In this document: positions 1 through 64,000 of the stretch, in pieces
Layout of the letters: each line of letters begins with the position of its first letter
Position numbering within the stretch: the first letter of the stretch is position 1
IMG/VR virus record: IMGVR_UViG_3300042259_000159
Direction: 5' to 3' (one strand)
Length of the DNA: 64,000 nt
Source of the DNA: a virus
The notes under the pieces: model-generated
Told to the model about the DNA's origin: nothing
The model's database searches: none
Seen by the model: the letters and a program-made list of their open reading frames with translations, nothing else
Program-made: the position numbers and the translations under genes

Positions 1-1
1 A

Positions 2-1516
2 GAAACATTCAAACGTTTTGGTGTAAGAATGGCCCGTTCCAGCGACGGTCTTTCTGTTTCAGCTATATATTACCCCTTTTATTCTCAGGACAAGAAGGTT
101 TGTGGATATAAGAAGCGCGACCTGACAAAAGACAAGCATGAGAGAGGCCACTTCACTGTGATAGGGCATGTCGGGGTAGATTGCATGCTGTTCGGGCAGA
201 ACCTTGCAAAAAAATCAAAGAAGGTTTTTATTGTTGAGGGAGAAAACGATGTACTGGCTTCATATCAGGCCATGAAGGACTTCATCCTTAAAGGCAAGCC
301 AGAATACAGAAACATGGAACCACCTGTGGTAGGCTTGTCATGTGGAACAGCAAATGCAGCAGCTGCTGTTGCAACAAACATAAGTTTTATAAACAGTTTT
401 GATGAGGTCGTTCTTGGTCTTGACAATGATGAAGCAAACCTTGTCGAAAAAAGAAAAGGGGTGAAGAAGGGGAAAGAGGCTACGGAGGATGTTGCAGGCA
501 TCCTTATGCGCGACAATATCTTTGTGGCGCACTACGAGGATGGATTTAAAGATCCAAACGATTATCTCATGCAAGGTAAGAGCACTCTTCTTGCAAACAC
601 GCTCATGTTTACAAAAAACAGGTATGTTGCAGAGAAGGTGGTGGGTGCCTCAAGCTTTTCTTTTGAGGAGATTATTGCTGAAAAAGAAAAAGGTGTTTAT
701 GTAGAGTCTTTCCCGAAAGTTATGGACATGATATATGGGATAAGAAAAAGGGAGATGATTGTTATTACCTCAATGTCCGGTGTTGGTAAAAGCTATTTTA
801 CATCAGAAATAGGTTACAGTCTTCTGGAGAAAGGTGCCACAGTGGGAGCAATTTTCCTTGAAGAAGAGGGTAAAGAGACAGTGCAGAGGATTGTGGCAAG
901 AAAGGCCAAGATAAACTTCAACAAGTTCAGATTTGCTTGCAAGAGCCTTGCCTCTATTGAGCAGTTGAGGCAGGCATACGATTGGACAACGGGGAAAGAT
1001 ATAGGGAAAGAAAGGCTTTATACCCTTAACCATTTTGGTTCCTTGCGTATTAATGACTTGATGAATAAGATAAAGTATTTGACATATGTTTGTAAATGTG
1101 ACTATATCCTTCTTGACCATTTAAGTGCTGTTTTGTCTGGACAAGATAGTAAAGATGAACGCAAGGAATTTGATATCCTTATGACCGAGCTTGCTGCTTT
1201 TGTATCCTCAAACGATGTTGGCATCATTGCCGTGTCACATCTTAATAGAAATGCAGCAGAGGAGATTAGAGGTCTTTCAAACCTTAAAGAACCTAAATGG
1301 ATATGCACCAAGAAGGAAGACCTCAGGGGTTCAGCGAGCCTTGAGCAGTTCTCATGGATAATTCTTGGGATTGACTTTGAGGTTAGACCTGATAGAACCA
1401 GAGGAAGAGCACGGATTACCGTTCTTAAAAATAGACCTCTGGGAACAATCGGTGTTGGTGATGTTTTTATATTGGACAATGATACTGGCCTCTTTATTAA
1501 CGCAGATATTGTATAG
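2..1516 (+). CDS. DNA primase/helicase (TOPRIM + DnaB-like helicase), 5'-partial at window edge
   Basis: Frame is open to the window start; TOPRIM-like FIVEGENDVLAS; Walker A ITSMSGVGKSY; T7 gp4-like domain order. Confidence 0.8.
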   Translation, partial: ETFKRFGVRMARSSDGLSVSAIYYPFYSQDKKVCGYKKRDLTKDKHERGHFTVIGHVGVDCMLFGQNLAKKSKKVFIVEGENDVLASYQAMKDFILKGKPEYRNMEPPVVGLSCGTANAAAAVATNISFINSFDEVVLGLDNDEANLVEKRKGVKKGKEATEDVAGILMRDNIFVAHYEDGFKDPNDYLMQGKSTLLANTLMFTKNRYVAEKVVGASSFSFEEIIAEKEKGVYVESFPKVMDMIYGIRKREMIVITSMSGVGKSYFTSEIGYSLLEKGATVGAIFLEEEGKETVQRIVARKAKINFNKFRFACKSLASIEQLRQAYDWTTGKDIGKERLYTLNHFGSLRINDLMNKIKYLTYVCKCDYILLDHLSAVLSGQDSKDERKEFDILMTELAAFVSSNDVGIIAVSHLNRNAAEEIRGLSNLKEPKWICTKKEDLRGSASLEQFSWIILGIDFEVRPDRTRGRARITVLKNRPLGTIGVGDVFILDNDTGLFINADIV

Positions 1517-1529
1517 AAGGAGTAGTGAA

Positions 1530-3950
1530 ATGAGATTCTTTACAATGGACTCTGAAGGAGATGGACTTGTAGATGAAATAACTAAGTTCCACTGTATTGT
1601 CTTCAAGGAGTATAAAAAGGAAAACATTTTTGTGTTTGTCGACAAAGAAAGAATGACAAAAGACATCTCAAAAGGTATAGAAAATGTATTCTCTAAATAC
1701 CGTTTTACTTGGGGGTATATAGAGGATTTTCCCAGATTCCTTAAGAGTGATATTGTTGACGGATTTCATTGTCATAACTTCTTCGGATTTGATCAGAAGG
1801 CCATTGAGAAACTGATACCGGAAATAAAGTTTAACCCCTTCATCAGACGTGAGGGGGTTCCGAGTACTGTTAATGTTGGTGGTTTTGAAAGAGACATACA
1901 CATTTATGACACCCTTCCAATGAGCAGAACGCTGCACCCAGACAGACCCCTACCTTCTGGGTGTCCTGCTAGGATTAAGAACCCTATAACAGGGAAGATG
2001 CAAAATGTTGGCCCCCACGGTTTTCAGGCTTGGGGATACCGTGTTGCAAGAGCAAAGCCGCAGATCGATGATTGGATAAATGACACACTTTTTAACTATA
2101 TACAACGGTGTGTTGCAGATACTGAAATCGGTGAAAAGGTTTGGGATGCCCTAAGGGTGGAGGCTCAAGACATAGCCACGGGTGGGGATTGGAAAAAACC
2201 GCTTAAGACATCAATGATAGATTTTTTTCTGTTTTGTGGTCAAGAGCAGGAAGGTGCCTTGTTGGATAAAGAGAAAGCGAAGACCCTTTGGGAAAGTATA
2301 AATAAAATGATGAAGGAGATAGCAGATGATGTAAATGCCTATCTTCTTGAGAAGAATGTTAGAAGGCCCCTTCCAAAAACAAAACAACCTAAATATCCTG
2401 CACAAACGTTTAAAAAAGACGGCACTCTAACAAATAATGCACTCAAGTGGTGTGATAGGGTTGGTATACCAGAAAAAGACGCTGAGAAGGCCATTCTGTG
2501 CATAAATAAGGCACTTAAAGAAGGGGATGAGAGTGTCCTTGAAAGGTATGTTTTGACGGAACAAGTCACTATTGCACACGATGCAGCCATTAAGGAGTAT
2601 CTTGTGGAAGAGGGTTGGGTTCCTACTCTTTGGAATATAAAAAACGCTTTTGTGAATCAGAAGAAAAAGGACTACACTCCTGAAGAGGTAGATGCAAACA
2701 TTGCAAAGTATATCAGTGAACTGAAGACAAGCCCTTATAAAAGATTTATTCTTAAAGAGTTGGATTGGGAAGGCATGGACACTGATAGAGCTTTAAGTAC
2801 CGAATCCTTCAGGAAGCATGTAAAAAGTAAAGGTAGGCAGCTTCCCACAACACCTAAAATAAAGGATGCCGCCACGGGTCGTATATGTCACAACCTTGAA
2901 GAGATGGATGGTGATTTTGCAAAGAAGGTTGTGAAATATGGTAGTTTGGAAAACAGACGTAATGTAATTCTTAGTGATAATGGAACTGGTTGGCTAACAC
3001 ACCCTAGACTTGAAAGGGACGGAAGAATACCTGCCAGCCATACAGGAACCACAAATACACACAGAGTTAAGCATTCAAACATCGTTAATATACCCAAGCC
3101 CGATCCTAAGGTTCTTTTGGGGTATGAGATGCGTGATCTTTTTGTTGCTCCTGAAGGGTGGATGTGTGTTGGGTGGGATAGTGCCGCTCTTGAAAACAGG
3201 GTTGCGGGGAGTGCTGCATACCCCTATGATGGGGGCAGATATGCAGATATTCTTCTCTTAGCGGACAGCCATACCCTTAATGCCCAAGCTTATTCTAAAG
3301 CAGCGGGGAAGGAAATCACAAGAAATAATGGCAAGTCTGTGACGTATGGAATTTTATACGGAGCACAGGCAAAAAAGGTTGCAAAAATGCTTGACATTTC
3401 CGTGGAAAAAGCACAAGATGTTATCAATGCTTTTTGGGATTCCAACGATGGTTTGAAGAAGTTTAAAGAGCATCTTGAGGCTTATTGGGAGAGCACAGGG
3501 AAAAAATACATCCTCGGACTAGATGGTAGGAAGGTTTATACAAGAAGTAAGCACAGCCTTGTAAATGCAGCCTTCCAATCCTGCGGTGCCATTCTTATGT
3601 CGCACACTATGGTGGAGATTGAGTATAGAAGGAGAGAGCAGGGTCTTATTGCTCCTCGTTGGGGATTTTATCATGATGAGGGGCAGTATTATATTCCTTT
3701 TACAAAAGATAAAAGTCTTTTTGATTTTGTGATTCAGGATGAAAAGGATACCCCAAAACCAGATGACAGGATGTGGACAAAAGCAAGAGAGATAAAAGAA
3801 GGCAAGGCGGCAGGCAAGTTTGTGAGGTATTACAGCCGTTTTGGAGAGTTGTGTGTTGAAACCCATAGGGATGTAGGTGTAATGCTTGGTATGAATATTC
3901 CTCTTGACGGGGAATACATGGTTGGTAAGAGTTGGGCACAAACACATTAA
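1530..3950 (+). CDS. DNA polymerase, family A (T7 gp5-like)
   Basis: ATG at 1530 follows GAAGGAG at 1516-1522; N-terminus MRFFTMDSEGDGLVDEITKFHC and motifs KGLDGRKVYTRSKHS, YHDEGQY resemble T7 DNA polymerase as recalled. Confidence 0.85.
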   Translation: MRFFTMDSEGDGLVDEITKFHCIVFKEYKKENIFVFVDKERMTKDISKGIENVFSKYRFTWGYIEDFPRFLKSDIVDGFHCHNFFGFDQKAIEKLIPEIKFNPFIRREGVPSTVNVGGFERDIHIYDTLPMSRTLHPDRPLPSGCPARIKNPITGKMQNVGPHGFQAWGYRVARAKPQIDDWINDTLFNYIQRCVADTEIGEKVWDALRVEAQDIATGGDWKKPLKTSMIDFFLFCGQEQEGALLDKEKAKTLWESINKMMKEIADDVNAYLLEKNVRRPLPKTKQPKYPAQTFKKDGTLTNNALKWCDRVGIPEKDAEKAILCINKALKEGDESVLERYVLTEQVTIAHDAAIKEYLVEEGWVPTLWNIKNAFVNQKKKDYTPEEVDANIAKYISELKTSPYKRFILKELDWEGMDTDRALSTESFRKHVKSKGRQLPTTPKIKDAATGRICHNLEEMDGDFAKKVVKYGSLENRRNVILSDNGTGWLTHPRLERDGRIPASHTGTTNTHRVKHSNIVNIPKPDPKVLLGYEMRDLFVAPEGWMCVGWDSAALENRVAGSAAYPYDGGRYADILLLADSHTLNAQAYSKAAGKEITRNNGKSVTYGILYGAQAKKVAKMLDISVEKAQDVINAFWDSNDGLKKFKEHLEAYWESTGKKYILGLDGRKVYTRSKHSLVNAAFQSCGAILMSHTMVEIEYRRREQGLIAPRWGFYHDEGQYYIPFTKDKSLFDFVIQDEKDTPKPDDRMWTKAREIKEGKAAGKFVRYYSRFGELCVETHRDVGVMLGMNIPLDGEYMVGKSWAQTH

Positions 3951-3976
3951 AAACTTTTAGTAAAGAAGGAGAATGT

Positions 3977-4225
3977 ATGAATCTTTATGTAGTAGAAACA
4001 CCTGTTATGCCTAAGAATGATTGGGATACCTATCACAGAGCCTTTACGAGGGTAGAGGCTGTTGATCCCCTCCATGCGGTTAAGATAATTCTGTCTCAGC
4101 TTGACGATAAGGAAAAATACCGTGATTACATTGTGAGCTGTGATGGTATGTGTGATGACAAGGGTGTTTCTTGTCAAACCCTTATTAGGGTTGATACAGC
4201 AGGAATTTCAACATATTATATTTAG
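3977..4225 (+). CDS. hypothetical protein
   Basis: ATG preceded by GAAGGAG; ORF track frame. Confidence 0.5.
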   Translation: MNLYVVETPVMPKNDWDTYHRAFTRVEAVDPLHAVKIILSQLDDKEKYRDYIVSCDGMCDDKGVSCQTLIRVDTAGISTYYI

Positions 4226-4233
4226 GAAACAAT

Positions 4234-4584
4234 ATGAACATCTTTAACAAAACAGATAAAGAAACGGCAGACGACCCAGAAAACGAAGGCATGTTCTTTA
4301 CCCTAGCCAAAAACTTTGATGATGACTTTGATTCACAAGAACAAAAAGAAAAACATAGTGGGTGGGTAAAAATTGCGGTAGGGGAATTGGGGTGTAATGC
4401 CGTTCTTGATTATGAAAAAGGCATTTCAGACTTTGCACTTGAAATGCTCAAAGAAGATATAAAGGATCAGAATGTTGATCTTGGAGAGGTTGGTGTGTAC
4501 ACGTTTAACATAAATGTGGACTGTGAATCAGATTACTATGGTGACTATGATTGTTACCTTGAATATGAGAAAATTGAAGACTAA
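4234..4584 (+). CDS. hypothetical acidic protein
   Basis: ORF with upstream AGGAAA RBS-like sequence. Confidence 0.5.
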   Translation: MNIFNKTDKETADDPENEGMFFTLAKNFDDDFDSQEQKEKHSGWVKIAVGELGCNAVLDYEKGISDFALEMLKEDIKDQNVDLGEVGVYTFNINVDCESDYYGDYDCYLEYEKIED

Positions 4585-4624
4585 ACACTACTGACCGAAT
4601 TAAACAAAAAGGAGAGTTGATCAT

Positions 4625-5017
4625 ATGAATTATAAAGAACACCTTATTGCAAACATGAAAGTTGCTGCCAACTCATTTAAAATGATGGTATTTCATGCCT
4701 TGCACGGTATCATTCCTTGCAAATACACAAGTCATGATTATTGGGCTGTCAACGACAATTCAAAGGATATCAAAACATCGGAGTTTATTCCCTGCAAAGA
4801 GCGATTGCCGGAAAACAAAGGATATTATTGGGCTACTGTTAAAGAATCGGGTAGCCCGTATAGTGAAACCGGCACTAGTTACTATATAGAAACAGTTTGG
4901 TACAGCCCTGAAAATGGAAATGGCTGGTACATTGCGAATTGCCGCAAAGATAATCCTGATTGGACATTTGAAGTTACTGCGTGGATGGAACGCGCCAAGC
5001 CTTATAAAGGAGATTGA
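4625..5017 (+). CDS. hypothetical protein
   Basis: ORF preceded by AAAGGAGAG. Confidence 0.5.
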   Translation: MNYKEHLIANMKVAANSFKMMVFHALHGIIPCKYTSHDYWAVNDNSKDIKTSEFIPCKERLPENKGYYWATVKESGSPYSETGTSYYIETVWYSPENGNGWYIANCRKDNPDWTFEVTAWMERAKPYKGD

Positions 5018-5119
5018 TAGTGCCCAAGAACTACATACCTGTTTGGACGGGTTGGGGAGGGCAAGCCCTACTTGTAGATAAAGCGTGAAACGCTTTGTTT
5101 CTAAAACCTATATTTTCTA

Positions 5120-5148
5120 TTGACAAAAGTGTTCGGTCTTGATAGGTT
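5120..5148 (+). promoter_or_regulatory. sigma70-like promoter (TTGACA-N17-TAGGTT) sharing an extended motif with the promoter at 11068
   Basis: ctattgacaaaag...gttgtatttaac; the same extended motif recurs at 11063-11104. Confidence 0.5.
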
Positions 5149-5188
5149 GTATTTAACGAAACAACATAAACAAACAAAAGGTTCAGAC

Positions 5189-5599
5189 ATGCGTAAAACT
5201 CTTTTTATTATTCGGGGTGCTTCCGGTTCCGGTAAAAGCACTCTTGCTGATGAGATTGATAACATTTTGCAGGTTTGGGAAGCAGATATGTATTTTACAG
5301 ATGCCATTACTCAGGAATATAACTTCATCCCTAAACTCCTCCCGCTGGCTCATAAGTGGTGTCAAAATCAGATCCGTAAGTGTATGGAGCGCGGTGACAA
5401 GAGAATTGCTGTGGCAAATACCTTTACAAAAAACTGGGAAATGAAACCATATCTTGACATGTGTGAAGATTTTGGTTACACTCCTTTCGTAATTCGCTGT
5501 GAGAATGCTTTTGACAATATCCACGATGTACCTGAAGATGTTGTCAAGAAACAACGCGAACGTTTTGAAGATTATGGAGTAACTAAAGATGTCTCGTAG
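5189..5599 (+). CDS. P-loop nucleotide/polynucleotide kinase-like protein
   Basis: Walker A GASGSGKST; architecture resembles the kinase domain of T4 Pnk (recall only). Confidence 0.55.
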   Translation: MRKTLFIIRGASGSGKSTLADEIDNILQVWEADMYFTDAITQEYNFIPKLLPLAHKWCQNQIRKCMERGDKRIAVANTFTKNWEMKPYLDMCEDFGYTPFVIRCENAFDNIHDVPEDVVKKQRERFEDYGVTKDVS

Positions 5600-5819
5600 G
5601 GTATACACAAAAACTATCAAGACAGAAAAGGAAGTCGCATTTACCGAATTAACATGTGACGAGTGTGGCAGAAAAGAAGAAACAAGCGCAGACGAATTGT
5701 TCGGATGGGATGCTATGACGTATGGTGGTAAGGTATACGATATATGCCCCTCGTGTGCTGAGGCTTTGGCTACTATTGTACAATCTATGAAAATAGAAAA
5801 GCAAGAAAATCTATACTAA
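5589..5819 (+). CDS. zinc-ribbon protein
   Basis: CDECG...CPSC cysteine pairs. Confidence 0.45.
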   Translation: MSRRVYTKTIKTEKEVAFTELTCDECGRKEETSADELFGWDAMTYGGKVYDICPSCAEALATIVQSMKIEKQENLY

Positions 5820-5842
5820 CCTGTTATAAGAAAAGGCTAACT

Positions 5843-6376
5843 TTGGACATCTTCTTTATAACTTTTATTCTGTGGTTTGGAGGGGAGACTATTCCCGATG
5901 ATCTCCTGCACGATACAATCAGTGAGGTTGTCGATATTGTATGTTCTCAGCACCACATACCGGACAAGGAAAGTTTTAAAAGGCTTTTATATGAGACTGC
6001 TCAATATGAAAGTGAGGGTGGAATATATATAGAACAGCTTTCCGGAGGAGGAGCAAAAGGTATCTATCAGATAGAGCCTTTCACAGCGGAGTGCATAAAA
6101 AGCAATTGGATGAAATATAACGCTTCCAGCGGTGTTGAGACACTTTATAAAAATGCCTATGAAAGCGGCATGGGCTTGGAGTGGAATCTAGAGGTTAATC
6201 TGGGGTTTCAAACACTTATAGCCTCTTTGATTTACATTTCAAGAATGAATAAAAAAGACCATGCCCTAATAAAAACCTTGACAGGAAGGGCAAAAGTGTA
6301 TAAGAAGTATTTTAATACACCACTTGGAAAAGGAACAGTTCAAGGGTATATAACCAAAAACAAAAAGGAGAAATGA
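5843..6376 (+). CDS. hypothetical protein (TTG start)
   Basis: ORF track; no in-frame ATG near the 5' end. Confidence 0.4.
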   Translation: MDIFFITFILWFGGETIPDDLLHDTISEVVDIVCSQHHIPDKESFKRLLYETAQYESEGGIYIEQLSGGGAKGIYQIEPFTAECIKSNWMKYNASSGVETLYKNAYESGMGLEWNLEVNLGFQTLIASLIYISRMNKKDHALIKTLTGRAKVYKKYFNTPLGKGTVQGYITKNKKEK

Positions 6377-6633
6377 TGAGTATTTACACACCGAAAGAGG
6401 TAGCAAATGTAGCAATGGATATCGTTCTGAAGGAGGGCATTGCACGTCTTGAGTATGATAAAGATTTTATCCGAAAGATTGAAAACACCCTTCAAGAAGC
6501 AGGGTACTTTAAGGTAAACATTACCGATGCACAGAAGCGTCACATTGCAAAAGCAATGCTTAAGGATGTGACACGATGGCATGAAAGTCGCCGTAAATAT
6601 ATGGCAGAAAGCCGTGGACATAAGAACTGGTAA
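6373..6633 (+). CDS. hypothetical protein
   Basis: ATGA overlap with upstream stop; AAGGAG upstream. Confidence 0.5.
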   Translation: MMSIYTPKEVANVAMDIVLKEGIARLEYDKDFIRKIENTLQEAGYFKVNITDAQKRHIAKAMLKDVTRWHESRRKYMAESRGHKNW

Positions 6634-6915
6634 GTCTTAATTCCTCGACTGGCCAGTCCCATTCAGACGTTTAAGGAGTACAAATGCTTGCTTTTTGTTC
6701 GCAAGACGAGTTTGATTTTTCAGAGGAAAAACAGGAAAGACGTGTAAACCGTATGAAGAAGGGAAGTAAACGGCTTACTAAAGAAGATCGTAAGAAGATA
6801 GTTAAACAAAGGCGTATACTTAAGAACAAAGAGGGCTTCAGGGATGAAGAGCATGATGGTGAGTATATCTAGCGCACCACACTCAAAATGCCTGAGAAAA
6901 AATAAGGAGAACACT

Positions 6916-7404
6916 GTGGAAAAGATGAGTGAAAATATGAGCCTCTATGATTTTATTCTTGAGGATCTTGCAAAACTTAAAGGTACTACGAAATACGGGC
7001 ACTACCGTCACAAAATGTTAAAGCTGCTTCCACGTATAGGCTTTTTGGGTGATGCCGGTTACTACCCCTTTGGAGGATGTACTGTAGCACTTGAGTTCAC
7101 TAATGTAGGTGTTGCTATAAAATACGGAGTATGCAACGAGGTCGATCGCTTTGTTAAAAGCCTCGGAAGGGCTTGTGCAAGATCAAAAAAGCCCTCACAA
7201 TTTTATCCGTATGAGAAACTTCTAGAAGACATCCTTCAGGATGAAGAATGCCTTACGGATGACAGCCTTGCATGTAAGCTTGATATCGCACTGACAACCC
7301 TAGATACCTTTAGACGCATGATCATACAAAGAGCCTACCAGAAAGCCGAGGAAGGTCTTAAGAAGGCAGGATTTAAAGAGAAAACATTCTACATTCTGAA
7401 ATAG
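6916..7404 (+). CDS. hypothetical protein
   Basis: GTG 6 nt after AAGGAG (6904-6909); in-frame ATG at 6925 is an alternative start. Confidence 0.45.
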   Translation: MEKMSENMSLYDFILEDLAKLKGTTKYGHYRHKMLKLLPRIGFLGDAGYYPFGGCTVALEFTNVGVAIKYGVCNEVDRFVKSLGRACARSKKPSQFYPYEKLLEDILQDEECLTDDSLACKLDIALTTLDTFRRMIIQRAYQKAEEGLKKAGFKEKTFYILK

Positions 7405-7478
7405 GCATTTATCACCTTGACAAGCATCTTATCTTAGGATAGGGTGCTTTTATTATTTTCAATTACAAGGAGGATGCT

Positions 7479-8855
7479 ATGGAGATGTTTTTTAGCAACA
7501 AAGAGGTTATCAGGGCTTGGGAAAATGTTGTGAAAAAACTTAACGCCAGCGGTTTTAAAGGTGCCATTGTTGGCGGTGCAGTTAGGGATGTTTTTATGGG
7601 AAAGACTCCCACAGATATAGACATTGCTACAAATGCAACACCAGAGGAGGTTTGTAGCATCTTTAAAGGTGCTAAACTTGTTGGTGAAAGCTTTGGTGTT
7701 TGCCGTTGGAATGGCTATGAAATTGCTACTTATCGAAACGATGTCCACAACGGTATTGGTGATACTTGTTGCACCGTGAGGTATACAGACGATCTCATTG
7801 AAGACCTTAGGCGTAGAGACTTCACAATGAATGCTTGTGCATATGAGAGGCATCCTGACGGGACAACGCATTTTGTTATGGCACAGGCAGGTTGTCTGGA
7901 TGACATCGAGAATAAGCGTCTTGATTTTGTAGGCAATGCTGAAGATAGAATCAGGGAAGATCCCAACCGCAGCTTCAGAGCATACCGCATGATTTGCAAA
8001 ACAGGCTTTCTGCCGTCATATGCTACAGCAAAGATAATATACAACAGAGGTATTGTTGAAAAATATCTTCCGTACATTGCACCTGAGAGGATAGGTAAAG
8101 AGCTTATAAAATCTATGGAGGAGCCTTTCTCTTGGAATTTTTTTAGGTGTCTTTACAGGTCTGGTATTATGTACACTCTCATCCCTGAGATGGCACAGGC
8201 TTGGAATATTTGGGGAGGAAAATACCATGCAGAGTACGTTGGTGAACACCTTATGGCTGTTGGTATGGGTATCTCTGCAAAATTCCCCTTGCTGAGGCTT
8301 GCAGGGTATCTGCATGATGTTGGTAAGGGGGTAACACACGAGGATGGCAGCTTCATCCGGCATGAAAAAGAGGGCGTGCATATTGCGCGGAGGTTTCTTA
8401 AAAGCCTTAAGTTCTCTACAAAAGATACAGAGAAGGTTTGCAATATAATTCGTTGCCATATGCGTAGATTTGGTGAGAATGAAACGCCTGCTACAAACAG
8501 GCGAACCCTTGCATATCTTGCAAAACACAATGTCTGCACATACGATTTCATCCGTTTGCGGATTGCGGATCACAACGGCAACTTTGCATGCAAGAAGATG
8601 AAATTCAGAGATATTAAGTCCCTTGTCAGATGTTGGGACACCTATCAGTTTGAAAAACAAGCTGCCCATAGTAGGAAAATGCTTGCCATTAATGGCAGGG
8701 ATATTATGAAAGAGTTTAATATCCCTCCGTCAAGACTTGTTGGGGAGATGATTGAATTTGCCCATAATATTGTTCTTGACAATGTTGATAAAAACGAATA
8801 TAGTATCCTTATCAATGAAATTAAAAAGCGGTTCGGAGGTAGCAATGGCGAATGA
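7479..8855 (+). CDS. tRNA nucleotidyltransferase (CCA-adding enzyme) with HD phosphohydrolase domain
   Basis: Pol-beta nucleotidyltransferase motif GGAVRD...DIDIAT, RRDFTMNA; HD motif HLMAVG...YLHDVGK. Confidence 0.75.
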   Translation: MEMFFSNKEVIRAWENVVKKLNASGFKGAIVGGAVRDVFMGKTPTDIDIATNATPEEVCSIFKGAKLVGESFGVCRWNGYEIATYRNDVHNGIGDTCCTVRYTDDLIEDLRRRDFTMNACAYERHPDGTTHFVMAQAGCLDDIENKRLDFVGNAEDRIREDPNRSFRAYRMICKTGFLPSYATAKIIYNRGIVEKYLPYIAPERIGKELIKSMEEPFSWNFFRCLYRSGIMYTLIPEMAQAWNIWGGKYHAEYVGEHLMAVGMGISAKFPLLRLAGYLHDVGKGVTHEDGSFIRHEKEGVHIARRFLKSLKFSTKDTEKVCNIIRCHMRRFGENETPATNRRTLAYLAKHNVCTYDFIRLRIADHNGNFACKKMKFRDIKSLVRCWDTYQFEKQAAHSRKMLAINGRDIMKEFNIPPSRLVGEMIEFAHNIVLDNVDKNEYSILINEIKKRFGGSNGE

Positions 8856-9033
8856 ACTTAATCTAAGGCTTAAGCTTAACGATGTGGAGAGGGAGGCAGC
8901 CACCTACAGGGCGGTATGCAAGATGTTGTTTAATAGAATGTCTTCAGCAGGAGACCTTGCATTCATCCACAAAAAGGATCTTCAAAAAGCACTTGACAAA
9001 TATAAGGAGGTATCACAAGATGCAAATATATAA
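8845..9033 (+). CDS. hypothetical protein
   Basis: ATG after GGAGGTAG. Confidence 0.45.
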   Translation: MANELNLRLKLNDVEREAATYRAVCKMLFNRMSSAGDLAFIHKKDLQKALDKYKEVSQDANI

Positions 9034-9439
9034 ACCGAGCCACTTCAGGATTGAAGAACTTGTTGACAAAAAAACTTTCAACGACAGAGGCGAGAAGGCT
9101 TGGCAACTTTTGGATGACAGGGCTTTGTTTGTTCTTCAGCTTCTCAGAAAGCGTTATGGACCCATTACAGTTAACAACTGGCTGTGGGGAGGGGACAGAC
9201 AGTGGAGCGGCCTTAGAACAAAAGAGTGCAGTATTGGTGCAACATATTCTCAGCACAGGTTCGGAAGAGCCTTTGACTGTCTTATTAAAAACGCCACTGC
9301 CGAAGAAGTTAGAAAAGATATGCTTGACTTCTGGCCAAAACAGATGTATAACTTCCCTATCACGATGGAAGACGATGTAAGCTGGTTCCATTTTGATACG
9401 CGGCAACAGGAAAATCCAGTAACCATTTTTAAACCGTAA
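9020..9439 (+). CDS. endolysin, peptidase M15 (L-Ala-D-Glu / D-Ala-D-Ala peptidase-like)
   Basis: SQHRFGRAFD (SxHxxGxAxD) and downstream WFHFD; ATG 9020 after AGGAGG. Confidence 0.7.
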   Translation: MQIYKPSHFRIEELVDKKTFNDRGEKAWQLLDDRALFVLQLLRKRYGPITVNNWLWGGDRQWSGLRTKECSIGATYSQHRFGRAFDCLIKNATAEEVRKDMLDFWPKQMYNFPITMEDDVSWFHFDTRQQENPVTIFKP

Positions 9440-9440
9440 A

Positions 9441-9468
9441 GGCGAATATCTGCCTAGCGTAACTCATA
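9441..9468 (+). repeat. 28-bp exact inverted copy of the tnpB 3' end / right-end sequence (second copy at 35548-35575)
   Basis: ggcgaatatctgcctagcgtaactcata here equals the reverse complement of 35548-35575. Confidence 0.8.
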
Positions 9469-9882
9469 GGATACATGGACTTCGCAAGTACAAGAATCAA
9501 ATTAAAAAGGAACTTTAACTATGGATATAGCGGTATCACACAAGATACGACTGCCGTGGTTCCCCTCCAAATCCTTCTGTGCTAAATCTTAACGCCTGTG
9601 GACAGAATGACCTCTGTATCTACCAACCAATGGAAGATATAAGTCAGCTGGTTGAAGCAGGAATTAAGTCCGGATTAATAGAAATTAATAGGAATTAAGG
9701 AGCAGATGAATATGTTGATTACGAACAATAAAGAACACCTTCGCTCATACCATGATATCATGCGTCTTTGGAAGATTGGTATCTTCACAGACAAGGCAAA
9801 GGATAAGTATTTGAATAAGCTTTATATTCGTGCTATGCACGACGGTAGGGTTCTTACAGAAAAAGAACATTGAGGGATAGCA

Positions 9883-10224
9883 GTGGACAATGTACCTTTT
9901 CTTGACCTTAATAGGGTCTCTGTAAATATGCTTATCAAAGCACCTGAATTACTTGTTAAAACAGATGCACAGATACATTCCGTAAAACACATTATAGAGG
10001 ATCTGAATCTAGATGCTGTTAAACTTGTAAAGATGGCCGTCCTTCTACGTACTCTTTTGAGGCAGAGGAGGTATTATAAAGAGATCACGGCCTTGCATAA
10101 TTCAATGTGTGTTGATAGTGAAAGGGTACTGAACTGGAAAAAGAAAAGCGATAGGCGGTTGATGGGGTATAAAGATCAATCCGAGCAACAGCTTGAATAC
10201 TATGAGAAGAAATACAATCTCTGA
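9883..10224 (+). CDS. hypothetical protein
   Basis: ORF track. Confidence 0.45.
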   Translation: MDNVPFLDLNRVSVNMLIKAPELLVKTDAQIHSVKHIIEDLNLDAVKLVKMAVLLRTLLRQRRYYKEITALHNSMCVDSERVLNWKKKSDRRLMGYKDQSEQQLEYYEKKYNL

Positions 10225-10239
10225 TACAGGAGGAGAAAG

Positions 10240-10431
10240 ATGAAGATGGGTTTTATGACTATTCTGGGTCTTATCTTTATTACGCTGAAACTTACAGGGC
10301 ATATCCTGTGGTCTTGGTGGTGGGTATTGGCACCTTTCTGGGGTCCAGCAGTAATTGCACTGATTTGCTTGATTTGTTTTGTAGCAAGCAACCTGCTGTT
10401 TAATACGAACAAAGGCAAAAATAGACTTTAA
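10240..10431 (+). CDS. small membrane protein, candidate holin
   Basis: 63 aa, two hydrophobic segments, AGGAGGAG upstream; lies ~800 bp after the endolysin. Confidence 0.4.
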   Translation: MKMGFMTILGLIFITLKLTGHILWSWWWVLAPFWGPAVIALICLICFVASNLLFNTNKGKNRL

Positions 10432-10449
10432 GATTAATTTAAAAACCGC

Positions 10450-10478
10450 TTGACAAAATCAGGCGGTTTTTCTATTGT
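10450..10478 (+). promoter_or_regulatory. sigma70-like promoter (TTGACA-N17-TATTGT) embedded in a hairpin
   Basis: aaccgcTTGACAaaatcaggcggttttt; near-identical element at 16911-16947. Confidence 0.5.
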
Positions 10479-10616
10479 GTTCCTACGGCAACGAGGAAAA
10501 GAACACAAATACGCAACAAACAAAAGGGGAAATAAAGATGAAATGGTTGGAACAGTTTGAACCTATCAGTAACACCACAAATGTAAAAGCAATTTATGAA
10601 GTTGCAGGTATCGTAG

Positions 10617-10889
10617 ATGGTCTTGGGGGATCTTTCTGACGAAACATTCAGTAGCTGGCAGGATGTTTTCAAGAAGTGCACGCCTCTTTATGCAGACTGC
10701 GTAGGAAGGAGTACATATCAGGTTGTCACCTATCTTAGAGAAATTAATGAAATGACCTACCAAGAAGCTGTTTCCTACATGTTACAGGAGATGCTCCCTT
10801 TATTTGGAAAGCCCATCTTCTGGCACAGTAAACATATACAGCTTTGGGATTATCTCTCAAAGCACGGTGTTAGTAAGAAGAAGGCGTAA
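10617..10889 (+). CDS. hypothetical protein; possibly fused to the upstream short ORF 10539-10640 across a G5 tract
   Basis: Two overlapping frames switch at ggggg (10622-10626). Confidence 0.4.
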   Translation: MVLGDLSDETFSSWQDVFKKCTPLYADCVGRSTYQVVTYLREINEMTYQEAVSYMLQEMLPLFGKPIFWHSKHIQLWDYLSKHGVSKKKA

Positions 10890-11067
10890 GGCTCCTATAG
10901 ACTTTTCAAAGAACTAGTTGGGGCATCAACTAGTGGAGTAGGGCATGTCAGACTGGAGAAATCTAGCAATGCCTGTTGATACCAGAATCCCAAGAACTTT
11001 AGCCTTGGGAGTATGTCAAGGACAAGTTGTGAATCGATTTGTTTTTTACAAAAAACACAAATTTCTA

Positions 11068-11096
11068 TTGACAAAACTTCTTAGCTTGGATATGTT
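11068..11096 (+). promoter_or_regulatory. sigma70-like promoter (TTGACA-N17-TATGTT)
   Basis: ctattgacaaaac...gttgtatttaac, paralogous to 5120. Confidence 0.5.
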
Positions 11097-11142
11097 GTAT
11101 TTAACAAAAACATTTTTTACATCAGAAAAAGAGAGAAGATCA

Positions 11143-11298
11143 TGATGTATAAAGAAATGACAATCATGCAGTTTTTGGCAAAACTGGCAAATGCCTCTGG
11201 AGATGAGGCACTTGACCTTGTTGGGGAATGGCAATGTGGAGGTCTTGTTGTTGGTGGAATCAGTCTTGATGATGCTGAAGAATTTGAAGCTAAATAAA
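11143..11298 (+). CDS. small hypothetical protein (51 aa)
   Basis: ATG after GAGAGAAG, downstream of the promoter at 11068. Confidence 0.35.
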
Positions 11299-11324
11299 AC
11301 ACATTTAATAAAAAAGGATTGACA

Positions 11325-11759
11325 ATGACCGAAAACAATTGTACAAAGTTTCTTGCACGTGAGAAGTACGAGGAAGCATGGATTTGCATGATAACAGCAC
11401 TGGAACATATTGAGAGTGCAAAATACCTTATCGGGCTTTGTAACAGTGTGCATGTCGGCGATGCAACCTATAACCTGAATCGTGCCACCGATGATATGCA
11501 AACGGCACACAGTTTCTACAAAGAATTCTTCGATACTCTGACGATTGGTTGTGATGACGAGGATGAACAAAATGTTTATCAAAGTGAGGAAGAAATTAAC
11601 GAGGCACTGTGTGACCTAGACATAATGGGGATAGACAGTAAAACTGTATGCATTTCTTGTTTTTATTGTGGGGGTATTTGCCCCAAAGACCCCGTTAGTT
11701 GCAATCAAGCAACACATTTTTATAAGTTCCTTCACAAGGATACAGGAGAGCGAGCATGA
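11325..11759 (+). CDS. hypothetical protein
   Basis: ATG 7 nt after AAAAAGGA. Confidence 0.5.
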   Translation: MTENNCTKFLAREKYEEAWICMITALEHIESAKYLIGLCNSVHVGDATYNLNRATDDMQTAHSFYKEFFDTLTIGCDDEDEQNVYQSEEEINEALCDLDIMGIDSKTVCISCFYCGGICPKDPVSCNQATHFYKFLHKDTGERA

Positions 11760-12094
11760 ACAAGTGTCAAGAAGAAATCCTTACTTTTGTTGTTGGGGTG
11801 GTTGCGGAGATGGAGCGTGAAACAGGAGCGGATATTTTTGTAAGTTACTCTCCCCACGTGTCTTGCATCAATGTTAATTTCCACGCTAATAAGTGGATAA
11901 GTGGACATGGATCAGATTTTGATGTGGTGTTTTATCTTGATTCTGAAGAGTATGATGATATAGCTGAAAGTTTCCTGTCTCTGGAGAATGCTAGGGATTT
12001 GATTGAAAAGCATCAACAAGATACCCTGCTTAGAAAGCAAAAAGCCATTAAGGAACTTGAAGAGCAGCTTAAACGCCTGAAAGAAGAGCAGTAA
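11756..12094 (+). CDS. hypothetical protein
   Basis: ATGA overlap with upstream gene. Confidence 0.5.
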   Translation: MNKCQEEILTFVVGVVAEMERETGADIFVSYSPHVSCINVNFHANKWISGHGSDFDVVFYLDSEEYDDIAESFLSLENARDLIEKHQQDTLLRKQKAIKELEEQLKRLKEEQ

Positions 12095-12103
12095 GTATTG
12101 AGG

Positions 12104-12128
12104 CCGGAAATAATCCGGCCTTTTTTAC
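12104..12128 (+). terminator. rho-independent terminator
   Basis: GGCCGG-aaataa-TCCGGCC hairpin followed by T6. Confidence 0.6.
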
Positions 12129-12290
12129 GTCTAAATCCAGAGGACTTTTTCATTTTAAAAGGTCTAGAGAGGTTTTTCATTTTGGGAGGTCTAAAGAACA
12201 TTTTCAATTTACAACCAAAAGTAAAAAGTCTAGAGAACATTTTTAATTTGAGGTCTAAAGAGGATTTTCATTTTCAGATTTTTGTATGAA
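12121..12290 (+). repeat. tandem ~27-bp imperfect repeats (GGTCTA[A/G]AGA...TTTTCATTT); first ~90 bp identical to 16694-16782
   Basis: Direct reading; five units here, three in the second copy. Confidence 0.8.
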
Positions 12291-12400
12291 AATGATACTC
12301 ATTATCACCGATAATGGTCGTTGAAAACGACATTCATTATCAACGATATTGATAATCATTTTCAATGATATTGAGTTTCATTATCAATCTAAATAGTAAC
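12290..12400 (+). repeat. cluster of CATTATCAA(C/T)G / TGATAA repeats
   Basis: cattatcaccgataatgg, cattatcaacgatattgataatcatt, cattatcaatc. Confidence 0.7.
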
Positions 12401-12659
12401 TATTACTAATAATAAAAATTGTGCAGGGGCGGTTTATAATGGATCTTAACCATGTGCCGGAATGCCTTTGATTTTTTCCTCGCTGGCAAAGACAGAATAT
12501 TAAAAATGCAAACGGCGGTCAAGCGGAAAATGAAAAAATATTAAAAATATTTTTTCGGCTTGCCATATCATTATATAGACGCTATATCCATCCCATACCA
12601 CAGACAATGAATGGAACGCGGAGGAATGGAGTTTTTATTAAAAATCGTCTGAAAAACAC

Positions 12660-12690
12660 TTGACAGTGATTCCGCTTTGTGTTTAGTTTT
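12660..12690 (+). promoter_or_regulatory. sigma70-like promoter (TTGACA)
   Basis: cacTTGACAgtg upstream of the gene at 12725. Confidence 0.4.
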
Positions 12691-12724
12691 TCACCTACAA
12701 GAACACAAAAAAGAGGTAAAGAAA

Positions 12725-12874
12725 ATGCCAACCATGTATCAATTTGCTAGTGCAACGCCCTACATCATTATTATTGTATCCATGCTGATCTGTGTCGGGA
12801 TCGGATCAACCCTTTCCAGTAAAAAAGATAGTAAGCACGCTTGGAACACAACATACAACGGTAAAAATATCTAG
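12725..12874 (+). CDS. small membrane protein
   Basis: Hydrophobic core PYIIIIVSMLICVGIG; GAGGTAAAG upstream. Confidence 0.45.
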   Translation: MPTMYQFASATPYIIIIVSMLICVGIGSTLSSKKDSKHAWNTTYNGKNI

Positions 12875-12884
12875 GAGGCTAAAA

Positions 12885-13067
12885 ATGTCTGATTTTCTTA
12901 CTCTTTTCAAGAGCATTGCGGCGGAGGTACTGGCCGAAGAGGAAACATCCCGCGCAGCTGCTACTACACTTGACGCTTGGCAATGGGCAACGGATGAAAC
13001 GGACGGATTGCCCGAACAGGTATGCAAACATATAGGTCTGTGGGAGGAACAGGAAAATGAAAGATAA
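12885..13067 (+). CDS. hypothetical protein
   Basis: ATG after AGGAGG. Confidence 0.45.
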   Translation: MSDFLTLFKSIAAEVLAEEETSRAAATTLDAWQWATDETDGLPEQVCKHIGLWEEQENER

Positions 13068-13172
13068 GCAGGTTTTGATTGATCTTGTCACGGCTTGCGG
13101 ATACATTTGCATTCTTTTTGCTATCCTTTATATATGCCTTTTTATACATGCAGCCTAGTCGGGAGGTGTGAA

Positions 13173-13403
13173 ATGCTTTTTTCAGATTTTTGTAGGGCGC
13201 TCCAGTGCACGCCGCTTGCCGGTATCCGGATTATTGAGGAGTGGGCAGAAAAGCACAGTACAGTCACCTGTAAAAATATTGTACCGTTCCGGCCTTGGCG
13301 GGCTGGACAAATATATGTTAATGAATTGTGCCCTGAAATATTTGACACCGTATATAAATGGTTTATCGGCAGGGGGGTAGTAAATAATGAAGACAAAGAG
13401 TGA
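13173..13403 (+). CDS. hypothetical protein
   Basis: ATG after GGGAGGTG. Confidence 0.45.
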   Translation: MLFSDFCRALQCTPLAGIRIIEEWAEKHSTVTCKNIVPFRPWRAGQIYVNELCPEIFDTVYKWFIGRGVVNNEDKE

Positions 13404-13674
13404 AAAAGATTTTTTCATGAAAAACTTTTGTTCCTATGGTTTTACACGCAAAAGCGTTTTGGCACTATATGACGCTGTACAGGAGTGGGAAGGCAAAGAA
13501 CAGGATACATACAATTTAGACGGTATACACGGCTACATACAGGAATGGCTTGCAATTAATCCGCCGGAGGTATTAGCATGCAAAATAACGTTACGCCGTG
13601 CCCGTGCCGATGATATTAACGCCGATCCAGAACAAATAACACTGTGGAGGAGGAATGCCGGTAAAAATACTTAA
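13387..13674 (+). CDS. hypothetical protein
   Basis: ORF track. Confidence 0.4.
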   Translation: MKTKSEKDFFMKNFCSYGFTRKSVLALYDAVQEWEGKEQDTYNLDGIHGYIQEWLAINPPEVLACKITLRRARADDINADPEQITLWRRNAGKNT

Positions 13675-14005
13675 AAATTGCATGGATGGATATAAAGATG
13701 CTATATTTTTTACCGAGGAGGATAAAAACGGCTGGACAGGAAACGAAACATTTAGTATGGAAGCGGAGGAGGTGATTTTCAAAGACTGCTCGCACTTTGT
13801 GGATACCATTATAGGCTATTTACCTATTGATTTTTGTGAATATGATCAACTAGGCTTTGATTTTTGGCTTACACGCAACGGGCAAAACGCTTTTGCAAAG
13901 CGTATAATGCTTTACAATGGTGCAGCAAAAATACTAACACAGGTATCTGAAGTTTTTGGCACTGTTTATGCCTACGCTGAAAATGATGAAATATTTTTGA
14001 AATAA
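13655..14005 (+). CDS. hypothetical protein
   Basis: ORF after GGAGGAATG. Confidence 0.45.
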   Translation: MPVKILKNCMDGYKDAIFFTEEDKNGWTGNETFSMEAEEVIFKDCSHFVDTIIGYLPIDFCEYDQLGFDFWLTRNGQNAFAKRIMLYNGAAKILTQVSEVFGTVYAYAENDEIFLK

Positions 14006-14008
14006 CGC

Positions 14009-14040
14009 TTGACAATGCTAAAAGTACAGATTAGAACAAG
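14009..14040 (+). promoter_or_regulatory. sigma70-like promoter (TTGACA)
   Basis: cgcTTGACAatg upstream of 14064. Confidence 0.4.
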
Positions 14041-14063
14041 ACAAACAACAGCAAAAAAGGAGC

Positions 14064-14660
14064 ATGGAAATGAAAATTATCGAAGCTTTTGAAATGTGGG
14101 AAAATGAAGTGCAGCCCTTCATCGTTGAAAAATACGGTGAAAATGACTTTCCGGCACTTGCGGAAAGCTGGAATGACTTCACAGACATTCTTTGCAAGGA
14201 CGGAGAATTGACGTCCTTGCAGTATCACTATGCACCGGCATATGATGAAGGTATGCCCGACGATGATCTGGAGTACATCCTTGACCAGCTTGGCATTGAG
14301 TTCCATTGCGAGACCATACCTGCACGTACAGACGGGCTTATGTCTGATATGCCTGCCGGTACGCGGCACTTTGAGTGCACATTCTATCAGGGCAACACTC
14401 CGGCTCTTGTTGTGCAGTACTCGCAAGGTCCTGCACACATGGGCATGCCCACTCGCGAGGAGGTTTTGCAAAGCATCATGCAAGATATCGCCTATGCCGA
14501 TTACGATTTTGAGGAGTTTTGCAACGAAATGGGCTACGATACTGACAGCAGGACGGCAGAAAGTATCTATAATGCAGTAGTGGAACAAAACGAAATTGTC
14601 CAAGCCATGTTTACGGCGGATGAAATTGCCGATCTTCAGCAGCTTTTTTACGATTTTTAA
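14064..14660 (+). CDS. hypothetical protein
   Basis: ATG after AAAAGGAG. Confidence 0.5.
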   Translation: MEMKIIEAFEMWENEVQPFIVEKYGENDFPALAESWNDFTDILCKDGELTSLQYHYAPAYDEGMPDDDLEYILDQLGIEFHCETIPARTDGLMSDMPAGTRHFECTFYQGNTPALVVQYSQGPAHMGMPTREEVLQSIMQDIAYADYDFEEFCNEMGYDTDSRTAESIYNAVVEQNEIVQAMFTADEIADLQQLFYDF

Positions 14661-14670
14661 CGAATAGTGC

Positions 14671-14699
14671 TTGACAGGTGCTGTATTAACCTATAATAC
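14671..14699 (+). promoter_or_regulatory. sigma70-like promoter (TTGACA ... TATAAT)
   Basis: gtgcTTGACAggtgctgtattaaccTATAATac. Confidence 0.5.
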
Positions 14700-14738
14700 A
14701 GTACCTACTCAACCACTATTAAAAACGGAGTAAAAGCC

Positions 14739-15323
14739 ATGCGTGAAATTATTACGAAAATTTACCGCTTTGAGGAATTGTCTGAAAAATCCCAAGCCCG
14801 TGCACTTGAAAAATATCGTGACATTTTTGTGTCTGATAGCCTTTGGTATGAGGATTTGCTTGAGGAATACAAGGCATGCCTCGAAAAATGTGGGTTCTAT
14901 GATGCAGAAATACTTTTTTCTGGCTTTTTCTCGCAAGGGGATGGAGCCTGTTTTGACGCACAACACATTGACGTTGCGGAAGTGCTCAATGCAATAATTA
15001 TGACTGATCAGGCATGCATTGACCGCGAATTTATCCGCTTTTACACACTGGCGAATCATGATGCAATCGAGTGCGACATTCTTCAGCGGTCATCCCTTTA
15101 TGTTCATGAGCATACCAGATACATAGGCGCGGATAGCCCGTTTTTGACTGAAATGGAAACAAAACGCCTTGAGGAAATTATTGAAAATTTTCGCCTTGAT
15201 CTGTGCTATACCATATACAACCGCCTTGAGGCGGAGTATCAATATCAGACCAGTGATGAAGTTTTGCGTGAGTTTTTCATTGATATGGAATGCGAGTTCT
15301 ATGAAAGCGGGAAGATGGTATAA
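14739..15323 (+). CDS. hypothetical protein
   Basis: ATG after GGAGTAAAAG. Confidence 0.5.
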   Translation: MREIITKIYRFEELSEKSQARALEKYRDIFVSDSLWYEDLLEEYKACLEKCGFYDAEILFSGFFSQGDGACFDAQHIDVAEVLNAIIMTDQACIDREFIRFYTLANHDAIECDILQRSSLYVHEHTRYIGADSPFLTEMETKRLEEIIENFRLDLCYTIYNRLEAEYQYQTSDEVLREFFIDMECEFYESGKMV

Positions 15324-15383
15324 CTATCAAAAATAGTTAGCAATGTTTGAGAGGAAAGAAAAATAATTTTTTATAAAAACCGC

Positions 15384-15411
15384 TTGACAGGTGTAGGGCA
15401 TATTTGTATGG
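15384..15411 (+). promoter_or_regulatory. sigma70-like promoter (TTGACA-N16-TATGGT)
   Basis: ccgcTTGACAggtgtagggcatatttgTATGGT. Confidence 0.45.
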
Positions 15412-15445
15412 TTGCCCTACAGACAACAAAAAAGGACGGTTAAAA

Positions 15446-15721
15446 ATGACAAAGCTTGAAAAACAGAACGCTAAAAAATGGGATGAAATTTGCAACCTCC
15501 TCCGCGCCCACGGCTATGAAATGGACCGTTATGGCAATATGGTCAAGGGCGAAAAGGGTAGTGCCGTGAGATATAAGAAGATGGCTCGCAATGTGCGCAA
15601 AGAGCGTGATTTTTATACGGAAGGGTATGACGGGAAAATGGAAAGGCTTTGGCGTAAAGTGTGGTCCATACCGCTTAAGCAGCTTGCCATTGTGGATGGA
15701 AAAATAACAAAAAATAAGTGA
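15446..15721 (+). CDS. hypothetical protein
   Basis: ATG after AAAGGACGG. Confidence 0.45.
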   Translation: MTKLEKQNAKKWDEICNLLRAHGYEMDRYGNMVKGEKGSAVRYKKMARNVRKERDFYTEGYDGKMERLWRKVWSIPLKQLAIVDGKITKNK

Positions 15722-15809
15722 TTTGGTGCATTGCGGGGAATCCTGAAAATAATCCTGACAGGATTCCCTGCCCCAGCGTGTCAAAAAACAAAACAGATTG
15801 GAGGATACA

Positions 15810-16037
15810 ATGATAGATGAAAATATCCGCTTCATTAGCATAGAACACGATTATCAGAATAGTGCGGTTCGAAGCTGGTTTAATGTTGACGGTCAGGATT
15901 GGTGTATTCACCTTTCCACTATGACAGGGGAGCGAACTATGCTTGACAGTGAGGGCTATCCAGTTTATCCGCGCAATAGACGTGAAGATGCTATCTGGCG
16001 TAGGCTTTTGCAACACGTATATAGGGAGCAGGTATGA
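15810..16037 (+). CDS. hypothetical protein
   Basis: ATG after GGAGGA. Confidence 0.45.
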   Translation: MIDENIRFISIEHDYQNSAVRSWFNVDGQDWCIHLSTMTGERTMLDSEGYPVYPRNRREDAIWRRLLQHVYREQV

Positions 16038-16291
16038 AAAATATAAAAGCAGTGGATAGAAAAAAGGACCTTTCCACAGGAACCATTGAGTTGATTCATT
16101 GGTTTCAGGATCAAGCGCACTGGCAAAAGGATCCGTGTTTCAATAGGATGTGCATTCATGTCGCTGATTGCCTTGAGTGTGGGACAATTACACCGATGGA
16201 GGGTTATGATATACAGGCATATGTACATCTATACGGATTATTCCCGGAGTGGCCGAAGGCGCGGGCGTCAAACTACTCACATACCATCTAG
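16034..16291 (+). CDS. hypothetical protein
   Basis: ATGA overlap with upstream gene. Confidence 0.45.
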   Translation: MKNIKAVDRKKDLSTGTIELIHWFQDQAHWQKDPCFNRMCIHVADCLECGTITPMEGYDIQAYVHLYGLFPEWPKARASNYSHTI

Positions 16292-16309
16292 TACACCAAG
16301 GAGCATATT

Positions 16310-16639
16310 ATGACCACAGTGAAAAGATTACAGAAGCTGGTTGAAGACATTGCAAGAGACATTGAAAACGGCGTAATTGATTGCGAACCCGTGGACGGTG
16401 AAGAGCCTACGGCATTTGATTACCTACAAAACGCACTTGCTATTGAGTACATTGTCAGCAGCAGGAAAGAATATCTTGGCGCACGCATCATGGTTGCATG
16501 TGGCGGACCTGATATCTGGATTAATACACGCACAAACACTGTGGAAGGCTACTGGGGCTCTAATGCAGCCGTGGCCATGGCCTCGGCATTGTTCCGCCGT
16601 CACGGAAAAGCGCTGGAGGAATTATACTTGTGTAGTTAG
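16310..16639 (+). CDS. hypothetical protein
   Basis: ATG after AAGGAG. Confidence 0.5.
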   Translation: MTTVKRLQKLVEDIARDIENGVIDCEPVDGEEPTAFDYLQNALAIEYIVSSRKEYLGARIMVACGGPDIWINTRTNTVEGYWGSNAAVAMASALFRRHGKALEELYLCS

Positions 16640-16673
16640 GGGCTACGTTAAAATTAGCAAAAACTTCAAAAAA

Positions 16674-16700
16674 GGCGTTGACAAGGTTGACGCCTTTTTT
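16674..16700 (+). terminator. hairpin plus T6, probable terminator
   Basis: ggcgttgacaaggttgacgcc followed by tttttt. Confidence 0.45.
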
Positions 16701-16782
16701 ACGTCTAAATCCAGAGGACTTTTTCATTTTAAAAGGTCTAGAGAGGTTTTTCATTTTGGGAGGTCTAAAGAACATTTTCAAT
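16694..16782 (+). repeat. second copy of the ~90-bp tandem-repeat element
   Basis: Identical to 12121-12209. Confidence 0.8.
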
Positions 16783-16918
16783 CCGATGCAGCCTTTGCCG
16801 CGTATAGCCGTGACCGCATTGGTTTGGATGGAGAACTGGAGGGATTGTATGCGTGTAAGCCTCCGCTAACACACATAAGGCTGCTTACAGTAAAAATAGA
16901 AAAACTATTCAAAACCGC

Positions 16919-16947
16919 TTGACAAAACCGGGCGGTTCTTCTATTGT
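16919..16947 (+). promoter_or_regulatory. sigma70-like promoter (TTGACA-N17-TATTGT) in a hairpin
   Basis: accgcTTGACAaaaccgggcggttcttcTATTGT; paralog of 10450. Confidence 0.5.
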
Positions 16948-16988
16948 GTTCCTAACGAACACAAACACTCAACAAAGAGAGGTAAAGA

Positions 16989-17333
16989 ATGTTTCCTATC
17001 AAGATGAATGTCAAGCATTTTTATGCCGCCAGAAAAGCGTTCCTGCATGCATTTATGCGCCACAACAACCCCGACAGTATATTCGACGAGACAGATTGCG
17101 CGATCAATGCCGTAAATCGTGAAAGAATCTATAAAAAAAGAGAAAAGGACGCGTTTGTTGTTGGATTTCTTGCGTTTTTGTCTGATATTGACAATATCAA
17201 AGAGCTGTACAGACAGCACGGGGAAGATGCTGTTATGAAGACTTGGCTAGTAGACAAAAAACTGGTGCTTACCGGTGACGAAGATATGATAGACGATGTT
17301 CTGTATAGGGTAGGGCTCAAGGTAGCTAAATAA
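16989..17333 (+). CDS. hypothetical protein
   Basis: ATG after GAGAGGTAAAG. Confidence 0.5.
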   Translation: MFPIKMNVKHFYAARKAFLHAFMRHNNPDSIFDETDCAINAVNRERIYKKREKDAFVVGFLAFLSDIDNIKELYRQHGEDAVMKTWLVDKKLVLTGDEDMIDDVLYRVGLKVAK

Positions 17334-17574
17334 TCAAAAAACCTCAAAACAACATAAATAACAGGAGCACACTATAACTGACCGCACATTCTTTATCCAC
17401 CTTATATCCGGCCACGTTGCTACGCTCGAAGAGTGGAGGGCAGACTATAAGTCAATGGATGCAGAACTATGGCACGGCAAGCCCGCTGAAGAGTGCAACC
17501 CTGATGAATGGCTTAAAGACGGCCTCCTTGAGGAATATGAAGCGGATCCCAACGAATAAAGCAGTTACACCACA

Positions 17575-17600
17575 GAGGCACCTATGAGGTGCCTCTTCTT
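17575..17600 (+). terminator. rho-independent terminator
   Basis: Perfect 8-bp stem gaggcacc/ggtgcctc, loop tatga, then ttctt. Confidence 0.55.
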
Positions 17601-17949
17601 ATGCCTACTAGCGCCGTTATCAGGGTAACGGCAGGAATCAGCGGGAAACATGTATATAAGGAAAGAAAAACTAAAAGATAACCTAGGACATACGTAAGAG
17701 GTAAAAAGCATTAGAAGGCGCATAAGGGGCACTAAATATGCCCCTTATTTGTTTGTGTGTCTAATAGGCTTTGTGTGTGCAAAAAGGCTTGTATAGCGGC
17801 TTTATCATGGAAGCCGCGCATACAGGCAAGGCTTTTAGCACTATATATGCACAGATACGGTGTATCCGTGAATATGGTTAATAATCTCTAAATACCTGCC
17901 CGAAAGATATGAAATATCTTGAGGGGGGAAACACACAATAATCCTCCTG

Positions 17950-18240
17950 TCAAGTGTTACTGATTTTGAATATCATTATCAATGGAGATATTGTCATTGA
18001 ACAGCATAACGCTGTTATACACACGGATCAATTAATTCCCATCGATCAGCATTTCGCTGGTGCTGCTGGAATCAACACTTGTTGAGATAATGACATCCAT
18101 TATCAATGCTGTTCAATGGCCGTTTTCAACGGCAATGTTTCACGTGAAACATTCCTGATCAGAATACTGGCAAGAAACATTGATAACGACAATCTTTATC
18201 AACGTATCTGGCGATCCTTTCAGGTTAACACAAATCTGGA
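17950..18240. repeat. TTATCAA(T/C)G repeat cluster with dyad symmetry (cattgaacagcat / atgctgttcaatg)
   Basis: Direct reading; non-coding. Confidence 0.7.
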
Positions 18241-18279
18241 AGAAAGTAAAGTAATATAAATTTTAATAAGGGGTTGACA

Positions 18280-18960
18280 TCTTCCTGATATTTTGATATT
18301 ATAGAAAGAGAGGCGTATGGGGAGGGGGGAGGCCTTAAGCACCGGTATACTTATATACCAAGTACCCCTATAGGTTCATGCCGGATATTTGCCCAAGTAC
18401 CCCTATAATGGTATACCGATATACTTATACACACCATATCTGCACACAGAAGGTATAGGGGGATATTTCCTGCTAGGATATTTCCACACAAAAAGGGGGA
18501 GTATATGGGAGGGATATTCCTGAAGGGAATAGATATTTTAGACAGGTATATATATATTATCTCTATGCTATATATACTCTATATATGTATATTCCATATA
18601 TACATATTTCTTCTTATTCTATTCTTCTATTTCTACTAATGAGATATATACATATTAGGACAGCATATGCATGTGTCTACATCACATGTAGACACATATA
18701 TACACATTCCCTTTCCTAACGGACAGCCGTATTATAACATATTTTTTGGATTTTGTCAAGAACTTTTTTGTATTTCACATGGAAAATATTTCATACCGGC
18801 TATTCCTTTTGGGAATAGCCTATTCCATTTTGGAATAACCATTCCTAGGGGAATAGCCTGTTCCCAGAGGGAACAGACATACCCGAAGGGAATAGATATG
18901 CCCATTGGAAATAGCAAAAGCCCACACACCTGTAAAGATATGTGGGCTGATAACATTAAC
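18280..18960. repeat. iteron-like array (TTCC-N5-GGAATAG units) plus TA-rich low-complexity repeats
   Basis: At least 6 units such as ttccttttgggaatagcc, ttccattttggaataacc, ttcctaggggaatagcc; aagtacccctata twice. Confidence 0.7.
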
Positions 18961-19018
18961 AGTGTTAATAACATTAGCGAAGCTAATAATATTTTATCCT
19001 ATCAATCAATACCTGTAG

Positions 19019-19249
19019 CTACGTGATCGAGGCAGAGCACCTGTGGTCGAGGTAGAACACCTTGCCAATGCAGAAGGTATGCCCTTCCTTCATAATGCGG
19101 AATGTTGCTTGCATGGGCACATTTACCTCCACTACCCACTGGATGCCTTGTTCAGGCCAGAAACTCAAGCTGCCGTTAAACTCAAAAGGCTTTGCTTCAC
19201 AACCCTTCACAGCGGTATTTATCTCTTCCATACCATCTTCACCAGTCAT
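19019..19249 (-). CDS. hypothetical protein
   Basis: ATGA overlap with the methyltransferase stop. Confidence 0.4.
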   Translation of the reverse strand: MTGEDGMEEINTAVKGCEAKPFEFNGSLSFWPEQGIQWVVEVNVPMQATFRIMKEGHTFCIGKVFYLDHRCSASIT

Positions 19250-20100
19250 GACTCCACGGAATCAAGCAAACTTGGCTGCTTATTTCTACGGCTAATAGCC
19301 TCGGCGTCTAGCCGCTTAGCGATTATCTCGCAGTACTTTTCTTCGCGCTCTATCAGGATCCAGCGGCGGCTAGCACGCTCGGCTGCAACTGCTGTTGTGC
19401 CGCTGCCCGCGCAGAAATCAAGCACTGTTTCACCTTCGTTGGTGTAGGTTTTGATGAGGTATTCCATTAGGGCAACAGGTTTTTGGGTTGGATGGAGTGC
19501 TTCAGAGTCTTGGCTAAATTTAATAACACCGCGAGGGTAGTTTGTAAATTCTTGTTTATAGCTTTCAGATTTGGTCAGATCATTATGTACACTTGTCCTA
19601 TCCCCATTCTCTTTTAGAGAATCCTTCCGTGTCTTTGTCCCCGTGTTTTTTACCACCTTGTCCACCTTTACAAGCCCCTGCGCGTTATAAGTTGGCTGCT
19701 TGCGGTAGAATACAAGCACGTCCTCAAATCCTTTTAGCGGCATCCTTTTGGCATTGGGGAAATTTGTTGGACGACCTTTCTCCCAGACCCATGTGTATTT
19801 AAGCATTTTGAGATTACTAGCCCCCAAAAGACTTGTAAACGGCTGGCTAGCAGTCATAACAACAGCCCCACTAGGCTTGATAGCCCGCTTCAACTGCTCC
19901 CACATTGGCTCTAGCGGAATAATGCTATCCCACTTACACGCCGTCATTCCAATTCAGCCGTAGGGTGGATCGCATAACACCAGGTCTATAGAGCCGTCTG
20001 GGATATATTTCATAACCTCAAGACAATCTCCATGAACCAACGTGTTAGGCAATACGCACCCTACGTGCTGTATCTCCTTTTCGTTAGTTATAGTAAACAT
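19246..20100 (-). pseudogene. DNA methyltransferase (N6A/N4C type) interrupted by a single in-frame TGA after the DPPY motif
   Basis: Minus-strand reading ...LVLCDPPYG-TGA-IGMTACKWD...; C-terminal FCAGSGTTAVAAE motif I; start overlaps the HNH stop (TAATG). Confidence 0.65.
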
Positions 20101-20642
20101 TAAATAAAATACTCCTGTATGTTTAGTTTCAAATTATTCCAATCTGTTTGTGTCATATCATTTTTGCACCTATTTTCAAACCACGACAAAAACTGCAAGT
20201 TTTCTATGTCATTAGTTCCTCCTTTTGCTTTTGGTGTTATGTGGTCTATTGATGGCTTTTTGTATTTTTCTTTACCGCCGCTAACCCATCTTTCATAAAT
20301 CCTATTAAATTGATCGTCATAGTAAAACCTACTTATATAACTTTTGTACCATTCAGTTGATATGTCCCATCTGCCTGAACGATTCGTAATTACATCATTT
20401 AACAGCTTTAATTTATCAAAATCCTTAAACTGCATTAACCAATCAGTCGTTACGTCAAACCTCAAGTGTGTTGCCATGTTGTTATAATTGCGCTCAATAT
20501 CACAATTAAATTTTTTAACACCTCTTAGATTCTTGGGCTTTCTGGTCTGTACCCCATTTCTCTTCAGGATTCTTGATATTAGTTTGTGATTAGTACCTAG
20601 CTTATCCGCTATAGAGCGCATTGAATCGCCACTTTTGTACAA
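20100..20642 (-). CDS. HNH homing endonuclease with N-terminal HTH
   Basis: SIDHITPKAKGGTNDIENLQFLSWFENRCKND. Confidence 0.7.
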   Translation of the reverse strand: MYKSGDSMRSIADKLGTNHKLISRILKRNGVQTRKPKNLRGVKKFNCDIERNYNNMATHLRFDVTTDWLMQFKDFDKLKLLNDVITNRSGRWDISTEWYKSYISRFYYDDQFNRIYERWVSGGKEKYKKPSIDHITPKAKGGTNDIENLQFLSWFENRCKNDMTQTDWNNLKLNIQEYFI

Positions 20643-20647
20643 TTCAA

Positions 20648-21049
20648 CTAATGGATAAATAGGTAATCCCCAATCTCCTCGGGGCGTTTAGCATTTTTTA
20701 CCTGCTCATTATAAGGAAGAACCAAGAGTTCACCAACAGCATCCCTTTTGGATACAGGCAGTTTTTCTTCCAGCCGTTTTTGCATAGACTCGGAGTCCAT
20801 TCCCATCAACAGCTCAAAAATCTCCAAATCTTTTAGACGATTATCGGTGGCAGGTAGAAGCGATCCAAGTATACAGGCTTTATTGAGTATCAGGGGTTTG
20901 CGCCCTTTCCAGTAACTGCCAAGAGCGGTCAATGTTTTGCTCTGAACAGCGCTCTGTTCTTTAAAACTTTCAGCGGATATTTTTTGCACTGGAAAGAGAT
21001 GTTCAATCAGTGCCGGTTTATCTTTCCATTCGAACGGTTTCAGTGCCAT
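20648..21049 (-). CDS. hypothetical protein
   Basis: Start MALKPFEW overlaps the upstream stop (TGATG). Confidence 0.4.
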   Translation of the reverse strand: MALKPFEWKDKPALIEHLFPVQKISAESFKEQSAVQSKTLTALGSYWKGRKPLILNKACILGSLLPATDNRLKDLEIFELLMGMDSESMQKRLEEKLPVSKRDAVGELLVLPYNEQVKNAKRPEEIGDYLFIH

Positions 21050-21279
21050 CAGATATCTCCCTTTTCTATAAATCCAACAAGAGGAAGGACTTCTTGTTTT
21101 GCTTGTATATTGTACATCTGGCAAAGATCAGTAAGATTGTCAGAAGATGTAACCCACTTACCAACCTGATTTTTGACATCGAAAAAGGTAACACCCTTAT
21201 TGTGATTGCATGGTAAGAGGTTTTCAAAAAGATTATGGCACCCCCTTAAGGAGGGCTTTTGTATCATAACACCTTCCAC
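21049..21279 (-). CDS. hypothetical protein
   Basis: ORF track. Confidence 0.35.
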   Translation of the reverse strand: MEGVMIQKPSLRGCHNLFENLLPCNHNKGVTFFDVKNQVGKWVTSSDNLTDLCQMYNIQAKQEVLPLVGFIEKGDI

Positions 21280-21423
21280 AGGTGGGACAAAATATTAAAC
21301 TGGTTAGTTCTGTTTGGTGTATAGTCATCAACACACCCTCCCATCACTTGTCATTTGCTTGCTCCTCTGTGTTTTTTGTATGGTTTTATAGCCTCGGCAT
21401 CGCCCCTGCTTTCTGCCCATTGC

Positions 21424-22248
21424 TTAGATGATTGCTTTATTCTCATGTGCACTCTCAATGCGCCGCTTGGCAATGTTGAAATAGCCTTGGTCTAGCTCAA
21501 TACCGATAAAGCAGCGGTTCAGCAGCTTGGCCATCTTGCCAGTCGTACCGCTGCCCATGAAGGGGTCGAAAATCGTATCGCCTTCGTTTGACCAGCTTGA
21601 TATATGTCTTTGCGCTAATTTTTCAGGAAAAATTGCAGGGTGCTTAAACGCCTCACTATCCATTGTTGAGTGACCTTTACCTGTCGTTATGTACCATATA
21701 TTTCCATCTATCTTATCTAATCCAACTGGTTTCCTTTTCTTGCCACTTCTGGCACTGCGCATTTTTTCAGTTGTAGATGAAAAATAACTGTTCTGACGTG
21801 AAGTTTCTTTTTCCGGATATTTTGTCGGAACTCGAATGGCGTTAAAGGTTTTAGGTCTACCCTTACTAAAAACAAACATATACTCAAAATCTTGTTCGTA
21901 TCTGTTGTGGTTTTTCGGTAGTGCGTTTTTATGGTATATCATCGTATCATGCAGCCGGAAGCCGCACTCCATAGCCCACAATGCTTGCTTAAAGCTAGTA
22001 CCTGTCTCACTACCCTTAATCGTGGCGTCACCAACAACCCAAACAACAACCCCACCATCTTTAGTAACACGGTATAGGTCTTTAATAACCGCCTTCCAAA
22101 CATGCTCTCCCCACAACGCATTATTGCCGTTATAAGTGCGCAGATTATCGTATGGTGGGCTTGTTACCGTTAAATCAACAATACCATCAGGTATTTCTTT
22201 CATCCGCTCAAGGCAATCGCCTAGCATCAGCTTAATCATCATCACCAC
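21424..22248 (-). CDS. DNA methyltransferase (beta-class N6-adenine/N4-cytosine)
   Basis: Motif IV SPPYD near the N-terminus, motif I DPFMGSGTTG near the C-terminus. Confidence 0.8.
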   Translation of the reverse strand: MVMMIKLMLGDCLERMKEIPDGIVDLTVTSPPYDNLRTYNGNNALWGEHVWKAVIKDLYRVTKDGGVVVWVVGDATIKGSETGTSFKQALWAMECGFRLHDTMIYHKNALPKNHNRYEQDFEYMFVFSKGRPKTFNAIRVPTKYPEKETSRQNSYFSSTTEKMRSARSGKKRKPVGLDKIDGNIWYITTGKGHSTMDSEAFKHPAIFPEKLAQRHISSWSNEGDTIFDPFMGSGTTGKMAKLLNRCFIGIELDQGYFNIAKRRIESAHENKAII

Positions 22249-22444
22249 CCATCAGCCCGTCAAACAAATCATCGGTATATCCTTCAATTTTCCCTTCAAT
22301 ATGCCCATCAATCCATGCCCCACCGTATGTTTTAGGGTAGGGGCTAGTAACACCTTCTAGCTTGTTACGGCTATCCTGTTCACAACACAAGGGGATGTAC
22401 TTGTTCTGTTCATTTTCACAATCCACCTCAATCACATATCTCAT
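22232..22444 (-). CDS. hypothetical protein
   Basis: ORF track. Confidence 0.35.
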   Translation of the reverse strand: MRYVIEVDCENEQNKYIPLCCEQDSRNKLEGVTSPYPKTYGGAWIDGHIEGKIEGYTDDLFDGLMGGDDD

Positions 22445-22465
22445 GATTTCTCCTTTTATTCGCTC

Positions 22466-23182
22466 TTATATTTCCGAAAGACGCTTGTTTCCCCTGAACC
22501 TTTTACCTTCCGAGTAATTTATTCTCTCCTCAAGATCAAGCATCCTCGCCCACAATTCCGGCTTATTATTTTTAACAGCCAAAAGGCTGTCCAAGGGTTG
22601 AAGGGGGCAGCAATAGCAGGATACCCTATTCATGTGTTTGTAGAGGCCCCCCCAATCAAAGCCCCTATCATAGCAGTATTCAAGGGCTGATTTTTCGTCC
22701 ATATCCCACTCTATCAAAGGAAAACGAAGAATCCATCCATGTTTTTCAGCATTAGCATTCATTGTTCTAGAGAGCGCCCTCTCTGATTCATCTTTTGCAA
22801 AGCCAATACACTTAACAATGTTACCATCTATTTTTTTATAGCTCATCCCCCTCAAATAGTAATCAAAAGCTTTTATCTTTTCTCTTGTACACCACCTTCT
22901 AGACGGTGATGGCCATCCAACACCACGGCACCTTACTTCTTTAGTCCCCCTAGAGACCACTTCGTGCTCCGTAAGCCAATAATCAAAGGGTTTGTTTGGT
23001 TTGAGTATGGTGATTTTGCGAGAAATATAGTCTTCAACCTTTTTGATATGATCATACATCTCGGGAAATTCCCAACCTGTGTCAAACATAACAATGTCTT
23101 CAATCTTTTCTCCACATTCAATGGCCTTCAAAAGCATTGCTGTAGAATCCTTTCCCCCGCTAAAACTAAAAAATTGTCGCAT
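22466..23182 (-). CDS. PAPS reductase-like PP-loop ATP pyrophosphatase family protein
   Basis: PP-loop FSGGKDS; C-terminal cysteine cluster SCYCCP. Confidence 0.6.
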   Translation of the reverse strand: MRQFFSFSGGKDSTAMLLKAIECGEKIEDIVMFDTGWEFPEMYDHIKKVEDYISRKITILKPNKPFDYWLTEHEVVSRGTKEVRCRGVGWPSPSRRWCTREKIKAFDYYLRGMSYKKIDGNIVKCIGFAKDESERALSRTMNANAEKHGWILRFPLIEWDMDEKSALEYCYDRGFDWGGLYKHMNRVSCYCCPLQPLDSLLAVKNNKPELWARMLDLEERINYSEGKRFRGNKRLSEI

Positions 23183-23462
23183 ATACTACTCCTTTTTGCA
23201 ATCTAACGTTTATTAACATATTTTCCTCTGACAGGTACTCCCCTGTAAAGCACAGGTGTATCAAAATAGTACTCTTCTGTCAACCTGTTTAGAGGAGTAT
23301 AATGCCAAGTTTGGTTTTTATTTGATGTCCATGAAAAATGAGGAAAGGGGAATATCTTTTCACAATTAACCCTCCCTCCACATGTAATTTGTTTCCAGAT
23401 TGCCCAGATAAGACAGTTACCGTACCGCATAAACTTACCACGTATAAAAGAGGATATAAAAG

Positions 23463-23774
23463 TTAAAGTTTGTCATCCAACCCCTTTATCCACCGACTAT
23501 ACTCTGTATCTGAGAGGCCAAAATATTCTTGAAGGGTAACACCTTCACATTCATCGCCACCATACCGCTTATCGATCATGTTGTCAACAATTTTCCTGTT
23601 TATCTTTTGAGGCTTATTTAATGTTGATGCCACATACTTAACATCTAGAACGTGGTATACATACAGGAGAACAATCCAAATAAACGGAGTCATCCCACTA
23701 AAGGTGGCATAAAGGGTCGCTACAAACAAGGTAGCAATAGTGGCAAAGTAAGAAACAATAAAAACAGGGTACAC
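23463..23774 (-). CDS. membrane protein
   Basis: Long hydrophobic N-terminal segments. Confidence 0.35.
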   Translation of the reverse strand: MYPVFIVSYFATIATLFVATLYATFSGMTPFIWIVLLYVYHVLDVKYVASTLNKPQKINRKIVDNMIDKRYGGDECEGVTLQEYFGLSDTEYSRWIKGLDDKL

Positions 23775-23785
23775 GGCAACACCTC

Positions 23786-24037
23786 CTAAATATGTTCTTC
23801 TATAAGATTCTTTGTACTTATAACACAGAACCTGATGGAGCTATACAGCCCAAGGAGCAAACCTGTGGTAATGAAGCCGCTAACAACTATGCTTCCTGAC
23901 AAAGCCATAACCAGAAGATAGGCAAAGAAGAGACAACCACACAACGATCCTGCAAAATCAAGCAGTGTTTTAAAGCCTTTCATGTTGTTCTTTCTCCATA
24001 ATATATTGACAAATAACTTTTGCTGCTTTTTCGTCAC
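23786..24037 (-). CDS. membrane protein
   Basis: Hydrophobic segments. Confidence 0.35.
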   Translation of the reverse strand: MTKKQQKLFVNILWRKNNMKGFKTLLDFAGSLCGCLFFAYLLVMALSGSIVVSGFITTGLLLGLYSSIRFCVISTKNLIEEHI

Positions 24038-24524
24038 TTACTAGGTTTATAAAAGGTATATTATACTCTATAAGAAAGTTTTTTATCTTAATATCTACCT
24101 CTTCAGCCTCTTTTACATCCTTTTGGGTGCGTCCCTTTGAATCATAGGGGAACTTTTTATTTCTTTCCAAGAGGATGTTAACGTTGTCATATGCATTGAA
24201 AGTTTCAACAACAAGGTGTTGAAATGCGTTTTTAGGAACAAAACCATCAACCTTGCAATAGATGGCTGATAGGAGTATAGGGCTGTCTGTAACCACGAAG
24301 TCTGCCTGCCCATAGATACTTTTCTGTTGCAGTAGCTGTTTTGCGAAAATGTAGAGTTGCTCTTCTTGGAGAATCTTCTCTCTGCCCTGATATACCAAGC
24401 TTTTAGCATACTCTGTTACCAGTTCAGTGCTCAGATGTCTCCTTTTCATTACTGAGAAAAGATCCGCAGCGACAGTGCTTTTACCGGCACAAGGCCCACC
24501 AAAGATGTTGATTATTTTAGTCAT
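23970..24524 (-). CDS. P-loop NTPase (nucleoside/nucleotide kinase-like)
   Basis: Walker A GGPCAGKST. Confidence 0.55.
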   Translation of the reverse strand: MTKIINIFGGPCAGKSTVAADLFSVMKRRHLSTELVTEYAKSLVYQGREKILQEEQLYIFAKQLLQQKSIYGQADFVVTDSPILLSAIYCKVDGFVPKNAFQHLVVETFNAYDNVNILLERNKKFPYDSKGRTQKDVKEAEEVDIKIKNFLIEYNIPFINLVSDEKAAKVICQYIMEKEQHERL

Positions 24525-24862
24525 TATCCCTCCAAACCTTCTTCAACAATCCACCAATTCTTTACAAGGAGTGTGTGGTATACACTCCCGTCCTCCAAAG
24601 ACACCACACACGCAAGAGGGATTCCATCATATATACCAATAACCTCTTGAATAATAAAAACACACCCCTCCTCTACCTGACACGGCTCATACTCCTCAAC
24701 AAAATAATCATAGAGATTACCATCCTTGAGAACAATAACGGCAAGCATCCCCACCAAAACCTCTTTAGTTTGTGTAACAACGGCTGTACCGTTTGAGGTG
24801 GCCTTGCTACCAATCAGAGAAGCTGCGCTACTATCTCTTACAAGGCTCAGGAGAAATACCAT
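24524..24862 (-). CDS. hypothetical secreted/membrane protein
   Basis: Internal Met followed by a hydrophobic stretch; overlaps the next ORF. Confidence 0.3.
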   Translation of the reverse strand: MVFLLSLVRDSSAASLIGSKATSNGTAVVTQTKEVLVGMLAVIVLKDGNLYDYFVEEYEPCQVEEGCVFIIQEVIGIYDGIPLACVVSLEDGSVYHTLLVKNWWIVEEGLEG

Positions 24863-25046
24863 CCCCACAAGCAGATAAATTATTAGTAAAGTCTTCTTCT
24901 TCAACAAAATACTCCTTTTTTTGTATTCTTGCTTTATATTCTTCCCCACAATCCAAACAAACAACGGATCCCGCTGTGTAGACACCGTCCGGTTGTTCTT
25001 CAAACTGAAAAACACATCTCCCTGAGCACTTCGGGCAAACCATCAT
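24831..25046 (-). CDS. zinc-ribbon protein
   Basis: CPKC...CLDC. Confidence 0.4.
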   Translation of the reverse strand: MMVCPKCSGRCVFQFEEQPDGVYTAGSVVCLDCGEEYKARIQKKEYFVEEEDFTNNLSACGDGISPEPCKR

Positions 25047-25270
25047 ACCGAATCCTCCTTTTCATTCATCTCTTTTAGGCATTGTAAACAGATATGCTCC
25101 CAATCTTCATCAAACTTAACCTTCTTTGATTCCACGATGGAAGCGATGGGGTATATGACCTCGTAATCATCTGTTACCCCGCAGCAGTCACAAAGGAAAG
25201 CCTCTTTCAAATACTTCATAACAACCTCCATGAAAAGAATATACACATAACAAAGAAGAAAGTCAAGCAA
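25043..25270 (-). CDS. zinc-finger protein
   Basis: CDCC...CLQC. Confidence 0.4.
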   Translation of the reverse strand: MLDFLLCYVYILFMEVVMKYLKEAFLCDCCGVTDDYEVIYPIASIVESKKVKFDEDWEHICLQCLKEMNEKEDSV

Positions 25271-25302
25271 AAAAAAAAGGAGAGCCGAAGCTCTCCGTAA
25301 AT

Positions 25303-25701
25303 CTACCCTTTCTGACTTCTCTCAATGTAGTCATCAATGAGGGCATCTTTCTTTTTAATCCTTCCATCCAGATCGACACCTTCTTTGAAGGCTTTTGACT
25401 TAATCTCCTCAATGGAGAGATTCTCAAGCTCCTCCCGCAAGGTGTTTTCCGCTCCTGTGGCAACCTCCTGCATCTTCTCTTCCTCTTTTACCGTTGTCTC
25501 AACCACAACACTCTCTGGGTCATTGATAGCCTCTCCCGCACTTTTAGGTACGGTTACAGAATATTGACTGCCAAAACGGTTCATTTTTACACCCGCAAGA
25601 GACACACCAGCAACGCCAAGACAGTAGGCAATACGTGCATAATCACGATGGTTGAACGCACTGTAAACATAAAAATCAATAAGCTCTTTTGTATAAAACA
25701 C
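25303..25701 (-). CDS. hypothetical protein
   Basis: ORF track. Confidence 0.45.
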   Translation of the reverse strand: MFYTKELIDFYVYSAFNHRDYARIAYCLGVAGVSLAGVKMNRFGSQYSVTVPKSAGEAINDPESVVVETTVKEEEKMQEVATGAENTLREELENLSIEEIKSKAFKEGVDLDGRIKKKDALIDDYIERSQKG

Positions 25702-25702
25702 C

Positions 25703-26830
25703 TTAATCCTCCCTGATATATTGTCCTACAGTATTCCCTTGCGGAATACCATCTTTCGAAAACTCCTGAAACTTAACATTAAGCCACTTGCCAATATAGC
25801 TGTCTTTGTACTTTATAATTTGCTCTCTATAGGCATCCTCCCCCATAGGTCTAACTTCAAAAATCTTTTTATTCTGGGTTTCACAGACAAACATACCTTG
25901 GCGGTATGCAACACACCCGTCTGTATTATAGATTGGTTTTGTTTCCACCACATCTACAATTTTAAACTCATTATCCATAAAGCTTTTATATTTCCACAGG
26001 TGAGGAGACCTAGTACATTCATAGGGGGCATCTATTCTTATTATTATGCCCTCAAATCCTTGCTGAACACGTTCGTTACATATCTTCTCCAAGGAATCAC
26101 AGGAAGGCAGTCTCATATCCTTCTGCTGGAGGAGGGTGTTTGGGGTAAGAAAGGCAGTTCTTTCCCTATAAGTAAGATGCTCCATCCCCTTAATATAAAC
26201 ATCAAATACTACAAAGTCAATATCATATATTTCAGCATTACCTGTCTTTACAAATGAGTTGATATCTTGTAAGGGCATCCCGTGCTTATAAAACTCCCCA
26301 TCAAGTATTACATTCTCCTCCTTGGCCTTCATCCCTCTTGCAATCCTTGATATAAGAGCCTCTGACTGGTAATACGCACGGCATTGTAAAGGCACCTTGG
26401 AATATTCTACATTTTTACGTGAGAAAAACAGCCTTCTCCTGTCAACTTCTTGGAAGGTGGCTCGTAACCCGTTTAACTTATTTTGAAGCACCACAGACCC
26501 GCCCACGGCCATTTTTTCCATACGTCTATAGTTTTTCCTTCCGTCCTGCGCCTTCATAGGGTAGAAGGTGGAACCCCACTGTTCAATATCTTCGACATAC
26601 CCTTTACGCTCTATCTGCTTCCTGTGCAGGGCGGCAGCTTCAAGACGTGCCTGTTCCTCTGCTGTTGTCTCATTTGCTTTCCCTATATTCTTACCGTTGC
26701 AAACCGTTTTTCTTTTTGTTTGTTTACCGCCCTGTGTTCCGTGGATAACAGTGAAGGAATCTCCCTCAACAAAGATCCTCCACTCCCTGATTTTGCCTTT
26801 TCTATCTTTAGCATATAGTGTGGAAAACAC
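25703..26830 (-). CDS. ATP-dependent DNA ligase (T7-like)
   Basis: LDGEFY, EGIIIR, WKYKSF resemble T7 ligase motifs as recalled. Confidence 0.7.
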   Translation of the reverse strand: MFSTLYAKDRKGKIREWRIFVEGDSFTVIHGTQGGKQTKRKTVCNGKNIGKANETTAEEQARLEAAALHRKQIERKGYVEDIEQWGSTFYPMKAQDGRKNYRRMEKMAVGGSVVLQNKLNGLRATFQEVDRRRLFFSRKNVEYSKVPLQCRAYYQSEALISRIARGMKAKEENVILDGEFYKHGMPLQDINSFVKTGNAEIYDIDFVVFDVYIKGMEHLTYRERTAFLTPNTLLQQKDMRLPSCDSLEKICNERVQQGFEGIIIRIDAPYECTRSPHLWKYKSFMDNEFKIVDVVETKPIYNTDGCVAYRQGMFVCETQNKKIFEVRPMGEDAYREQIIKYKDSYIGKWLNVKFQEFSKDGIPQGNTVGQYIRED

Positions 26831-26884
26831 AAAGAACCCCTGTACATAAAAAGTTTTCTGGAATAAAACAAAGGAAATACATAA

Positions 26885-27118
26885 TTAACCTTTATTCAGA
26901 AGAGATGTTAGCATTTCTGTAAAAGCCGCTACCTCGTCCATCTCGTCTGAGAAGTTTTGTTTGTGAACAACCTTAACCACCCTATTGAACAAAGCAGGCT
27001 TGATATCAAACTCCTCTTTGGCAGTTTTTGCCAACTCTTTGCGCTGCTCTTTTATTTGATTTTCTTCTTCCATAAGTACTGCTGCCGATTCAATCATGTT
27101 CTTAAGCTTCTGTTCCAT
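26885..27118 (-). CDS. hypothetical protein
   Basis: ORF track. Confidence 0.45.
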   Translation of the reverse strand: MEQKLKNMIESAAVLMEEENQIKEQRKELAKTAKEEFDIKPALFNRVVKVVHKQNFSDEMDEVAAFTEMLTSLLNKG

Positions 27119-27127
27119 AATTCCTCC

Positions 27128-27679
27128 TTATTTAACTCCTGTGCTTCCGTGACCACCACGATTTTTACCACTGAGGCTATCAACCTGTTTCAAAACAAAA
27201 CCCTCACTGCGCATCGTGGATGTTACCCTGAATTGGCAAACCCTATCATTTTTTGCTACTCTCCCATCACGCATAGCTATGACAGGGAAAAGCCACTCAT
27301 CCCCCTCACCGCAGTAGGTGTTATCAATAATGCCCATACTATTAGTGAGAAGAAATCCATAGTTTTTAAAGGTGGAAGATCGGGGAACAACATGTGCCTC
27401 GCTTCCCTCTGGTAGCTGCACTGCTATGCCAAGGCGGATTCTTAAATAATCGTTAGGATAATAATACCAATATTGTCCAGTATTTACCAAGGGCTTAAAA
27501 ATAATCTCCCCTGTGCTTTTACACATATACCCTTTCTCAATGCTAGAAACACGAAGGTCAATCCAATCCCCGATATCAATTACCTCCGGCGGGATAAGGT
27601 CTTTATCCAAAACCTTAAAACAAATCTCCTTTCTCAAAACTACCTCCTTTTTAGGGGGTCGTAACCCCCTTTTTTTCAA
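27128..27679 (-). CDS. dut: dUTPase
   Basis: PRSS, GIIDNTY, NRGGHGSTG motifs of trimeric dUTPases. Confidence 0.75.
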   Translation of the reverse strand: MKKRGLRPPKKEVVLRKEICFKVLDKDLIPPEVIDIGDWIDLRVSSIEKGYMCKSTGEIIFKPLVNTGQYWYYYPNDYLRIRLGIAVQLPEGSEAHVVPRSSTFKNYGFLLTNSMGIIDNTYCGEGDEWLFPVIAMRDGRVAKNDRVCQFRVTSTMRSEGFVLKQVDSLSGKNRGGHGSTGVK

Positions 27680-30600
27680 CTAAATGCTTTTATCTACAAA
27701 CTTTCTCTGTGGAAAATCAAATTCCCGCCTTGTTTTATTCCAAGCTTTTACGGGTGTAAAAAACCCAACAACCCTTGTCAGCTGTGTACTTATATCTTCC
27801 GAACATATGGGGCATGTACTGAAGGAACCCATAGAGACATGGGAGTTGATACACTCAGAGTATACGGTATTAATGGCAAAATGTTCACATCCACAACCCA
27901 AAGCAAAACAGATAATTTTCTTGGCCTGCTCTCTTGTCAGCCTCTGCCCGACAGTGGCATGAACAATCCCCCCGCCTGTTAGGTTTTTAGTATATTCTCC
28001 GTCAATTCTGAGCCTGTCCCACAGAGATGCCTCTTCCCACAAAGGAACAAACTGGTTTGCATAGAGAGGGTATTCTATAAAAGTATCGCCGTGAATGATC
28101 TTATCTGCGCTGCAAACTTTTACAGCCATACTCTCTGCTGGGATTTGCTCAATGTTGAAGACATATCCTGCGTTCTTCTTGGTATACAATCTAGCTTTTC
28201 TGTTAAGAAATGTCAAGATCTTTTTCTTCAAATCCCCCTCAACACCGAACCTTTGTTTAAGAACCTTTTCACACTCGTAAAGACCAAGAATACCAAACGT
28301 TGAAAAGAGCCTGTTGAGGTCTATCCACCCACGCGTTATAAAAGGCTGAAGACCTATTTGTTCAAGGACATGAATCAAGACCTTATGAGCAATCAGAATA
28401 TCTTTAGCAGCCTCTACACGGTACGTGTATATTTTCCAAAAATCATCAATACTCTCGGCCTCAATTGCCATCTTGTTGAAATTAAGAGTAACAACTCTAT
28501 GGCTCCCGATGCTGGAAAGAACACCGGCACCGAAAGAATTGGAGGTGGATGCCACATCTAACATCTCTTCATCATTGATCAATCGGCAACAGCTAGCGAT
28601 CTTTGTGCTCTCAGATGTGAAAATATTGTAGCGCGAAATGTCTCTATTAAGAAATATTTCCAAACTCTCTTCGTCTGCAAGGATGTAATCATCGCCGTCC
28701 TTAGTTTTTGAAATGTTCATCGTGCAAACAGGGAACCTGTAAGGCATCCCGTTATTTGAGGGATCTCCTTTATCAAAGATGTCTAGGAATATTTCCTGCA
28801 ATTCAAAAACATAGTCAACACACTCTTCTATATCTACAACACCACCATCTGAAAACATCCACAAAAGATGTTCCTTTATGATGTACCTGAGTTTGTGTTT
28901 ATCAAACACCGATACATTGGTAAAGGGACTCTCAACTCCGTCACGACTCAAATGGTTTACGCTGTGAATAAGCTGTTGAAACTCGTTTTCTATCTCTTTC
29001 CTCACAGCCTTATCGTTTTTAAGCACATCAAGGGGAACCTTATTCTTTATCATGAGAAGGTGAGCAACATCTATAAATACAGTACCTATGGCTAGAGCAC
29101 CAGCAACATGCGATGACATTTGGTGGATTGTCTCACACAGGGCGGCAATATAACTATTAACTCTTTTTGCCGGTTTAGAGGGCAATACTCCAAAAGTTCT
29201 TCCTTCTGTAATGAGATTTGTTGCGTTTAAAGAATAACAATTATGTTGCACCATTCCGTTTGCATAAAAACGGCCCGTTGCTGTTGTCAAATCATATACG
29301 TCTTGAAGCTCCTCTCTAAGCTTTCTTGTACTAGGAATGTCTTCAAGATTAAACCTGATGATTTTTACAACCCTGTTGCTTTCGCCCTTGGTGTTTGCTT
29401 TTTCATTATACTTATCATAGTCTTCTTTATGCATCTTCATCTTATCAGAAAGATCAACCATCTTATTCGTACTTGACGGGACAAAGGAAAGGGCATAAAT
29501 CGAATTAGAAATATCACTCCCTTTTATCCTTTTTCTAAGGCATCGAATACCTTCAATGCCTCTAAGGACGTCATAAAGTGTGTTTATTACTGCCATAGAC
29601 TGCAAACAAATCTCCACCCTGCCATTCTTTTTGTAGGTATATCCGTCCGCGTCTACAAGCCCCGCAACAAGTGCCTCTACAGAATCATTTGTCCAAGAGA
29701 GGATGTTCTTAGGAAGAACCTTTGTGAAGCTATTTTCTTTGTTCCCGAAACCAAAAAAGGCACTTACAAGAAAATTCATATCATAAGAAGACCAATTAAT
29801 CTGTCTCTCGACTTTATCACTGGGCTTAAAAAGATTCGCATCAGGAAACAAGTCTTTTATGATACTATAAATTCTTGAGTTATCAATATCGTTTTGATAA
29901 ACACTGCAAAGCGTTCCCCCTCTTGTAAATCTGAAAGAGCCTTTTATGTCCTTACCGTTCATTACGCCATCATCAACACAATACCCTTCAAAGTTCCCAT
30001 CACCAAGCATAAAGCCAAGAAGGTAGGCCAGCTTTTCTGGAACAATTATTGTTTTTTCCACGGAGGGCAAACAAGTCTCTGTCAAAACAGCATCCCCAAC
30101 AGAAAGTTCTGAGGCTATTTTTTCAGTTCCATCTTCCATATAGATTGGGTGGTTGTCTGTTACCAAAGCAAAGTGCCCTGCCTCTGTCTGATACAAAGAG
30201 AATCCTGTATCCGTTTTATGCTTGATAATACGTTGTACAGCAACCCATCCATTGTTTGTATCCCAAACCTCTATATTAACTTTTTCACTCACATTGCAGG
30301 CCAACTTACCGGAACGACCTTTTGCGGTGTTCTTGTTAGTGATGTTCGCACTCACATTATTACGCAGCATTGCTGTTGTAATCTCTAGATCTCTTGTAAG
30401 GCCTTTTGTGTTAATTTCCTCATGCGTACCCCTATTTTCGGAGTGTATTGCAAACATATTGAAAAGCTTTTTAAGAGGAATACAAATAATCTCTCCGTTA
30501 ATTCTGACAAAAACAGGCGTGTTTCCATAATACGAATATGGAAGGTTTAGCTTCGTGCTGTCGGAGATGGGAAGACTGAAATCCAACATTTCTCCTATAA

Positions 30601-30982
30601 GCCTTTTAGCCCTCTTCTTGCCGTAGAGTTCCTTCATAACACGGTAGAGGAAATCGTACCCTGCAATTTTTTTCTGGGGGGCACTTGCCTCACTCTGTAT
30701 TCCGGCAATTGTCTTCTCATTCTTATTAGCATTGTCATCAATAGAGACATCATTAATGTTTGCATTTAATTGTTTTTGAAACATCTTGAGAAAGTCTGTA
30801 TTGTCCTGCGAAAGACCATGCAGACGCATAAGTTTTTCAGCTTTTGTATCAATCTCTTCTTGAGAAAGGGTTGTTTTACGAGAAAGATTCCTTTTCAAAG
30901 CCTTAAGCATCTGTTTCCGTGTGTATTCAATCTCAGCATCATTTGTAAAAGATGAAGAAAAACCTTTAGCTATGCTATTCAA
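27680..30982 (-). CDS. nrdD: anaerobic ribonucleoside-triphosphate reductase NrdD (class III), interrupted by an intein
   Basis: C-terminal glycyl-radical-like TRVVGFF and CPICS zinc site; long ORF; likely TTG start at 30982 (AAGGAG 9 nt upstream) overlapping the nrdG stop; track ORF extends to 31051. Confidence 0.8.
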   Translation of the reverse strand: MNSIAKGFSSSFTNDAEIEYTRKQMLKALKRNLSRKTTLSQEEIDTKAEKLMRLHGLSQDNTDFLKMFQKQLNANINDVSIDDNANKNEKTIAGIQSEASAPQKKIAGYDFLYRVMKELYGKKRAKRLIGEMLDFSLPISDSTKLNLPYSYYGNTPVFVRINGEIICIPLKKLFNMFAIHSENRGTHEEINTKGLTRDLEITTAMLRNNVSANITNKNTAKGRSGKLACNVSEKVNIEVWDTNNGWVAVQRIIKHKTDTGFSLYQTEAGHFALVTDNHPIYMEDGTEKIASELSVGDAVLTETCLPSVEKTIIVPEKLAYLLGFMLGDGNFEGYCVDDGVMNGKDIKGSFRFTRGGTLCSVYQNDIDNSRIYSIIKDLFPDANLFKPSDKVERQINWSSYDMNFLVSAFFGFGNKENSFTKVLPKNILSWTNDSVEALVAGLVDADGYTYKKNGRVEICLQSMAVINTLYDVLRGIEGIRCLRKRIKGSDISNSIYALSFVPSSTNKMVDLSDKMKMHKEDYDKYNEKANTKGESNRVVKIIRFNLEDIPSTRKLREELQDVYDLTTATGRFYANGMVQHNCYSLNATNLITEGRTFGVLPSKPAKRVNSYIAALCETIHQMSSHVAGALAIGTVFIDVAHLLMIKNKVPLDVLKNDKAVRKEIENEFQQLIHSVNHLSRDGVESPFTNVSVFDKHKLRYIIKEHLLWMFSDGGVVDIEECVDYVFELQEIFLDIFDKGDPSNNGMPYRFPVCTMNISKTKDGDDYILADEESLEIFLNRDISRYNIFTSESTKIASCCRLINDEEMLDVASTSNSFGAGVLSSIGSHRVVTLNFNKMAIEAESIDDFWKIYTYRVEAAKDILIAHKVLIHVLEQIGLQPFITRGWIDLNRLFSTFGILGLYECEKVLKQRFGVEGDLKKKILTFLNRKARLYTKKNAGYVFNIEQIPAESMAVKVCSADKIIHGDTFIEYPLYANQFVPLWEEASLWDRLRIDGEYTKNLTGGGIVHATVGQRLTREQAKKIICFALGCGCEHFAINTVYSECINSHVSMGSFSTCPICSEDISTQLTRVVGFFTPVKAWNKTRREFDFPQRKFVDKSI
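29240..30298 (-). other. intein with LAGLIDADG homing endonuclease domain inside NrdD
   Basis: Hint block B VTDNHPIY; LAGLIDADG motifs LAYLLGFMLGDGNF and LVAGLVDADGY; C-terminal VQHN followed by Cys; N-terminal boundary uncertain (may extend to ~30535). Confidence 0.7.
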
Positions 30983-31490
30983 AGCAGTAAACTCCTTCTT
31001 TTGTAAGTTTAACATAATTATTATTATAAAGTTCTTGGTTAGACGAACCAAGTACGAGTTTTGTCCTTTGCCCTTTTGTTGTATCTGACTGGTGCAGTTC
31101 TTTTATATACTCTCCTGTTTTTATAAATTTGAAACCGTTAAGATTAAGGTATTTAACAGTGTCAATATCGTATCCAGTATAAATACATATGTTAAAACAC
31201 CCACCGTATTGTTCTAAGAACTGTGCTGTAAACCCTCTGTTGCAGGAGGCTAGCGGATCTCCACCAAGAAGTACAATATTATTTGTGCGGTATTTTAAGG
31301 TCTCCTGTTTACAATGGTTGTAGAAGTCTTCAATGGAAAATTCCACACCACCCTGATATTCAGGGTTTTGCAGGGAGGGGTTATGACACCCCTTACAGGA
31401 AAAATCACACCCACACATAAAAAGACTTACTGCCCACCCATCCTTTGAGGGGTAGTCTGTAAATGTCATCTCAGAACCTGCAAATCTCAT
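30975..31490 (-). CDS. nrdG: anaerobic RNR activating enzyme NrdG (radical SAM)
   Basis: CGCDFSCKGC radical SAM-type cysteine motif; adjacent to nrdD. Confidence 0.75.
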   Translation of the reverse strand: MRFAGSEMTFTDYPSKDGWAVSLFMCGCDFSCKGCHNPSLQNPEYQGGVEFSIEDFYNHCKQETLKYRTNNIVLLGGDPLASCNRGFTAQFLEQYGGCFNICIYTGYDIDTVKYLNLNGFKFIKTGEYIKELHQSDTTKGQRTKLVLGSSNQELYNNNYVKLTKEGVYCFE

Positions 31491-31492
31491 TT

Positions 31493-32089
31493 TTATCCTT
31501 CTCTTTCCAGAGCAACATCTATAAGGGATTGGAACTCCGGCGGGAGGCTGTTATACATTTTTTGTGCCATTTCCCTTATTTCCCACTGTGCGTCTTTTGC
31601 CATACGGAGTTTTAGAAAATTGATTAATGCTCTTAGATTCATTGTTACCATAATTTTTGTGGTAGTTGCGTTCGGGAACACAAAACGTGCATCCTCTTTT
31701 TTAACCCCAGCATCAAGCAGGCGATTGTATGTGTCCCATATAACCTCCATTGTATCTTCATAAAGATCACGAATATAGCCATCCTCGTGCTCTGATATGC
31801 TTGGTGGAGTGACATAAGAAGGCTCTTCTGTCTTTACATACCTTTGACTTGCCTGTGTATATGATGCAATACGGTGTCTTACCTGTTGATGTGTTAGTGC
31901 GCGGGATACCCCTGTAATTTCAAAACAAAAAGCAGAATGCTCCACAACACTTTCGTGTCCTTTCTTAATACACTTTTTAACAAGCGCTGTATCACTCGCA
32001 CCCCCATTGTCAGAAACACTTTCATAGGGTATTCTGGCAGCACGACAAATAGTTGTGTATTTCAAACAATCAACAAGTTCTACTTTCAT
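31493..32089 (-). CDS. thyX: flavin-dependent thymidylate synthase ThyX
   Basis: ThyX motif RHRIASYTQASQRY; ATG at 32089 after AAGGAGG. Confidence 0.8.
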   Translation of the reverse strand: MKVELVDCLKYTTICRAARIPYESVSDNGGASDTALVKKCIKKGHESVVEHSAFCFEITGVSRALTHQQVRHRIASYTQASQRYVKTEEPSYVTPPSISEHEDGYIRDLYEDTMEVIWDTYNRLLDAGVKKEDARFVFPNATTTKIMVTMNLRALINFLKLRMAKDAQWEIREMAQKMYNSLPPEFQSLIDVALEREG

Positions 32090-32253
32090 TACGCCTCCTT
32101 TTTTACCCAAGATGTGGGCTTATAATCATTGCCTATTCGGCAGTTTTTACACTCTACCTTCCTGTGGTGTCTATAGGGGCCACTTGCACAGCTTATGCAT
32201 GTAAGATTTGTCTCAACATGCCCACGGTTTTTCCTCTCTACAAAGACATTCAT
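32089..32253 (-). CDS. small zinc-ribbon protein (54 aa)
   Basis: CISC...CKNC; GGAGAAACG RBS; below the ORF-track length cutoff. Confidence 0.3.
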   Translation of the reverse strand: MNVFVERKNRGHVETNLTCISCASGPYRHHRKVECKNCRIGNDYKPTSWVKKEA

Positions 32254-32435
32254 CGTTTCTCCTTTTTGCGTTGATAGGTGAATTTAATATTCCCAACCCT
32301 TGCAGGTATAACACTCTTTTCAATAACACGCCCACATGCCTTTTCAGGAATGGAGAAGGTATCTATAATTTCCCCATTACTATTAAACACCACTATAGTA
32401 TCCACAAAACCCCCTAAAGGCTGAAAAAGCCGCTT

Positions 32436-33410
32436 TTAGCGGCAAAAATAAATGTCTGGTGAGAAGGTTAGAAGATCTTTTGTATGCACTGAGTATGAGA
32501 TATCGTTCAAATCCTGTGCTTCGTGTAAAATATCAAACACAAGGAACCCGAAATCTACTGTTCCAGAACATTTCCTCTCTCCGAAAATTGTCTTTGGACC
32601 TTGAAGAGATGGACAAGACATCGCCATATATTTTGTTGTACTGTTTGCAATGTGGTAGTGAACATGCCCACGGAGAATTACATCGCTTTTAGGCTGCATC
32701 TTTTTCTCTTCCCATAGGCGATTCCAGACATATTCTTTCGAAAGCTGTGTTGCCCTCCCGTGAGGGATTCCACTACTTCCAATGGCATGTCTGAGGTCAA
32801 AAAGAATCCCATTAATATCTACCCACAACCTACCATCAAAAATAGCACCTATCTCTTTAGCTAGAACCTCTTCAAAATCCTCACCACCGGCATATGTATG
32901 GTAACCTGTCCCACCAACTAGAAAAATATTCTTACACGGGATTGAATCGAAGACTTGAACAGCTATATCTACTTGCTCGTTGAGGGATGAGGTTATCAGT
33001 CCATTTCCACCATCCTTAGATGCCTTGCCATCAATTGCATCGCCTATGTGAAAAAGTGCATCGATATGGCCTAAGGATGAAACCCCTGTAGAGAAAAAGT
33101 CCCACATCTCTTCTTGCATAGAGGCAATCTTCTTTCTTTCCTCTTTGCTTCCTCCTTGAACGTTAAACATCCAGTCTGGAGGTGTCAAACCAACCTTACT
33201 TCCGCAGTGGGTATCCGAGATAACCAAAACCCTTGAGAAATCCCTTTTACACCTTTCCTCCTCTTTTTCCCACTTTGTGAGACCCTTATACTTATCCTTA
33301 AGAAAGTCGTGAACAGAAGATTTTGGAACCCCTGTTGCGGCAGAAATCTGCCTTATAGACTTCCCAGCCTTTTGCATTATAAGAGCAACCTCTTTCTGAT
33401 ATTCCTCCAT
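32436..33410 (-). CDS. metallophosphoesterase with N-terminal HTH
   Basis: Calcineurin-like motifs SDTHCG, GDAIDG, GGTGYH, GHVHYH. Confidence 0.65.
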   Translation of the reverse strand: MEEYQKEVALIMQKAGKSIRQISAATGVPKSSVHDFLKDKYKGLTKWEKEEERCKRDFSRVLVISDTHCGSKVGLTPPDWMFNVQGGSKEERKKIASMQEEMWDFFSTGVSSLGHIDALFHIGDAIDGKASKDGGNGLITSSLNEQVDIAVQVFDSIPCKNIFLVGGTGYHTYAGGEDFEEVLAKEIGAIFDGRLWVDINGILFDLRHAIGSSGIPHGRATQLSKEYVWNRLWEEKKMQPKSDVILRGHVHYHIANSTTKYMAMSCPSLQGPKTIFGERKCSGTVDFGFLVFDILHEAQDLNDISYSVHTKDLLTFSPDIYFCR

Positions 33411-33447
33411 CTAACCTCCTTTACTCCTGTTTTTGGGAATAGAAATA

Positions 33448-33486
33448 TGGTACTGGCAGCGGGATTCGAACCCACACTGAAGGGGG
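33448..33486 (-). other. tRNA 3' fragment (T-arm + acceptor 3' strand + CCA)
   Basis: GTGGGTTCGAATCCCGCTGCCAGTACCA; acceptor complements the 5' end ACTGGTA at 34153. Confidence 0.55.
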
Positions 33487-33489
33487 GAT

Positions 33490-33950
33490 TTACTTATCTC
33501 TCTGGTAGTAGTGCTTTGATATTGCACTTCTTTCCATTTTTTGAATTTTTTTATTCTGAACGTCGGACCCATAACGTCCAGAACACGTTCTGGAACAAAA
33601 GGGCCCAGCTTTATTTTTAATGTTTCTCTGTGTCACCGTTGGCGTAAAAAGAGAATCGCAATATGGACACTTTACTTCTTCCACTCTCACCCTTACCACA
33701 TCAAGCGAAGCATGGGAGGATCTACACAAAACTTGTAAATTTTCAATTTTGTTGTTCAGTGGATTTCTATCAATGTGGTCAACTGTCTCAGATGGATCTA
33801 AAACTCTGCCCAGATGCACTTCCATTATAATTCTGGAAGCCTGTTTAGCAGTTCTTTTAATTCCATCATATAAAACAATGACCAGTCTACCGTCTTTCCT
33901 TAAATATGGCCCATAAATTTTTTTACACTCTGGGTACAATTTTTGAATGT
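33490..33950 (-). CDS. HNH homing endonuclease
   Basis: HIDRNPLNNKIENLQVLCRSSH; track ORF extends to 34023 but that overlaps tRNA-Leu, so the start is uncertain. Confidence 0.6.
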
Positions 33951-33953
33951 GTT

Positions 33954-34037
33954 TGGTAGGAGAAGAGAGATTCGAACTCTCAAGGAATAATCCGTCGAGG
34001 CTTAAACTCGATGTGTTTACCATTTCACCATTCTCCC
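33954..34037 (-). tRNA. tRNA-Leu (anticodon UAA), type II, CCA encoded
   Basis: Manual fold: acceptor GGGAGAA/TTCTCCT, anticodon loop TTTAAGC, long variable arm, T-loop TTCGAAT. Confidence 0.65.
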
Positions 34038-34045
34038 GTATTTTT

Positions 34046-34067
34046 TATCTACCATTCCGCCATTCCC
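34046..34067 (-). other. orphan tRNA 5' fragment (Leu-like acceptor + D-arm)
   Basis: GCGGGAATGGCGGAATGGTAGA with no matching 3' half. Confidence 0.4.
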
Positions 34068-34076
34068 GCATTTATT

Positions 34077-34153
34077 TGGTACCCACTGTGAGATTCGAAC
34101 CCACACTAATCAGTTTCTAAGACTGATGCCTCTGCCAAGTTGGGCTATACCAG
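34077..34153 (-). tRNA. tRNA-like gene (class I, anticodon UAG) with mismatched acceptor stem; probably chimeric or disrupted
   Basis: D-arm, anticodon arm TCAGT-CTTAGAA-ACTGA and T-arm fold, but 5' ACTGGTA does not pair with 3' AGTGGGT. Confidence 0.4.
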
Positions 34154-34184
34154 TATTATGCTTATTATTTTATTTTGAAAGGCC

Positions 34185-34235
34185 ATATGTATACACATAT
34201 ATATATATACATATATATATGTATAGAGCAACCAA
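34185..34235. repeat. TA-rich microsatellite
   Basis: atatgtatacacatatatatatatacatatatatatgtatag. Confidence 0.8.
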
Positions 34236-34412
34236 AATGGTTAAATAAAAAGGTGTTTTGTGGAGACACCAAACTCCTCCAGTTTTAGTGATCTGGAAAC
34301 AATAAGCGGCGCAGGTGCTCTTTAAAACACGTGCTACCAAGCGTATAAATTGTCTAGGGGATTTCACCAAACACATTATGTTATTGGAGGGATCTTTCCC
34401 TAGACTCAGTAA

Positions 34413-34485
34413 AGCTCCTGACAGGACTTGAACCCGCAACCGGCTGATTACAAATCAGCTGCTCTGCCAGTTGAGCTACAGGAGC
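34413..34485 (-). tRNA. tRNA-Thr (anticodon UGU), CCA not encoded
   Basis: Manual fold: acceptor GCTCCTG/CAGGAGC, D-arm GCTC..GAGC, anticodon loop TTTGTAA. Confidence 0.7.
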
Positions 34486-34489
34486 AGAA

Positions 34490-34561
34490 CAGAGGGAGAA
34501 GGATTCGAACCTTCGAATGACGGGACCAAAACCCGTTGCCTTACCGCTTGGCTACCCCTCT
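34490..34561 (-). tRNA. tRNA-Gln (anticodon UUG), CCA not encoded
   Basis: Manual fold: acceptor AGAGGGG/TCCCTCT, anticodon stem ACGGG/CCCGT, loop TTTTGGT. Confidence 0.65.
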
Positions 34562-34569
34562 AAATTTTT

Positions 34570-34646
34570 TGGCTCCGGCGGCAGGATTTGAACCTACATT
34601 CGCAATGGTTAACAGCCATTTGCCTTACCAATTCGGCGACACCGGA
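34570..34646 (-). tRNA. tRNA-Asn (anticodon GUU), CCA encoded
   Basis: Manual fold: acceptor TCCGGTG/CGCCGGA, anticodon stem AATGG/CCATT, loop CTGTTAA. Confidence 0.65.
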
Positions 34647-34691
34647 ATGAACTTTTTATTTGTTATCAGCATTGTTTTGCTTTATTTTAAA

Positions 34692-34770
34692 TGGTCTCGG
34701 TGATTAGATTTGAACTAATGATTATTCCTGCTCCCAAAGCAGGTGCCATACCAAGCTAGGCGACACCGAG
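34692..34770 (-). tRNA. tRNA-Pro (anticodon UGG), CCA encoded
   Basis: Manual fold: acceptor CTCGGTG/CACCGAG perfect, anticodon stem CCTGC/GCAGG, loop TTTGGGA. Confidence 0.6.
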
Positions 34771-35251
34771 ATCAGGTGTGGTACCAAACTCCACTATGGG
34801 CAGAGGTTATAAGAAGGTCCGTACATGATATAGACAGATATTCTTCCATAACAGCGGTACGGACGCTGTCTCATTTTTATATCTTTCAGTGTGCTATTAC
34901 GCCAAAGGGAAATTAAGCCTTACCAGTTACGGGGTGCCCTTTTACTATCCACAAAGAATTTCAAATCGCGTGCATTCTAAGTATCGGAAAATTCTACAAC
35001 CACTTAAAGTACACCTCGTTTAAGAGATAGCGACCTGTGCTTCGTCCCACTCTTTAAAGGATGGCTGCCTCAAAGCCCACCTCCTGAAAAATGCATGAAG
35101 GATTATCCCTCCTTCGCTAAATACAACCTATCAATTTTAAGGGTTCTTGTCAAGAACATTTTAAGGTTTTTGAAATTTTTGTTGAACGCTGATTTGCTAC
35201 GCGGGTACAGCGTTCGAAACCTCGATAGCATCCTTGCCGTTGGCAAAGCTG

Positions 35252-35393
35252 TCAGGAGCCGCAGGAGGAGAATTGAACTCCTCTGGCATCAACACGCAGT
35301 CACCACAACTACATCTACCGTTACGGGTATGGCTCCCCATCCTAGTCACCTGTTGATACCTTATAGGTTCAGCCCTACCAAGGGCACTGCGGC
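35252..35393 (-). ncRNA. tRNA-like structured RNA (~142 nt) with 7-bp acceptor-like stem and T-arm; possible intron-containing or disrupted tRNA
   Basis: GCCGCAG ... GAGGAGTTCAATTCTCCTC CTGCGGC; body too long for a standard tRNA. Confidence 0.3.
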
Positions 35394-35399
35394 TTAAGT

Positions 35400-35620
35400 G
35401 GGTTGGTTGGTGCAGATTGTGAACGTACCCCCGCCTATAGAGGCGGAAGCTTCCTGCTTCAGCGAGAACAGCACCAGTAACTCCGAAGAGTTGTGGCGAA
35501 TTACACTCTCTCCACAGGCGTAAATTCCCGTGCGACCCACGGTACTTTATGAGTTACGCTAGGCAGATATTCGCCCAGCTTCTTCTCTAATATTTATTGC
35601 AGCGTTCTTGTCACGGTTAT
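35400..35620 (-). ncRNA. putative TnpB guide (omega) RNA region overlapping the tnpB 3' end and right end
   Basis: Position relative to tnpB; subterminal hairpin CCGCC-tataga-GGCGG at 35431-35446; no direct RNA evidence. Confidence 0.35.
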
Positions 35621-36795
35621 GATGACTGCCACACTTAAGGCAATCCCATTCCCGCACAGACAAGTCTTTGGTATCCTTGTTCTGGTAGCCACAGACATGG
35701 CATAGCTGACTGCTTGGATACCATTTGTCTATCTTGATAAGTTGCTTACCCTGCCATGCAAGTTTGTATTTCAGCATACTTGTGAACATGCTCCAGCCGT
35801 TGTCGGATATGGATTTACCAAAGTTGAACTTGCCACCCTTCTTTCGCTTCGCCATGTCCTTTACGCTAATGTCCTCTATGCCAATCACATCATAGCGGTC
35901 TGCAAGATAACGAGCTTTCTTATGCAGGAAGTCGCGGCGTTGATTAGCAATTTTCTCATGGAGTACAGCCAAACGTAGTCTTTGTTTATTCCTATTACGG
36001 CTCCCTTTTTGTCTCTTGGAGAGTTTTCTTTGTGCCTTGATCAATCTCTTTTCGGCTTCCCGTAAGAAATTTGGATAATCGGCGTTGTCCTCATCGGAAG
36101 CAACATACATCCCGTGCATAGCAAAATCCAATCCAAGAAAATTCTTCGGTATGATGGGAAGTATTTGGTTTTCATACTCCACCAAAATACTAATATAGTA
36201 TTTTCCTGACGGTGTTTTACTTATGGTTACAGTCTTTATGGTGCTATTCTCCATCAATGGACGATGCAGACACAGCTTTACCCAACCTATTTTCGGCAGC
36301 TTGACTTTGTTTCCCTCGATTCTTACAGAGCCATGTTGGTTGTTCGTAGAATATGAAGCATGACCCGCTTTCTTCGACTTGAAGCGTGGCTTGCAAAAAT
36401 GCTTCCTATTGCTCCAAAAGTTGTTATACGCCTTGTTCAGGTTTATTTGGGCATTGGCGAGAGCAAGGCTGTCAACCTCTTTCAGCCAAGGAAACTCTTT
36501 CTTGTACTGTGCAGGTGTGTTGTTCAGCCTCTCTCCTGTTTCCTTATAGTGATCAAGACGATCTCCAAGCATCTTGTTATAGATGAATCTGGCACTGCCG
36601 AAAGTCTTGGCAAACATAATCTTCTGTTCAATTGTCGGGTAGAGTCTATATCGGTATGCCTTATTCACTATAATCACCTGCCTTGATTTTCTATGTATTT
36701 ACGAATTGTCTCAAACGGAGCAATTATCTGGCTCAACTACTTACGTAAATTCGCTAGACACACCTTCATCCCCCACCTTAGAGGTGGAGGGCTTC
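35425..36795 (-). mobile_element. IS200/IS605-family element, TnpB-only (IS1341-like)
   Basis: tnpB ORF flanked by similar subterminal hairpins at 36773-36787 and 35431-35446; no tnpA seen. Confidence 0.7.
35559..36677 (-). CDS. tnpB: TnpB (IS200/IS605 OrfB, RuvC-like RNA-guided nuclease)
   Basis: N-terminal YRYRLYPT; C-terminal zinc finger CHVCG...CLKCG; 372 aa. Confidence 0.85.
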   Translation of the reverse strand: MIIVNKAYRYRLYPTIEQKIMFAKTFGSARFIYNKMLGDRLDHYKETGERLNNTPAQYKKEFPWLKEVDSLALANAQINLNKAYNNFWSNRKHFCKPRFKSKKAGHASYSTNNQHGSVRIEGNKVKLPKIGWVKLCLHRPLMENSTIKTVTISKTPSGKYYISILVEYENQILPIIPKNFLGLDFAMHGMYVASDEDNADYPNFLREAEKRLIKAQRKLSKRQKGSRNRNKQRLRLAVLHEKIANQRRDFLHKKARYLADRYDVIGIEDISVKDMAKRKKGGKFNFGKSISDNGWSMFTSMLKYKLAWQGKQLIKIDKWYPSSQLCHVCGYQNKDTKDLSVREWDCLKCGSHHNRDKNAAINIREEAGRISA

Positions 36796-36799
36796 TGGC

Positions 36800-36843
36800 G
36801 GGTTAGGTTAAATCCCTTGTGTCTACTAATTCCACCAATCGGG
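36800..36843 (-). other. partial tRNA-Leu-like 5' fragment next to the IS left end
   Basis: GCCCGATTGGTGGAATTAGTAGACAC duplicates the 5' end of tRNA-Leu at 36940 but lacks a foldable remainder. Confidence 0.4.
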
Positions 36844-36853
36844 CTAAAATCTT

Positions 36854-36940
36854 TGGTGCCCAATGCAGGACTCGAACCTGCACGCCATTTCAGGCAGGAG
36901 GGCTTAAACCTCGTGTGTCTACCAATTCCACCAATCGGGC
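36854..36940 (-). tRNA. tRNA-Leu (anticodon UAA), type II, CCA encoded
   Basis: Manual fold: acceptor GCCCGAT/ATTGGGC, anticodon loop TTTAAGC, long variable arm. Confidence 0.6.
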
Positions 36941-36949
36941 TAAAATCTT

Positions 36950-37033
36950 TGGTGCCTCAGACAGGATTCGAACCTGCACGGATCTCTCCACTTGGTCCTA
37001 AGCCAAGCGTGTCTGCCATTCCACCACTGAGGC
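36950..37033 (-). tRNA. tRNA-Leu (anticodon UAG), type II, CCA encoded
   Basis: Manual fold: acceptor GCCTCAG/CTGAGGC perfect, anticodon stem CTTGG/CCAAG, loop CTTAGGA. Confidence 0.65.
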
Positions 37034-37477
37034 TGAAATTTTAATTAAAGTTTGACATACTCCCCACGGATAAATCCGGGGGATTCTGGATTCAAACAGC
37101 AACGGCGGGTGCAAGCACCCTTCTGTCTGTCATTGAGGCAGTCGCCTTAGAACCAGCCGCTGCACCGAACTCGCTACCGCTGGGCGCTCTGCAAGAACAC
37201 ACTCCCAGATATGTATGCCAATAGCAATTTTTGTCATGTTTCATGTTTACCTCCGCTCGCAGGTGAGCTATTCGTTATATGTCGTAAAATTCATGGCTCG
37301 TGTATTTGCACGGGATTACCCCATGCAAAACGTGCAGGAAGGCAAGCACAGCCTGACGCACGGCCTCCCTTAATGCCTTTTTTGCTACGGCAAAATTCGC
37401 CATCATGTGCTTAAAATAGATCATCATATAACCAGTCAATCAACCGGATTTGCTATGCTCTCCGGTTATTTCGGTCG

Positions 37478-37888
37478 TTAGCCTTCCATCGCCAGCTTGA
37501 TTGCCCGGCGAACTTTCCCAAAATCGTGAATCGAAAACAGGCATCCGCCGAAATTATACCGGCAGACCATCTCCGCATCCAGCCAGCGCAACACCTCCAG
37601 CATTTCAGGGGCGGCTGCAATAAGTTTGGCGTTGGCCTCCATGATTGGCACGCGTCCTTGCACGCCACGGGCAGAGGTTGCACATACCGGGTTGCCGTTG
37701 CAATCCTCTACTATCAACCGGCCTTTTCGGTCCGGCACAACTCCGGCAGTAACCGACCACGGGCCGGGACTATGCACAGGATAATCTTCCCTGTTGTAGG
37801 CTGTTTTCCCATCCGTTATAATTGTCGGCGTTTCGCTATCTTTGCAAACCTTTCCCCGATATGTATTTCCGTCACCGTAGCTATTCAT
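37478..37888 (-). CDS. hypothetical protein
   Basis: ORF track; appears GC-richer than the phage backbone. Confidence 0.4.
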   Translation of the reverse strand: MNSYGDGNTYRGKVCKDSETPTIITDGKTAYNREDYPVHSPGPWSVTAGVVPDRKGRLIVEDCNGNPVCATSARGVQGRVPIMEANAKLIAAAPEMLEVLRWLDAEMVCRYNFGGCLFSIHDFGKVRRAIKLAMEG

Positions 37889-38115
37889 TGGTGTTATCTC
37901 CTTCTTCGGCCATTATTCTTAAAAATTCTTCAAAGTTGTATGCGGCCTTATTCGTCATCTCTATACACCTCCACTTGCTCATGTGATTGTCGGAAACTTT
38001 CGGCAACTTTTTCGGCGACATCTTTTGTCATTAGGCCAGTCCTATACCACTCTCCGGCTTGTTCGTTAATCCATCTCCAGTATTTCACTCGATAATTAAC
38101 ATTTTTTGGCATTGT

Positions 38116-38382
38116 CTATCTCCTCCGCAAGTTGCGCTCTCTGGTCAAGCCACCATTTTTTTCTGACACGTCTTTGTCTCTTTCAATCGTGTAGAGAAGG
38201 TTTTCGGATTTGTCTATCAATTCCTGTAATTGATGATATATTTTCCGGTATTCGTCGTGCGAAATATCCAAAAGTTCCCGCATTCCGTCTCTGGTATTCT
38301 TAAACAACAAGCAATCTGCATCACCACGAGAAAGGCCAAGGTTTGCTTCCATATAATTAAACGGGCAAACAGGCTTTTTCAT
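38116..38382 (-). CDS. hypothetical protein
   Basis: ORF track. Confidence 0.35.
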   Translation of the reverse strand: MKKPVCPFNYMEANLGLSRGDADCLLFKNTRDGMRELLDISHDEYRKIYHQLQELIDKSENLLYTIERDKDVSEKNGGLTRERNLRRR

Positions 38383-38639
38383 GTTGTCTCCTTTATTTCT
38401 TCAATAAGTGTTTCCAGGTCTGAACACTCCTGCTCAAGTGCCTTGTGCAGTGCTTTATTCTCATGAGCACCTTGCATTTCCGAGTACAGCCGCCCGAGCA
38501 ACGATGCTTCCAAGTATGGCAAAACCCTTTTCAACAGTTCACCTCGCAACAAATTTTCAGTAACCTGCTTTTCTTGGTGGTTCTTCATCAGGCAAGAACC
38601 GCAAATAATATTCTCGCTGTGGTTACAGGACGTTATCAT
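38379..38639 (-). CDS. hypothetical protein
   Basis: Overlapping start/stop with neighbours. Confidence 0.35.
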   Translation of the reverse strand: MITSCNHSENIICGSCLMKNHQEKQVTENLLRGELLKRVLPYLEASLLGRLYSEMQGAHENKALHKALEQECSDLETLIEEIKETT

Positions 38640-38878
38640 ACAAACCCCTCAAAATAGCATAACGGCAGCCAACCCCGAATAAGGTGCGTGTCGTGACCAT
38701 CTATCAAGAACCTATCTTCACAACATATCCAATCATACTCGCCGTCGTCTTTCGCGTCGTTCTCCGGAGCAACATTAGAAAACCACGCACTACAAACTGT
38801 TCCGTCATGCAAAAACAACAATATCTGCTGACCGTTTGTCGGTAGTGTTTCCGGGCCATTCAATCGTATTTGATTCAT
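38636..38878 (-). CDS. hypothetical protein
   Basis: ORF track. Confidence 0.35.
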   Translation of the reverse strand: MNQIRLNGPETLPTNGQQILLFLHDGTVCSAWFSNVAPENDAKDDGEYDWICCEDRFLIDGHDTHLIRGWLPLCYFEGFV

Positions 38879-39088
38879 TTACAGTCCTCCAAATGTATTT
38901 TCCATTGCCGTAAACCCGCAGCCTTTTCCATCTGCAAGCGTTTCAACTGCGGCATTAAAACCACGGACGAACGCCGGTGGCGGGTCCGGTATGTCGTCAT
39001 CGTCAGTACCCCAATACTTACGCCAGCTATCCATCATCGTTTTGTTAATCATTTCACTCATCTTCAAAGCCCTCCACGTGCAAATCAT
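38879..39088 (-). CDS. hypothetical protein
   Basis: ORF track. Confidence 0.35.
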   Translation of the reverse strand: MICTWRALKMSEMINKTMMDSWRKYWGTDDDDIPDPPPAFVRGFNAAVETLADGKGCGFTAMENTFGGL

Positions 39089-39544
39089 TGCTCAGATCCA
39101 AGTCAACAAACACCTGCGCCGGTTCCTCTTCCTCGCCGTAATTACCCGATTGCCTGACGGGGCCGGTGAGTATTCTGATGTCTCTTATCATGCATAACAA
39201 CTGTGATCCGTCGAAAGAGAGATTAAACAGCTGAGACAGTTATGCAGGCGTTAACGTTCTTATTATATAGCACAGGAGAAACACTTTGTCAAGCTTTTTA
39301 TAAAACTATTTTAAAAAAGAACTGTTTCGCTGTACATAATTCTGACTTAAGGCCTAGAACAAATAGTAAAACCGGAGGAGGAGCTTCTTTTCATCTAGGA
39401 TGTGACTTCCATGTCTGATAGGCTTTCCGGCGTGTTAAGAAGAATATAACAAACAACACAGGCCTTGTCAAGTGTTTTCTTACATCCCTTATGAGACTCC
39501 TTATTGTTTATATCACAACACCCTGCTGTCATTGCTTCTTCCTC

Positions 39545-40254
39545 TTAGATAGTAAACAGTTTTTCAACACCTTTCTTGCTTCCCGTGTTCTTTGTCAGGC
39601 TGCTTACAATTTCTTTTTTCCAAATGCAAGTAAAATCTTCTGGAGCATTATATTCTGAAACAAACACCTTATGTCCCTCATTAGCCTTATCTCTGCACCA
39701 CTGCCAAAACAACTCATGGTCAAAATCATTAGAGTACTTTGTTGTCCCTGAATAGGGCGGATCACAGTAGATTAAGCTGTTACTGGGGATATGTAGCTCA
39801 TCATAAGGACAACACAAAAATTCTACATTTTGAATTAGCGAGGACTGTTTTATTGCTGATTGCTTACTACGTTTTGTTTGTATTATCATGTTTTCAATAT
39901 CACCTTTTGTTCCTGCTTTGTCCCGCCTATACCCCCCAAAAAATTTACCACCAAAAGACATTGAAAATGCTGTAAATCCAGTTAAACCATCAATATTTTT
40001 GTGTTTTTTCATTGAATTGTACATATCTTCTGTAATAATTTCAGGAATACTTTTTGGTGCATCGCGTATAAGTTTTAATGCTTCTATTACATACGGGCTG
40101 CAATGGCGGCCCCAATACGATTCCCATCAACCTTATCAATCATGTTTCCACCTCCAACAAACGGTTCAACCCACCACTGGTCAGGTTTTCTTTCTGCAAG
40201 CATAATTGGGAGGATATACTTTGCTATTCTGTTTTTACTTCCCATGTATTTCAT
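39545..40254 (-). pseudogene. dam: Dam-like DNA adenine methyltransferase, frameshifted
   Basis: N-terminal part (MKYMGSKNRIA...EPFVGGG) ends at TAA 40091-40093; C-terminal part with IYCDPPY continues in another frame; frames overlap over a CCC run. Confidence 0.65.
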
Positions 40255-40329
40255 ACTTACCTCCTGTTTTTGTTTTAGTTGTAAGGTGCTTTTACCTGTC
40301 AATATCAAACTACCCCTATTCCCCCTGTT

Positions 40330-40470
40330 TGTCAATACCTTATTCTTATCTAAACATAAGATATATATATTATATATATATTCTTTATATAATATAAATA
40401 TATATACTTTATATATAGTATATTTATATAATATATATATGTATATAATATATATACTCCTACTCACTAC
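40330..40470. repeat. TA-rich low-complexity repeat upstream of dam
   Basis: atatatattatatatatattctttatataatataaatatatatac... Confidence 0.8.
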
Positions 40471-40603
40471 GAGACACATACATAATATATACATTAACCC
40501 TTCCTGCAAAGGAAGCCGTAGGATACCATAAAAAAGAGATTTTGTCAAGCATTATTTTAAGAAATGTTAAAAATAATTTCCTAACCTAATCTCTATTTTT
40601 TAC

Positions 40604-40632
40604 TTGACAAAAAGACTTTATTGTGTTATAAC
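40604..40632 (+). promoter_or_regulatory. sigma70-like promoter (TTGACA-N17-TATAAC)
   Basis: tacTTGACAaaaagactttattgtgtTATAAC. Confidence 0.45.
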
Positions 40633-40652
40633 ATAATAGAGGCTAATTTTAT

Positions 40653-40847
40653 ATGGAGGAAAATATGATATACACATACAGGTGTTCAATCTGCAACAAG
40701 CTTTTTACCTCGCACGAGGATGTATACGATGTATACTTAGAAAGCTTTGTTTGTCCTGAATGTCTGCGTGAGGGAAATATCTCCGCTGTCTATGGCGAGG
40801 ATTTCTTAGATTCGCTGGACATGTTCGACAACCCAGAAGATCTTTAA
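40653..40847 (+). CDS. small zinc-ribbon protein
   Basis: CSIC...CPEC; GGAGGA RBS. Confidence 0.45.
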   Translation: MEENMIYTYRCSICNKLFTSHEDVYDVYLESFVCPECLREGNISAVYGEDFLDSLDMFDNPEDL

Positions 40848-40882
40848 TAAAGTATTTTATCAAAAAATAATTAAATAAAGAC

Positions 40883-40910
40883 TTGACAAATGGTTAAAAG
40901 TGTGTTATAA
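40883..40910 (+). promoter_or_regulatory. sigma70-like promoter (TTGACA-N16-TATAAT), candidate late/packaging promoter
   Basis: acTTGACAaatggttaaaagtgtgtTATAAT. Confidence 0.5.
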
Positions 40911-41050
40911 TAGGTTTTGAATTAATAATTAAAAATGATAATGAATTTCATTGTCTTTTGTAATCTTCTAAGATGTCTTAGATAGGCATCCGAAAAGTAT
41001 AGGGGAGTTTCCCTCCTTTTCTCCCCTATAAAATATTAACAGGAGGTAAT

Positions 41051-41371
41051 ATGGCTAGGCCGAAAGGTACAACAAAAGAGGTTCTTATGAACAGGAAGCT
41101 TCTTGCACAACTAGACATTATCAAAGAGAAGGTGTCTGATGATGTTGTAGAGGCTTATGAAACACTGGCCTTCTTGATGAGGGATAAGGCATCCTCTTCA
41201 AGTGTAAGAAAGGGTTCAGCGGAACAAATCATTGGTCTCCACAAATCTTTTTGCAAGGAAGCAAGCGGTGATGTTGAGGATGTAGAGGAGGTAATGGAAG
41301 ACGGTAGGACTTCTGGCGGGGGTATGGGTAAAATACTCAGCCTGAAAATGGTAGGAGGAGGCAATGACTAA
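41051..41371 (+). CDS. putative terminase small subunit
   Basis: Immediately upstream of and overlapping terL exon 1; ACAGGAGG RBS. Confidence 0.4.
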   Translation: MARPKGTTKEVLMNRKLLAQLDIIKEKVSDDVVEAYETLAFLMRDKASSSSVRKGSAEQIIGLHKSFCKEASGDVEDVEEVMEDGRTSGGGMGKILSLKMVGGGND

Positions 41372-41438
41372 ACTCGCACCTGCATCAAGAAAGCAAGAAA
41401 TGATGCTGGGTGCTGATGCCCAAATGACGGTAATTGGT
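41364..41438 (+). CDS. terL: terminase large subunit, exon 1
   Basis: MTKLAPASRKQEMMLGADAQMTVIG, then a stop in the intron; joins to exon 2 to give VIGGAAGSGKS. Confidence 0.6.
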
Positions 41439-41922
41439 AGATAACTGCCCTGTACACAGGAAACTGTGTATGTGTATCTCATTAAAACGGGGAACCCTAA
41501 GTGTACACGCATAAGGGAATCCCGTGACTACGCAAGCCGAAAAAGGAGTAGGCATGAAAAATTTAGGATTTATGGGTTTTGATAAGTGTGCGGATATGTT
41601 CTGACCTAGAGAAGGGTTTTTCATGCTCTTCTACTGTAAGGAGGAATAAGGTTGGAACAAGCACGGTACATAGGATCTATAGAAGAAAAACGCATACTTC
41701 CATATCTAAGAATTTTTCTTGGGAGTAGTTGTAACGACTAGTTCATAAGAACGTAAGACACAAGTAGTCCTTAAGTGCAAGGACAAGGTGTTTGAAACAT
41801 GAGACACTCTAACAAGTAATGTTGAGGGTGAAGAGATAGTCTGAACTGTATAGAAATATACAGCAGGAGAACATTTTAATGTTTTTCCGGCAGATGCCTT
41901 ACGAACATCTGTGAACATTTTG
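41439..41922 (+). other. group I intron 1 in terL (no ORF)
   Basis: R-like gtaacgactagtt at 41731 and S-like gaagagatagtctgaact at 41830; ends in G; boundaries +/-3 nt. Confidence 0.6.
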
Positions 41923-42199
41923 GGTGCCGCAGGTTCGGGAAAGTCATACATAATGAATATGATACCTTTGAGGTATGTCGATTGCCCCAACTTTAGGGGG
42001 ATTGTCTTCCGAAGGGAAACGACACAGCTTACAGGTGAAGGGGGGATGTGGGATACAGCAACGGAGATATACTCTGAGCTGCCTAAAAATATCAGGCCCA
42101 AAATATTGAAACATAACCTGAGAATGATTTTTCCGAATGGGGCAAAAATTAAGTTTTCACACATGGAAAATGATAATGATTTCAGGAAACATCAAGGGT
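41923..42199 (+). CDS. terL: terminase large subunit, exon 2 (Walker A)
   Basis: GAAGSGKSY ... FSHMENDNDFRKHQG. Confidence 0.65.
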
Positions 42200-42453
42200 T
42201 AATTAGTAGCCCCTTGTGTTGGTGACAGCGCAAGCAAACTAACCTAATTCGGTGGAAGCCCAAACATGTAGGATGTGGGTGATACCGAGCAAGCCACGGC
42301 GTGTGTAACGACTAGTTCTTAGGAACGTAGGCCCAAGCGGGTCGAAACGGTTAGCATCTTATTAAGATGAAGATATAGTCTACTCTGCATGGAAACATGC
42401 AGCGGACACTTTATGTGTCGGGCAGATGTTAGCGCCATCTGTTGAATATTATG
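42200..42453 (+). other. group I intron 2 in terL
   Basis: R gtgtgtaacgactagttcttagg at 42301; S gaagatatagtctactctgcatggaaacatgcag at 42369. Confidence 0.6.
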
Positions 42454-42562
42454 TACAATATACCCTGATATGCTTTGATGAGGCAACACATTTCACTTTC
42501 CAACAAGTTGAATACTTAATGTCACGTATGAGAAGTAAAAGTAAGTATGCTTCTCGTATGGT
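42454..42562 (+). CDS. terL: terminase large subunit, exon 3 (Walker B)
   Basis: QYTLICFDEATHFTFQQVEYLMSRMRSKSKYASRM. Confidence 0.6.
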
Positions 42563-42846
42563 TCTGTCGTGGATTACGCGACATGTATGGCGAAAGCTGT
42601 ACTGGCAACTGTGTGAACTCAGGGAAACCTTAGCTGCTGCAATTGGGCAGAGGAAGAAGGCAATCCTGAGCGAAGCCTTCCCACCGGGAAGGAACGTGCA
42701 ACGACCATCGAAAGCGTAACACCTGTTACAGTGAGTAGAGTACACCACACATGTGTGGTGGAAGCGCACAGCCCCTAACATGTAACGATGAGGGTGAAGA
42801 TATGGTCTGAACCTACAGAAATGTAGAAAAAGGTAAACAAATACAG
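42563..42846 (+). other. group I intron 3 in terL
   Basis: Shared 48-bp motif caatcctgagcgaagccttcccaccgggaaggaacgtgcaacgaccatc; S-like gaagatatggtctgaacc at 42796. Confidence 0.55.
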
Positions 42847-43162
42847 GATAATCGGTAACCCAGATCCTGATAGTTGGCTTTTGCCTATGGTAGAGTGGTA
42901 CTTAGATGAACAAGGATACCCCGACCAGTCTAAAGATGGGGTTGTAAGATGGTTCATTAGAAAGAATGGTGAGTTTATCTGGAGGGATACAGAAGAAGAA
43001 ATCTATAGAGATTTTGGAACAGGCCCGTCTATACGCCCTGTATCCTTTACATTCATCTCTGCAAATATCTATGATAACCCTATTATGATAGAGACCAATC
43101 CAGACTATCTTGCAATGCTTGAAGGCCTCAACGAGGTTGATAAGGCAAGATTACTACGCGGT
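42847..43162 (+). CDS. terL: terminase large subunit, exon 4
   Basis: IIGNPDPDSWLLPMVEWYLDEQGYPD...; the NP motif is only in frame once intron 3 is removed. Confidence 0.6.
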
Positions 43163-43444
43163 TAACAGTGGCCGCATATAGTAGTGATATTATATGAAAA
43201 ATTGTGTGAATTCAGGGGACACCTAAACAGGCAACGCTTTGTGCTGTAGGCAATCCTGAGCGAAGCCTTCCCACCGGGAAGGAACGTGCAACGACCATCC
43301 TGAGTAGGAGTAGGGCCAAGCGGTTCCGAAGCGCACAACATCTCATTGAGATGATGATATGGTCTGATCTATATGGAAACATATAGCTGACACGGTGTAT
43401 ATTACGTGTCGGGCACGTCTTAGCGAGACGTGCTGAACAAAATG
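43163..43444 (+). other. group I intron 4 in terL
   Basis: Same 48-bp motif at 43250; S-like gatgatatggtctgatctatatggaaacatatag at 43371; 3' end ...ctgaacaaaatg. Confidence 0.55.
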
Positions 43445-44167
43445 AACTGGTATGCTAGACCACAGGATAGTGGATACTTTAAAAGAGATTGGCTGCAACG
43501 TTGTGTTGAGGCACCTACTGATACAAAGTGGGTACGTGCTTGGGATAAAGCAGCTACAGAGCCGAGTGACACAAACCCCTCTCCTGACTATACAGCTTGT
43601 ATAAAGATGGGGAAAGATAGAGCAGGAAACTACTACATTGCTGGCGATTTTGTGGAAGAAAACTATGATGAAGACAGCAAGACATATGGCAGGTTCAGGA
43701 AAAGAGCAGGTGCAAGAGATAATATCATCTTGAAACAGGCACTTGCTGATGGCCATGATTGTGAGGTTGTTCTTCCTCAAGACCCCGCTGCTGCGGGTAA
43801 GACGGAATACATTGAATCAGCAAAGAAATTAATAGAGCAAGGTATCCGTTGCAGAAAGGATGTGGTTGCATCTAACAAATCTAAGCTAATAAAGTTTTCA
43901 CCGTTTTCTGCATCATGCGAGAATGGGCTTGTTTACATCTTGGATGCAACATTTACCCAAAAAACATTGAATGCATTTTATACAGAGCTTGAATCTTTCA
44001 ACGGAGAAGCAAGCACAAGAACACGAAAGGATGATTGGGTTGACTGCACAGCAATGGCATTCAACTACCTATCTAAAAAAAGTGTACTTCCCAATTTTAC
44101 ACTAGATGAGTGGGGAGGTACATCGGTAAAAACACCCCTCTCAATTGTGAGGGCCAACTTTCATTAA
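43445..44167 (+). CDS. terL: terminase large subunit, exon 5 (nuclease domain)
   Basis: WVRAWDKAAT...DYTACIKMGKDRAGNYYIAGDFV; the five exons total 1500 nt (500 codons). Confidence 0.65.
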   Translation, partial: NWYARPQDSGYFKRDWLQRCVEAPTDTKWVRAWDKAATEPSDTNPSPDYTACIKMGKDRAGNYYIAGDFVEENYDEDSKTYGRFRKRAGARDNIILKQALADGHDCEVVLPQDPAAAGKTEYIESAKKLIEQGIRCRKDVVASNKSKLIKFSPFSASCENGLVYILDATFTQKTLNAFYTELESFNGEASTRTRKDDWVDCTAMAFNYLSKKSVLPNFTLDEWGGTSVKTPLSIVRANFH

Positions 44168-44178
44168 GGAGGGCACTG

Positions 44179-44885
44179 GTGGTAAAAGAGGGCAGCAAGT
44201 CTGCTACAAAAACAACCACTTCTAAGAAATTCAACCTATCTGAAAAAGGGTATATAGGACTTAATCAGGTAAATGGCCGCATTTATGAGGAAAGTCGTGA
44301 TGCTTTAAGGTTCCCTAATGCGACAAAGACCTTTAAAAAGATGTCCTATGACCCTGTAATATCCGCTGCAAATTCCACAATAGATCTTATGATAGGTCGT
44401 GTGCAGTGGTTCTTCGATGTTCCTGATACAGCCAGTGATAAGGCAAAAGAAGCAGCAGAATTTTTAAATTACTGTATGAACAGCATGGATATGGGAACAT
44501 GGGAAGATTTCATTACTGAGTGTGGTAGCTATAGACGTTACGGCTTTCACATAGCGGAAAAAGTCTACAACAAGGTTAAAGAAGGGAAGTGGAAGGGAAA
44601 GTATAAGTGGAAAAAACTACCAACAAGAGCACAAGACACCATTGAAGAGTGGGTCTTTAGTAAGGATAACAGGGAGCTTTTAGGCTTAAAACAGTCAACA
44701 AGAAATGTGACACACCCACTGGCATTAAAGAGCCTTACAGGCTATATAGAAATACCAAGGTCAAAATTCATACATTTTGCCTACGATGGGTATAGAGATA
44801 ACCCAGAGGGAAGAAGCCCGTTAGTTGGTGCCTACATCCCTTGGACATATAAAACACTCATAGAGGAATATGAGGCTGTCGGCGT
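44179..44885 (+). CDS. portal protein, exon 1
   Basis: GTG start 6 nt after AAGGAGG; portal-sized product after splicing. Confidence 0.55.
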
Positions 44886-45826
44886 TAATTATAGCGCCTT
44901 TATGTATTGATACATAAAGCAAACTCCCTTAATTCAGGGGAAGCCCTAACGTTGAGACGAGGGTAATCCTGAGCGAAGCCTTCCCAACGGGAAGGAACGT
45001 GCAACGACTAATAAGTCAAATAAACAACACATTAGTGTATGGAGAGTATTTTATGAAAACTTCAAAAGAAATTAGGAACCTTGTCATTGCTATGCTGTTT
45101 GGAGACGGCACATTGAATGCTAAAGGTTATTTGAGCATGCGTCACTGCATAGCGCAAAAAGACTATATAGATTGGAAACGAAAACTTCTAGTAAGTGGTA
45201 TATCTATGACTGACTGTTATTATGTTAGTAATAACGGGTATGGTGCATATGAAGTTAGAAGTAGAGTTTACAAATTTATGAAGCAATATCGTAAGGTAAT
45301 TTATGGTAGTGGTAGAAAAAACATTACAGACCGTAGAATCCTGAATAAGCTCACGCCGCTTGGTTTATCCATATGGTATATGGATGATGGCGGGTTATCT
45401 CAGAAGAAAAACAAGGATGGTGAAGTAGTAGCAAACGAGCTGATACTTAACACATATCTTAGTAGAGAAGACAACCAGAAGATTATTGATTACTTCAATG
45501 AAGTTTGGGGTATAAGATTTACTCAGGTAAAGAATAGAGGTCTTTATCGTCTCCGTTGCGGTACAGCGGAGGCTAGGAAATTTATAGAAATCGTAAAGCC
45601 ATATGTCTCCCAAGTACCGAGTATGGCACACAAAATGAAGTTAAAAGTAAAATAGTCTGACTATCGAACACACGTAATTTTTACGGAAGTTAGTAGAGTA
45701 GAACCAAGTGGTTCGAAACGGGGAGGTTCTTAGAAATAAGAACATGATATAGTCTGGTCTGCATGGAGACATGCAGGAGTTCATAAGAGAACCGGAGAAG
45801 ATTAACGACCTTTTCTGAACACAACG
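44886..45826 (+). other. group I intron in portal gene carrying a LAGLIDADG homing endonuclease ORF
   Basis: 48-bp shared motif at 44960; S element gatatagtctggtctgcatggagacatgcagg at 45746; 3' end ...ctgaacacaacg. Confidence 0.6.
44999..45655 (+). CDS. LAGLIDADG homing endonuclease (intron-encoded)
   Basis: LVIAMLFGDGTL and LSIWYMDDGG motifs; probable start at ATG 45053. Confidence 0.7.
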   Translation: MQRLISQINNTLVYGEYFMKTSKEIRNLVIAMLFGDGTLNAKGYLSMRHCIAQKDYIDWKRKLLVSGISMTDCYYVSNNGYGAYEVRSRVYKFMKQYRKVIYGSGRKNITDRRILNKLTPLGLSIWYMDDGGLSQKKNKDGEVVANELILNTYLSREDNQKIIDYFNEVWGIRFTQVKNRGLYRLRCGTAEARKFIEIVKPYVSQVPSMAHKMKLKVK

Positions 45827-46070
45827 AGCTAAAGACCTTGGGGGTATTCCTCTTATAGGTGTGGATGTTGATTACCTTGCTAAAGCACAGGAGAACCCTG
45901 CATCAGCAGAAGCCGCTGTTGTAGAGGCACTGAAGCGTGATGCAGCAAATATGCATTCAGGTGATCAATCCTACATGCTCCTTCCTCTTGCTTACACACA
46001 GGATGGGGGGAAACCACTCTTTGATTTTAAACTTGTTGGAGTGGACGGTGGTTTGCAAATAAGCCACGGT
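45827..46070 (+). CDS. portal protein, exon 2
   Basis: In-frame continuation (V)AKDLGGIPLIGVDVDYLAKAQ...ISHG. Confidence 0.5.
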
Positions 46071-46401
46071 AGATGGAAACATCTATAAAAATAAACCTAT
46101 CTAATTGCTGGGAAGTCTTGTTAGGCTTAATGTACAATACAGAGTGGTGACACTCTGCGATACTGTAAAAATCATTAAGATAGAGATAATCAGCAGCCAA
46201 GCTTAAGCCTCCAGACAGATAAAGGAGGAGGCTTTTGAAGGTTCAACGACTAGTTCTTAGGAACGTAGGCCCAAGCGGGTCCAAACGGTAGGGTTCCTCC
46301 AGTGCGGCTGAGGAATAAGATATAGTCTAGTCTGTATGGAGACATACAGGTGCAGGTAAAGCTGCCGGAAAGGTCTAGCGAGCCTTTTTGAATACTAAAC
46401 G
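46071..46401 (+). other. group I intron 2 in portal gene (no ORF)
   Basis: R ggttcaacgactagttcttaggaacg at 46241; S gaataagatatagtctagtctgtatggagacatacagg at 46313. Confidence 0.6.
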
Positions 46402-46941
46402 GGAAAGCAATATAATACTGATGATATTATAAAAAGAAAGCAGAATGAAATATTAATCTTGTATCTTGCTGATGTTTTAAAGCTTGGTACAGATACGCAC
46501 GGCAGTTTTGCGCTTGCTGATAGCAAGAATGCTTTACTCGGCTTTGCTATTGACCGCCATTTGAAGTTTATAGCTCAAACATTAAAAAGAGATTTGGTTG
46601 TACAAACCCTGAACATAAATGGTTTCGATCTCGATAAAAGCGAAATTCCCACTCTCCAACACACAGAGCTTGACAGTGTAGATATAGATGTCTTTTCTAA
46701 GTTTATCCAGCGTGTTGCTGCTGTTGGATACCTGCCGCGAACACCGGAGCTTATCAACGAGGTTCTCAAGAAGGGGGACTTCAAATATCGTATAGATGAA
46801 GAGATGAGTAACGAGGAGTTTGATAAACTCTTTCCTGAGGCTGTTTCAAGATCGGGTGATGGGATGAAGAGTGCAGGAGAAGGAACGTCAAACAAGGTGG
46901 GTGGTGCAGATAACAGTACGTCAAACAAGGAGAACGCTTAA
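46402..46941 (+). CDS. portal protein, exon 3
   Basis: Open frame from the intron 3' G; three exons total 1491 nt (497 codons). Confidence 0.55.
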   Translation, partial: GKQYNTDDIIKRKQNEILILYLADVLKLGTDTHGSFALADSKNALLGFAIDRHLKFIAQTLKRDLVVQTLNINGFDLDKSEIPTLQHTELDSVDIDVFSKFIQRVAAVGYLPRTPELINEVLKKGDFKYRIDEEMSNEEFDKLFPEAVSRSGDGMKSAGEGTSNKVGGADNSTSNKENA

Positions 46942-48228
46942 ATGGGGAATATAAATAGGGTACTAAGCTATTTTGAAAACAAACCTCAGCTTATTGAGCC
47001 TAAAACAGCGAGTACCATTCTTGAATTTCTTGAACTAAGAAACAGTAAAGGTTTTGAGGCAGGTAAAAACAAGCCTGAAGCCTTCACCAAGAAGCACTTC
47101 GATTACAAAAAGAATGTCGAGGGTAAGAGGGTATCCAAGAAAACAGCAATAATGAATATTGAGGGACCTCTTACATATAAAAAGACAGGGTGGGAGGCCC
47201 TTTGTGGAGGATGCTCTTATCAGGCAATCCATGAAGGTGTTGCACAGGCCATTGAGGACGGCATTGAACACATTGTTATGAATGTTGATAGTGGTGGGGG
47301 GGAGGCCTACGGTGTTTTTGAAACAGCCGAAGAAATAAGGAAAATGTGTGATGATGGAGGTGTTAAGCTAACAGCCTACGTTGACGGCTTGTCTGCATCT
47401 GCCGCATATGCACTTTCCTGTGTTTGTGATGAGGTTGTTGCAAACAATTATGCTGAAGTGGGTTCTATCGGTGTTGTAACTCGGCTTGTGAATAGTACAG
47501 AAGCACAAGAAAAGGCGGGGTATAAAACAACATATATCTATGCAGGCGGAAACAAAATTCCCTATGACACAGACGGAGGTTTTAGGGATGAGTTTTTGAA
47601 AGATATACAGGCAAAAGTGGACAATCTTTACGATGCCTTTGTTTCCCATGTAGCTGAAGCAAGAGGTATGGATGAAGAAAGTGTGAGAAACACAGATGCT
47701 AAAGTTTTTACAGCAGTAGAAGCAAAAGAGAAGGGGTTGGTGGATAAGATTATGTCTAAGGATGAATTTTTGAATTACATAATGGAGGAAGACGGAATGA
47801 GTGCAAAAAAGCAAGGGGAAACCCCTGTGGCTGAAGCAGAAGAGCAGAAGAAGGTGGAGATGGCTGATACCGGTATCGACGCAAAAGCTATCAAAGAACT
47901 TATGGCCCAGAATGAACAGCTTCGCAAGATGAATGCTGAATTTTCTGAGAAACTAAATAAGCTTGAAGAGCAGAAGAAGGCAGAATATAAGCAAATGGTG
48001 CAGGATGCTGTTAATGGTTATAGCTTCCTAACCGAAGAAAGCAAGGTAGGGCTTACATCCTTCTTGATGTCTAATAATGATGCTGTCTGTGTTATTAATG
48101 CCCTTAATGAGGCGAGCAATGCGCTGGCTGCTGCCGTAGAGGAAGAAAAAGGTCACGGTGCCGAATCTAGCACCACAGGCCCAGAAGATGCCATGACCGC
48201 TGCCCTTAAAAACGTACTGAAGAAGTAA
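46942..48228 (+). CDS. prohead protease (ClpP/S49-like) with C-terminal scaffold-like coiled-coil domain
   Basis: Ser-protease-like GGGEAYG...GLSASAAYAL region, charged helical C-terminus; position between portal and capsid. Confidence 0.6.
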   Translation: MGNINRVLSYFENKPQLIEPKTASTILEFLELRNSKGFEAGKNKPEAFTKKHFDYKKNVEGKRVSKKTAIMNIEGPLTYKKTGWEALCGGCSYQAIHEGVAQAIEDGIEHIVMNVDSGGGEAYGVFETAEEIRKMCDDGGVKLTAYVDGLSASAAYALSCVCDEVVANNYAEVGSIGVVTRLVNSTEAQEKAGYKTTYIYAGGNKIPYDTDGGFRDEFLKDIQAKVDNLYDAFVSHVAEARGMDEESVRNTDAKVFTAVEAKEKGLVDKIMSKDEFLNYIMEEDGMSAKKQGETPVAEAEEQKKVEMADTGIDAKAIKELMAQNEQLRKMNAEFSEKLNKLEEQKKAEYKQMVQDAVNGYSFLTEESKVGLTSFLMSNNDAVCVINALNEASNALAAAVEEEKGHGAESSTTGPEDAMTAALKNVLKK

Positions 48229-48238
48229 GGAGATATAA

Positions 48239-48598
48239 ATGACTAAAGTTGCAACAACAAATGCTTTTGTTACCGATGTTGTAAAGAAAGAACTTTGGAT
48301 GGAAGAAAAGTGGTGCCGTGAGGCAGGTACTGTTACGGTTGTTGATGGTATGGATGTTGGGCAGGTTCTTGAGAAATCTGGTGATACTTGGGCCGCCATT
48401 GCAGCCGACCCCATAGGGCAGGTAGGTATTCTTGTGGATGAAACTGTCGTTGAAAAAGACGCAGGAGACCACACCCTTGCCGTCCTTGTTAGTGGTCCCG
48501 CTATTGTTTTTGCCGGTGCACTAACCCTTGGAGGAACAGCCACTGAAGCTGCCGTTATTACAGCACTTGAAACCGCAGGTATCCGCGTAGATAAATAA
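48239..48598 (+). CDS. putative head decoration protein
   Basis: Small Gly/Ala/Val-rich protein directly upstream of the major capsid gene. Confidence 0.4.
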   Translation: MTKVATTNAFVTDVVKKELWMEEKWCREAGTVTVVDGMDVGQVLEKSGDTWAAIAADPIGQVGILVDETVVEKDAGDHTLAVLVSGPAIVFAGALTLGGTATEAAVITALETAGIRVDK

Positions 48599-48608
48599 GG
48601 AGATTTAG

Positions 48609-49664
48609 ATGGCCGTAAGAGATTATAACAACTACAATAGAATTATTGACCGCACCGAGATGGTGCAACTTATCCCCAATCAGGCAGGCTATATCAACGA
48701 TTCTGGCCTGTTTGAAGGCGAAGGTGTTGCTACAGAAACTGTAATTTTTGACCGTGAAGAAACCACTTTTAGTCTTCTTCCCACTGTAAACCGCAGAGGT
48801 GGTGCACCGACAAAGCGTAAAGAGGATAGAGCAGACACTTTTGCACTTGTTCTCCCCTACTTCCAGACCACAGACCTTATTACAGGCTCTGATGTTCAGG
48901 GCCGGAGAATGGTTGGAACAGATGCAGACCCTGAAACTGTTGCTAACGTTATGGCTAAGAAGATGCGTAGGATGCGTCTTGAGGCGGATCAGACGAACGA
49001 ATACATGAAGCTACAGGCACTGAAGGGTAAAACTGTTGCACCGGATGGTACTGTTATCGCTGATATGTTTACCAAGTTTAATCTTGACCCTGCTGATTAT
49101 ACTTTTAACTTTAAGCTTGATGACGCCACTACCGATGTTGATGTAAAGGTGGCCGAGTTTAAACGTGCCTTTGTTCGCAGCGCAAAAACAGGGCGTATGG
49201 GGGCAATCAATGCCTTGGTTAGCCCTGAGTTCTTTGATAAGCTTACCTCGCATGAGAAGGTACAGGAAGCGTACAAATACTATGCTGCAAATGTGAACCC
49301 GATGCGTGATGATATGCAGCGTATGACTGCATACGGCATTGTGGATGTCTTTGATTACAAGGGTGTTCGTTTTATGACCTACGACATTGACTTCCCTATG
49401 CCCGATGGCACAACTCAGGCCGCATTTGATTCTGATACAGCATTGGAGGGTGGTAGGACATTTGTTACCGGCCTTCCTGAGGTTTACCGTACCGTATGGG
49501 GTCCTGCCAATACGCTTGAAGGTGCAAACCAGATTGGACAGGAAATGTTCATGTATCAGTATACCGACCCCAAAGGAAAGTTTATTGAGCTTGAACTTGA
49601 AATGGCTCCTCTGCACTGGATGAACCATCCGCAGCTTTCTTGGAACCTTGTTTCCACTCCTTAA
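48609..49664 (+). CDS. major capsid protein (lambda gpE-like)
   Basis: 351 aa; position and size; resemblance to the phage capsid E family by recall. Confidence 0.65.
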   Translation: MAVRDYNNYNRIIDRTEMVQLIPNQAGYINDSGLFEGEGVATETVIFDREETTFSLLPTVNRRGGAPTKRKEDRADTFALVLPYFQTTDLITGSDVQGRRMVGTDADPETVANVMAKKMRRMRLEADQTNEYMKLQALKGKTVAPDGTVIADMFTKFNLDPADYTFNFKLDDATTDVDVKVAEFKRAFVRSAKTGRMGAINALVSPEFFDKLTSHEKVQEAYKYYAANVNPMRDDMQRMTAYGIVDVFDYKGVRFMTYDIDFPMPDGTTQAAFDSDTALEGGRTFVTGLPEVYRTVWGPANTLEGANQIGQEMFMYQYTDPKGKFIELELEMAPLHWMNHPQLSWNLVSTP

Positions 49665-49772
49665 AGTCTATGTATGGCTTTTAAGCGGATAATAAGAAAA
49701 AACAAAAGCCACATAAAACGCACAAGAGGGGGAGGGAGGAAGGCTCCTCCCCCTTTTTCTTTAGGGGGGAAA

Positions 49773-50126
49773 ATGCCTAAAATAGTTATGACAACATCTG
49801 TTTCCTTTATCATTCCCCTTATTATATCTTTCGCAGGTACTTATTATGCTTTAAAAGAGAATGATGCCCTTACAGAGATGCGTATTAAGAATATAGAAAC
49901 AACTATATCTGGTGTTTGTAGCGACATTAAGCACCTTAAAGAAAGCAACGAAGATATAAAGGCCAGTCATCGAGAGATAAAAAAAGATACAGAGGTTTCA
50001 AAAGACACTTTCAATCGTCTGAACATTACACTTAAGTCTTTGAGTGAGAGCCTTCAAAGCATGGCTATAAGTATGGGAAGGATGGATGAAAGGCTCAAAA
50101 CAATAGAGGAACGGAGGAGTAGGTAA
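49773..50126 (+). CDS. hypothetical membrane-anchored protein
   Basis: ATG after GGGGGGAAA; N-terminal TM segment. Confidence 0.4.
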   Translation: MPKIVMTTSVSFIIPLIISFAGTYYALKENDALTEMRIKNIETTISGVCSDIKHLKESNEDIKASHREIKKDTEVSKDTFNRLNITLKSLSESLQSMAISMGRMDERLKTIEERRSR

Positions 50127-50506
50127 TGGATTTACTTATGCAACTGAGGGTGCTGATCGGTGACATCTCAGAACCATACATTCTTGATGACGATATCTTA
50201 CAACACTACCTTGATAAAAATGGTGGGAACATCTCTCTGGCAGCTAAGGAAATCATGCCTATAATCCTTGTCAACCTCTCTACCACCTCTGTCAGGGAGA
50301 GGGAGGGGCAGGTAGAGGTCTTCGGTTCTGAGAGGGTTAAAAACTATCTTGATACACTTGAGCATCTTAATAGTACAGGAAGCAGCCTCACAAAAAGCTA
50401 CGCTCCACCTATTGTTGGCGGGGTAAGAAGGTCAGAAGTAGATAGGGTTAGAAAAGACCCTGAAAGCGTTTCTTGTGGTTTTAAAATAGGCATGTTTTCA
50501 GAATGA
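50126..50506 (+). CDS. putative head-tail connector protein
   Basis: Gene order only. Confidence 0.35.
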   Translation: MDLLMQLRVLIGDISEPYILDDDILQHYLDKNGGNISLAAKEIMPIILVNLSTTSVREREGQVEVFGSERVKNYLDTLEHLNSTGSSLTKSYAPPIVGGVRRSEVDRVRKDPESVSCGFKIGMFSE

Positions 50507-50967
50507 CAACTTTTAGTTTAAACCTTAAAGGTATACGAAAAGTAGAAATCGGCATGTTGAAAACAGAGGAAACATCCTCTGGTGCTGGTTTTTTTAAAGA
50601 CCAAGTACACCCAGAGCATGACATCCCTCTTGCAACAATAGCAGACAAAAACAATGAAGGCTTTACAACACCAGAAGGAAGAAAGGTTCCGGCAAGACCC
50701 TTCTTTGATTACGCCGTAAATACGTGTGACTCTGTTGTGGCTGATCCTTTTATAAGGGGTGCAGGAAAAATTGCCTCAGGGGATAAAAATGTTCGGGGAA
50801 ATCTTAAAAATGCCGCTGATACTATGGCTGAATGGATATCGATGTATATCAAATCTGATGAACTCTATGAGCCAAACGCACCATTTACTATAAAGAAAAA
50901 AGGGTTTGATAAACCTTTAACGGAAACTGGGTATCTTTCTGAAAATGTTGAGGGGAGGTTGTTATGA
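50503..50967 (+). CDS. putative head-tail joining/neck protein
   Basis: Gene order only. Confidence 0.35.
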   Translation: MTTFSLNLKGIRKVEIGMLKTEETSSGAGFFKDQVHPEHDIPLATIADKNNEGFTTPEGRKVPARPFFDYAVNTCDSVVADPFIRGAGKIASGDKNVRGNLKNAADTMAEWISMYIKSDELYEPNAPFTIKKKGFDKPLTETGYLSENVEGRLL

Positions 50968-51323
50968 AGTGGAGACCAAAACTTCTTCCAAGAAGGGAGT
51001 ATTCTGCAATTAGGACAAACTCTATTCTTGATGAATATAATCTTAGTACAAAAGTAGAAGAGCCGTTCTCTGTGGAAAACAGTTCTGCACCCCAACCAGT
51101 CACTGTGGATGACAATATACCCCTCCCCGAAGGGCTTGCTAATGCAGAGCTGTATAAAATATATACAACAACACCGTTAAGAGGTGTTAAGACTGGTACG
51201 ACAGAGTTAGCAGATATAGTTATCATAGATGGAGAAAAGTACACGGTTGTGAGAAGTAAAAAATGGAGTGCAGGCTTACTTGACCATTATGAAGTATATC
51301 TTGCAAAAAACCCCAACGGATAA
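50964..51323 (+). CDS. hypothetical structural protein
   Basis: Gene order. Confidence 0.35.
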   Translation: MKWRPKLLPRREYSAIRTNSILDEYNLSTKVEEPFSVENSSAPQPVTVDDNIPLPEGLANAELYKIYTTTPLRGVKTGTTELADIVIIDGEKYTVVRSKKWSAGLLDHYEVYLAKNPNG

Positions 51324-51328
51324 GCCCT

Positions 51329-51844
51329 ATGGATATTGAAAAAGATACATATAAAGTTTTACACGACTTCATAACTCAGGCCATAGGAGAAAAACCCTAT
51401 CTTATGGAGGAGGGTTTTGTGAGGCCAAATGGGGGGTATGTTGCGTGCAAGCTTATGAATGTGAACAAGCTTACAACTGGTTCGCACCGTATGCCACCAA
51501 CAGACCCTTCAGGTGTTGAGAGGTTTGCTGTAGAGATGCTTCTACGTTGGCATATCCATGCATATAGAGAAATGAGTATTGAGAAGCTAACAGCGATAGC
51601 CTACAGGCTTAATGATAGGAATGTGAGAAGTATCCTTTCAGATGGTGGCCTTGGTTACAAAGGCCATTCTCAAATAACACAAACAACAATATCTAGGGAT
51701 GGGGTAGAAAGAGAAAAGCAGGCATACTTTGTTGTAGATTTTTACTACGTCTACGAGGATACTGTATTTGTTGGCAAAGAGGTACCTTCTGTCATTGAAG
51801 AGGCAGAGGGTGTCGCCCCAGACTTAAAAAGTATAGGAGAATAA
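51329..51844 (+). CDS. hypothetical structural protein (tail completion-like)
   Basis: Gene order. Confidence 0.35.
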   Translation: MDIEKDTYKVLHDFITQAIGEKPYLMEEGFVRPNGGYVACKLMNVNKLTTGSHRMPPTDPSGVERFAVEMLLRWHIHAYREMSIEKLTAIAYRLNDRNVRSILSDGGLGYKGHSQITQTTISRDGVEREKQAYFVVDFYYVYEDTVFVGKEVPSVIEEAEGVAPDLKSIGE

Positions 51845-51845
51845 T

Positions 51846-53207
51846 ATGGAAATGGAGCGTATTGTTGATGTGCAGGTGAGTATAGCGGCACGGCCAATTA
51901 CTCAAACAGGGTTTGAAACACCCCTATTTATTGCACCTCATACGGTTTTTGATGAAAGATTTAGGATTTATACAAGTTCTCAGGCAGCAGTAGAGGACGG
52001 TTTTGATGCTGAAAGTGATGTTGTACGTGCCCTTACAGCCTTCTTCAGTGGTAACTTTGCACCTGCACAGGTTATTATAGGCACACGGCAGTTTGAAGAC
52101 TATACTATAATAATTCCGACAGGAAGTTATGATGCAACTGCAAAGTTTGCTATAAAGGTTGTTGCAAAAGATTCCTCTTCAAAGGTATCTGAATTTGTAG
52201 AATATACTCCTTCTGTTTCTGAAGACCAAGATGCAGTGGCAACAGCATTGGCTGCTGCAATTAAAGGGGATGTGGCTCTTGGCTCCCTTGTTTCAGCATC
52301 CGCTATTGGTGGTGTTATTACGGTGACAGCAAAGACAGGGGCAAGAATACTATATCTTGGCAAGAGCATTCAAGATGAGGATGCTGTGGATGTTGTTTTT
52401 GAAACAACAAACATGGAGGATATTGCCGATACATTGACCGCCATTACACAGCAAACCAATGATTACTTTTTCATAACCTCCCACAGCAGGAGCGAGGTAG
52501 ATATCTTGCAGCTTGCTGCTTATGCAGAGGCAAATAAGAAGATTTATGCTGTTGCTACCTATGATGCGGATATTCTCAATCCCGCTGTTATAGACGATAT
52601 TGCCTCGCAGTTGAAGGATTTGCAATATGAACTAACTATGCTTATTGCACAAGACGAAAATCAGGTTGGGGAATATCACGAATGTACAGCTATAGGAGAA
52701 ATGGCTGCACTACAGGCAGGAAGTTCTACCCTCCACGGCAAGACGCTGCAAGGTGTCACTGTAAGCAAATTCTCTACAACACAGGAAGAAACAATCCTAG
52801 GGAAAAATGCAAACATCTACACAATGATTGCTGGTGTTGGGTTCTTCCTTGATGGAAAGATGTCTGATGGAACATTCTTTGATATTCAGCGTGGGAGGCT
52901 GTGGCTTGAAACCAGAATGGAAGAGGATATTTTCCTGCTAATCAAGCAGAAAGCAGATCTGGGAATGAAGATACCCTACACAGACGAAGGTGTGGGCATG
53001 GTTGTTACTGTTATGGAAAGACGCCTACAGAACGCCGTAGATGTTAACTTCCTTGCAGCAACGCCAAGATTCAAGGTGAAACCGCCTCTTGTTGCTAACA
53101 TTCCTACAATTGATAAAGTAAACCGTTTCCTTCCTGATATTCCTTTCGAGGCAACACTGGCTGGAGCGATTCATAGAATAAAGATTAAAGGTATTGTAAC
53201 GGTTTAA
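51846..53207 (+). CDS. putative tail sheath protein
   Basis: 453 aa, immediately upstream of a tube-sized gene, chaperone and tape measure. Confidence 0.5.
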   Translation: MEMERIVDVQVSIAARPITQTGFETPLFIAPHTVFDERFRIYTSSQAAVEDGFDAESDVVRALTAFFSGNFAPAQVIIGTRQFEDYTIIIPTGSYDATAKFAIKVVAKDSSSKVSEFVEYTPSVSEDQDAVATALAAAIKGDVALGSLVSASAIGGVITVTAKTGARILYLGKSIQDEDAVDVVFETTNMEDIADTLTAITQQTNDYFFITSHSRSEVDILQLAAYAEANKKIYAVATYDADILNPAVIDDIASQLKDLQYELTMLIAQDENQVGEYHECTAIGEMAALQAGSSTLHGKTLQGVTVSKFSTTQEETILGKNANIYTMIAGVGFFLDGKMSDGTFFDIQRGRLWLETRMEEDIFLLIKQKADLGMKIPYTDEGVGMVVTVMERRLQNAVDVNFLAATPRFKVKPPLVANIPTIDKVNRFLPDIPFEATLAGAIHRIKIKGIVTV

Positions 53208-53218
53208 AGGAGTAATAA

Positions 53219-53692
53219 ATGGCAGAATTTTTAGGAACTTATGATCCTGAAAAAGTTCAAATCCAGTTGAACTTTGAGAATGTTACAGGGTTTGCTCAAG
53301 GTAGTATGGTAACTGTAACACGGAACGAGGACAGGACAACAGAGCATGTAGGTACGAAAGGTGAAGTTTCCAGAGCCATAAACCGGAACAACACCTATAC
53401 AATCAAATTCACCCTTCAGCAGACAAGCCGCTTTAATGCTGTGTTGAACGCACTTTCAAACGGCGATGATCTTCTGGGTGTGCCCACCATCATTCCCTTA
53501 AGGGTTTTTGATCCAAACTCCTATGAGCAGGTTTTTGCCGCAACCTGTTGGGTAAAGACCGAACCAGAGCGCGATTGGAGTAACGAAGTAGGTACACGTG
53601 AATGGACGCTTTTCGCGGTGAGTGTTGGTGTAACACCAAACGAGGTTACTTCTCTTCTTGGTGCAGCAGGAAACGCAGCAGGTATTTTATAA
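53219..53692 (+). CDS. putative tail tube protein
   Basis: 157 aa between sheath-like gene and chaperone. Confidence 0.5.
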   Translation: MAEFLGTYDPEKVQIQLNFENVTGFAQGSMVTVTRNEDRTTEHVGTKGEVSRAINRNNTYTIKFTLQQTSRFNAVLNALSNGDDLLGVPTIIPLRVFDPNSYEQVFAATCWVKTEPERDWSNEVGTREWTLFAVSVGVTPNEVTSLLGAAGNAAGIL

Positions 53693-53732
53693 ATGATGGG
53701 GGGGTAATACCCCCCCTTAATAAGGAGGATTT

Positions 53733-54161
53733 ATGTCTATAGAAAAAGAGTTTAGCATCAACGGTTTTGAGTTTAAAGCTAAGAAATGGAACCTTCCCCG
53801 TACATTGGAGTATCAAGGGCAGATTATGAAAATACTCACAGAGCCTCTGTCCACAATGGCCTCTGTAAGTAACGGAACACAGGACGATGATATTGTAGCA
53901 GGGGCTATCACTGCTGTTCTACTATCCACAATAGGCGAGATAGATTTCCCACAAATAACAAAAATACTTTTCTATAATGTTACCACAAAGAACAAAAACG
54001 GTGTAGAGGTAGAATGTACCCTTGAAAGGTTGGATGAGCTGGGTGTAGATTTTGATACAGTTATTCTTCTTTGTGCAGATATAATTTTATTCAACTTTGG
54101 AGCATTTATAAAAAACGACTTCGCGGGTCAGCTAACAAAGAGGATGATGATAGAACAATAA
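53733..54161 (+). CDS. tail assembly chaperone (G-like)
   Basis: Position upstream of tape measure; overlapping -1 frame ORF. Confidence 0.55.
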   Translation: MSIEKEFSINGFEFKAKKWNLPRTLEYQGQIMKILTEPLSTMASVSNGTQDDDIVAGAITAVLLSTIGEIDFPQITKILFYNVTTKNKNGVEVECTLERLDELGVDFDTVILLCADIILFNFGAFIKNDFAGQLTKRMMIEQ

Positions 54162-54370
54162 CCGCTGATCCGTTATTTAAGAAGTATAAGAAGACAACAA
54201 TCCTTACAGATGAGGATTTTTTCTTTCTAATGCCTATTGTTGACCCTGATTGTGGTGTATATGTAGATTGGAGTTCATTAGACTTAGAAACATTTACAAA
54301 GATAACAGAGATGAGGAACTTCATTATAGAATACCGTAACAGAGAGTCTAAACAAAATTCAAAGGGGTAA
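53733..54370 (+). CDS. tail assembly chaperone frameshift fusion product (GT-like)
   Basis: Join of frame 0 (53733-54116) and -1 frame (54116-54370). Confidence 0.5.
54110..54116 (+). promoter_or_regulatory. -1 programmed ribosomal frameshift slippery heptamer A_AAA_AAC
   Basis: Heptamer in the chaperone frame; the -1 frame continues KKRLRGSANKEDDD... to 54370. Confidence 0.55.
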
Positions 54371-56245
54371 ATGATGGCAGAACAGAAGGTTGTTGCAGAA
54401 CTAATTGCAAAACTTGAATATAGACTTGATAATAGGTCTAAAAGTAGGCTTAAGGAATTTGAGAATAACTTAATAAGGGCTACAAGAAGACAGACAGACC
54501 TTACAAGAAATATCAGGACAGAAGCATCTACTGTTAAAGAACTAAACAAGGTGAAGGATAAGGCTGCTAGAGACGAAGAAAGGCGCATTACACGCCTTGC
54601 CAGAAATCAACTCCGTTCAGGAACGGCAAGATGGAACAAGATAAAGAGGCAAGAGATCCGTGACAGGAAAATGCTGCTTCGTCTTGAAAAGCAGCAGGCT
54701 GCTGAAGAGATCAGGCAACGTAAAGAGTTTATAAGGCAGGAAAATAAAAGGCTCGGCGGTATCCCAGAGAGGGGTACTTGGGCCGCTTTTAACAGGCTAC
54801 GCGCTGCTGCTGTTGCCGCCACAGCCACCTTTGGTGCGTTTCAAATAGCAAGTTCTGTTATCCAACAAGGTCAAGCGATGAACAGGCTTCAGAGTAGTCT
54901 TATTGCTATTGAAGGAAATGCAAAGGATGCCTTCCATACATTCCAATTCTTAACAAAAGAATCTCAGCGACTTGGTCTAGATATCGAATCTATGGCTGAT
55001 AGTTTTATCAACCTAGCCGCATCCTCTAAAGGGCAGATTACAAAAGAAGAAGTAAGAGAGCTTTTTACAGGATTTTCAGAATACGGAAGAGCTTTTGGTG
55101 TAAACCAGTTTAGAATGGAAAAAGGTCTTACCGCACTAGCTCAGATGGCAGGCAAAGGCCAAGTCATGATGGAAGAACTAAAACAACAGTTTGCAGAACA
55201 GGTTCCGGGTGGTATGCAGATCTTTGTACGAGCAACCGGCAAGACTGTGGCTGAAATAATGGAGCTATCCGCAAAAGGCGAACTGCTTGCAAAAGATGTT
55301 CTTCCTAAGGTAGCTAAAACAATGGCTATAATGGCTAGAGAAGGTGGTGCACTAGAACGAAGACTAAAAGACGGTGACACAGCACTTGGGGCATTCTCAA
55401 CGCAGTGGAAGCTTATGACAAAGACAATGACAGACACAGGGATGAACGCTGCTATGGCCGCGTTATTCAACTCCCTTACAAGTCTTCTTGAGATTTTACA
55501 GCCGCTTTCATCCTTCTTTGGTGGTTTTTCTCAAGGATTCATCTTTGCAATAGTGGAGCCTTTCCATCTTCTTGCAGACGCTGTTTATAATACTTTCCTT
55601 TTTATTGACAGAGCTTTCGGAACAAACTCACGTCAAGCCGTGCAAAACTTCGGGGAAGAGGTTGGTAAGATAGCTGGTATTCTTATAGGAATGGTAACTC
55701 TTTGGAAGGGCTTTCAATTTGTAAAGAAAATACCGCGTATGGTGGCCGATATCCTGTATGTAAGAAGGATAGAGGGAGCCACAATGAGTGGTGGCGTATC
55801 TCCTATGGGTAAGTCAGGAAAAAAGGGAGGCATGGGCGGACTTGCCGGTGCTTTCTCTAAAAAAAGTGCCATGAAAGCAGGTGGAGCAGCTTTACTTGTT
55901 GGTGGTTTGGCAACGGCCTTAAGCAGTGATACTGTTTCAGACTTTGCAAAGAATGTTACAAGTCTTGCAGCAGGCGGTGCAGGCATGGCTTTGGGTATGA
56001 AGGCAGGTGCCGTTGCTGGTGCATTAACAGGCCCACTTGCACCTATTGCTATACCAGCCCTCACAGTTATAGGCGGAGCAGCAGGCGGAATGCTTGGAAA
56101 CTTCGCAGCAGACGTGGCAATAGATGGCATAACCGTTGTAGTGGATGGTGAACCACTAAATGCAAGAATAGATGGTGCTGTGGAAGCACGGATGCAAACA
56201 AGTACAAAAAGCGCACAAGCAACACTACCAAGGAGTATGCGATAA
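54371..56245 (+). CDS. tail tape measure protein
   Basis: 624 aa; coiled-coil N-terminus, Gly/Ala-rich hydrophobic C-terminus; follows the chaperone pair. Confidence 0.75.
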   Translation: MMAEQKVVAELIAKLEYRLDNRSKSRLKEFENNLIRATRRQTDLTRNIRTEASTVKELNKVKDKAARDEERRITRLARNQLRSGTARWNKIKRQEIRDRKMLLRLEKQQAAEEIRQRKEFIRQENKRLGGIPERGTWAAFNRLRAAAVAATATFGAFQIASSVIQQGQAMNRLQSSLIAIEGNAKDAFHTFQFLTKESQRLGLDIESMADSFINLAASSKGQITKEEVRELFTGFSEYGRAFGVNQFRMEKGLTALAQMAGKGQVMMEELKQQFAEQVPGGMQIFVRATGKTVAEIMELSAKGELLAKDVLPKVAKTMAIMAREGGALERRLKDGDTALGAFSTQWKLMTKTMTDTGMNAAMAALFNSLTSLLEILQPLSSFFGGFSQGFIFAIVEPFHLLADAVYNTFLFIDRAFGTNSRQAVQNFGEEVGKIAGILIGMVTLWKGFQFVKKIPRMVADILYVRRIEGATMSGGVSPMGKSGKKGGMGGLAGAFSKKSAMKAGGAALLVGGLATALSSDTVSDFAKNVTSLAAGGAGMALGMKAGAVAGALTGPLAPIAIPALTVIGGAAGGMLGNFAADVAIDGITVVVDGEPLNARIDGAVEARMQTSTKSAQATLPRSMR

Positions 56246-56941
56246 ATGGCTACAACACAACAAATGGCCCTCCTGTTTGGGGGGCCAACTTCAAGGGTTT
56301 TACAGGGAACAAGATGTGTTATTTTTGATGCAGTAACAAAAGAAGAAACTACAATATCCTCCAAAATTACAAAACACCCAATACAAACAGGAAGCCCTGC
56401 AAACGACCATGTTACTTTAGAAAATGAAAGATTCTCTTTTAAAGTTTATGTATCTAACGAACCTGTTTATGAATCAGATAGAAACCTCATCCTCTATGGG
56501 GAAGAGTATATAAGAAATATTTTTGGAAGTACAACAGCAGATAATGCTGGCTTTAGTAGTAAGTATAACACATTTCGTAGTAAATACGCATATGACCTCT
56601 TAAAAGCCCTCTGGGAAAAGAAAGAACTCATAACTATAAACATAGCACATGATACCATTGAAAACTGCGTTATAGAGAAGATAGTTTTTGTAGAATCTAC
56701 CTATAATGAACTAAGTGCAGACATCACTGTTGTGAAACTTAATTTTATAGAAGAAGAGACTCAGTATATAGTAGAAAGACTTAAACCCGATGTTCAAGAG
56801 CAAAAAAACAAGGGTAATACTACGCCAATAGATGCAAAAGAAGATACTTATCGCCTCCCGTTTGAGAGGTGGAAAGAACTTAAGAGGTCTAGCACAGACA
56901 GGATGGCAGAAGATAAAGTCCCAAGTGAATATGAGAGGTAG
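56246..56941 (+). CDS. tail/baseplate protein (Mu gpM-like position)
   Basis: Gene order. Confidence 0.35.
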   Translation: MATTQQMALLFGGPTSRVLQGTRCVIFDAVTKEETTISSKITKHPIQTGSPANDHVTLENERFSFKVYVSNEPVYESDRNLILYGEEYIRNIFGSTTADNAGFSSKYNTFRSKYAYDLLKALWEKKELITINIAHDTIENCVIEKIVFVESTYNELSADITVVKLNFIEEETQYIVERLKPDVQEQKNKGNTTPIDAKEDTYRLPFERWKELKRSSTDRMAEDKVPSEYER

Positions 56942-56946
56942 GCTGT

Positions 56947-57972
56947 ATGTATTTTATTCGTAAGTATATTCTAGACGTTGGTGCTCCTGTTGATTTTGAG
57001 AGCGTTCCTAAGGGGGAGTTAATAAGTCTGGATAAACTACTTGATGAAGACATCATCATTAAAAGATACACCTTTAAAGAAAATAACCTCAGGTTCAACA
57101 TAAAAAAGAACAACAAAGAGGATAGTAATCAGGCTGTTTTTGCTATATTCAATCCATCCAAATCTTTCATATCCTTTCTTAATGCCAACCAAGGCGACAA
57201 AATGGCGGTGAGATTCTATGCAGGATATGAAGATAACATAAAAGAACTTTTCTCTGGGACACTGAGCTTCTTCTCTGACACTTTCAAAGGCGAAGATCGG
57301 ATAGTGGAGCTTGCCTGCAATCAAGGCGCGGTCCAATGGCAAGAGGCGAGAACAAAAAGAACTTTTAATGCAGGCACAAGCTATCAAGAAATTGTTGATA
57401 GTTTTATTGCTGACATGAAGGTTATAAAAGACGGTGTGATGCCGTTTGAAGGGTCTATACCTGTGGCAAGGACATATAACGGACCAACATGCCCTCTGCT
57501 TAAAGAACTTGTTAATGATATGAATGCCAGTTTCACAATAGATGACGGCAATAGTATACAAATAGTGGAAAAGGATAAGCACAGAGAAGAAGTTTATATC
57601 CCTGTTATAACAAAAGATAGTGGTCTTATAGGTGATGTGGATATGTGGGACGACAATGCAGATACAAAACCAAAAGACAAAAGTAAGAAAAAGACAGGAT
57701 ATAAGGCCAAGGTTTTCCTAGATGGTGGGTACAAAATAAACACGGCAATTTACCTCGAATCAAGAACTGTCAACAGTGGCGAAAGGACCAAATTTAAGGT
57801 TGAGAAAGTGGAACATACTGGTGAATATAGGGGTGAGTCTTGGGAAACAGTTCTTTATCTTAAAGGGGATACAGCACCACAGGAGAACCCCTCCTCAGGT
57901 CTTCCAGAGGTTGGTGCTGAAGATATTGTTATTAATGGAGTAACAAAACCTGTTACTATAAGGGTGAGATAA
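56947..57972 (+). CDS. baseplate hub-like protein (Mu gpN / P2 gpD-like position)
   Basis: Gene order. Confidence 0.35.
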   Translation: MYFIRKYILDVGAPVDFESVPKGELISLDKLLDEDIIIKRYTFKENNLRFNIKKNNKEDSNQAVFAIFNPSKSFISFLNANQGDKMAVRFYAGYEDNIKELFSGTLSFFSDTFKGEDRIVELACNQGAVQWQEARTKRTFNAGTSYQEIVDSFIADMKVIKDGVMPFEGSIPVARTYNGPTCPLLKELVNDMNASFTIDDGNSIQIVEKDKHREEVYIPVITKDSGLIGDVDMWDDNADTKPKDKSKKKTGYKAKVFLDGGYKINTAIYLESRTVNSGERTKFKVEKVEHTGEYRGESWETVLYLKGDTAPQENPSSGLPEVGAEDIVINGVTKPVTIRVR

Positions 57973-58694
57973 TGGATGTACAAACAACACTGAATCTTAT
58001 AGATACATATATGCTTGATTTTGTTAAAATACTGCCTTGTGTTGTTACTGGTGTCAACTATAATAAGACCACATGCAATGTCCAGCCTCTTGTTAAGACA
58101 AGGTACGAGGATAAGCAGGAATATTATGCTGCCTATAATGATGTACCCTTCATGGTGTATAGTGCATTAAGGGGAAGCGCAAGGATAACAATACCCCTGT
58201 CTGTTGGTGATAATGTCATTGTTCTTTTCTCTGATAGGGATACAGCAAACGTACTTACATCTGATGGGTTGCAGGCACAGGATAGTATATCATATACACT
58301 TAATGGTAACTTCCCCATTATGGCTATACCGGCATTCTATACACCACCGAGTGCTAAACCTGTTGATAGTGATGATGTAATTATAGAAAATGGGGTAACT
58401 TCTATAGTGGTAAAACCTGATGGTGAAACACACCTTCTCTCTTCTAAAAAGGTATATATTGATACCACCAATGCAGAGATAACAGGAGACACCCTTATTA
58501 AAGGGAACCTCACTGTCATGCAAGATATAAAAACGATGAAGAATATCTTTGCTGATGGCGAGGGAGAAGGTTCTGGAAATTGTTATATAAAAGGTGTTGT
58601 TACAGGGTTGACAGATGTGGTTGCAGGTACTATATCATTAAAAGGACATACACACACAGGAGACAGCGGAGGAACAACATCACCACCAAACTAA
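57972..58694 (+). CDS. baseplate spike protein (gpV-like)
   Basis: 240 aa with Gly-rich C-terminus GDSGGTTSPPN; position. Confidence 0.45.
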   Translation: MDVQTTLNLIDTYMLDFVKILPCVVTGVNYNKTTCNVQPLVKTRYEDKQEYYAAYNDVPFMVYSALRGSARITIPLSVGDNVIVLFSDRDTANVLTSDGLQAQDSISYTLNGNFPIMAIPAFYTPPSAKPVDSDDVIIENGVTSIVVKPDGETHLLSSKKVYIDTTNAEITGDTLIKGNLTVMQDIKTMKNIFADGEGEGSGNCYIKGVVTGLTDVVAGTISLKGHTHTGDSGGTTSPPN

Positions 58695-58704
58695 AGGAGA
58701 AAAT

Positions 58705-59040
58705 ATGGCTGTTATTATACCCATGTTTGCAGATCCAAACTATGTAGAGTCTATAAAGCTTGATGATAAATATTACAAAGTGTCTTTCAGATGGAATAGC
58801 TCAGAAGAGGCATGGTATATGGCCATGAGGATGGGAACAGACTTCGGATTTATAACAAAGCTTGTGCAGGGTATAGATCTTTTAAAACCATACAACTATC
58901 ACCAAGATGCACCAAGAGGGGAACTTTGGTGTGTTGCAGAGGAAGAACGTCTTTCATTCTCTTCCGTGGATAGTGAAAATAGAAGCGCTTTTCTTATGTA
59001 CTTTTCAGAGAATGAATTAAAGCCCTACGAGATGGGATAA
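58705..59040 (+). CDS. hypothetical baseplate-associated protein
   Basis: Gene order. Confidence 0.35.
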   Translation: MAVIIPMFADPNYVESIKLDDKYYKVSFRWNSSEEAWYMAMRMGTDFGFITKLVQGIDLLKPYNYHQDAPRGELWCVAEEERLSFSSVDSENRSAFLMYFSENELKPYEMG

Positions 59041-59043
59041 GAT

Positions 59044-59529
59044 ATGTTATATGATATAATGCTTGGAAAAGATAATGATATAGTAAGGGACAGTGGTGAT
59101 TTTGAAACAACAAAAACAGACTTTGAAAGGCTTCGACAACAGATATCTATTTCATTGAAAACTTGGATGGGCGAGTGGTTTCTTAATACAACATTTGGCA
59201 TACCTTACCGGCAAAAACTGTTACAGAAAGGAATAACAAAAAGTGAAGTTGATGCCGAGTTTATCAGAGTGATAAATAGTTTTGATGAGGTTAGGGAAAT
59301 AACATATTTCAAAAGTGAGATAGACCGTGTAAACAGGTCTTATGGTATGTCTTTCCATGTATCCACCTTGTTTGGAACAATGAGGTTTTCTGTTCTTGTT
59401 GGTGAAAGAGTACAGTCCCCGCTTAACGATATAATAAACGGTGAGCCGTGTATTTATGGGACAATGGACAAGGAGAGTATATCTTCTATGTATGAACTAA
59501 TAAATATAACTCTTCCAACAAACTTCTAA
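59044..59529 (+). CDS. baseplate wedge protein (gpW/gp25-like)
   Basis: 161 aa directly upstream of a J-like gene. Confidence 0.45.
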   Translation: MLYDIMLGKDNDIVRDSGDFETTKTDFERLRQQISISLKTWMGEWFLNTTFGIPYRQKLLQKGITKSEVDAEFIRVINSFDEVREITYFKSEIDRVNRSYGMSFHVSTLFGTMRFSVLVGERVQSPLNDIINGEPCIYGTMDKESISSMYELINITLPTNF

Positions 59530-59538
59530 GGAGGGTTT

Positions 59539-61059
59539 ATGTACGGAATAACAAAAGATGGATTTGTAAGACCCACCTTACAAGAGATACTTGACGATGT
59601 TAAAGATGCCTTCATAGGAAAATTTGGTCAAGGCATCCTTCTTACAGATAGTAGTGTTGCAGGAAAGTTAGCAGCCATTCAGGCCGAAAGAGAAAATGAA
59701 CTTTGGAAGCTGATGGAGGCAGTCTATAGTAGCACCACACTAAACGGTGCTGAAGGGAAATATCTGAACGATATACTTGCTAAGAGAGGCCTTTTCAGAC
59801 GTTCTGCACAGGCCGGTTCAGGCACAGTGCACATAAAGACGGATAGCACATGTCCGAATAGTACAATCATAAGCAAAGGCACACAGTACAAAGGTAATAA
59901 CGGACAGATTTACAAGGCAGAGCAAGATGTTCTGGTTACGGACTTTGTTTCTGGTTTTATGATAAATGCATCAGATGTAAAGATAGGACCATATGAATTT
60001 TATATGGACGACATAAGCGGAGGAGAAACATACCGCTTCGTATATACTGTCAAACCAAAGATTGAGGATGGTTTGTCAACACAAACGCCAGATCCAGAAA
60101 GTGTTAGAACACTCTTCTCATCTCTTGTTAGCTTTATAAACAGTGTATCTGGGAATGTGTTTTCGCAATATTGCCATATAAAAGACGATAACCTTTATGT
60201 CGGATATAACAGTAATAAGGTTTTCACAGCACTTCCGAAGTCTGTCTCTATGTACTTTACATCGCCTGTTGGTGAAAAGTATACAAGTATCCCTGTTGTG
60301 TGTACTAAAAAGGGATTATATCCACTTGAAGCGTATGGTATTCAGGACATGATCCCAAAACCTGTTGGTCTCGTATCTATTGAAAATGTTGCACCCTTTT
60401 ATTCTGGAAACGATGTTGAAACAGATGATGAATACAGGTTAAGACACTCTTCAAACAAAGCGGTCTTAAGCAGGGGCACACCTTCTTCAATGATAGAAAC
60501 CTTGCAGAATATGAGCGGGGTAGAGGATGTTATCCTTTATGAGAATCCAACAGATGACATAAACCACTCACCTGCTAAACCACACACAGCAATGTTTGTT
60601 GTTCTTGGAGGAGTTGCATCTGATATTGTGAAGGAACTTTATAAGAACAAACCCATAAAGACAGTCTTGGACGGGGAATACTCTGAAAAAGTATTGACTG
60701 CTGACGGCAGGTATGAGCGTGTTGGCTTTACACCGGCAGTGCAGAAGCAGATAACTGTAAAGATTGAGTATACAACAAAGAATGCATTGCCTTTAAATAT
60801 TAGTGAAAAAGAGAATATAAGCAATGCCCTTAAAGCATCTGTACAAAGTTTAAGCATAGGGGAAAGTGTACAGTCAGAGCAGCTTGTTGCCTCTGCCTTG
60901 TCAAACATCAGCTTTTCAAGGATAAAGACACTAAAGGTTTTTGTAAAGTATACTGGTTCTGGAGATGAAACATATAAAGAGGGCCAACTAAAAATGGCAT
61001 TCAACGAAGCAGCCAACTTGCTTGTCGAGAATATACTCTTTATACAGGGGAGAGGCTAG
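59539..61059 (+). CDS. baseplate J-like protein
   Basis: 506 aa, position in the V-W-J-I order. Confidence 0.5.
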   Translation: MYGITKDGFVRPTLQEILDDVKDAFIGKFGQGILLTDSSVAGKLAAIQAERENELWKLMEAVYSSTTLNGAEGKYLNDILAKRGLFRRSAQAGSGTVHIKTDSTCPNSTIISKGTQYKGNNGQIYKAEQDVLVTDFVSGFMINASDVKIGPYEFYMDDISGGETYRFVYTVKPKIEDGLSTQTPDPESVRTLFSSLVSFINSVSGNVFSQYCHIKDDNLYVGYNSNKVFTALPKSVSMYFTSPVGEKYTSIPVVCTKKGLYPLEAYGIQDMIPKPVGLVSIENVAPFYSGNDVETDDEYRLRHSSNKAVLSRGTPSSMIETLQNMSGVEDVILYENPTDDINHSPAKPHTAMFVVLGGVASDIVKELYKNKPIKTVLDGEYSEKVLTADGRYERVGFTPAVQKQITVKIEYTTKNALPLNISEKENISNALKASVQSLSIGESVQSEQLVASALSNISFSRIKTLKVFVKYTGSGDETYKEGQLKMAFNEAANLLVENILFIQGRG

Positions 61060-61670
61060 TGGATTACACCTATATTTCAGATAATAAGAACTTTGTAGAA
61101 GACACCCTTAATCTTATAACACAACAATATTATGGAAAAGAGAATATAAACAGCCTTGTAGAGATTATAGCGGACCGCTATCTAAACATAAGGGATAATA
61201 TATCCTCTTTGATAGACAAACGACTACTGAACACGGCTGTAGGAAGAAGTCTTGATGATATTGGTGAACAGATGAACATATATCGTCTTGAGGAACAATC
61301 TGACGAGCAATATAGGGCCATGATATGGCTATATATCCTTGCCCAAGAAAGCGACATAACAAGAGATGACATCGTTAATCTATTGAAAGCATTTACAGGT
61401 GGGGAGGCTGTTTGGATTTATAAGGGTTATAAGGATGATGTAGATGTGAACATGTATACTTGGTGTATCGGCGGTGTTGAGTATAAGGATTTTCTCGTTG
61501 GGATATTTCCACTCAACACTTCACTGAGGATATGCTCTCATGGCAGAGGTTTCTTTTTCGGGTTCAATGAAGATGACGCTTTTATAAAAGGCTTCGGTAC
61601 AATAACAGAAGAAGAGGGCTACGAAATGACAGCAGGGTCACTTGCATCTCTTGTATATACATCAAAATAA
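61059..61670 (+). CDS. tail protein (P2 gpI-like position)
   Basis: Gene order. Confidence 0.4.
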   Translation: MDYTYISDNKNFVEDTLNLITQQYYGKENINSLVEIIADRYLNIRDNISSLIDKRLLNTAVGRSLDDIGEQMNIYRLEEQSDEQYRAMIWLYILAQESDITRDDIVNLLKAFTGGEAVWIYKGYKDDVDVNMYTWCIGGVEYKDFLVGIFPLNTSLRICSHGRGFFFGFNEDDAFIKGFGTITEEEGYEMTAGSLASLVYTSK

Positions 61671-61679
61671 GGAGGATTA

Positions 61680-62339
61680 ATGGCTAGACCGGAATTTTAT
61701 CCAGAGTGGGCACGGGTAGAACAAATGCTTCCTGTGGCAGAGACAATAAACAAAACAAGACCAAAAGAAAGTCTAAGAGATGTCGGTTATGATAAAGATC
61801 AAGTTCCTACCGCACAAGAGTTCAACTGGCAATTAAATAATATTTATGAATGGATCAAAGACTTAGATGAAAGGCTTCTTTCAGGTACACTTAACCTTGA
61901 AGATGTTTATCCTGTTGGTAGTATTTACATAAACAGAACGGATAGCAGGAATCCATCAGAGATACTTGGGGTAGGTACATGGGTAAGCCTTGAAGGCAGG
62001 GTTCTTGTTGGTGTTGGTACGGCGCAGGATACAAGAGGGGAAACAAAGGTTTTTGCAGAGGCAGAAACAGGTGGTGAGTTTAGTCATGTCCAAACTGTCG
62101 AAGAACTCGCTGTTCACAGGCATACCTTGCGTTCAGATAATGGAAGCGGAACACCGTTTGAAGTAAGAGGTCTTGGAAACTCAAGCGTTCTCATAGGTAA
62201 TGATGACCTGCGTGGATCCTTAGGCTACTTTGACAAATCACTTACACTAGACCCTTGGGTTGGTGATAGTGGAGCAAGTCAGCCTATGAATGTTGTTCAG
62301 CCTTATACAACTGTCTACATGTGGGAACGCATTTCTTAA
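61680..62339 (+). CDS. putative tail fiber/collar protein
   Basis: Gene order. Confidence 0.35.
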   Translation: MARPEFYPEWARVEQMLPVAETINKTRPKESLRDVGYDKDQVPTAQEFNWQLNNIYEWIKDLDERLLSGTLNLEDVYPVGSIYINRTDSRNPSEILGVGTWVSLEGRVLVGVGTAQDTRGETKVFAEAETGGEFSHVQTVEELAVHRHTLRSDNGSGTPFEVRGLGNSSVLIGNDDLRGSLGYFDKSLTLDPWVGDSGASQPMNVVQPYTTVYMWERIS

Positions 62340-62348
62340 GGAGTTATA

Positions 62349-63977
62349 ATGGGAAAAAGTACATATCCAGCCACAAATAACCAAGAGGCTGTAGACCTTA
62401 ATATACTAAATGCAAATGCTTTTCATATGGTCCTAAATGGTGATGCAACAACCGATGTTCCTACATATGAGGGGAACGGGACAATCCCCTCTGTAGCGAA
62501 GGCACTACACACAATGGCAGCTTATAAAGTACCTATTCCTTGGGAAGAAGGCGTATCTGAAGCAGACATCCTTCAGCCAAGGGTTTTTGCTGACAATATT
62601 TTTGTACCCATAAGAGTGCCCGCTGTTATGGACAGTATACCGAGTGATCTGTATTGGAAACTTTATTTCCCCACTGTAGGGGAGAGTTTAAATGATACAG
62701 GAGAGAATTATTTTAGGGAGGTTCTTGAGGAAACAAAGTCCACATTTGTCGTGCCTTTTGATATAAAAACATACCTTGTTAATGGTGTAGAAAGACCTCA
62801 GGTGACTGTTTTTGTACATAAAGGAAACGATGTTGTAGAGAAGATAGACGTAGCAGAGTTAACATATGTAGATAAAAATACATTTACACTATTAAACCCA
62901 GCAACAGCGGGTAATATAGTGGAAATATATTCCACCACCATTGCTGCATTCACTATTGTTGGTGCAATACGCGATGATGTTTATCTGGCTAAAGACGCTG
63001 TTCATGCAGATAGGCTTGTAGCAGAGCAGGCAAGTACAGATGCACAGGATGCACGAGATGTTGCTATCGCTCAGAGGGATGTAGTTATAGCAGAGGGAGA
63101 TACTCAGGTAGCCAGAGTTGTATCAGAGGGTACACAGCAGGTTGCGTTGGCTACGGAGCAGGCCGTAAGAGCAGAGGCCGCTGCTAGTGTTGCAGAGGAG
63201 GCATCTTCTAAGGCATATGCACCTCAATCCATCATTAAAGCCACGCTGGGGGCGCGTCCCGACGGCTGGACGGTTGCTGACTGTGACGCGCCTGTAGCTA
63301 GCCTGTCCTACAGTGGCAACGTGGTGACGGTCGAGGCGGGGCTGCAAGTAGCCTACGCTGACAACGGTAGAGTACAGCTTTCTGAGGAACTGACATCTCC
63401 ACAAGTTGTTGACCTGTCCCCGGCGGCTGACGGGACGCACTATGTATACGCTGATATAGCTGAAGACGGGACTTTCTCCGGTTTTGGTGCGACTGCCGTC
63501 GCGCCTGAGGTCGGGGCGGAAAAGGCCGACACATTGGCCGACCACTTCAACCCCGCAGAGGTTGTAATGTACAACGTCGCGGGTTCACCCGTCCGCCGCG
63601 TCTACATCGGAACGGCTGTAAAATCGTCCGGAGTGGTTACGAGTGTTCACTGCTATAGCCTTGGAACAGTAGTCACTATGCCCATAAACAGAGGCAACCC
63701 TGTGGCTACGAAGTCCCTTGTTCTTGATGAACTTCCTTATGCCTACAGCAGGATGATGCAGGTTGAACCGCAGTTGTACGGTGAAGGCATATGGGGCAAA
63801 GCTGGATGGATTTACACGTCTGCTGGGCTCGGTGTGTCAGCCACCGTGAGGAAAGAGGCAATCCGAGTGGTGACAGGTACCGGCCTTACTGCACAGTATG
63901 CGTCTATTGGTGGTGACTTTAATGCAAACATACCGAGTCCGGCAAAAATCCGCGTCACGGTGCACAGGGGGTACTAA
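62349..63977 (+). CDS. tail fiber protein
   Basis: 542 aa, Ala/Val/Thr-rich with AQ...EQA repeat segment; distal tail module. Confidence 0.5.
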   Translation: MGKSTYPATNNQEAVDLNILNANAFHMVLNGDATTDVPTYEGNGTIPSVAKALHTMAAYKVPIPWEEGVSEADILQPRVFADNIFVPIRVPAVMDSIPSDLYWKLYFPTVGESLNDTGENYFREVLEETKSTFVVPFDIKTYLVNGVERPQVTVFVHKGNDVVEKIDVAELTYVDKNTFTLLNPATAGNIVEIYSTTIAAFTIVGAIRDDVYLAKDAVHADRLVAEQASTDAQDARDVAIAQRDVVIAEGDTQVARVVSEGTQQVALATEQAVRAEAAASVAEEASSKAYAPQSIIKATLGARPDGWTVADCDAPVASLSYSGNVVTVEAGLQVAYADNGRVQLSEELTSPQVVDLSPAADGTHYVYADIAEDGTFSGFGATAVAPEVGAEKADTLADHFNPAEVVMYNVAGSPVRRVYIGTAVKSSGVVTSVHCYSLGTVVTMPINRGNPVATKSLVLDELPYAYSRMMQVEPQLYGEGIWGKAGWIYTSAGLGVSATVRKEAIRVVTGTGLTAQYASIGGDFNANIPSPAKIRVTVHRGY

Positions 63978-64000
63978 TGGCAATTTACGCAAAAGTAGGC
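63977..64000 (+). CDS. hypothetical protein, 3'-partial at window edge
   Basis: ATG overlapping the upstream stop (TAATG); runs off the window. Confidence 0.3.

Follow-up and report, generated by a model that had tools for sequence, protein, structure and literature searches.

A TnpB-bearing IS200/IS605-family element that lacks tnpA, inserted at the anticodon of a phage tRNA-Leu(UAA)-type gene

The locus, its phage and the limits of the element

The window, that is, the whole stretch of 64,000 nucleotides that was analysed, holds a small bacterial insertion sequence with TnpB, of a well-understood kind, whose location in a phage tRNA-Leu, at the anticodon loop, is somewhat out of the ordinary. 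The window itself comes from a viral contig of 91.6 kb, and contig L001 is 100% identical to it. The genes for tail sheath, tape measure, baseplate wedge, head protease, DNA polymerase, primase/helicase, ligase, CCA-adding enzyme and endolysin belong to a real contractile-tailed gut phage, which also harbors five group I introns and, by its tRNA array, the genes for ThyX, NrdG, an intein-bearing NrdD and an HNH endonuclease. The arrangement of the element is 99.7-100% identical in contigs of four samples, the window's own and three further ones. A decayed omega-RNA-like relic is also present at 9440-9663 of the window. The features of the locus are the following:

36950-37033, minus strand: tRNA-Leu(UAG) of the tRNA array
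36854-36940, minus strand: intact tRNA-Leu(UAA) gene, here 'A' (by ARAGORN, the joined flanks of the element in a sister phage, L002, give the identical 87-nt tRNA)
36808-36844, minus strand: 5' half of a tRNA-Leu(UAA)-type gene, here 'B' (GCCCGATTGGTGGAATTAGTAGACACAAGGGATTTAA), cut at the anticodon, its 3' half absent
36808-36812, minus strand: TTTAA target and transposon-adjacent motif (TAM), equal to anticodon-loop positions 32-36 of the interrupted tRNA (from the comparison of copies)
35419-36807, minus strand: whole IS200/IS605-family element, a tnpA-less derivative (similarity to independent copies ends exactly there)
36678-36807, minus strand: left end, with hairpin CCTCCACCTCTAAGGTGGGGG, a tnpA remnant and a promoter-like motif
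36770-36790, minus strand: left subterminal hairpin, kept in all copies
36686-36714, minus strand: promoter-like TTGAGA-17-GAAAAT within the left end
35559-36677, minus strand: tnpB, 372 aa from GTG 36677 (Pfam, NCBIfam, structure alignment)
35419-35611, minus strand: predicted omega-RNA scaffold (conservation and covariation in 41 copies; alignment with the ISAam1 scaffold)
35431-35446, minus strand: right-end subterminal hairpin CCGCC-TCTATA-GGCGG (CCGCCTCTATAGGCGG), 12 nt from the right end
35399-35418, minus strand, read from 35418 to 35399: putative guide-determining flank AATCTGCACCAACCAACCCA, the first 20 nt past the right end, placed by analogy with ISDra2 and ISAam1

At the level of its limits, the element was delineated by comparison with its relatives. 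A protein-seeded scan retrieved 25 viral and 66 genomic loci, and about 45 independent copies from Negativicutes genomes and viral contigs define both ends to the single base. On the right the element reads GTACGTTCAC, beyond which the flanks of the roughly 45 copies are unrelated; its 3' terminus is GGGGGTACGTTCAC, the final C being window position 35419. On the left it opens with CCTAAC in the window (family form CCTAA(C/T)CCGCCAGAAG), its first base being 36807, and TTTAA stands directly 5' of this end in 45 of 46 copies. The initial annotation had correctly detected an element here and had set its limits at 35425 and 36795, which fall 6-12 nt short of the true ends. The two hairpins that it described, CCACC-ttaga-GGTGG (36773-36787) and CCGCC-tataga-GGCGG (35431-35446), lie precisely at those coordinates. 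Similar to one another and each preceded by GAAGC, they are conserved in the approximately 45 independent copies and for this reason are not chance structures; such hairpins, in place of terminal inverted repeats, are characteristic of IS200/IS605 elements. The same copies, together with the sister phage L002, confirm the assignment to the IS200/IS605 family and the orientation that had been proposed. In light of this comparison, the 1389 bp from 35419 to 36807 on the minus strand are almost certainly a whole IS200/IS605-family element devoid of tnpA.

Regarding the transposase, the initial observation that no tnpA accompanies the element holds for the whole window. A tblastn search of the 64 kb with the TnpA of a full-length relative, in which a Y1 (HUH) TnpA was sought inside the element and elsewhere, gave as its sole match a 33-aa C-terminal remnant at 36677-36775. 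In full-length relatives (L004-L006, L022 and most Phascolarctobacterium copies) a 131-aa Y1_Tnp/transpos_IS200 protein is encoded between the left end and tnpB. Since its Y1 TnpA is reduced to a 33-aa remnant and there is no other tnpA, the window copy is a non-autonomous derivative, of the sort that goes under the name 'IS1341-type' in ISfinder. The closest copies reside in Phascolarctobacterium (94-96% amino-acid identity, at most 97% nucleotide identity) and more distant ones in Mitsuokella, Megasphaera and Selenomonas. Judged from these sequence relatives the element is native to Negativicutes, and the host of the phage is probably a Phascolarctobacterium-like Negativicute.

TnpB and its predicted omega-RNA

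The tnpB ORF reads NKAYRYRLYPT near its start and CHVCG...CLKCG in its C-terminal part. The 372-aa TnpB with a YRYRLYPT start and a C-terminal zinc finger that had been recognized initially corresponds to the ORF 35559..36677 (minus strand), in which the three Pfam domains of TnpB, HTH_OrfB_IS605 (PF12323), OrfB_IS605 (PF01385) and Cas12f1-like_TNB (PF07282), all exceed their cut-offs. A second GTG at 36668, after AGGCAGGTGA, yields a protein of 369 aa, and this start, common to the relatives, is the probable true one. Of the NCBIfam models, guided_TnpB scores 334.7 bits (cut-off 100) and IS200_TnpB 420.9 bits, which misses the strict threshold of 425 by 4 bits. It was also found that the protein aligns end to end with the structures of ISDra2 TnpB (E 2e-79), including the D-E-D triad and the zinc finger. 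On this alignment none of the catalytic residues is missing: the RuvC triad D184/E268/D356 (372-aa numbering) and the CxxC..CxxC finger are all present, as in a TnpB nuclease.

The family also contains a conserved RNA structure that overlaps the 3' end of tnpB and extends over about 190 nt to the right end. In an alignment of the final 200 nt of 41 copies, the consensus fold has 37 pairs in 6 helices, with 97.5% of cells paired and compensatory changes at 10 of the 37 pairs. None of 500 shuffled controls attained any of five measures, and slid controls were 39-47% paired. Seven of the 10 covarying pairs sit in a variable stem capped by UUCG; the remaining helices vary little and are supported mainly by conservation. 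In the window itself, one pair of the variable stem is broken (C-C). The predicted omega-RNA comprises a hairpin CCGUG-GGUCG-CACGG, a RAGATH-18-like core CCUGUGGAG...UGAAGCAGGAA (35451-35518) and the right-end hairpin. An Rfam scan matched RAGATH-18 (RF03064) at 35451-35518 with 27.0 bits, below the gathering threshold of 44.9, a score that stops short of membership in that family. The predicted structured RNA at the 3' end of tnpB is followed by sequence derived from the flank, the flanks diverging exactly at the right end. By homology, the scaffold would run from about 35611 to 35419 and the guide would be the next 16-20 nt, with expression and processing presumably as in related systems. 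The initial annotation had the place of the guide right, just beyond the right end; the stretch is 35399-35418 instead of approximately 35400-35430.

Two characterized TnpB systems provide the framework for these predictions. The first is ISAam1 TnpB, the genome-editing TnpB of Xiang et al. 2023 according to the citing passages of PMC11224200 and PMC12433972, for which the sequence in the supplement of PMC12433972 was employed. Both proteins have 369 aa and they share 53% amino-acid identity over their full length. The TAM experimentally used for ISAam1 is 5'-TTTAA (PMC11224200), in agreement with the TTTAA that 45 of 46 insertion sites suggest for the window family, a member of the same clade. 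The predicted omega-RNA of the window is collinear with the ISAam1 scaffold employed for editing: both begin in the codons for ...RD.NAAINI..., both contain a hairpin ACCGUGGG-N5-CACGG and a right-end hairpin CC(A/G)CCUCU..AGG(U/C)GG, and in both G.A.GU(U)CAC is the last motif, immediately ahead of the guide. They differ in the central domain, which is around 30 nt longer in the window and there carries the RAGATH-18-like CCUGUGGAG...UGAAGCAGGAA absent in ISAam1. In addition, the window copy lacks tnpA and is borne by a phage, and its nuclease activity is putative. The second system is ISDra2 of Deinococcus radiodurans (structures 8EXA, 8H1J and 8BF8), which shares with the window copy the D-E-D triad and the zinc finger. 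The full-length relatives are also built like it: tnpA precedes tnpB on the same strand, subterminal hairpins are present, the element inserts on the 3' side of a pentanucleotide that is not duplicated, and the guide comes from the DNA next to the right end. Differences lie in the TAM (TTTAA versus TTGAT), in protein length (369-372 versus 408 aa) and in the deletion of tnpA from the window copy.

RAGATH-18 (RF03064) has been identified as the core of the reRNA scaffold of IS607 TnpBs, occurring only with IS607 serine-recombinase elements and apart from the coding sequence (PMC11061315). The core CCUGUGGAG...CG.UGAAGCAGGAA of the window fits the ends of this model nearly letter for letter. However, its 27 bits are less than the 44.9 of the gathering threshold, it overlaps the 3' end of tnpB, and in the related elements the partner transposase is a TnpA of the Y1 IS200 type.

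The tRNA-Leu(UAA) target and the replaced right flank

On the minus strand the order of features is tRNA-Leu(UAG), a spacer AAGATTTTA, 'A', an identical spacer, the 37-nt 'B' half and the element. The truncated tRNA-Leu noticed initially at the left end is this 37-nt 5' fragment (36808-36844), which adjoins the element. The TTTAA motif equals U32 U33 U34 A35 A36 of the anticodon loop of tRNA-Leu(UAA), and the element is located between tRNA positions 36 and 37. Thus, the element landed in a phage tRNA-Leu(UAA) because the anticodon loop of this tRNA spells its TTTAA target. Over its 37 positions 'B' departs from 'A' at 4, three of which cluster in the anticodon stem; 'B' is probably a paralogue in its own right and not an 'A' gene in decay.

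Further insight into the site comes from the sister phage L002, whose flanking DNA is 92-99% identical to that of the window and whose element is 96% identical overall, with 98.4% in tnpB. In L002 the element lies inside the neighbouring tRNA-Leu(UAA), 'A', and both tRNA halves have been kept. In silico deletion of this element produces, as scored by ARAGORN, an 87-nt tRNA identical to window 36854-36940. Consequently, the window contains the exact empty-site allele of the L002 insertion, and no target-site duplication accompanied it. Comparison with an empty site, which had been put forward as a way of defining the boundaries, accordingly shows sharp ends, since window tRNA-Leu(UAA) 36854-36940 equals the two tRNA halves of L002 joined. 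Along with the TTTAA found in 45 of 46 copies, this places insertion 3' of a pentanucleotide without duplication of the target. The L002 guide GCCCTCCTGCCTGAAATGGC preceded by TTTAA is a perfect match to the window tRNA-Leu(UAA) at 36885-36909, with the TAM of 'A' at 36905-36909 and the 20 nt at 36885-36904 identical to the guide.

Occupation of two sites, 'A' and 'B', in these two genomes may have arisen by transposition on two occasions, by guided homing from one paralogue to the other or by unequal recombination, and the identical spacer AAGATTTTA fits the last of these. An empty 'B' site was sought in several ways. Scans of IMG/VR matched the window contig and L002 alone when the downstream flank was used, and the window contig alone when the intact-tRNA junction was used. 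A search with neighbouring proteins gave only the window phage and L002, two metagenome scans gave none, and exact-protein look-ups gave either the window phage again, with an unchanged arrangement, or contigs that end before the site. An empty allele is therefore on record for the 'A' site of L002 alone, where it is the window's own tRNA, and none for 'B'.

In contrast to L002, the window copy no longer has the second half of its tRNA. The window DNA past the right end equals sequence located 368 bp farther downstream in L002, where the same guide sequence is preceded by CTCAA, not TTTAA, and ARAGORN detects no tRNA when the two flanks of the window are joined. From these two observations, the match 368 bp downstream and the failure of the joined flanks to give a tRNA, it follows by sequence comparison that the right flank is not the original half-site, and that a rearrangement or deletion with TCA microhomology removed the 3' half of the tRNA and re-programmed the guide. 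If the L002 layout is ancestral, the loss would amount to the 3' tRNA half plus approximately 370 bp. Replacement of the flank as a means of avoiding self-targeting was considered and rejected as unsupported: the lost 3' half of 'B' would have differed from 'A' in its TAM-proximal bases, given that the 5' strand of its anticodon stem is different.

As for the new guide, no TTTAA-flanked match to AATCTGCACCAACCAACCCA appeared in the window, the fetched loci or IMG/VR, and the window contains no second match to the guide at up to 3 mismatches. In IMG/VR, 27 other exact 16-mer matches were recovered, most of them in a conserved coding motif, LNESAPTN, and none preceded by TTTAA; by a rough estimate this is about the number that chance would give. 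That the window copy has a natural target at present is improbable.

Present state of the copy and rival explanations

On the whole, the best explanation is very probably a non-autonomous IS200/IS605 insertion in a phage tRNA-Leu(UAA), structurally complete and now a passenger left without a target. The layout is, in order, left end, tnpA remnant, tnpB, omega-RNA region and right end. By analogy with ISDra2 and ISAam1, the tnpB transcript would start inside the left end and its 3' portion, from about 35611 to 35419 plus some 16-20 nt of flank, would become the omega-RNA. A TnpB/omega-RNA complex would then cut DNA in which TTTAA is followed by the guide sequence, which is the unoccupied allele, and recombinational repair from an occupied genome would restore or spread the element. 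For transposition, TnpA would have to be provided in trans, for which full-length copies in the host are a possible source. This logic would be intact in L002, whose guide GCCCTCCTGCCTGAAATGGC with TTTAA fits the intact tRNA-Leu(UAA) of the window.

Family-wide dN/dS of tnpB is 0.03-0.2, and the gene is under purifying selection across the family. Between the window and L002 the value is 0.65, on about 18 differences. At 8 positions that do not vary among 14 relatives, the window TnpB carries a residue of its own; in 369-aa numbering these private substitutions are Y40H, G92C, V233L, S282N, E300K, N331K, P344L and R365G, and the P-to-L change lies within the second CxxC (CPKCG to CLKCG). The ORF is unbroken, and neither the ends nor the TAM nor the catalytic residues show damage. 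At the sequence level the copy shows some signs of relaxed constraint. The missing tnpA, the 8 lineage-specific substitutions and the orphaned guide speak against activity, and the chances that it is still able to form an active RNP seem to us about evenly balanced. As its right flank has been replaced and the new guide lacks a TTTAA-flanked target, the copy most likely represents a structurally complete, currently target-less and possibly slowly decaying passenger.

A stronger version of decay would make the copy an inert relic, immobile, with an aimless guide and a drifting TnpB, which persists because it is neutral and the adjacent intact tRNA-Leu(UAA) covers for the lost tRNA. The absence of tnpA, the replaced flank with a guide devoid of a TAM-flanked target, the dN/dS of 0.65 with 8 private changes including one in the zinc finger, and the broken omega-RNA pair would all be expected of such a relic, and the omega-RNA-like remains at 9440-9663 indicate that such decay occurs in this genome. 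Nevertheless, the 1.1-kb ORF is intact with all catalytic residues and zinc ligands, both ends and both hairpins are preserved, the arrangement is 99.7-100% identical in four samples, and the substitutions are too few to give statistical weight to relaxed selection. Complete inertness is thus a serious possibility that we nonetheless consider somewhat doubtful.

A different role for the element, as a gene drive or weapon in phage competition, is suggested by the sister phage. According to this explanation, TnpB/omega-RNA would cut the intact tRNA-Leu(UAA) allele of rivals during co-infection and convert or exclude it, in a manner similar to that in which SegB of phage T4, a free-standing homing endonuclease cited in PMC13565253, acts on its tRNA cluster. 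The two have in common a selfish nuclease gene in a phage tRNA array that would be aimed, in the case of the L002 guide, at the tRNA gene of relatives; SegB differs in recognizing its target via protein and in not being a transposon, so that the likeness is one of function only. The perfect fit of the L002 guide plus TTTAA to the intact tRNA-Leu(UAA) of the window, the presence of the element in two different tRNA-Leu(UAA)-type genes of two sister phages, the abundance of homing-type elements in the window phage (five group I introns, the NrdD intein and the HNH gene) and the SegB precedent, as cited in PMC13565253, are in line with this role. However, two related phages constitute the whole sample, the window's own copy aims at no known allele, and ordinary TnpA-mediated insertion at TTTAA with later rearrangement yields an identical pattern; we consider a drive unlikely. 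Similarly small is the likelihood we give to its extended form, in which myoviruses of the Phascolarctobacterium type would have the anticodon loop as TAM and the tRNA 3' half as guide, with L002 bearing the drive and the window flank representing an escape or a scar.

The probability that the locus is a host IS misassembled into phage DNA, or a domesticated TnpB relative (Cas12-like or TldR-like), is negligible: beyond the general risk inherent to metagenome assemblies nothing favors it, and against it the junctions are identical in independent contigs of four samples and in the 96%-identical sister phage from another study, no CRISPR-like repeat array such as Cas12 would have was found within 5 kb (30000-41000), and the RuvC triad, which is inactivated in TldR along with loss of the transposon ends, is intact, with canonical ends and TAM.

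The element is a canonical IS200/IS605 one of the type of ISDra2 and ISAam1, minus tnpA. TnpB genes in phage genomes had already been reported, and the knowledge of how TnpB works is unchanged by this find. What is new is that the TAM equals the anticodon loop of tRNA-Leu(UAA), which makes phage tRNA genes natural landing sites, and that in a pair of sister phages the guide of one would be aimed at the intact tRNA of the other, by analogy with T4 SegB. New as well is an IS200-type element with a RAGATH-18-like core, given that RAGATH-18 was found with IS607 alone in PMC11061315. The element provides a fully delimited natural relative of the ISAam1 editor, with which it shares the TAM and 53% protein identity; its scaffold is larger, and natural variants exist by the dozen. 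The sister-phage pair is a ready system for the study of whether cutting guided by TnpB converts alleles during co-infection. In the window copy one sees, in addition, that a TnpB guide can be silently re-programmed, and probably orphaned, when its flank is rearranged. Were the drive explanation true, it would imply a natural role of TnpB in virus-virus competition, beyond the retention of transposons in bacterial chromosomes.

In the region downstream of the right end, 35185-35418 was considered as a structured RNA or tRNA-like gene and discarded, since its fold z-score is only -1.5 and it has no Rfam match. Farther downstream, at 35036-35083 (minus strand), there is a conserved mimic, about 45 nt long, of the GTPase-associated centre of 23S rRNA, which recurs in the unannotated gaps of distant phages.

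An rRNA-like element among the tRNA genes

The following short element lies within the tRNA region of the window:

35036-35083, minus strand: copy or mimic of the GTPase-associated centre (L11/thiostrepton region) of 23S rRNA, matching the Rfam LSU model

The element spans about 45-50 nt and was detected in an Rfam scan by its match to positions 1097-1144 of the LSU model (26.7 bits, E 2.6e-5), a match absent from the listing of a second, smaller scan. It is preceded by a promoter-like TTGACA-N17-TAGGTT and followed by a tRNA Pro-Asn-Gln-Thr block, on the same strand as the tRNAs.

The sequence was found again in 12 phage records at 82-96% identity, with matches in the Pseudomonas phages UNO-G1W1, pf16, Milchi and Astolliot, the Xanthomonas phages XacN1 and XaC1, the Aeromonas phage 4_4572, the Paenibacillus phage Pd_22F and Staphylococcus fragments. 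Nine of the 12 have no feature annotated where the match lies, 2 of the remaining records bear no annotation at all, and in Milchi a hypothetical protein is annotated over it. In all four phage records examined for its placement the sequence occupies an intergenic gap: it is enclosed by the tRNA array in UNO-G1W1, lies 260 nt upstream of a tRNA-Met in 4_4572 and in XacN1 directly follows the gene for a 2'-5' RNA ligase. The sister phage L002 lacks the element and carries a small ORF in its place. A literature search found no paper on such an rRNA-like phage element. Set against the E. coli sequence, the H44-like half of a Pseudomonas phage copy shows the same departures from rRNA as that of the window, and for this reason the element looks like a small RNA conserved among phages.

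A probable relic resembling the omega-RNA

9440-9474 and 9591-9663, plus strand: omega-RNA-like relic (nhmmer E 1e-4 and 0.18)

Sequence related to the right end of the tnpB-carrying insertion is also present in the intergenic gap behind an endolysin-like ORF (8882..9439). It contains 28 nt identical to the tnpB 3' end and 5' part of the predicted guide RNA (35548-35575, minus strand), and downstream of these the omega-RNA core (AACGCCTGTGGACAGA...GGTTGAAGCAGGAA) is matched weakly, in collinear order. An Rfam scan gave no match here, and an IMG/VR scan returned the sequence only in the window's own contig. What remains is probably the right end of a related, older element, now decayed. The 28 nt have stayed fully identical amid otherwise decayed sequence.

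Debris and recombination in the tRNA array

33954-34145, minus strand: region of further debris in the tRNA array
about 34041-34063, minus strand: tRNA 5' fragment gcgggaatggcggaatggtagat
34077-34145, minus strand: odd 69-nt 'tRNA-Leu(tag)', anticodon at position 27, only 37.8 bits
33954-34037, minus strand: third tRNA-Leu(UAA), TTTAA in the anticodon loop

The third tRNA-Leu(UAA) overlaps the start of an HNH_3 endonuclease ORF (33490..34023). Near the array, sister and variant phages are set apart from the window by block replacements (L002 7310-7627 and 7928-8266; 774-1157 and 2890-3496 in the compared contigs L099 and L137, respectively). In L002 about 320 bp missing from the window lie behind the split tRNA, and two contigs of variants, both out of the same sample series, part abruptly from the window at its positions 37272 and 34334. 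The tRNA-array region is a recombination hot spot.

Further genes and group I introns

7479..8855: CCA-adding enzyme
27680-31051, minus strand: anaerobic ribonucleotide reductase NrdD with intein (Pfam)
42190-42402, 42559-42828, 43153-43386, 44876-45191 and 46043-46349, plus strand: five group I introns (Rfam)

The NrdD intein is a weak Pfam Intein_splicing match on the called 1,100-aa product, and NrdG-like (Fer4_12) and ThyX genes are neighbours. All five introns, at 51.5-95.9 bits, exceed the Rfam gathering score. They lie upstream of the head-protease gene, packed into about 4 kb, an unusually dense cluster for self-splicing introns.

Follow-up and report, generated by a model that had tools for sequence, protein, structure and literature searches.

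Is the Dam-like methylase gene of this phage broken, switched on and off, or read in some unusual way? The window, by which we mean the whole 64,000 nucleotides of viral DNA analysed here (IMG/VR record IMGVR_UViG_3300042259_000159), carries the gene on its minus strand at 39545-40254, spread over two reading frames. The original prediction held that the frame changes at a run of C and that one extra C would restore a single ORF. It added that this gene, together with a second methylase interrupted by TGA, could reflect selection against methylation, phase-variable expression or sequencing error. The two frames of the Dam-like gene are as follows.

40087 to 40254, minus strand: N-terminal ORF of the Dam-like methylase with motif I (EPFVGGG), 55 codons plus TAA, then TAG at 40084-40086
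39545 to 40126, minus strand: second frame of the Dam-like methylase, -1 relative to the N-terminal ORF, residues 51-235, stop at 39545-39547

The N-terminal ORF is preceded by a strong ribosome-binding site, AGGAGG (40260-40265). It starts at 40254, reads MKYMGSKNRIAKY...EPFVGGGNMIDKVDGNRIGAAIAARM and ends with TAA at 40087-40089, its full translation being MKYMGSKNRIAKYILPIMLAERKPDQWWVEPFVGGGNMIDKVDGNRIGAAIAARM. The second frame translates as ...SPYVIEALKLIRDAPKS...GKFFGGYRRD...LIYCDPPYSGTTKY...EKLFTI and contains motif IV as IYCDPPY, with DPPY starting at 39763. Overlap between the frames is confined to 40126-40087, and the 710 nt from start to stop are not a multiple of 3. It is correct, as had been claimed, that the AdoMet-binding motif I (FxGxG) and the catalytic motif IV (DPPY) are both present and lie in different frames, the first in the ORF 40254-40087 and the other in the frame 40126-39545.

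The gene was also rightly assigned to the frameshifted D12-class methylases. Translated as a single ORF with a one-C repair it matches PF02086 MethyltransfD12 in Pfam at 52.7 bits (the cut-off is 22), and with CC deleted it matches phrog_56 'DNA methyltransferase' at E 2.8e-46. Profile matches in the PDB are to 7m6b, E. coli Dam (2g1p), DpnM (2dpm) and T4 Dam (1q0s). The gene product resembles the structurally characterised GATC enzymes only remotely (E 1e-4 to 3e-7), and 'Dam' is therefore to be read as 'Dam-like'. A collection of 5.8 billion proteins holds 6519 relatives, the top 120 consisting almost entirely of single proteins of 229-268 aa. Annotated homologues from Vibrio phages are 57-60% identical. 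A near-DNA search of cultured phages returned no close relative, only Vibrio phage methylase genes that are 72-75% identical. Exact-pattern scans with both dam alleles gave no match in metagenome and genome contigs, and the same UViG alone among viral contigs; no host or prophage copy of either allele was found by these scans. The closest intact relative is the 251-aa protein P0001, on contig L005 from JGI sample 3300036466. Across the gene the window DNA is 97% identical to L005, and the CC-deleted protein is 97% identical to P0001; the two-frame arrangement is therefore no chance juxtaposition.

The comparison with orphan phage D12 methylases (T4 Dam, E. coli Dam, DpnM) is instructive. The window gene shares their PF02086 fold family and their motif order, which runs from motif I (FxGxG) through the motif II Asp in (A/G)D-x-N to motif IV (DPPY), and its protein would be about 235 aa, like T4 Dam. 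What sets the window copy apart is that it occupies two frames and no longer has the codon for the motif-II Asp. It is this loss that leads us to the lesion, which alignment with the intact allele places away from the run of C.

40105 to 40106, minus strand: the lesion, a 2-nt insertion (CC, coding strand) in the Asp50 codon, placed by DNA alignment with the intact allele L005
40095 to 40097, minus strand: CCC run, the same as in the intact allele, 8-10 nt downstream of the CC insertion

In L005 the gene reads ATT GGG GCC GAC TGC AAC CCG TAT (I G A D C N P Y), and in the window it reads ATT GGG GCC GCC AT TGC AGC CCG TAT. An ancestral GCC GAY TGC has become GCC GCC AT TGC, the insertion sitting inside the Asp codon of the G-A-D-x-N/S-P motif. 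In the alignment GGGGCCG--ACTGCAACCCG of L005 stands against GGGGCCGCCATTGCAGCCCG of the window, with a 2-nt gap in L005; the site is GCCGCCAT with the inserted CC and GCCGAY without it. Asp50 (D50) is invariant in 39 of 39 homologues (62-97% identity) and is one of 49 invariant positions, and every other invariant column of that alignment is kept in the window gene. A profile search of PDB sequences aligns Asp50 with the ILADIN Asp of E. coli Dam (2g1p). In Dam enzymes the ribose of the methyl donor, S-adenosyl-methionine, is held by the motif-II Asp, which is D54 in E. coli Dam and D50 in T4 Dam. The motif-II acidic residue of the D12 class (the Asp of A-D-x-N) is missing from the window allele, its codon being split by CC.

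The frameshift is not at a C-run. The run of C is only CCC, which is unchanged relative to L005, and the Asp codon is the lesion site. One extra C at the run does reopen the frame, and the resulting 236-aa ORF still matches Pfam, but it reads GAAIAAPYV and the invariant Asp is absent. Deleting CC instead gives GADCSPYV, the ancestral reconstruction. The interval first proposed, 40085-40110, encloses the lesion but put it at the wrong bases. The CC insertion is both a shift of frame and, judging from the homologues, the removal of an essential Asp.

We believe, with a probability of roughly 0.8, that the gene is an orphan D12-class N6-adenine methylase inactivated by a genuine CC insertion, recent and private to its lineage, and that it no longer gives an active enzyme. 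Translation from the strong ribosome-binding site would end after 55 residues. The remaining ~180 codons have no ribosome-binding site of their own and lack motifs I and II. From what is known of these motifs, no active Dam-like enzyme should be made from the window allele. We infer that activity was lost, and lost recently, because no second lesion has accumulated and all the other invariant residues are kept. The window and intact alleles differ by 13 synonymous and 6 non-synonymous codon changes, which indicates that the gene was under purifying selection earlier. The locus does not form the one continuous ORF that characterizes D12-class methylases, and we file it as a PF02086-family pseudogene. 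A loss of this sort is an ordinary event in a common phage accessory gene. Two points speak against full certainty. A minority intact allele may exist in these populations, and a nearby methylase of this phage seems to be decoded in a non-standard way, which leaves some room for unusual translation in the host-phage system; we return to that gene below.

The alternative that survives best is that the loss was adaptive: methylation was harmful, for example in a host with methylation-dependent (Type IV or DpnI-like) restriction, and the frameshift was selected. We think this unlikely, although there are arguments for it. The frameshift is the only allele assembled in at least four samples, and it persisted through a recombination event upstream. 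Among the 16 palindromic tetramers, GATC shows the strongest depletion in the window (112 observed against 212 expected, O/E 0.53), which points to long-term restriction pressure around GATC. However, such depletion would be older than a recent loss, and it is not informative about the specificity of the Dam-like enzyme, whose target need not be GATC. A single lesion cannot separate selection from drift. The strongest argument had been that two of the three methyltransferases in the window are disrupted. The genes in question, besides the Dam-like pseudogene, are these.

19246 to 20100, minus strand: second methylase, PF01555 N6_N4_Mtase; a 48-codon ORF ends in DPPYG-TGA (TGA at 19954-19956) and the remainder follows in the same frame
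21424 to 22248, minus strand: third methylase, PF01555, TSPPY motif, uninterrupted ORF

The count is literally true, but the second interruption is a conserved feature and not a lesion. Its support for selection against methylation therefore falls away, and with the third gene intact there is no general shedding of methylation. Two other methylases remain in the phage, and the loss of the Dam-like gene may have been neutral or selected.

Could the insertion be an error, with the real gene intact? No error of assembly is more frequent than an indel, and the bases around the site (GGGGCCGCC) are rich in G+C. The original prediction had an error at a homopolymer in mind. The change is instead an insertion of 2 nt that leaves homopolymer length unchanged, and assembly errors do not typically take the form of 2 nt inserted away from a long homopolymer. 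The same CC insertion occurs in four more assemblies, from three JGI samples and one SRA run. L001 (JGI 3300042258) and L002 (3300042267, also IMG/VR UViG L006/L027) match the window at 100% identity. L003/L007 (3300042268) and L004 (the Logan assembly of SRR35183615) have the insertion and an identical coding sequence, while their mismatches to the window (31 for L003 and 24 for L004) all fall within ~150 nt upstream of the start codon, in the following stretch.

40255 to 40402, minus strand: 5' untranslated/promoter stretch with TTGACA boxes, to which all differences between the two frameshift haplotypes are confined

The haplotypes differ there by 31 mismatches and 6 gaps in ~150 nt (~20%), and outside that stretch no difference occurs over 3.2 kb. 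The five frameshift copies come from four libraries, two pipelines and two upstream haplotypes; the JGI samples are numbered consecutively and the SRA runs possibly belong to the same project, so it is the assemblies that are independent and perhaps not the populations. Gene callers have also recorded both halves on other contigs, the C-terminal fragment as P0021 and the exact 55-aa N-terminal fragment on L003/L007 and L004. The intact relative has further substitutions at the site (GAC TGC AAC against GCCAT TGC AGC), which means that the two are distinct alleles. Since the identical insertion stands in other assemblies on two haplotypes, an assembly error is very unlikely, and the evidence supports a CC-insertion allele that is real and locally predominant, though not necessarily fixed.

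Phase-variable or heterogeneous expression through reversible indels is just as improbable. Phase-variable methylases do exist, for instance the Type III mod 'phasevarions' (see also PMC1557822), and the window gene resembles them in that a methylase frame is switched off by an indel. They use long homopolymers or multi-copy tetra- or pentanucleotide repeats, and the Dam-like gene has none. There is no homopolymer of 6 nt or more and no tandem repeat near 40087-40126, where the longest runs are G4, C3 and GCC twice; the longest homopolymers of the gene (A6, T6, G6) lie elsewhere and are in frame. Nor do the assemblies show any length polymorphism. The five frameshift copies are identical in coding sequence and the intact allele differs at 25 other positions, so no ON/OFF pair is seen on one background. 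The one repeat that could in principle change length lies outside the gene.

40341 to 40458, no strand: TA-rich imperfect tandem repeat (TRF, 76-81% matches), also in L005

The repeat had been correctly reported. It lies 87-200 nt upstream of the start codon in the orientation of the gene, within a 400-nt divergent intergenic region between the methylase, which is the first of a leftward run of small ORFs, and a rightward 64-aa zinc-ribbon ORF (40653-40847). The same region has consensus-like promoters for the rightward genes. We found no link between the repeat and the frameshift. The idea of phase variation was therefore rejected for lack of a simple-sequence tract at or near the site.

The signals expected of recoding are missing as well. 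There is no X_XXY_YYZ slippery heptamer anywhere in the N-terminal frame. The 136 nt around and downstream of the overlap show no stimulatory RNA structure (MFE -18.6 kcal/mol against -20.5 +/- 3.4 for shuffles, z = +0.56). A family profile found 80 related viral contigs, 79 of which have the gene in a single frame, the one exception being the window's own phage; L078, another of the 80, has an in-frame stop that is unrelated to the window frameshift. In the second frame there is no start codon before 40024 and no Shine-Dalgarno sequence there. That ATG, 27 codons in, would open a 159-aa ORF, and gene callers use the next ATG (155 aa, P0021). The two-frame arrangement is, on the sequences compared, private to the lineage and without the hallmarks of programmed frameshifting or phase variation.

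That an active enzyme is still made, by a programmed -1 frameshift or a hop or as two pieces, has hardly any chance of being right: a second methylase of this genome seems to need non-standard decoding, and split methylases can complement each other (PMC3404938), but the shift site has no heptamer, stop, rare codon or structure and is conserved in 1 of 80, any joined product would lack the invariant Asp whose codon the insertion splits, and the C-terminal part has no ribosome-binding site. In the herpesvirus thymidine kinase a G-run carries a 'savior indel' with low-level compensatory frameshifting (PMC5009743), and there too a viral enzyme gene has a frameshifting indel. Slippage in that gene needs a run of 7-8 G, whereas the Dam-like gene has no slippery run and an essential codon is destroyed.

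A single cause for both interrupted methylases, reassignment of a stop codon, was also considered and rejected. TGA is an ordinary stop elsewhere in the window, where 14 of 76 long ORFs end with it, ATGA stop-start overlaps among them, and the eight tRNA genes include no suppressor. The rest of the genome is that of an uncultivated phage. Structural genes are present, and the major capsid protein shares 30-40% identity with its counterparts in Pseudomonas phage M1, Aeromonas myoviruses and Felix-O1-like phages. Between 42190 and 46349 there are five group I introns that reach Rfam significance. The coordinates of two pieces of contig Ga0451648_000250 point to a circularly assembling genome of ~70.19 kb, of which the window is ~91%.

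This brings us to the second methylase, a beta-class enzyme. Canonical homologues read DPPYG-TTACKWD, and the window gene reads ...LVLCDPPYG-TGA-ATT-GGA-ATG-ACG-GCG-TGT-AAG-TGG-GAT, which is nine bases more, the stop coming first. Contigs L012 and L013, from unrelated samples, have the same 48-codon ORF with DPPYG and a stop, followed by the rest, and their C-terminal parts are 75-81% identical to that of the window. Pattern scans that left the inserted bases unconstrained found a 9-nt insert in 13 viral and 65 metagenome contigs. A further 12 viral contigs came from a scan with variable gap length, and with duplicates removed there are 82 distinct gap-bearing sequences. They come from marine, freshwater, wastewater and compost samples and include gp63/gp64 of the cultured Geobacillus phage vB_GthS_PK3.6. 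In the viral collection, canonical genes of the family without the gap outnumber those with it, at least 120 against 25.

The gap has a consistent form. All 82 genes have a stop directly after the Gly of DPPYG (TGA in 61, TAG in 15, TAA in 6). After the stop come 0-5 further nt. Immediately ahead of the resumed TTACKWD stands a codon that is GGN in 74 of the 82, NGC in 7 and GTT in 1, counts that come from related and hence not independent sequences; its wobble base is often unlike that of the Gly codon before the stop. Between the two Gly-type codons lie 6 bases in 71 cases and 1, 3, 4, 5, 7 or 8 in the others. With gap lengths of 1-8 nt, coding therefore resumes in the 0, +1 or +2 frame. In the out-of-frame variants the downstream ORFs are intact (201-294 aa) and keep the C-terminal AdoMet motif (motif I). 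Two genes of the same gap type share only 39-58% identity downstream, a sign that the arrangement has been maintained over long divergence. The seven unconstrained codons before the first Met have entropies of 0.80, 0.48 and 1.62 bits at positions 1, 2 and 3, the same signature as in the following 21 codons. Such coding-type entropy after the stop argues that the stretch is translated in that frame. We conclude from these comparisons that the TGA of the second methylase is a conserved feature and evidently no private lesion.

Some details concern the window copy in particular. It is the only one of 71 with ATG for the first Thr codon after the landing codon, and it may behave unlike the other gap-bearing genes. 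In the variant contig L010 all 84 differences fall outside the second methylase and hence are uninformative about selection there. No record has the start of the 233-aa C-terminal ORF, which is recorded as a 219-aa call, P0121. A two-piece match in the E. coli phage vB_EcoM_011D4 was set aside, since it is split in mid-gene by a different, ordinary frameshift.

What could carry a ribosome across this gap? We suggest tentatively, and with somewhat less than even confidence, that the widespread gap in these phage methylases is a short hop of peptidyl-tRNA-Gly over the stop, a natural 'stop-hop' that would gate synthesis at a low level. The peptidyl-tRNA-Gly would leave the Gly codon of DPPY-Gly, skip the stop and land on the next GGN or NGC codon. 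Such a hop would regenerate exactly DPPYG-TTACKWD whatever the frame. It would be the only single mechanism to fit all the variants, and it seems to us the most parsimonious. Read-through alone fails for the variants that resume in the +1 and +2 frames. Frameshifting to +1 alone fails for L176 (GGA TAA T TAA GGA), in which the +1 frame has its own TAA. Selenocysteine or pyrrolysine insertion is ruled out by the occurrence of all three stop codons. Separate initiation is unlikely in the 73 in-frame cases because none of them has a start codon in the stretch from the stop to the constrained codons. It is possible in a few +1 variants (L173, L174 and Geobacillus PK3.6 gp63/gp64), whose TAT-GGN gives rise to an overlapping ATG.

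Synthetic constructs have demonstrated in-frame stop-hopping, but for nature it is stated that 'no occurrences are known' (Atkins et al. 2016, PMC5009743). We found no report of the methylase gap in the literature, of which our coverage was incomplete. Like the synthetic stop-hops and T4 gene 60, the second methylase has a Gly take-off codon with an immediate stop; likewise, a GGN codon stands just before coding resumes, and removing the gap gives DPPYG-TTACKWD. There are differences as well. The gap in the family is 1-8 nt instead of 50, and no conserved stem-loop was found at it (alifold -2.2, column shuffles about -1.0 +/- 1.3). The take-off and landing codons are often synonymous and not identical.

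We believe the practical lesson of the Dam-like gene is for annotation. It should be labelled a pseudogene, it should not be 'repaired' with one C, and Dam/GATC methylation of the phage DNA should not be assumed. It also shows how a repair made on paper may reopen a frame but sit at the wrong bases. The result for the second methylase removes the premise of a phage that is shedding its methylases. If hopping is the right reading, this phage would have one dead methylase (the Dam-like one), one that is gated and one that is ordinary. The gap would then be the first natural in-frame or short-range stop-hop and a new throttle by which phages restrain a potentially toxic enzyme, and it would be a systematic source of methylase genes mis-annotated as 'split' or 'truncated' in phage genomes.

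A beta-class (PF01555) methylase of this phage carries a conserved coding gap containing a stop, placed immediately 3' of the DPPY-Gly codons, and the same gap recurs at many related loci.

19246-20100, minus strand: the gapped beta-class (PF01555) methylase, with a TGA stop at 19954-19956.
Loci related to it: contigs L012-L026 and L107-L183, and Geobacillus phage PK3.6 (L304) at 574-1351.

In all 82 of the 82 distinct gap-bearing methylase genes the Gly codon is followed by the stop, which may be TGA, TAG or TAA. A GGN or NGC codon lies 1-8 nt beyond the Gly codon, in any frame, with GTT as the single exception. The ORF downstream of the gap is intact and protein-constrained. Judged from sequence, the gap would fit a naturally occurring stop-hop, a short form of translational bypass. 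We found no published account of such a stop-containing methylase gap in the literature searched, the coverage of which was incomplete. The window also encodes eight tRNA genes, which comprise two Leu(taa)+Leu(tag) tandem pairs together with Thr, Gln, Asn and Pro, and none of the eight is a suppressor.

33954-34770 and 36854-37033, minus strand: the eight tRNA genes.

Other phage methylases are interrupted as well. A Dam-like homologue (L078, 1501-2199) has an in-frame stop (LLKAV*NGQE), and in the cultured Krischvirus Escherichia phage vB_EcoM_011D4 (L303; MT478991.1, 87997-88754) a PF01555 methylase is split mid-gene and annotated as two CDSs. These two are ordinary disruptions.

The gapped methylase is preceded by an HNH endonuclease ORF (20100-20642, minus strand; weak PF01844 match); the stop of this ORF and the start of the methylase's 48-codon N-terminal ORF overlap. 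The related phages L012 and L013 have a 5'-3' exonuclease gene at that position. On some phage contigs (L015, L186 and L187) the DPPYG-TTACKWD methylase family is represented by two or three paralogues in tandem. These genes are near-identical to one another in their N- and C-terminal modules but differ in the middle (target-recognition) parts. L015 (IMGVR_UViG_3300005613_002790) has three, of which only the last contains the gap with the stop; the first two are canonical.

GATC is the lowest-represented palindromic tetramer in the whole window (112 observed against 212 expected, O/E 0.53), followed by CCGG (0.68), ACGT (0.69) and GGCC (0.70). The frameshifted Dam-like gene is transcribed divergently from a short zinc-ribbon-like ORF, upstream of which lies a near-consensus promoter, TTGACA-N17-TATAAC. 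A perfect TTGACA-N17-TATAAT at 40883-40911 is found upstream of the ORF that comes next.

40653-40847, plus strand: the 64-aa zinc-ribbon-like ORF, with two CxxC pairs; all Pfam matches are sub-threshold.

Beyond these lies an intron-bearing region that begins at a 104-aa Terminase_6N fragment (41911-42225) and extends into the head genes. Its five group I introns score 51-96 bits, above the Rfam gathering score, all inside 4.2 kb, and have repeated core elements of 33-52 nt in common. Extra copies are possible near 41831 and 45744.

42190-42402, 42559-42828, 43153-43386, 44876-45191 and 46043-46349, plus strand: group I introns (Rfam).

Finally, sister-sample haplotypes that are 100% identical elsewhere contain two short hypervariable patches of about 20% divergence, both of which look like localised recombination mosaics.

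40255-40402: patch 1, the promoter/5'UTR of the Dam-like gene, seen against L003 and L004, other-haplotype assemblies of this phage.
20600-21025: patch 2, inside a 158-aa ORF with a DUF1156 match, seen against the variant contig L010.

Follow-up and report, generated by a model that had tools for sequence, protein, structure and literature searches.

Group I introns of phage T4 (td, nrdB and sunY; subgroup IA2) carry the paired elements P7.1 and P7.2 between P7 and P3' together with P9.1 and P9.2 extensions, and have an endonuclease open reading frame (ORF) looped out of a peripheral helix, P6 in the case of td. They are found in nucleotide-metabolism genes, one per gene. Landthaler and Shub reportedly described, in 1999, three group I introns in a single gene, orf142 of Staphylococcus phage Twort. 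Group I introns are also known from the large terminase gene (terL), with one in Lactobacillus phage LL-H, two in Bacillus phage Moonbeam, one confirmed by RT-PCR in Shewanella phage KASIA and one in staphylococcal Twort-like phages, whilst terL is in two pieces around an HNH gene in Pectobacterium phages phiTE and CB7, and in two to three pieces in the Jug phages (PMC4299906, PMC8541194, PMC5618024, PMC12880540).

The 64,000-nt viral sequence analysed here (the window) holds terL and the adjoining portal gene at 41364-46941 on the plus strand, and six group I introns were identified within this region, four in terL and two in the portal gene. With a probability of roughly 0.93, terL is split by four and the portal gene by two predicted self-splicing group I introns. 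The phage is an uncultivated myovirus and a distant relative of the rV5/Vequintavirinae group, its TerL being approximately 50% identical to those of Erwinia, Cronobacter and Pectobacterium phages. As in the known cases, the terL introns are of the group I type, with predicted self-splicing, and occupy conserved terL sites; unlike them, there are four in one terL and two more in the adjacent portal gene. Known terL introns often contain an endonuclease ORF, whereas only one of the six introns in the window's haplotype does so, the gene being missing from the other five. The resemblance to Twort orf142 lies in several related group I introns sharing a single phage protein-coding gene, with exon skipping possible; the gene and host differ, and the three introns there compare with four in the terL of the window, where splicing is predicted. 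The element type is therefore well known, and it is the number that is unusual. The preliminary description had called six introns in two adjacent essential genes unusually dense, and this does exceed the counts found in the phage literature, in which, as far as we could find, phage genes have at most three introns (Twort orf142) and any terL at most two.

The terL gene is organised as follows.

41364-41438, plus strand: terL exon 1, 75 nt, 25 aa, MTKLAPASRKQEMMLGADAQMTVIG, with the ribosome-binding site GGAGG upstream
41439-41922, plus strand: intron I1, group I, 484 nt, inside Walker A (IG/GAAGSGKS)
41923-42199, plus strand: terL exon 2, 277 nt, Walker A GAAGSGKS, placed by homologue alignment
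42200-42453, plus strand: intron I2, group I, 254 nt, Rfam 76.1 bits
42454-42570, plus strand: terL exon 3, 117 nt, 39 codons, Walker B LICFDEAT, placed by homologue alignment
42571-42854, plus strand: intron I3, group I, 284 nt, Rfam 77.5 bits
42855-43162, plus strand: terL exon 4, 308 nt, placed by homologue alignment
43163-43444, plus strand: intron I4, group I, 282 nt, Rfam 95.9 bits
43445-44167, plus strand: terL exon 5, 723 nt, RNase H-like nuclease domain (Pfam Terminase_6C), stop at 44165-44167

No ORF in the list spans either gene, in keeping with the earlier remark that neither can be read as one frame. In-silico removal of the four introns yielded a terL of 1500 nt (499 aa), the length first proposed, with Pfam matches to Terminase_6N (E 3e-27) and Terminase_6C (E 4e-10); it is 64% identical to the 497-aa protein P0001, the alignment spanning 99% of the product. 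The product has, at full length, the Walker A/B ATPase and RNase H-like nuclease domain of a T4-type large terminase. The distribution of terminase motifs over five ORF pieces was likewise as described, except that exon 4 begins at 42855 and not at 42847; the junction of exons 3 and 4 then reads SRMVLS/C/NPDPD. The portal gene follows.

44179-44885, plus strand: portal exon 1, 707 nt, GTG start after the ribosome-binding site AAGGAGG, Pfam Portal_Mu
44886-45826, plus strand: intron I5 (portal intron 1), group I, 941 nt, splitting a Val codon (GT/A) of EAVG-V-AKDLGG
45053-45655, plus strand: LAGLIDADG homing endonuclease ORF, 200 aa, between P7 and P7.2 of I5
45827-46052, plus strand: portal exon 2, 226 nt, joined to exon 1 in P0123, the haplotype B protein described below
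46053-46401, plus strand: intron I6 (portal intron 2), group I, 349 nt, between GVDGG and GKQYNTDD, Rfam 93 bits
46402-46941, plus strand: portal exon 3, 540 nt, stop at 46939-46941

Intron removal gave a portal gene of 1473 nt (490 aa) with its GTG start at 44179, which is also the start chosen in the JGI gene call P0123. This corrects the 1491 nt proposed earlier: a start 18 nt upstream was rejected, as the codon there is TCA and not a start codon. The protein is a Mu-type portal (Portal_Mu, PF06074), with Pfam matches on exons 1 and 3, and the spliced form is 66-67% identical to P0121 and P0122 over 97-100% of its length.

Alignment of the spliced proteins with intron-less homologues, a check put forward in the preliminary description, was gapless through all six junctions at 49-67% identity, and every junction is flanked by invariant residues or motifs. 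I2 splits the Leu codon (T/TA) of HQG-L-QYT just upstream of Walker B, I3 splits the Cys codon (T/GT) of SC/NPDPD, so that joining restores the invariant C157, and I4 separates LLRG from NWYARP where the nuclease domain starts. Together with the Val codon at I5, three codons are thus split by junctions, for which only RNA splicing can account. It is extremely improbable that the segments are instead removed as inteins or skipped by ribosomes, or that the pieces act as separate polypeptides. Inteins do occur near Walker A in some TerL homologues, yet in the exon frame a stop codon is reached within 1-34 nt in five introns and after 147 nt in I3, ruling out a translated in-frame insertion in every case. 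Also against this reading are the split codons, the match of the segments to an RNA structure model and to no protein domain, and the lengths of exons 1 and 3, 25 and 39 codons.

With the boundaries that fit the homologues, all six introns begin after an exon T and end in G, as had been noticed from the letters. These terminal (omega) G residues are at 41922, 42453, 42854, 43444, 45826 and 46401. A U.G wobble pair was located in each P1, namely U41438.G41447, U42199.G42209 and U42570.G42578 in I1-I3, and U43162.G43171, U44885.G44894 and U46052.G46063 in I4-I6. P10 was sought in all six introns and found in I1-I4, though it was not evident for I5 and I6. It consists of UAC/GUA in I2; in I3, P1 (UGUCGUG/CGCGACA) pairs 7/7 and P10 (GUAA/UUAC) 4/4, and in I4 the corresponding values are 5/5 (GCGGU/GCCGC) and 4/4 (ACUG/CAGU).

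The Rfam covariance model RF00028 (Intron_gpI; curated gathering score 50 bits) was searched against the window, as the preliminary description had proposed, and five of the six introns exceeded the gathering score, at 51.5-96 bits. The matches were 42190-42402 (I2, 76.1 bits), 42559-42828 (I3, 77.5 bits), 43153-43386 (I4, 95.9 bits), 46043-46349 (I6, 93 bits) and 44876-45191 (I5, 51.5 bits), the last covering the 5' half of an intron whose true 3' part is at 45744-45774 (21 bits). The match to I1 (41706-41863; 39.2 bits, E 1.7e-6 over the whole window) fell below the threshold, and its helices were verified by hand. The Rfam matches end 28-59 nt short of the real 3' splice sites. A P3-P9 core including P7 was recovered by covariance alignment for I2, I3, I4 and I6, and by script-checked helices for I1 and I5 (P1-P9 in the latter). 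The R-like and S-like elements noted earlier recur, with small variants, in all six. The six segments are thus supported as group I introns by their architecture, and their excision would restore both TerL and portal; that they splice we infer from sequence. The spliced J2 junction was looked for in the JGI metagenome contigs and did not occur there, a result that carries no weight against splicing.

P7.1 and P7.2 helices, traced by hand in I1 and I5, are probably present in all six introns, and P9 is trailed by two extra hairpins, P9.1 and P9.2, in five of them; additions of this kind are known from phage introns of subgroup IA, to which the six may belong. A pair of 3' hairpins, in which the stems covary and the loop is conserved, is common to I1, I2, I4, I5, I6, the introns of the relative L007 and that of Vibrio phage F100. 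The introns also share primary sequence: of the 48-bp motif attributed to three introns, the sharing is real whilst the measured extents are a 52-nt block identical between I3 and I4 (42658-42709 and 43248-43299), 44 nt of which occur in I5 at 97.7% identity (44965-45008). I2 and I6 have 45 nt in common at 98%.

In the proposed mechanism, a late pre-mRNA would be transcribed across the whole terL-portal block, and each intron would fold into its own ribozyme core. Guanosine would attack after the exon U whose partner in P1 is a G of the internal guide sequence, and the freed exon 3'-OH would then attack after the terminal G, joining the exons into a 1500-nt terL frame (499 aa) and a 1473-nt portal frame (490 aa). 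At the early in-frame stops, ribosomes would come off the RNA ahead of the ribozyme core. The introns would be mobile selfish elements located at the most conserved sites of TerL and portal.

The sequence of the window was also assembled separately from other metagenomes (L002, 100% identical; L003, 99.9%), and three further metagenome contigs (L001, L004 and L005) represent a second haplotype, B, approximately 97.5% identical to the window. Between the haplotypes, the exons differ by 53 synonymous and 8 non-synonymous changes with no stops (terL, 33 to 8; portal, 20 to 0), and purifying selection acts on the exons. It is accordingly very improbable that the pieces are decaying packaging genes of a defective element, or a mis-assembly, with no intact TerL or portal. 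There is no continuous ORF, and every sequence is a metagenomic assembly, as such a reading would have it; yet selection is apparent in every exon, the frame is restored exactly at six junctions, the adjacent late genes for protease, decoration protein and capsid are intact, and the identical structure was assembled independently in at least five metagenomes.

An alternative concerns I1, which might be decayed or cofactor-dependent and splice poorly or not at all whilst the other five introns self-splice, so that TerL would be made at a low level, or start downstream, for instance at the GTG at 41911, without its first 25 residues. The low Rfam score of I1 (39.2 bits, the gathering score being 50), an exon-guide pairing of only 3 bp in P1, and an ORF-less 193-nt insert in the P6 loop, within which haplotype B is short by 107 nt (41564-41670), are in favour. 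The insert breaks the Rfam alignment, which covers the 3' half only. Against the alternative, the I1 helices P1, P10, P2-P9 and P9.1/P9.2 pair 100% in a hand layout checked by script, leaving every core helix perfect. Stem changes between haplotypes keep pairing, the junction regenerates the invariant GGAAGSGKS, and exon 1 aligns with the N-termini of uninterrupted homologues, including the invariant S8, Q11 and L15, with a single synonymous and a single conservative change in haplotype B. As terL is essential and the arrangement is nonetheless kept in six independent contigs, a failing I1 appears improbable, and splicing of all six introns is preferred. The P3-J3/4-P4 region and P6 insert of I1 resemble those of T4 td, nrdB and sunY, as judged from helices by hand, and its 3' core is similar to that of group I introns from Staphylococcus, Shewanella and Vibrio phages.

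Intron differences between the haplotypes are confined to loops or preserve pairing, as in the P7.2 hairpin of I6 (GGCCC..GGGUC in the window, GGCCAG..CUGGCC in haplotype B), and I2 has none. Haplotype B lacks I5 exactly at 44886-45826, a natural empty site, and this intron-less allele fixes the I5 boundaries to the base. The ORF within I5 matches Pfam LAGLIDADG_2 (PF03161; E 1.8e-26; 93.6 bits, with the cut-off at 25; profile positions 3-168 of 168), and two LAGLIDADG motifs, LFGDGTL and YMDDGG, are visible in its translation; the gene is intact and its product is a putative endonuclease. In the intron-less allele, four synonymous changes lie no more than 12 nt from the point of insertion, and these fit either co-conversion or a resistant site. 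No ORF is present in I6 of the window's haplotype, whereas that of haplotype B contains a 227-aa HNH_3 endonuclease ORF in its P6 loop. The two co-circulating haplotypes hence each have an endonuclease gene that is missing from the other, LAGLIDADG in I5 of the window's haplotype and HNH in I6 of haplotype B, at positions 1.2 kb from each other in the portal gene.

Introns of this family occur widely in viral contigs, and some distant relatives share insertion sites with the window. In L007, introns occupy the I2 and I5 sites, the latter without a homing endonuclease gene, and another lies 3 nt from the I1 site. The cultured Vibrio crassostreae phages of the F100 and 184E37 group (OZ195714, MW824372) have an intron with an HNH ORF at the I6 portal site (FKGIEG/GK, compared with VGVDGG/GKQY in the window). 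Its 3' sequence is approximately 82% identical to I6 over 97 nt and its HNH protein 41% identical to that of haplotype B, whilst the portal is only distantly related and I6 of the window lacks the HNH ORF. In these records the intron is unannotated and the portal is already split into separate CDS, listed as "hypothetical protein", "HNH endonuclease" and "portal protein".

Annotation pipelines would likewise call the present phage as one without intact terminase and portal, and once the introns are recognised, two hallmark genes on which phage classification draws are regained. Tentatively, and with the odds against it, the lineage may be in the midst of intron proliferation, with reciprocal endonuclease-mediated interference between competing genotypes and with recombination or reverse splicing spreading the endonuclease-less introns, or making them alike, across the genome; were this so, its terL would be the most intron-dense phage protein-coding gene that we have found described. 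The two haplotypes offer a field example of homing-element turnover, and the four terL introns a natural setting in which to ask how exon skipping is avoided when one transcript contains several similar ribozymes. Six insertion points in invariant motifs, together with inteins of homologues in the same Walker A loop, point to the convergence of selfish elements on conserved targets.

No ORF spanning either terL or portal was found on the forward strand of 41364-46941, as the preliminary description had claimed, and coding-like pieces are interleaved there with stop-rich segments, designated I1 to I4 in terL and I5 and I6 in portal. The best-supported reading, to which we assign a probability of roughly 0.93, is that these segments are introns that would be removed from the late pre-mRNA by conventional group I self-splicing, with homing endonucleases accounting for their placement in invariant sites. 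Exon boundaries were set by joint application of uninterrupted homologues, the exon-U/intron-G rule and P1/P10 pairing.

Predicted exons and introns, with matches above threshold to the Rfam group I intron model (RF00028, Intron_gpI)
terL exons: 41364-41438, 41923-42199, 42454-42570, 42855-43162, 43445-44167 (+); spliced 1500 nt, 499 aa
portal exons: 44179-44885, 45827-46052, 46402-46941 (+); spliced 1473 nt, 490 aa
Intron I1: 41439-41922, 484 nt
Intron I2: 42200-42453, 254 nt; match 42190-42402, 76.1 bits
Intron I3: 42571-42854, 284 nt; match 42559-42828, 77.5 bits
Intron I4: 43163-43444, 282 nt; match 43153-43386, 95.9 bits
Intron I5: 44886-45826, 941 nt; match 44876-45191, 51.5 bits
Intron I6: 46053-46401, 349 nt; match 46043-46349, 93 bits

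The earlier length of 1500 nt for spliced terL was reproduced. A portal of 1491 nt had also been proposed, a length that could not be reproduced from any valid start codon or by extending the exons without meeting a stop; the 1473 nt obtained agree with the 490-aa homologue P0122 and, in P0123, with JGI's gene call, whose GTG start is identical. Similarly, the piece encoding NPDPDSW had been started at 42847, 8 nt too early, as exon 4 begins at 42855. Placing the third junction (J3) at 42570/42855 restores an invariant Cys and gives an exon-guide P1 of 6 bp (7 bp in all) and a P10 of 4 bp. An alternative J3 (SRMV/IIGNPDPD; 5' site 42562/42563, 3' site 42846/42847) is in frame with length unchanged, yet was rejected, as the IIG that it creates faces [IAG][ST][CT] in 10 of 10 homologues ([ST]-C in nine) and exon-guide pairing is absent. 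A first junction (J1) at 41435/41923 was also rejected, since it drops one of two invariant glycines in GGAAGSGKS that 41438/41923 restores. Pfam matches were Terminase_6N and Terminase_6C on the spliced TerL and Portal_Mu on the portal exons.

Uninterrupted homologues of full length were recovered from a search across 5.8 billion proteins, the best being P0001 for TerL (497 aa, 64% identity, 99% coverage) and P0121 and P0122 for portal (485 and 490 aa, 66-67% identity); a full-length near-identical TerL was not found in the protein database searched. Both predicted spliced products align to such homologues with no gap at any junction, and invariant residues surround each junction.

Exon-exon junctions (slash, junction between codons; hyphens, residue of a split codon), with the predicted spliced sequence
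J1: VIG/GAAGSGKS; ACGGTAATTGGT/GGTGCCGCAGGT
J2: HQG-L-QYT; AACATCAAGGGT/TACAATATACCC
J3: SRMVLS-C-NPDPD; GGTTCTGTCGT/GTAACCCAGATC
J4: LLRG/NWYARP; TTACTACGCGGT/AACTGGTATGCT
J5: EEYEAVG-V-AKDLGG; GGCTGTCGGCGT/AGCTAAAGACCT
J6: GVDGG/GKQYNTDD; GTGGACGGTGGT/GGAAAGCAATAT

An intron falls within the codon for Leu (T/TA), Cys (T/GT) and Val (GT/A), three cases for which RNA splicing is the only explanation. An exact search of JGI metagenome contigs with the spliced J2 sequence, one junction in one collection, gave 0 matches, so neither a spliced transcript nor an I2-less allele was found there.

All six segments had been described as group I introns, and the covariance model recovered five of them above the RF00028 gathering score of 50 bits (E-values of 3.6e-10 to 1.8e-23 for the whole 64-kb window), with I1 falling below it. 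A permissive scan added 41706-41863 in I1 (39.2 bits, E 1.7e-6) and 45744-45774, the detached 3' end of I5, and at this threshold no further introns were detected in the whole 64 kb. In 6/6 introns the exon U preceding the 5' splice site is paired to a guide-sequence G and the terminal nucleotide is G. P10 pairing with the downstream exon spans 3 bp in I1 and I2 and 4 bp in I3 and I4, and was not evident for I5 and I6. The Rfam matches end at P9, 28-59 nt short of the true 3' splice sites. In I1, I2, I4, I5 and I6, P9 is followed by a two-hairpin 3' extension outside the model, which therefore places the intron 3' ends 40-60 nt too early. Stems of the second hairpin covary strongly (CAGAUG/CAUCUG, GCACGUC/GACGUGC, AAAGG/CCUUU and AGAAG/CUUUUCU) and its loop is conserved (U[UA][AG]CGA-like), and the extension also occurs in the distant relative L007 (1729-1779, 2296-2390, 4543-4588) and in Vibrio phage F100 (L006, 6042-6085).

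Failure of the covariance model on I1 is attributable to a 193-nt ORF-less insert in the P6 loop. All helices are nonetheless present (P1, P10, P2, P3, P4, P5, P6, P7, P7.1, P7.2, P8, P9, P9.1 and P9.2) and 100% paired when checked by script, with a 9-bp P2 closed by a GAAA loop, and in P8-J8/7-P7-P9 the intron is similar to group I introns from phages of Staphylococcus, Shewanella, Vibrio and Clostridium, of which one carries the annotation Intron_gpI. The main residual doubt is that I1 may not self-splice efficiently unaided, in view of its short P1, large P6 insert and sub-threshold score.

Two contigs from other metagenomes (100% and 99.9% identical) reproduce the window version, haplotype A, and three more (L001, L004 and L005) represent a second haplotype, B, about 97.5% identical. 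Over all exons, 53 synonymous and 8 non-synonymous changes and 0 stops separate the haplotypes, so that the short exons are coding in the predicted frames; changes within introns either lie in loops or leave pairing intact. Explanations invoking decay, mis-assembly, inteins or separate polypeptides instead of introns are contradicted by this purifying selection on the exons, by the identical structure in independent assemblies, by the codons split across junctions and by in-frame stops within every intervening segment, the first lying 4, 24, 147, 1, 23 and 34 nt past the 5' junctions of I1 to I6, respectively, in the exon frame. Within the introns, the I6 P6 loop of haplotype B contains a 227-aa HNH_3 ORF, and its P6 insert in I1 is shorter by 107 nt.

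I5 is interrupted between P7 and P7.2 by a 200-aa ORF (45053-45655) matching the full LAGLIDADG_2 profile (E 1.8e-26), and the intron halves on either side of the ORF show correct pairing. The intron is absent from haplotype B, where the gap in the alignment coincides to the nucleotide with 44886-45826 and the site reads through as GAG GCT GTT GGT GTG GCC AAA (GCTGTTGGTGTGGCCAAAGAC, against GCTGTCGGCGTAGCTAAAGAC for precisely spliced haplotype A), with 4 synonymous differences within 12 nt. The intron-bearing alleles of the window and the distant L007 have GTCGGCGT/AGC in common at this site. The clustered differences are compatible with co-conversion in the course of homing and equally with a target site that resists cleavage.

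Near-identical modules are shared among the introns, namely 52 nt at 100% between I3 (42658-42709) and I4 (43248-43299), 44 nt of the same module in I5 (44965-45008, 97.7%), and 45 nt at 97.8% between I2 (42307-42351) and I6 (46245-46289); outside them the introns diverge. The module common to I3 and I4 is altered at 4 positions in the I3 copy of haplotype B and at 1 in its I4 copy. Such a pattern suggests gene conversion among introns of one genome. Divergence from the haplotype B contig L004 is mosaic, with 0 differences over 430 nt (42115-42544) centred on I2, about 0.4% across 2 kb from I6 (46300-48300) and 2-5% elsewhere. Low-divergence tracts around I2 and I6 could reflect co-conversion near mobile introns; as proof of recent homing they are suggestive only and not diagnostic, since a clean tract of comparable length lies in the capsid gene (48858-49357).

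Other features lie beside the packaging module.
33957-37033 (-): eight clustered tRNA genes upstream of the module, with a similar cluster in L004
39545-40251 (-): D12-class N6-adenine DNA methyltransferase broken into two frames
40290-40500: AT-rich, low-complexity intergenic stretch dividing leftward and rightward gene blocks, the most divergent part versus haplotype B (20 differences per 200 nt)
The N-terminal 54 aa of the methyltransferase stop near 40087 and the remainder is in another frame (Pfam profile positions 1-41 and 122-197). The break shows no sign of an intron and looks like a frameshift, real or an assembly error.

When the whole region was compared by megablast with 50,697 phage records, only a 97-nt intron match and no close cultured relative emerged. 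In L007, whose TerL shows about 66% identity, the I2 and I5 sites are occupied (at I5 by an ORF-less intron), an intron of another type lies 3 nt from the site of I1, and the I3, I4 and I6 sites are empty. A further distant relative, L008, contains an intron immediately preceding a terL piece that begins near the exon 3 boundary. In cultured Vibrio crassostreae phages (F100 and the 184E37 group), whose portal is only distantly related, the I6 site is occupied by an intron with an HNH ORF, the HNH protein being 41% identical to that of haplotype B. In F100 (OZ195714.1, 4042-6635) and in 18 related Vibrio phage records this portal is annotated as three CDS (hypothetical protein, HNH endonuclease and portal protein), and the group I intron is left unannotated.

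The core motif common to I3, I4 and I5 (AATCCTGAGCGAA...AACGTGCAACGAC) was found in at least 120 IMG/VR contigs and 16 GTDB contigs, and within a terL or portal homologue in about 25 of the fetched loci. An uncultivated phage of 90.5 kb (IMGVR_UViG_2706795985_000001; L020/L021) has four group I introns, of which two interrupt terL, one interrupts portal at the site equivalent to I5 and one lies elsewhere on the contig. Seven core-motif copies on five contigs (L128, L130, L131, L134 and L143) occur in the Neomarinimicrobiota MAG bin JAOZRH01, with four Rfam group I matches on two contigs, two of them within about 400 nt on L131; these intron-bearing contigs are probably a mis-binned intron-rich phage.

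Five TerL homologues of 790-869 aa (P0008, P0011, P0041, P0057 and P0067) contain insertions of about 340-370 aa with LAGLIDADG_3 (PF14528), consistent with inteins. They sit at the Walker A loop (GSGK/S, query residue 32/33), 6-7 codons from I1, so that with the putative inteins, I1 and the different L007 intron 3 nt away, three kinds of selfish element would target one P-loop.

Single terL introns are known from LL-H (PMC4299906), KASIA, where it was confirmed by RT-PCR (PMC8541194), and Twort-like staphylococcal phages (PMC5618024), and two from Moonbeam (PMC4299906), whilst terL of the Jug phages is in 2-3 pieces, with 18.5 introns per 360-400 kb genome (PMC12880540). In phiTE and CB7 an HNH gene is flanked by two terL pieces. 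Twort orf142 is reportedly interrupted by three introns, to our knowledge the maximum in one phage gene. Compared with these terL cases, the window has four introns in terL and two in portal, and the six introns in 5.6 kb are an extreme of a known phenomenon rather than a new kind of system.

Follow-up and report, generated by a model that had tools for sequence, protein, structure and literature searches.

A double-motif LAGLIDADG endonuclease gene within a group I intron of a phage portal gene

Described intron-encoded endonucleases and the portal locus

Phage introns reside mostly in DNA-metabolism genes (PMC3984707, PMC11878797), their ORFs usually prefer peripheral loops, and the enzymes that they usually encode are of the GIY-YIG, HNH, PD-(D/E)xK and EDxHD types (2014 review, PMC3984707). 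LAGLIDADG enzymes have also been reported. A single LAGLIDADG ORF was described in the Bastillevirinae, and a DNA-polymerase intron of Nitunavirus encodes a LAGLIDADG_2 ORF of the same PHROG as the enzyme studied here (PMC11878797). In the Jug jumbo phages, where terL is split by group I introns, 17 LAGLIDADG ORFs were counted versus 505 of the HNH type (PMC12880540). Few phage group I introns with a LAGLIDADG_2 ORF are on record, and the element analyzed here is of an already known type. Added here are an exact empty site, a fixed ORF position in the ribozyme core across a large clade, and the shuffling of the ORF cassette.

The PDB entries that best match the new enzyme in both sequence and fold are I-SceI, from the omega intron of the yeast mitochondrial 21S rRNA gene, and I-WcaI. 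Like it, they are monomeric, carry two motifs and are encoded by group I introns, although identity is only 18 to 20%. Unlike I-SceI (235 amino acids), the present enzyme (200 amino acids) is hosted by a phage structural gene and not by an organellar rRNA gene. Among phage-encoded proteins, gp17 of Salmonella phage PVP-SE1 and the Nitunavirus ORF belong to the same PHROG (phrog_11023) and Pfam family. The former is 31% identical to our enzyme; its gene, which comes after that of the DNA polymerase, is possibly free-standing. In contrast to the window enzyme, none of the phrog_11023 examples has been reported in a portal gene.

The td, nrdB and sunY (IA2) introns of T4 share with the locus the P7.1/P7.2 helices, an internal endonuclease ORF and translation signals of the ORF's own. 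These self-splicing introns home by double-strand-break repair, and their enzymes, I-TevI, I-TevII and I-TevIII, are GIY-YIG or HNH and not LAGLIDADG. In T4 the ORFs are housed in peripheral loops (P6a, P9.1), whereas the ORF described here comes directly after the P7 5' strand. Several group I introns per gene are found in Twort orf142, in the Bastillevirinae TerL and Pol genes, and in terL and nrdD of the Jug jumbo phages, with endonuclease ORFs in some introns and not in others, as in the window. The present locus differs from these multi-intron genes in that the host is a portal gene and in that one enzyme clade occupies a fixed ribozyme position in many host genes.

The portal intron and its endonuclease

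We analyzed a window of 64,000 nucleotides from a virus (IMGVR_UViG_3300042259_000159), in which the original prediction had placed a LAGLIDADG gene inside the first portal intron, at 44886-45826. Both the name and the coordinates proved right. Joining the three portal exons (Table 1) yielded a 513-amino-acid protein, residues 2 to 471 of which aligned in one piece, at about 40% identity, with annotated portals of Felixounavirus-like and Pseudomonas phages. The portal start codon is uncertain, the first candidate being the GTG at 44110. Position 10 of the Rfam model, the U of the 5' splice site, corresponds to 44885, and this U pairs with G44894 in P1 (GGCGU/GCGCC). The last intron base is G45826, which is exactly where similarity to the intron of our closest homologous locus (L010, described below) stops. 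Furthermore, precisely these 941 nucleotides are missing from three contigs of a phage about 98% identical to ours (L005 to L007), whose portal protein is identical. Ligated exons 1 and 2 read ...EEYEAVGV/AKDLGG... and aligned without gaps to intron-less portals; the ligated DNA is ...GCTGTCGGCGTAGCTAAAGACC... (here and below, a slash marks the junction). The 3' boundary of the second portal intron was inferred from the reading frame, homology and the one-piece portal alignment.

Table 1. Coordinates of the portal gene, its introns and other group I intron matches in the window
Feature	Position	Strand	Evidence
Intron_gpI match below gathering score (39 bits)	41706-41863		Rfam
Intron_gpI match above gathering score	42190-42402		Rfam
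Intron_gpI match above gathering score	42559-42828		Rfam
Intron_gpI match above gathering score	43153-43386		Rfam
Portal exon 1	44110-44885	+	ORF list; tblastn with phiK7A1 portal (44227-44886); Rfam model position 10
Group I intron, 941 nt, endonuclease-bearing	44886-45826	+	Rfam RF00028; absence in L005-L007; in-frame exon ligation
Ribozyme 5' half	44886-45010	+	Rfam alignment; RNAalifold (P3-P6)
Untranslated leader of the endonuclease gene	45011-45052	+	Sequence; hairpin ACAC-AUUA-GUGU and GGAG
LAGLIDADG_2 homing endonuclease gene	45053-45655	+	Pfam; PHROG; AF2; Foldseek against PDB; phmmer
Tail of ORF cassette	45656-45663	+	Sequence; ends in second GACTA (45659-45663)
Ribozyme 3' half	45664-45826	+	Helices read from sequence; covariation
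Portal exon 2	45827-46052	+	Translation; contiguous with exon 1 in L005-L007
Intron_gpI match above gathering score	46043-46349		Rfam
Second portal intron, ORF-less in the window	46053-46401	+	Rfam, 93 bits for 46043-46349
Portal exon 3	46402-46941	+	tblastn with phiK7A1 portal (46405-46926); spliced protein

The Rfam model RF00028 (Intron_gpI) scored 51.5 bits for 44876-45191, against a gathering score of 50, with a separate 3' fragment of 21 bits (45744-45774) spanning P9; the ORF, by splitting the model, lowers the score. The 5' half of the ribozyme comprises P1, P2 (9 bp), the 5' strand of P3, P4, P5 and P6/P6a and ends in the R element TGCAACGACTA (45000-45010), which contains the 5' strand of P7 (GACUA, 45006-45010). 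P1 was read from the sequence as GGCGU-UA/UA-GCGCC, with the wobble pair U44885-G44894 and the internal guide GCGCC at 44894-44898. The 3' half runs through J7/7.1 (UCGAA), P7.1 (CGUAA/UUACG), P7.2 (GAACC/GGUUC), the P3' strand and P8 (GUUCUUA/UAAGAAC) to the S element, followed by P9 (CUGCAUG/CAUGCAG), the P9.x helices and the terminal G45826. The S element supplies the 3' strand of P7, UAGUC (45750-45754), which would pair with the GACUA of R; this pseudoknot lies outside the RNAalifold model and was read by eye. A P10 pairing, sought by eye in both portal alleles, was not identified.

With the cassette (45011-45663) deleted, the intron was collinear with 19 relatives, of which 16 were ORF-less phage introns and 3 had likewise been stripped of their ORFs. 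RNAalifold, applied to the whole set, recovered P3, P4, P5, P6, P7.2, P8 and P9, with compensatory changes at 33 of 46 pairs. A P9.2-like helix also retains its pairing while changing its letters, from GAGAAG/CUUUUC in the window to GAGUG/CACUC, UAGUG/CACUA and GUGAG/CUCAC in the homologous introns L010, L011 and L001. Together, collinearity and covariation indicate that the ribozyme core of the first portal intron is intact. We infer an IA-like subgroup because the two helices P7.1 and P7.2 lie between P7 and P3'. The region of the Shine-Dalgarno sequence could pair with the P3 5' strand, over 4 to 5 bp only, and was misaligned by Rfam as P3'.

The plus-strand ORF at 44999-45655 is real and contains both predicted motifs, LVIAMLFGDG (with D18) and LSIWYMDDGG (with D111/D112). 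Its upstream GTG, at 44999, sits within the ribozyme core. Translation probably starts at ATG 45053, giving 200 amino acids: a Shine-Dalgarno sequence, GGAG, lies ahead of it at 45041-45044, and about 200 database homologues of 196 to 205 amino acids begin at the same Met with MKxxKE. An in-frame fusion of the ORF with portal exon 1 was considered and excluded because the two are in different frames and that of the exon runs into a stop at 44908-44910. No sigma-70-like promoter was found when we looked for one within the intron, and its sole terminator-like match is the P1 hairpin.

Profile search, structure prediction and fold search agreed that this ORF is a homing endonuclease, as had been predicted from its two motifs. 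Pfam LAGLIDADG_2 (PF03161) matched over the full profile, positions 3 to 168 of 168 (E=2e-26, 93 bits against a cut-off of 25), and phrog_11023, "homing endonuclease with LAGLIDADG motif," matched with E=1e-25. An AlphaFold (AF2) model built on 62 homologues had a pLDDT of 95.3 and a pTM of 0.90. It shows the LAGLIDADG fold, in two alpha-beta-beta-alpha-beta-beta-alpha halves (H-E-H-E-E-H and H-E-E-H-E-E-H). Foldseek against the PDB ranked I-WcaI (6x1j) and I-SceI first (TM 0.72 to 0.78, E about 1e-10), followed by further LAGLIDADG enzymes and maturases. In phmmer against PDB sequences, I-SceI was matched with E=1.6e-4, its WFMDDGG aligned to WYMDDGG. These results confirm a double-motif LAGLIDADG enzyme within a group I intron of a portal gene.

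Homologues of the enzyme number at least 200, nearly all in unannotated metagenome assemblies. The clade is found in Logan and ENA assemblies and hardly at all in IMG/VR, where a leader pattern gave, beyond the source phage, nothing but chance matches lacking an endonuclease. The best GenBank phage matches were to crAss-like phages (40%) and to PVP-SE1 gp17. Being compact and monomeric and having many natural variants, this LAGLIDADG protein could serve as a meganuclease scaffold.

The residues G17-D18-G19 and D111-D112-G113 are invariant across the 62 homologues. Between the window and the 97%-identical copy of L010, we counted 27 synonymous and 6 non-synonymous differences, a dN/dS of 0.05 (dS 0.26), and therefore the endonuclease is under strong purifying selection. 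The 51 nucleotides scored as leader (45002-45052, that is, the last 9 nucleotides of the R element plus 42) are identical at 51 of 51 positions between the same two loci. Given the dS of the ORF, the leader must be constrained as well. These data bear on whether the ORF might be a decaying, inactive remnant in a late stage of the homing cycle. The enzyme does seem misplaced with respect to the terminase site of its relatives, and the five other introns of the window contain no ORF. Nevertheless, the full-length frame, the intact motifs and catalytic residues, the confident model (pLDDT 95), the low dN/dS over 33 differences and the conserved Shine-Dalgarno sequence and leader make such decay extremely improbable.

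Position and exchange of the ORF cassette

The ORF lies directly 3' of the P7 5' strand and splits the core 16-mer TGCAACGACTA/TCGAA. Fusing the two flanks of the cassette rebuilds this sequence, TGCAACGACTATCGAA, which we retrieved from at least 120 loci in IMG/VR; 111 of 123 sites were in obvious ORF-less group I introns. Since the set was fetched by exact pattern, the invariance of the 16-mer in it is by construction. Because the 16-mer is uninterrupted in at least 111 ORF-less introns, the ORF breaks into a stretch of the core that is normally whole. A second GACTA at the end of the cassette tail (Table 1) means that the cassette, 45011-45663, is flanked by a 5-nucleotide direct repeat. 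In addition, a UAGUC overlapping the stop codon (45653-45657) is complementary to GACUA.

This position is shared by the clade. At all 12 distinct homologous loci that we examined (55 to 97% identity), the R element CAACGAC[T/C]A immediately precedes the ORF, and at most of them the tail of the ORF reads (G)ACTA and is followed by TCGAAA. The host genes are mostly terminase, at one site (..I/YDNP..), which holds the enzymes 97% (L010), 81% (L141), 75% (L142), 74% (L004) and 70% (L011) identical to ours. The others are thymidylate synthase (td; L001, 72%), nrdD (L149, 62%) and unassigned genes, including two without a Pfam match (L146 and L148, about 55%). The arrangement had been called classic for a mobile group I intron. 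This holds for a double-motif ORF inside such an intron; it does not hold for the position of the ORF, which adjoins the R element and is not in a peripheral loop. Placed at a core junction beside P7, the ORF could impair self-splicing, which counts against the explanation that we favor below.

Because the ORF splits the catalytic core beside P7, we considered whether the protein is mainly a maturase that aids folding of the intron, its DNA cleavage being secondary or lost. Some LAGLIDADG proteins do act as maturases, and the Thermotoga 23S intron supplies a bacterial example (PMC3984707). The model of our enzyme matched the bI3 maturase and the bifunctional I-AniI in Foldseek, more weakly than the endonucleases above (E 3e-6 to 9e-6), and the unusual placement in a core junction and the strongly constrained leader (51/51 despite the dS of 0.26) would also suit such a role. 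Pure maturases typically lose the metal-binding Asp of the LAGLIDADG motifs, whereas here that residue is invariant at the ends of both motifs in all 62 homologues. The ribozyme core is complete, with no protein-specific feature, and the intron polymorphism and cassette exchange described below point to ongoing mobility at the DNA level. We therefore regard a main role as maturase as quite unlikely.

Comparison of homologous loci revealed that ORF and ribozyme do not always travel together. The nucleotides of the window and L010 ORFs are 95% identical, whereas identity between the two ribozyme 5' halves is only 60% and P6, P3' and P8 show no relationship. Conversely, L010 and L142 are 89% identical in the ribozyme 5' half but only 74% in the ORF. 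As the similarities of ORF and ribozyme disagree among these three loci, the cassette has been swapped between ribozyme backbones residing in different genes of distantly related phages. Judged from these alignments, the exchange of the cassette 45011-45663 with an intron of another gene was recent. The 5' breakpoint of the similarity between the window and L010 is exactly at TGCAACGACTA. Moreover, the 53 nucleotides at 44956-45008, upstream of the cassette, match terminase intron 3 of the window (42653-42705) at 49 of 53 positions and intron 4 at 45 of 47. Because this 5' core matches resident terminase introns, the first portal intron appears to be a mosaic, its 5' core of resident type and its cassette brought in from elsewhere.

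These observations also fit a different account, in which the cassette is an autonomous element that homes to the ORF-less intron core ...GTGCAACGACTA/TCGAA..., whatever the host gene. The portal intron would have received its cassette from a terminase-intron lineage, and the presence/absence polymorphism of the intron would not be driven by the enzyme. We consider this account plausible but not probable. It draws on the constant ORF position after the R element (12 of 12 loci, in terL, td, nrdD and other hosts), yet that constancy is equally expected under vertical descent of one ORF-bearing lineage. The exact 5' breakpoint, the incongruent similarities of ORF and ribozyme and the presence of 97%-identical enzymes at two unrelated exon sites would follow from it as well, but ordinary homologous recombination via the conserved flanks could also swap cassettes. 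The 16-mer rebuilt from the fused flanks, which at least 111 ORF-less phage introns of IMG/VR contain without a break, also counts in its favor, although retrieval by exact pattern makes it invariant in that set. Furthermore, near-intact sites in ORF-less introns coexist with the enzyme gene, both in terminase intron 3 of the window and in L148.

More generally, it is conceivable, and we propose it only tentatively, that this LAGLIDADG clade of at least 200 metagenomic members parasitizes introns and not genes, its site being TGCAACGACTA/TCGAA of IA-type introns. If so, one enzyme could invade ORF-less introns of any gene or phage, and the 97%-identical portal and terminase copies would be two products of intron-to-intron homing. 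The fixed ORF position and the cassette swap provide a test system for the Loizos-Belfort model, in which endonuclease genes invade introns via intron sequence.

Intron-minus alleles and candidate target sites

The original prediction had proposed a comparison with related phages lacking the intron, and the three contigs L005 to L007 define the insertion site. In IMG/VR, we found the first portal intron on two further contigs, one 100% and the other 99.9% identical to the window (L008 and L009). Another portal-site copy of the intron and an ORF-less twin of it were sought in IMG/VR and JGI metagenomes and neither was found, a point against the explanation favored below; the 5' junction pattern returned the source phage alone from IMG/VR. 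In JGI metagenomes, an ORF-less twin of the intron, sought with the pattern TTAATTATAGCGCC N{85,112} GTGCAACGACTATCGAA, gave 0 matches. The empty site reads GAGGCTGTTGGTGT/GGCCAAAGACC in L005 to L007, and the occupied allele GAGGCTGTCGGCGT/AGCTAAAGACC. The intron-less portal junction is given as GCTGTTGGTGT/GGCCAAAGACC, the L006 intron-less allele being ATATGAGGCTGTTGGTGTGGCCAAAGACCTTGGG. At this locus, a phage portal gene harbors a fully delimited mobile group I intron with a LAGLIDADG enzyme, and the natural intron-plus and intron-minus alleles are ready substrates for cleavage and homing assays.

Across 1002 nucleotides of exon, the window and L005 to L007 differ at 19 positions, all synonymous. 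Four of the 19 fall at -6, -3, +1 and +4 of the junction; the chance of at least four differences within those 11 nucleotides is about 3e-5. A C at -3 allows a C-G pair with the internal guide in P1. This cluster would be compatible with co-conversion from a diverged donor, with optimization of P1 or with immunity of the target site.

Taken together, we consider the likeliest explanation to be an active monomeric endonuclease of the I-SceI type in a self-splicing, IA-like portal intron, an element that homes by break repair, is modular and was recently mobile. According to our model, translation of the enzyme would begin within the intron, at an ATG and Shine-Dalgarno sequence of its own. The intron would be spliced, in the GTP-dependent manner of group I introns, from the portal mRNA after U44885 and through the terminal G45826, and an intact portal protein would therefore be made. 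In a mixed infection, the enzyme would cut both strands of cognate DNA without the element, and repair off the element-bearing genome would copy the element in. Enzymes of the LAGLIDADG_2 family characteristically cut a site of 18 to 22 bp and leave 3' overhangs of 4 nucleotides, and cuts of this form would be expected here. The modularity of the element lies at two levels, the whole intron being present or absent among phages about 98% identical and the cassette being exchanged separately.

The target of the enzyme could be either the intron-less portal junction, which classical homing would make the default choice, or an ORF-less intron core. Its nearest relatives (97%, 81%, 75%, 74% and 70% identity) all occupy the terminase site and none of these lies in a portal gene. 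Because the nearest of them (97%) is in a terminase intron, the portal junction is a candidate target only. The portal junction matches the terminase site or the intron core flanking the ORF at only 7 to 8 of 20 positions (shuffle P 0.5 to 0.9); since it resembles neither, the enzyme may lack adaptation to the portal site. The terminase junction, GTGCAAACAT/TTATGATAAC, matches the fused core, GTGCAACGAC/TATCGAAA, at 12 of 20 positions with a shuffle P of 0.005 to 0.04, which would favor homing of the cassette to intron cores. These P values do not survive strict multiple-test correction and are suggestive only. A resemblance between ORF-flanking intron sequence and exon junction was described for I-TevII (Loizos et al. 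1994, as presented in PMC3984707), and the terminase-site relatives thus show it too, weakly. Forms of the fused intron core are GGAAGGAACGTGCAACGACTATCGAACACACGTAA and GGAACGTGCAACGACTATCGAACACACG, with the consensus ...TCGAAAGCACATC and ...TCGAAAGCAC. The terminase site of the window itself is empty, TCTGCAAATATC/TATGATAACCC (in longer form, TCTGCAAATATCTATGATAACCC), and differs from the occupied site of L141 by two synonymous differences only, which adjoin the insertion point.

Rfam Intron_gpI gave six matches in the window, between 41.7 and 46.4 kb, five of which reach the gathering score. The terminase large-subunit gene, upstream of the portal gene, is also split, and the phiK7A1 TerL served to confirm its exons. 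The five introns other than the one studied here are all short and, as predicted, ORF-less within the window. It had also been suggested that such introns lost their endonucleases. For one of them, the second portal intron, there is direct support: in L005 to L007, a 723-nucleotide insert replaces 36 nucleotides of the window (46202-46237) and encodes a 227-amino-acid HNH endonuclease (phrog_59, E=2e-40). The difference may reflect either loss in the window or gain in L005 to L007.

Terminase intron 3 of the window contains GTGCAACGACCATCGAA, in which the C reflects P7 covariation with GAUAUGGUC. We considered whether the genome avoids the 16-mer and thereby escapes its own enzyme, and rejected this as evidence, as in terminase introns 3 and 4 the change from T to C is compensated in P7 (GACCA/UGGUC). 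The endonuclease-free relative L006 likewise deviates from the 16-mer, with GGCCA, which has the same C at that position.

A sequence block shared among group I introns

Terminase introns 3 and 4 share, at 100% identity, a 52-nt block spanning P4'-P6-J6/7-P7, and its counterpart in the first portal intron is 92-96% identical to it. Outside this block the three introns have diverged. Such near-identity of one segment within otherwise diverged introns suggests, from sequence comparison, that gene conversion has occurred among introns of this genome.

Coordinates of the features described (window positions unless another record is named)
Feature	Position	Detail
tRNA gene cluster	33954-37033 (-)	Leu x4, Thr, Gln, Asn, Pro
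Terminase start ATG	41554	
107-nt insertion	41570-41676	bordered by TAGGAT direct repeat
Shine-Dalgarno AAGGAGG	41638-41644	within insertion
TTG start	41652	within insertion
First terminase intervening sequence	41716-41863	~148 nt
52-nt block, terminase intron 3	42658-42709	
Empty terminase site	43050-43085	between ANI and YDNP
52-nt block, terminase intron 4	43248-43299	
Block counterpart, portal intron	44956-45008	
Second portal intron	46053-46401	no ORF
Segment replaced by insert in L005-L007	46202-46237	
Insert in second portal intron	L006 5029-5751	723 nt; ORF 5065..5748
Terminase-associated intron of L003	L003 5269-6615	ORF a, HNH_3, 225 aa; ORF b, LAGLIDADG_2, 204 aa
LAGLIDADG homologue, cr131_1	L151 60354-61082	

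Intervening sequences in the terminase gene

Compared with two contigs of the ~98%-identical phage (L006 and L007), the window carries a 107-nt insertion among the opening codons of the terminase, which terminates the original frame (MKNLGFMGFDKCADMF followed by a stop codon) and brings a new Shine-Dalgarno sequence and TTG start. With this start, the terminase N-terminus changes from MKNLGSIEE to MEQARYIGSIEE. The insertion may be a small mobile one. The first terminase intervening sequence scored 39 bits, under the Rfam gathering score, and its P4-P6 region is apparently absent from the Rfam alignment. This sequence, whose removal restores the frame (PYLRI joined to SGEHFNVFPADALRTS), is possibly a group I intron in minimal or defective form. 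Further along the gene, the site filled by LAGLIDADG-bearing introns at five other loci (L010, L141, L142, L004 and L011) is empty. The sole differences between the empty site and the occupied one of L141 are two synonymous changes adjoining the insertion point (AAT ATC and AAC ATT, respectively).

Endonuclease genes in related and distant phages

The second portal intron lacks an ORF in the window, whereas in L005-L007 its insert encodes a 227-aa HNH endonuclease (phrog_59, E=2e-40). Thus, the portal genes of the two phage variants contain different endonuclease-bearing introns. An HNH_3 and a LAGLIDADG_2 ORF stand in tandem within a terminase-associated intron of another phage, L003, where the LAGLIDADG_2 ORF, 74% identical to the window's enzyme, occupies the usual place after the R element, the conserved ribozyme segment. 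Among GenBank phages, the best homologue (40% identity) comes from crAss-like phage cr131_1; it is flanked by two very large ORFs with hypothetical annotations, one of 13 kb and the other of 4.2 kb, which look like one giant gene broken by an endonuclease-bearing intervening sequence. Elsewhere in the window, eight tRNA genes are clustered on the strand opposite that of the structural module.
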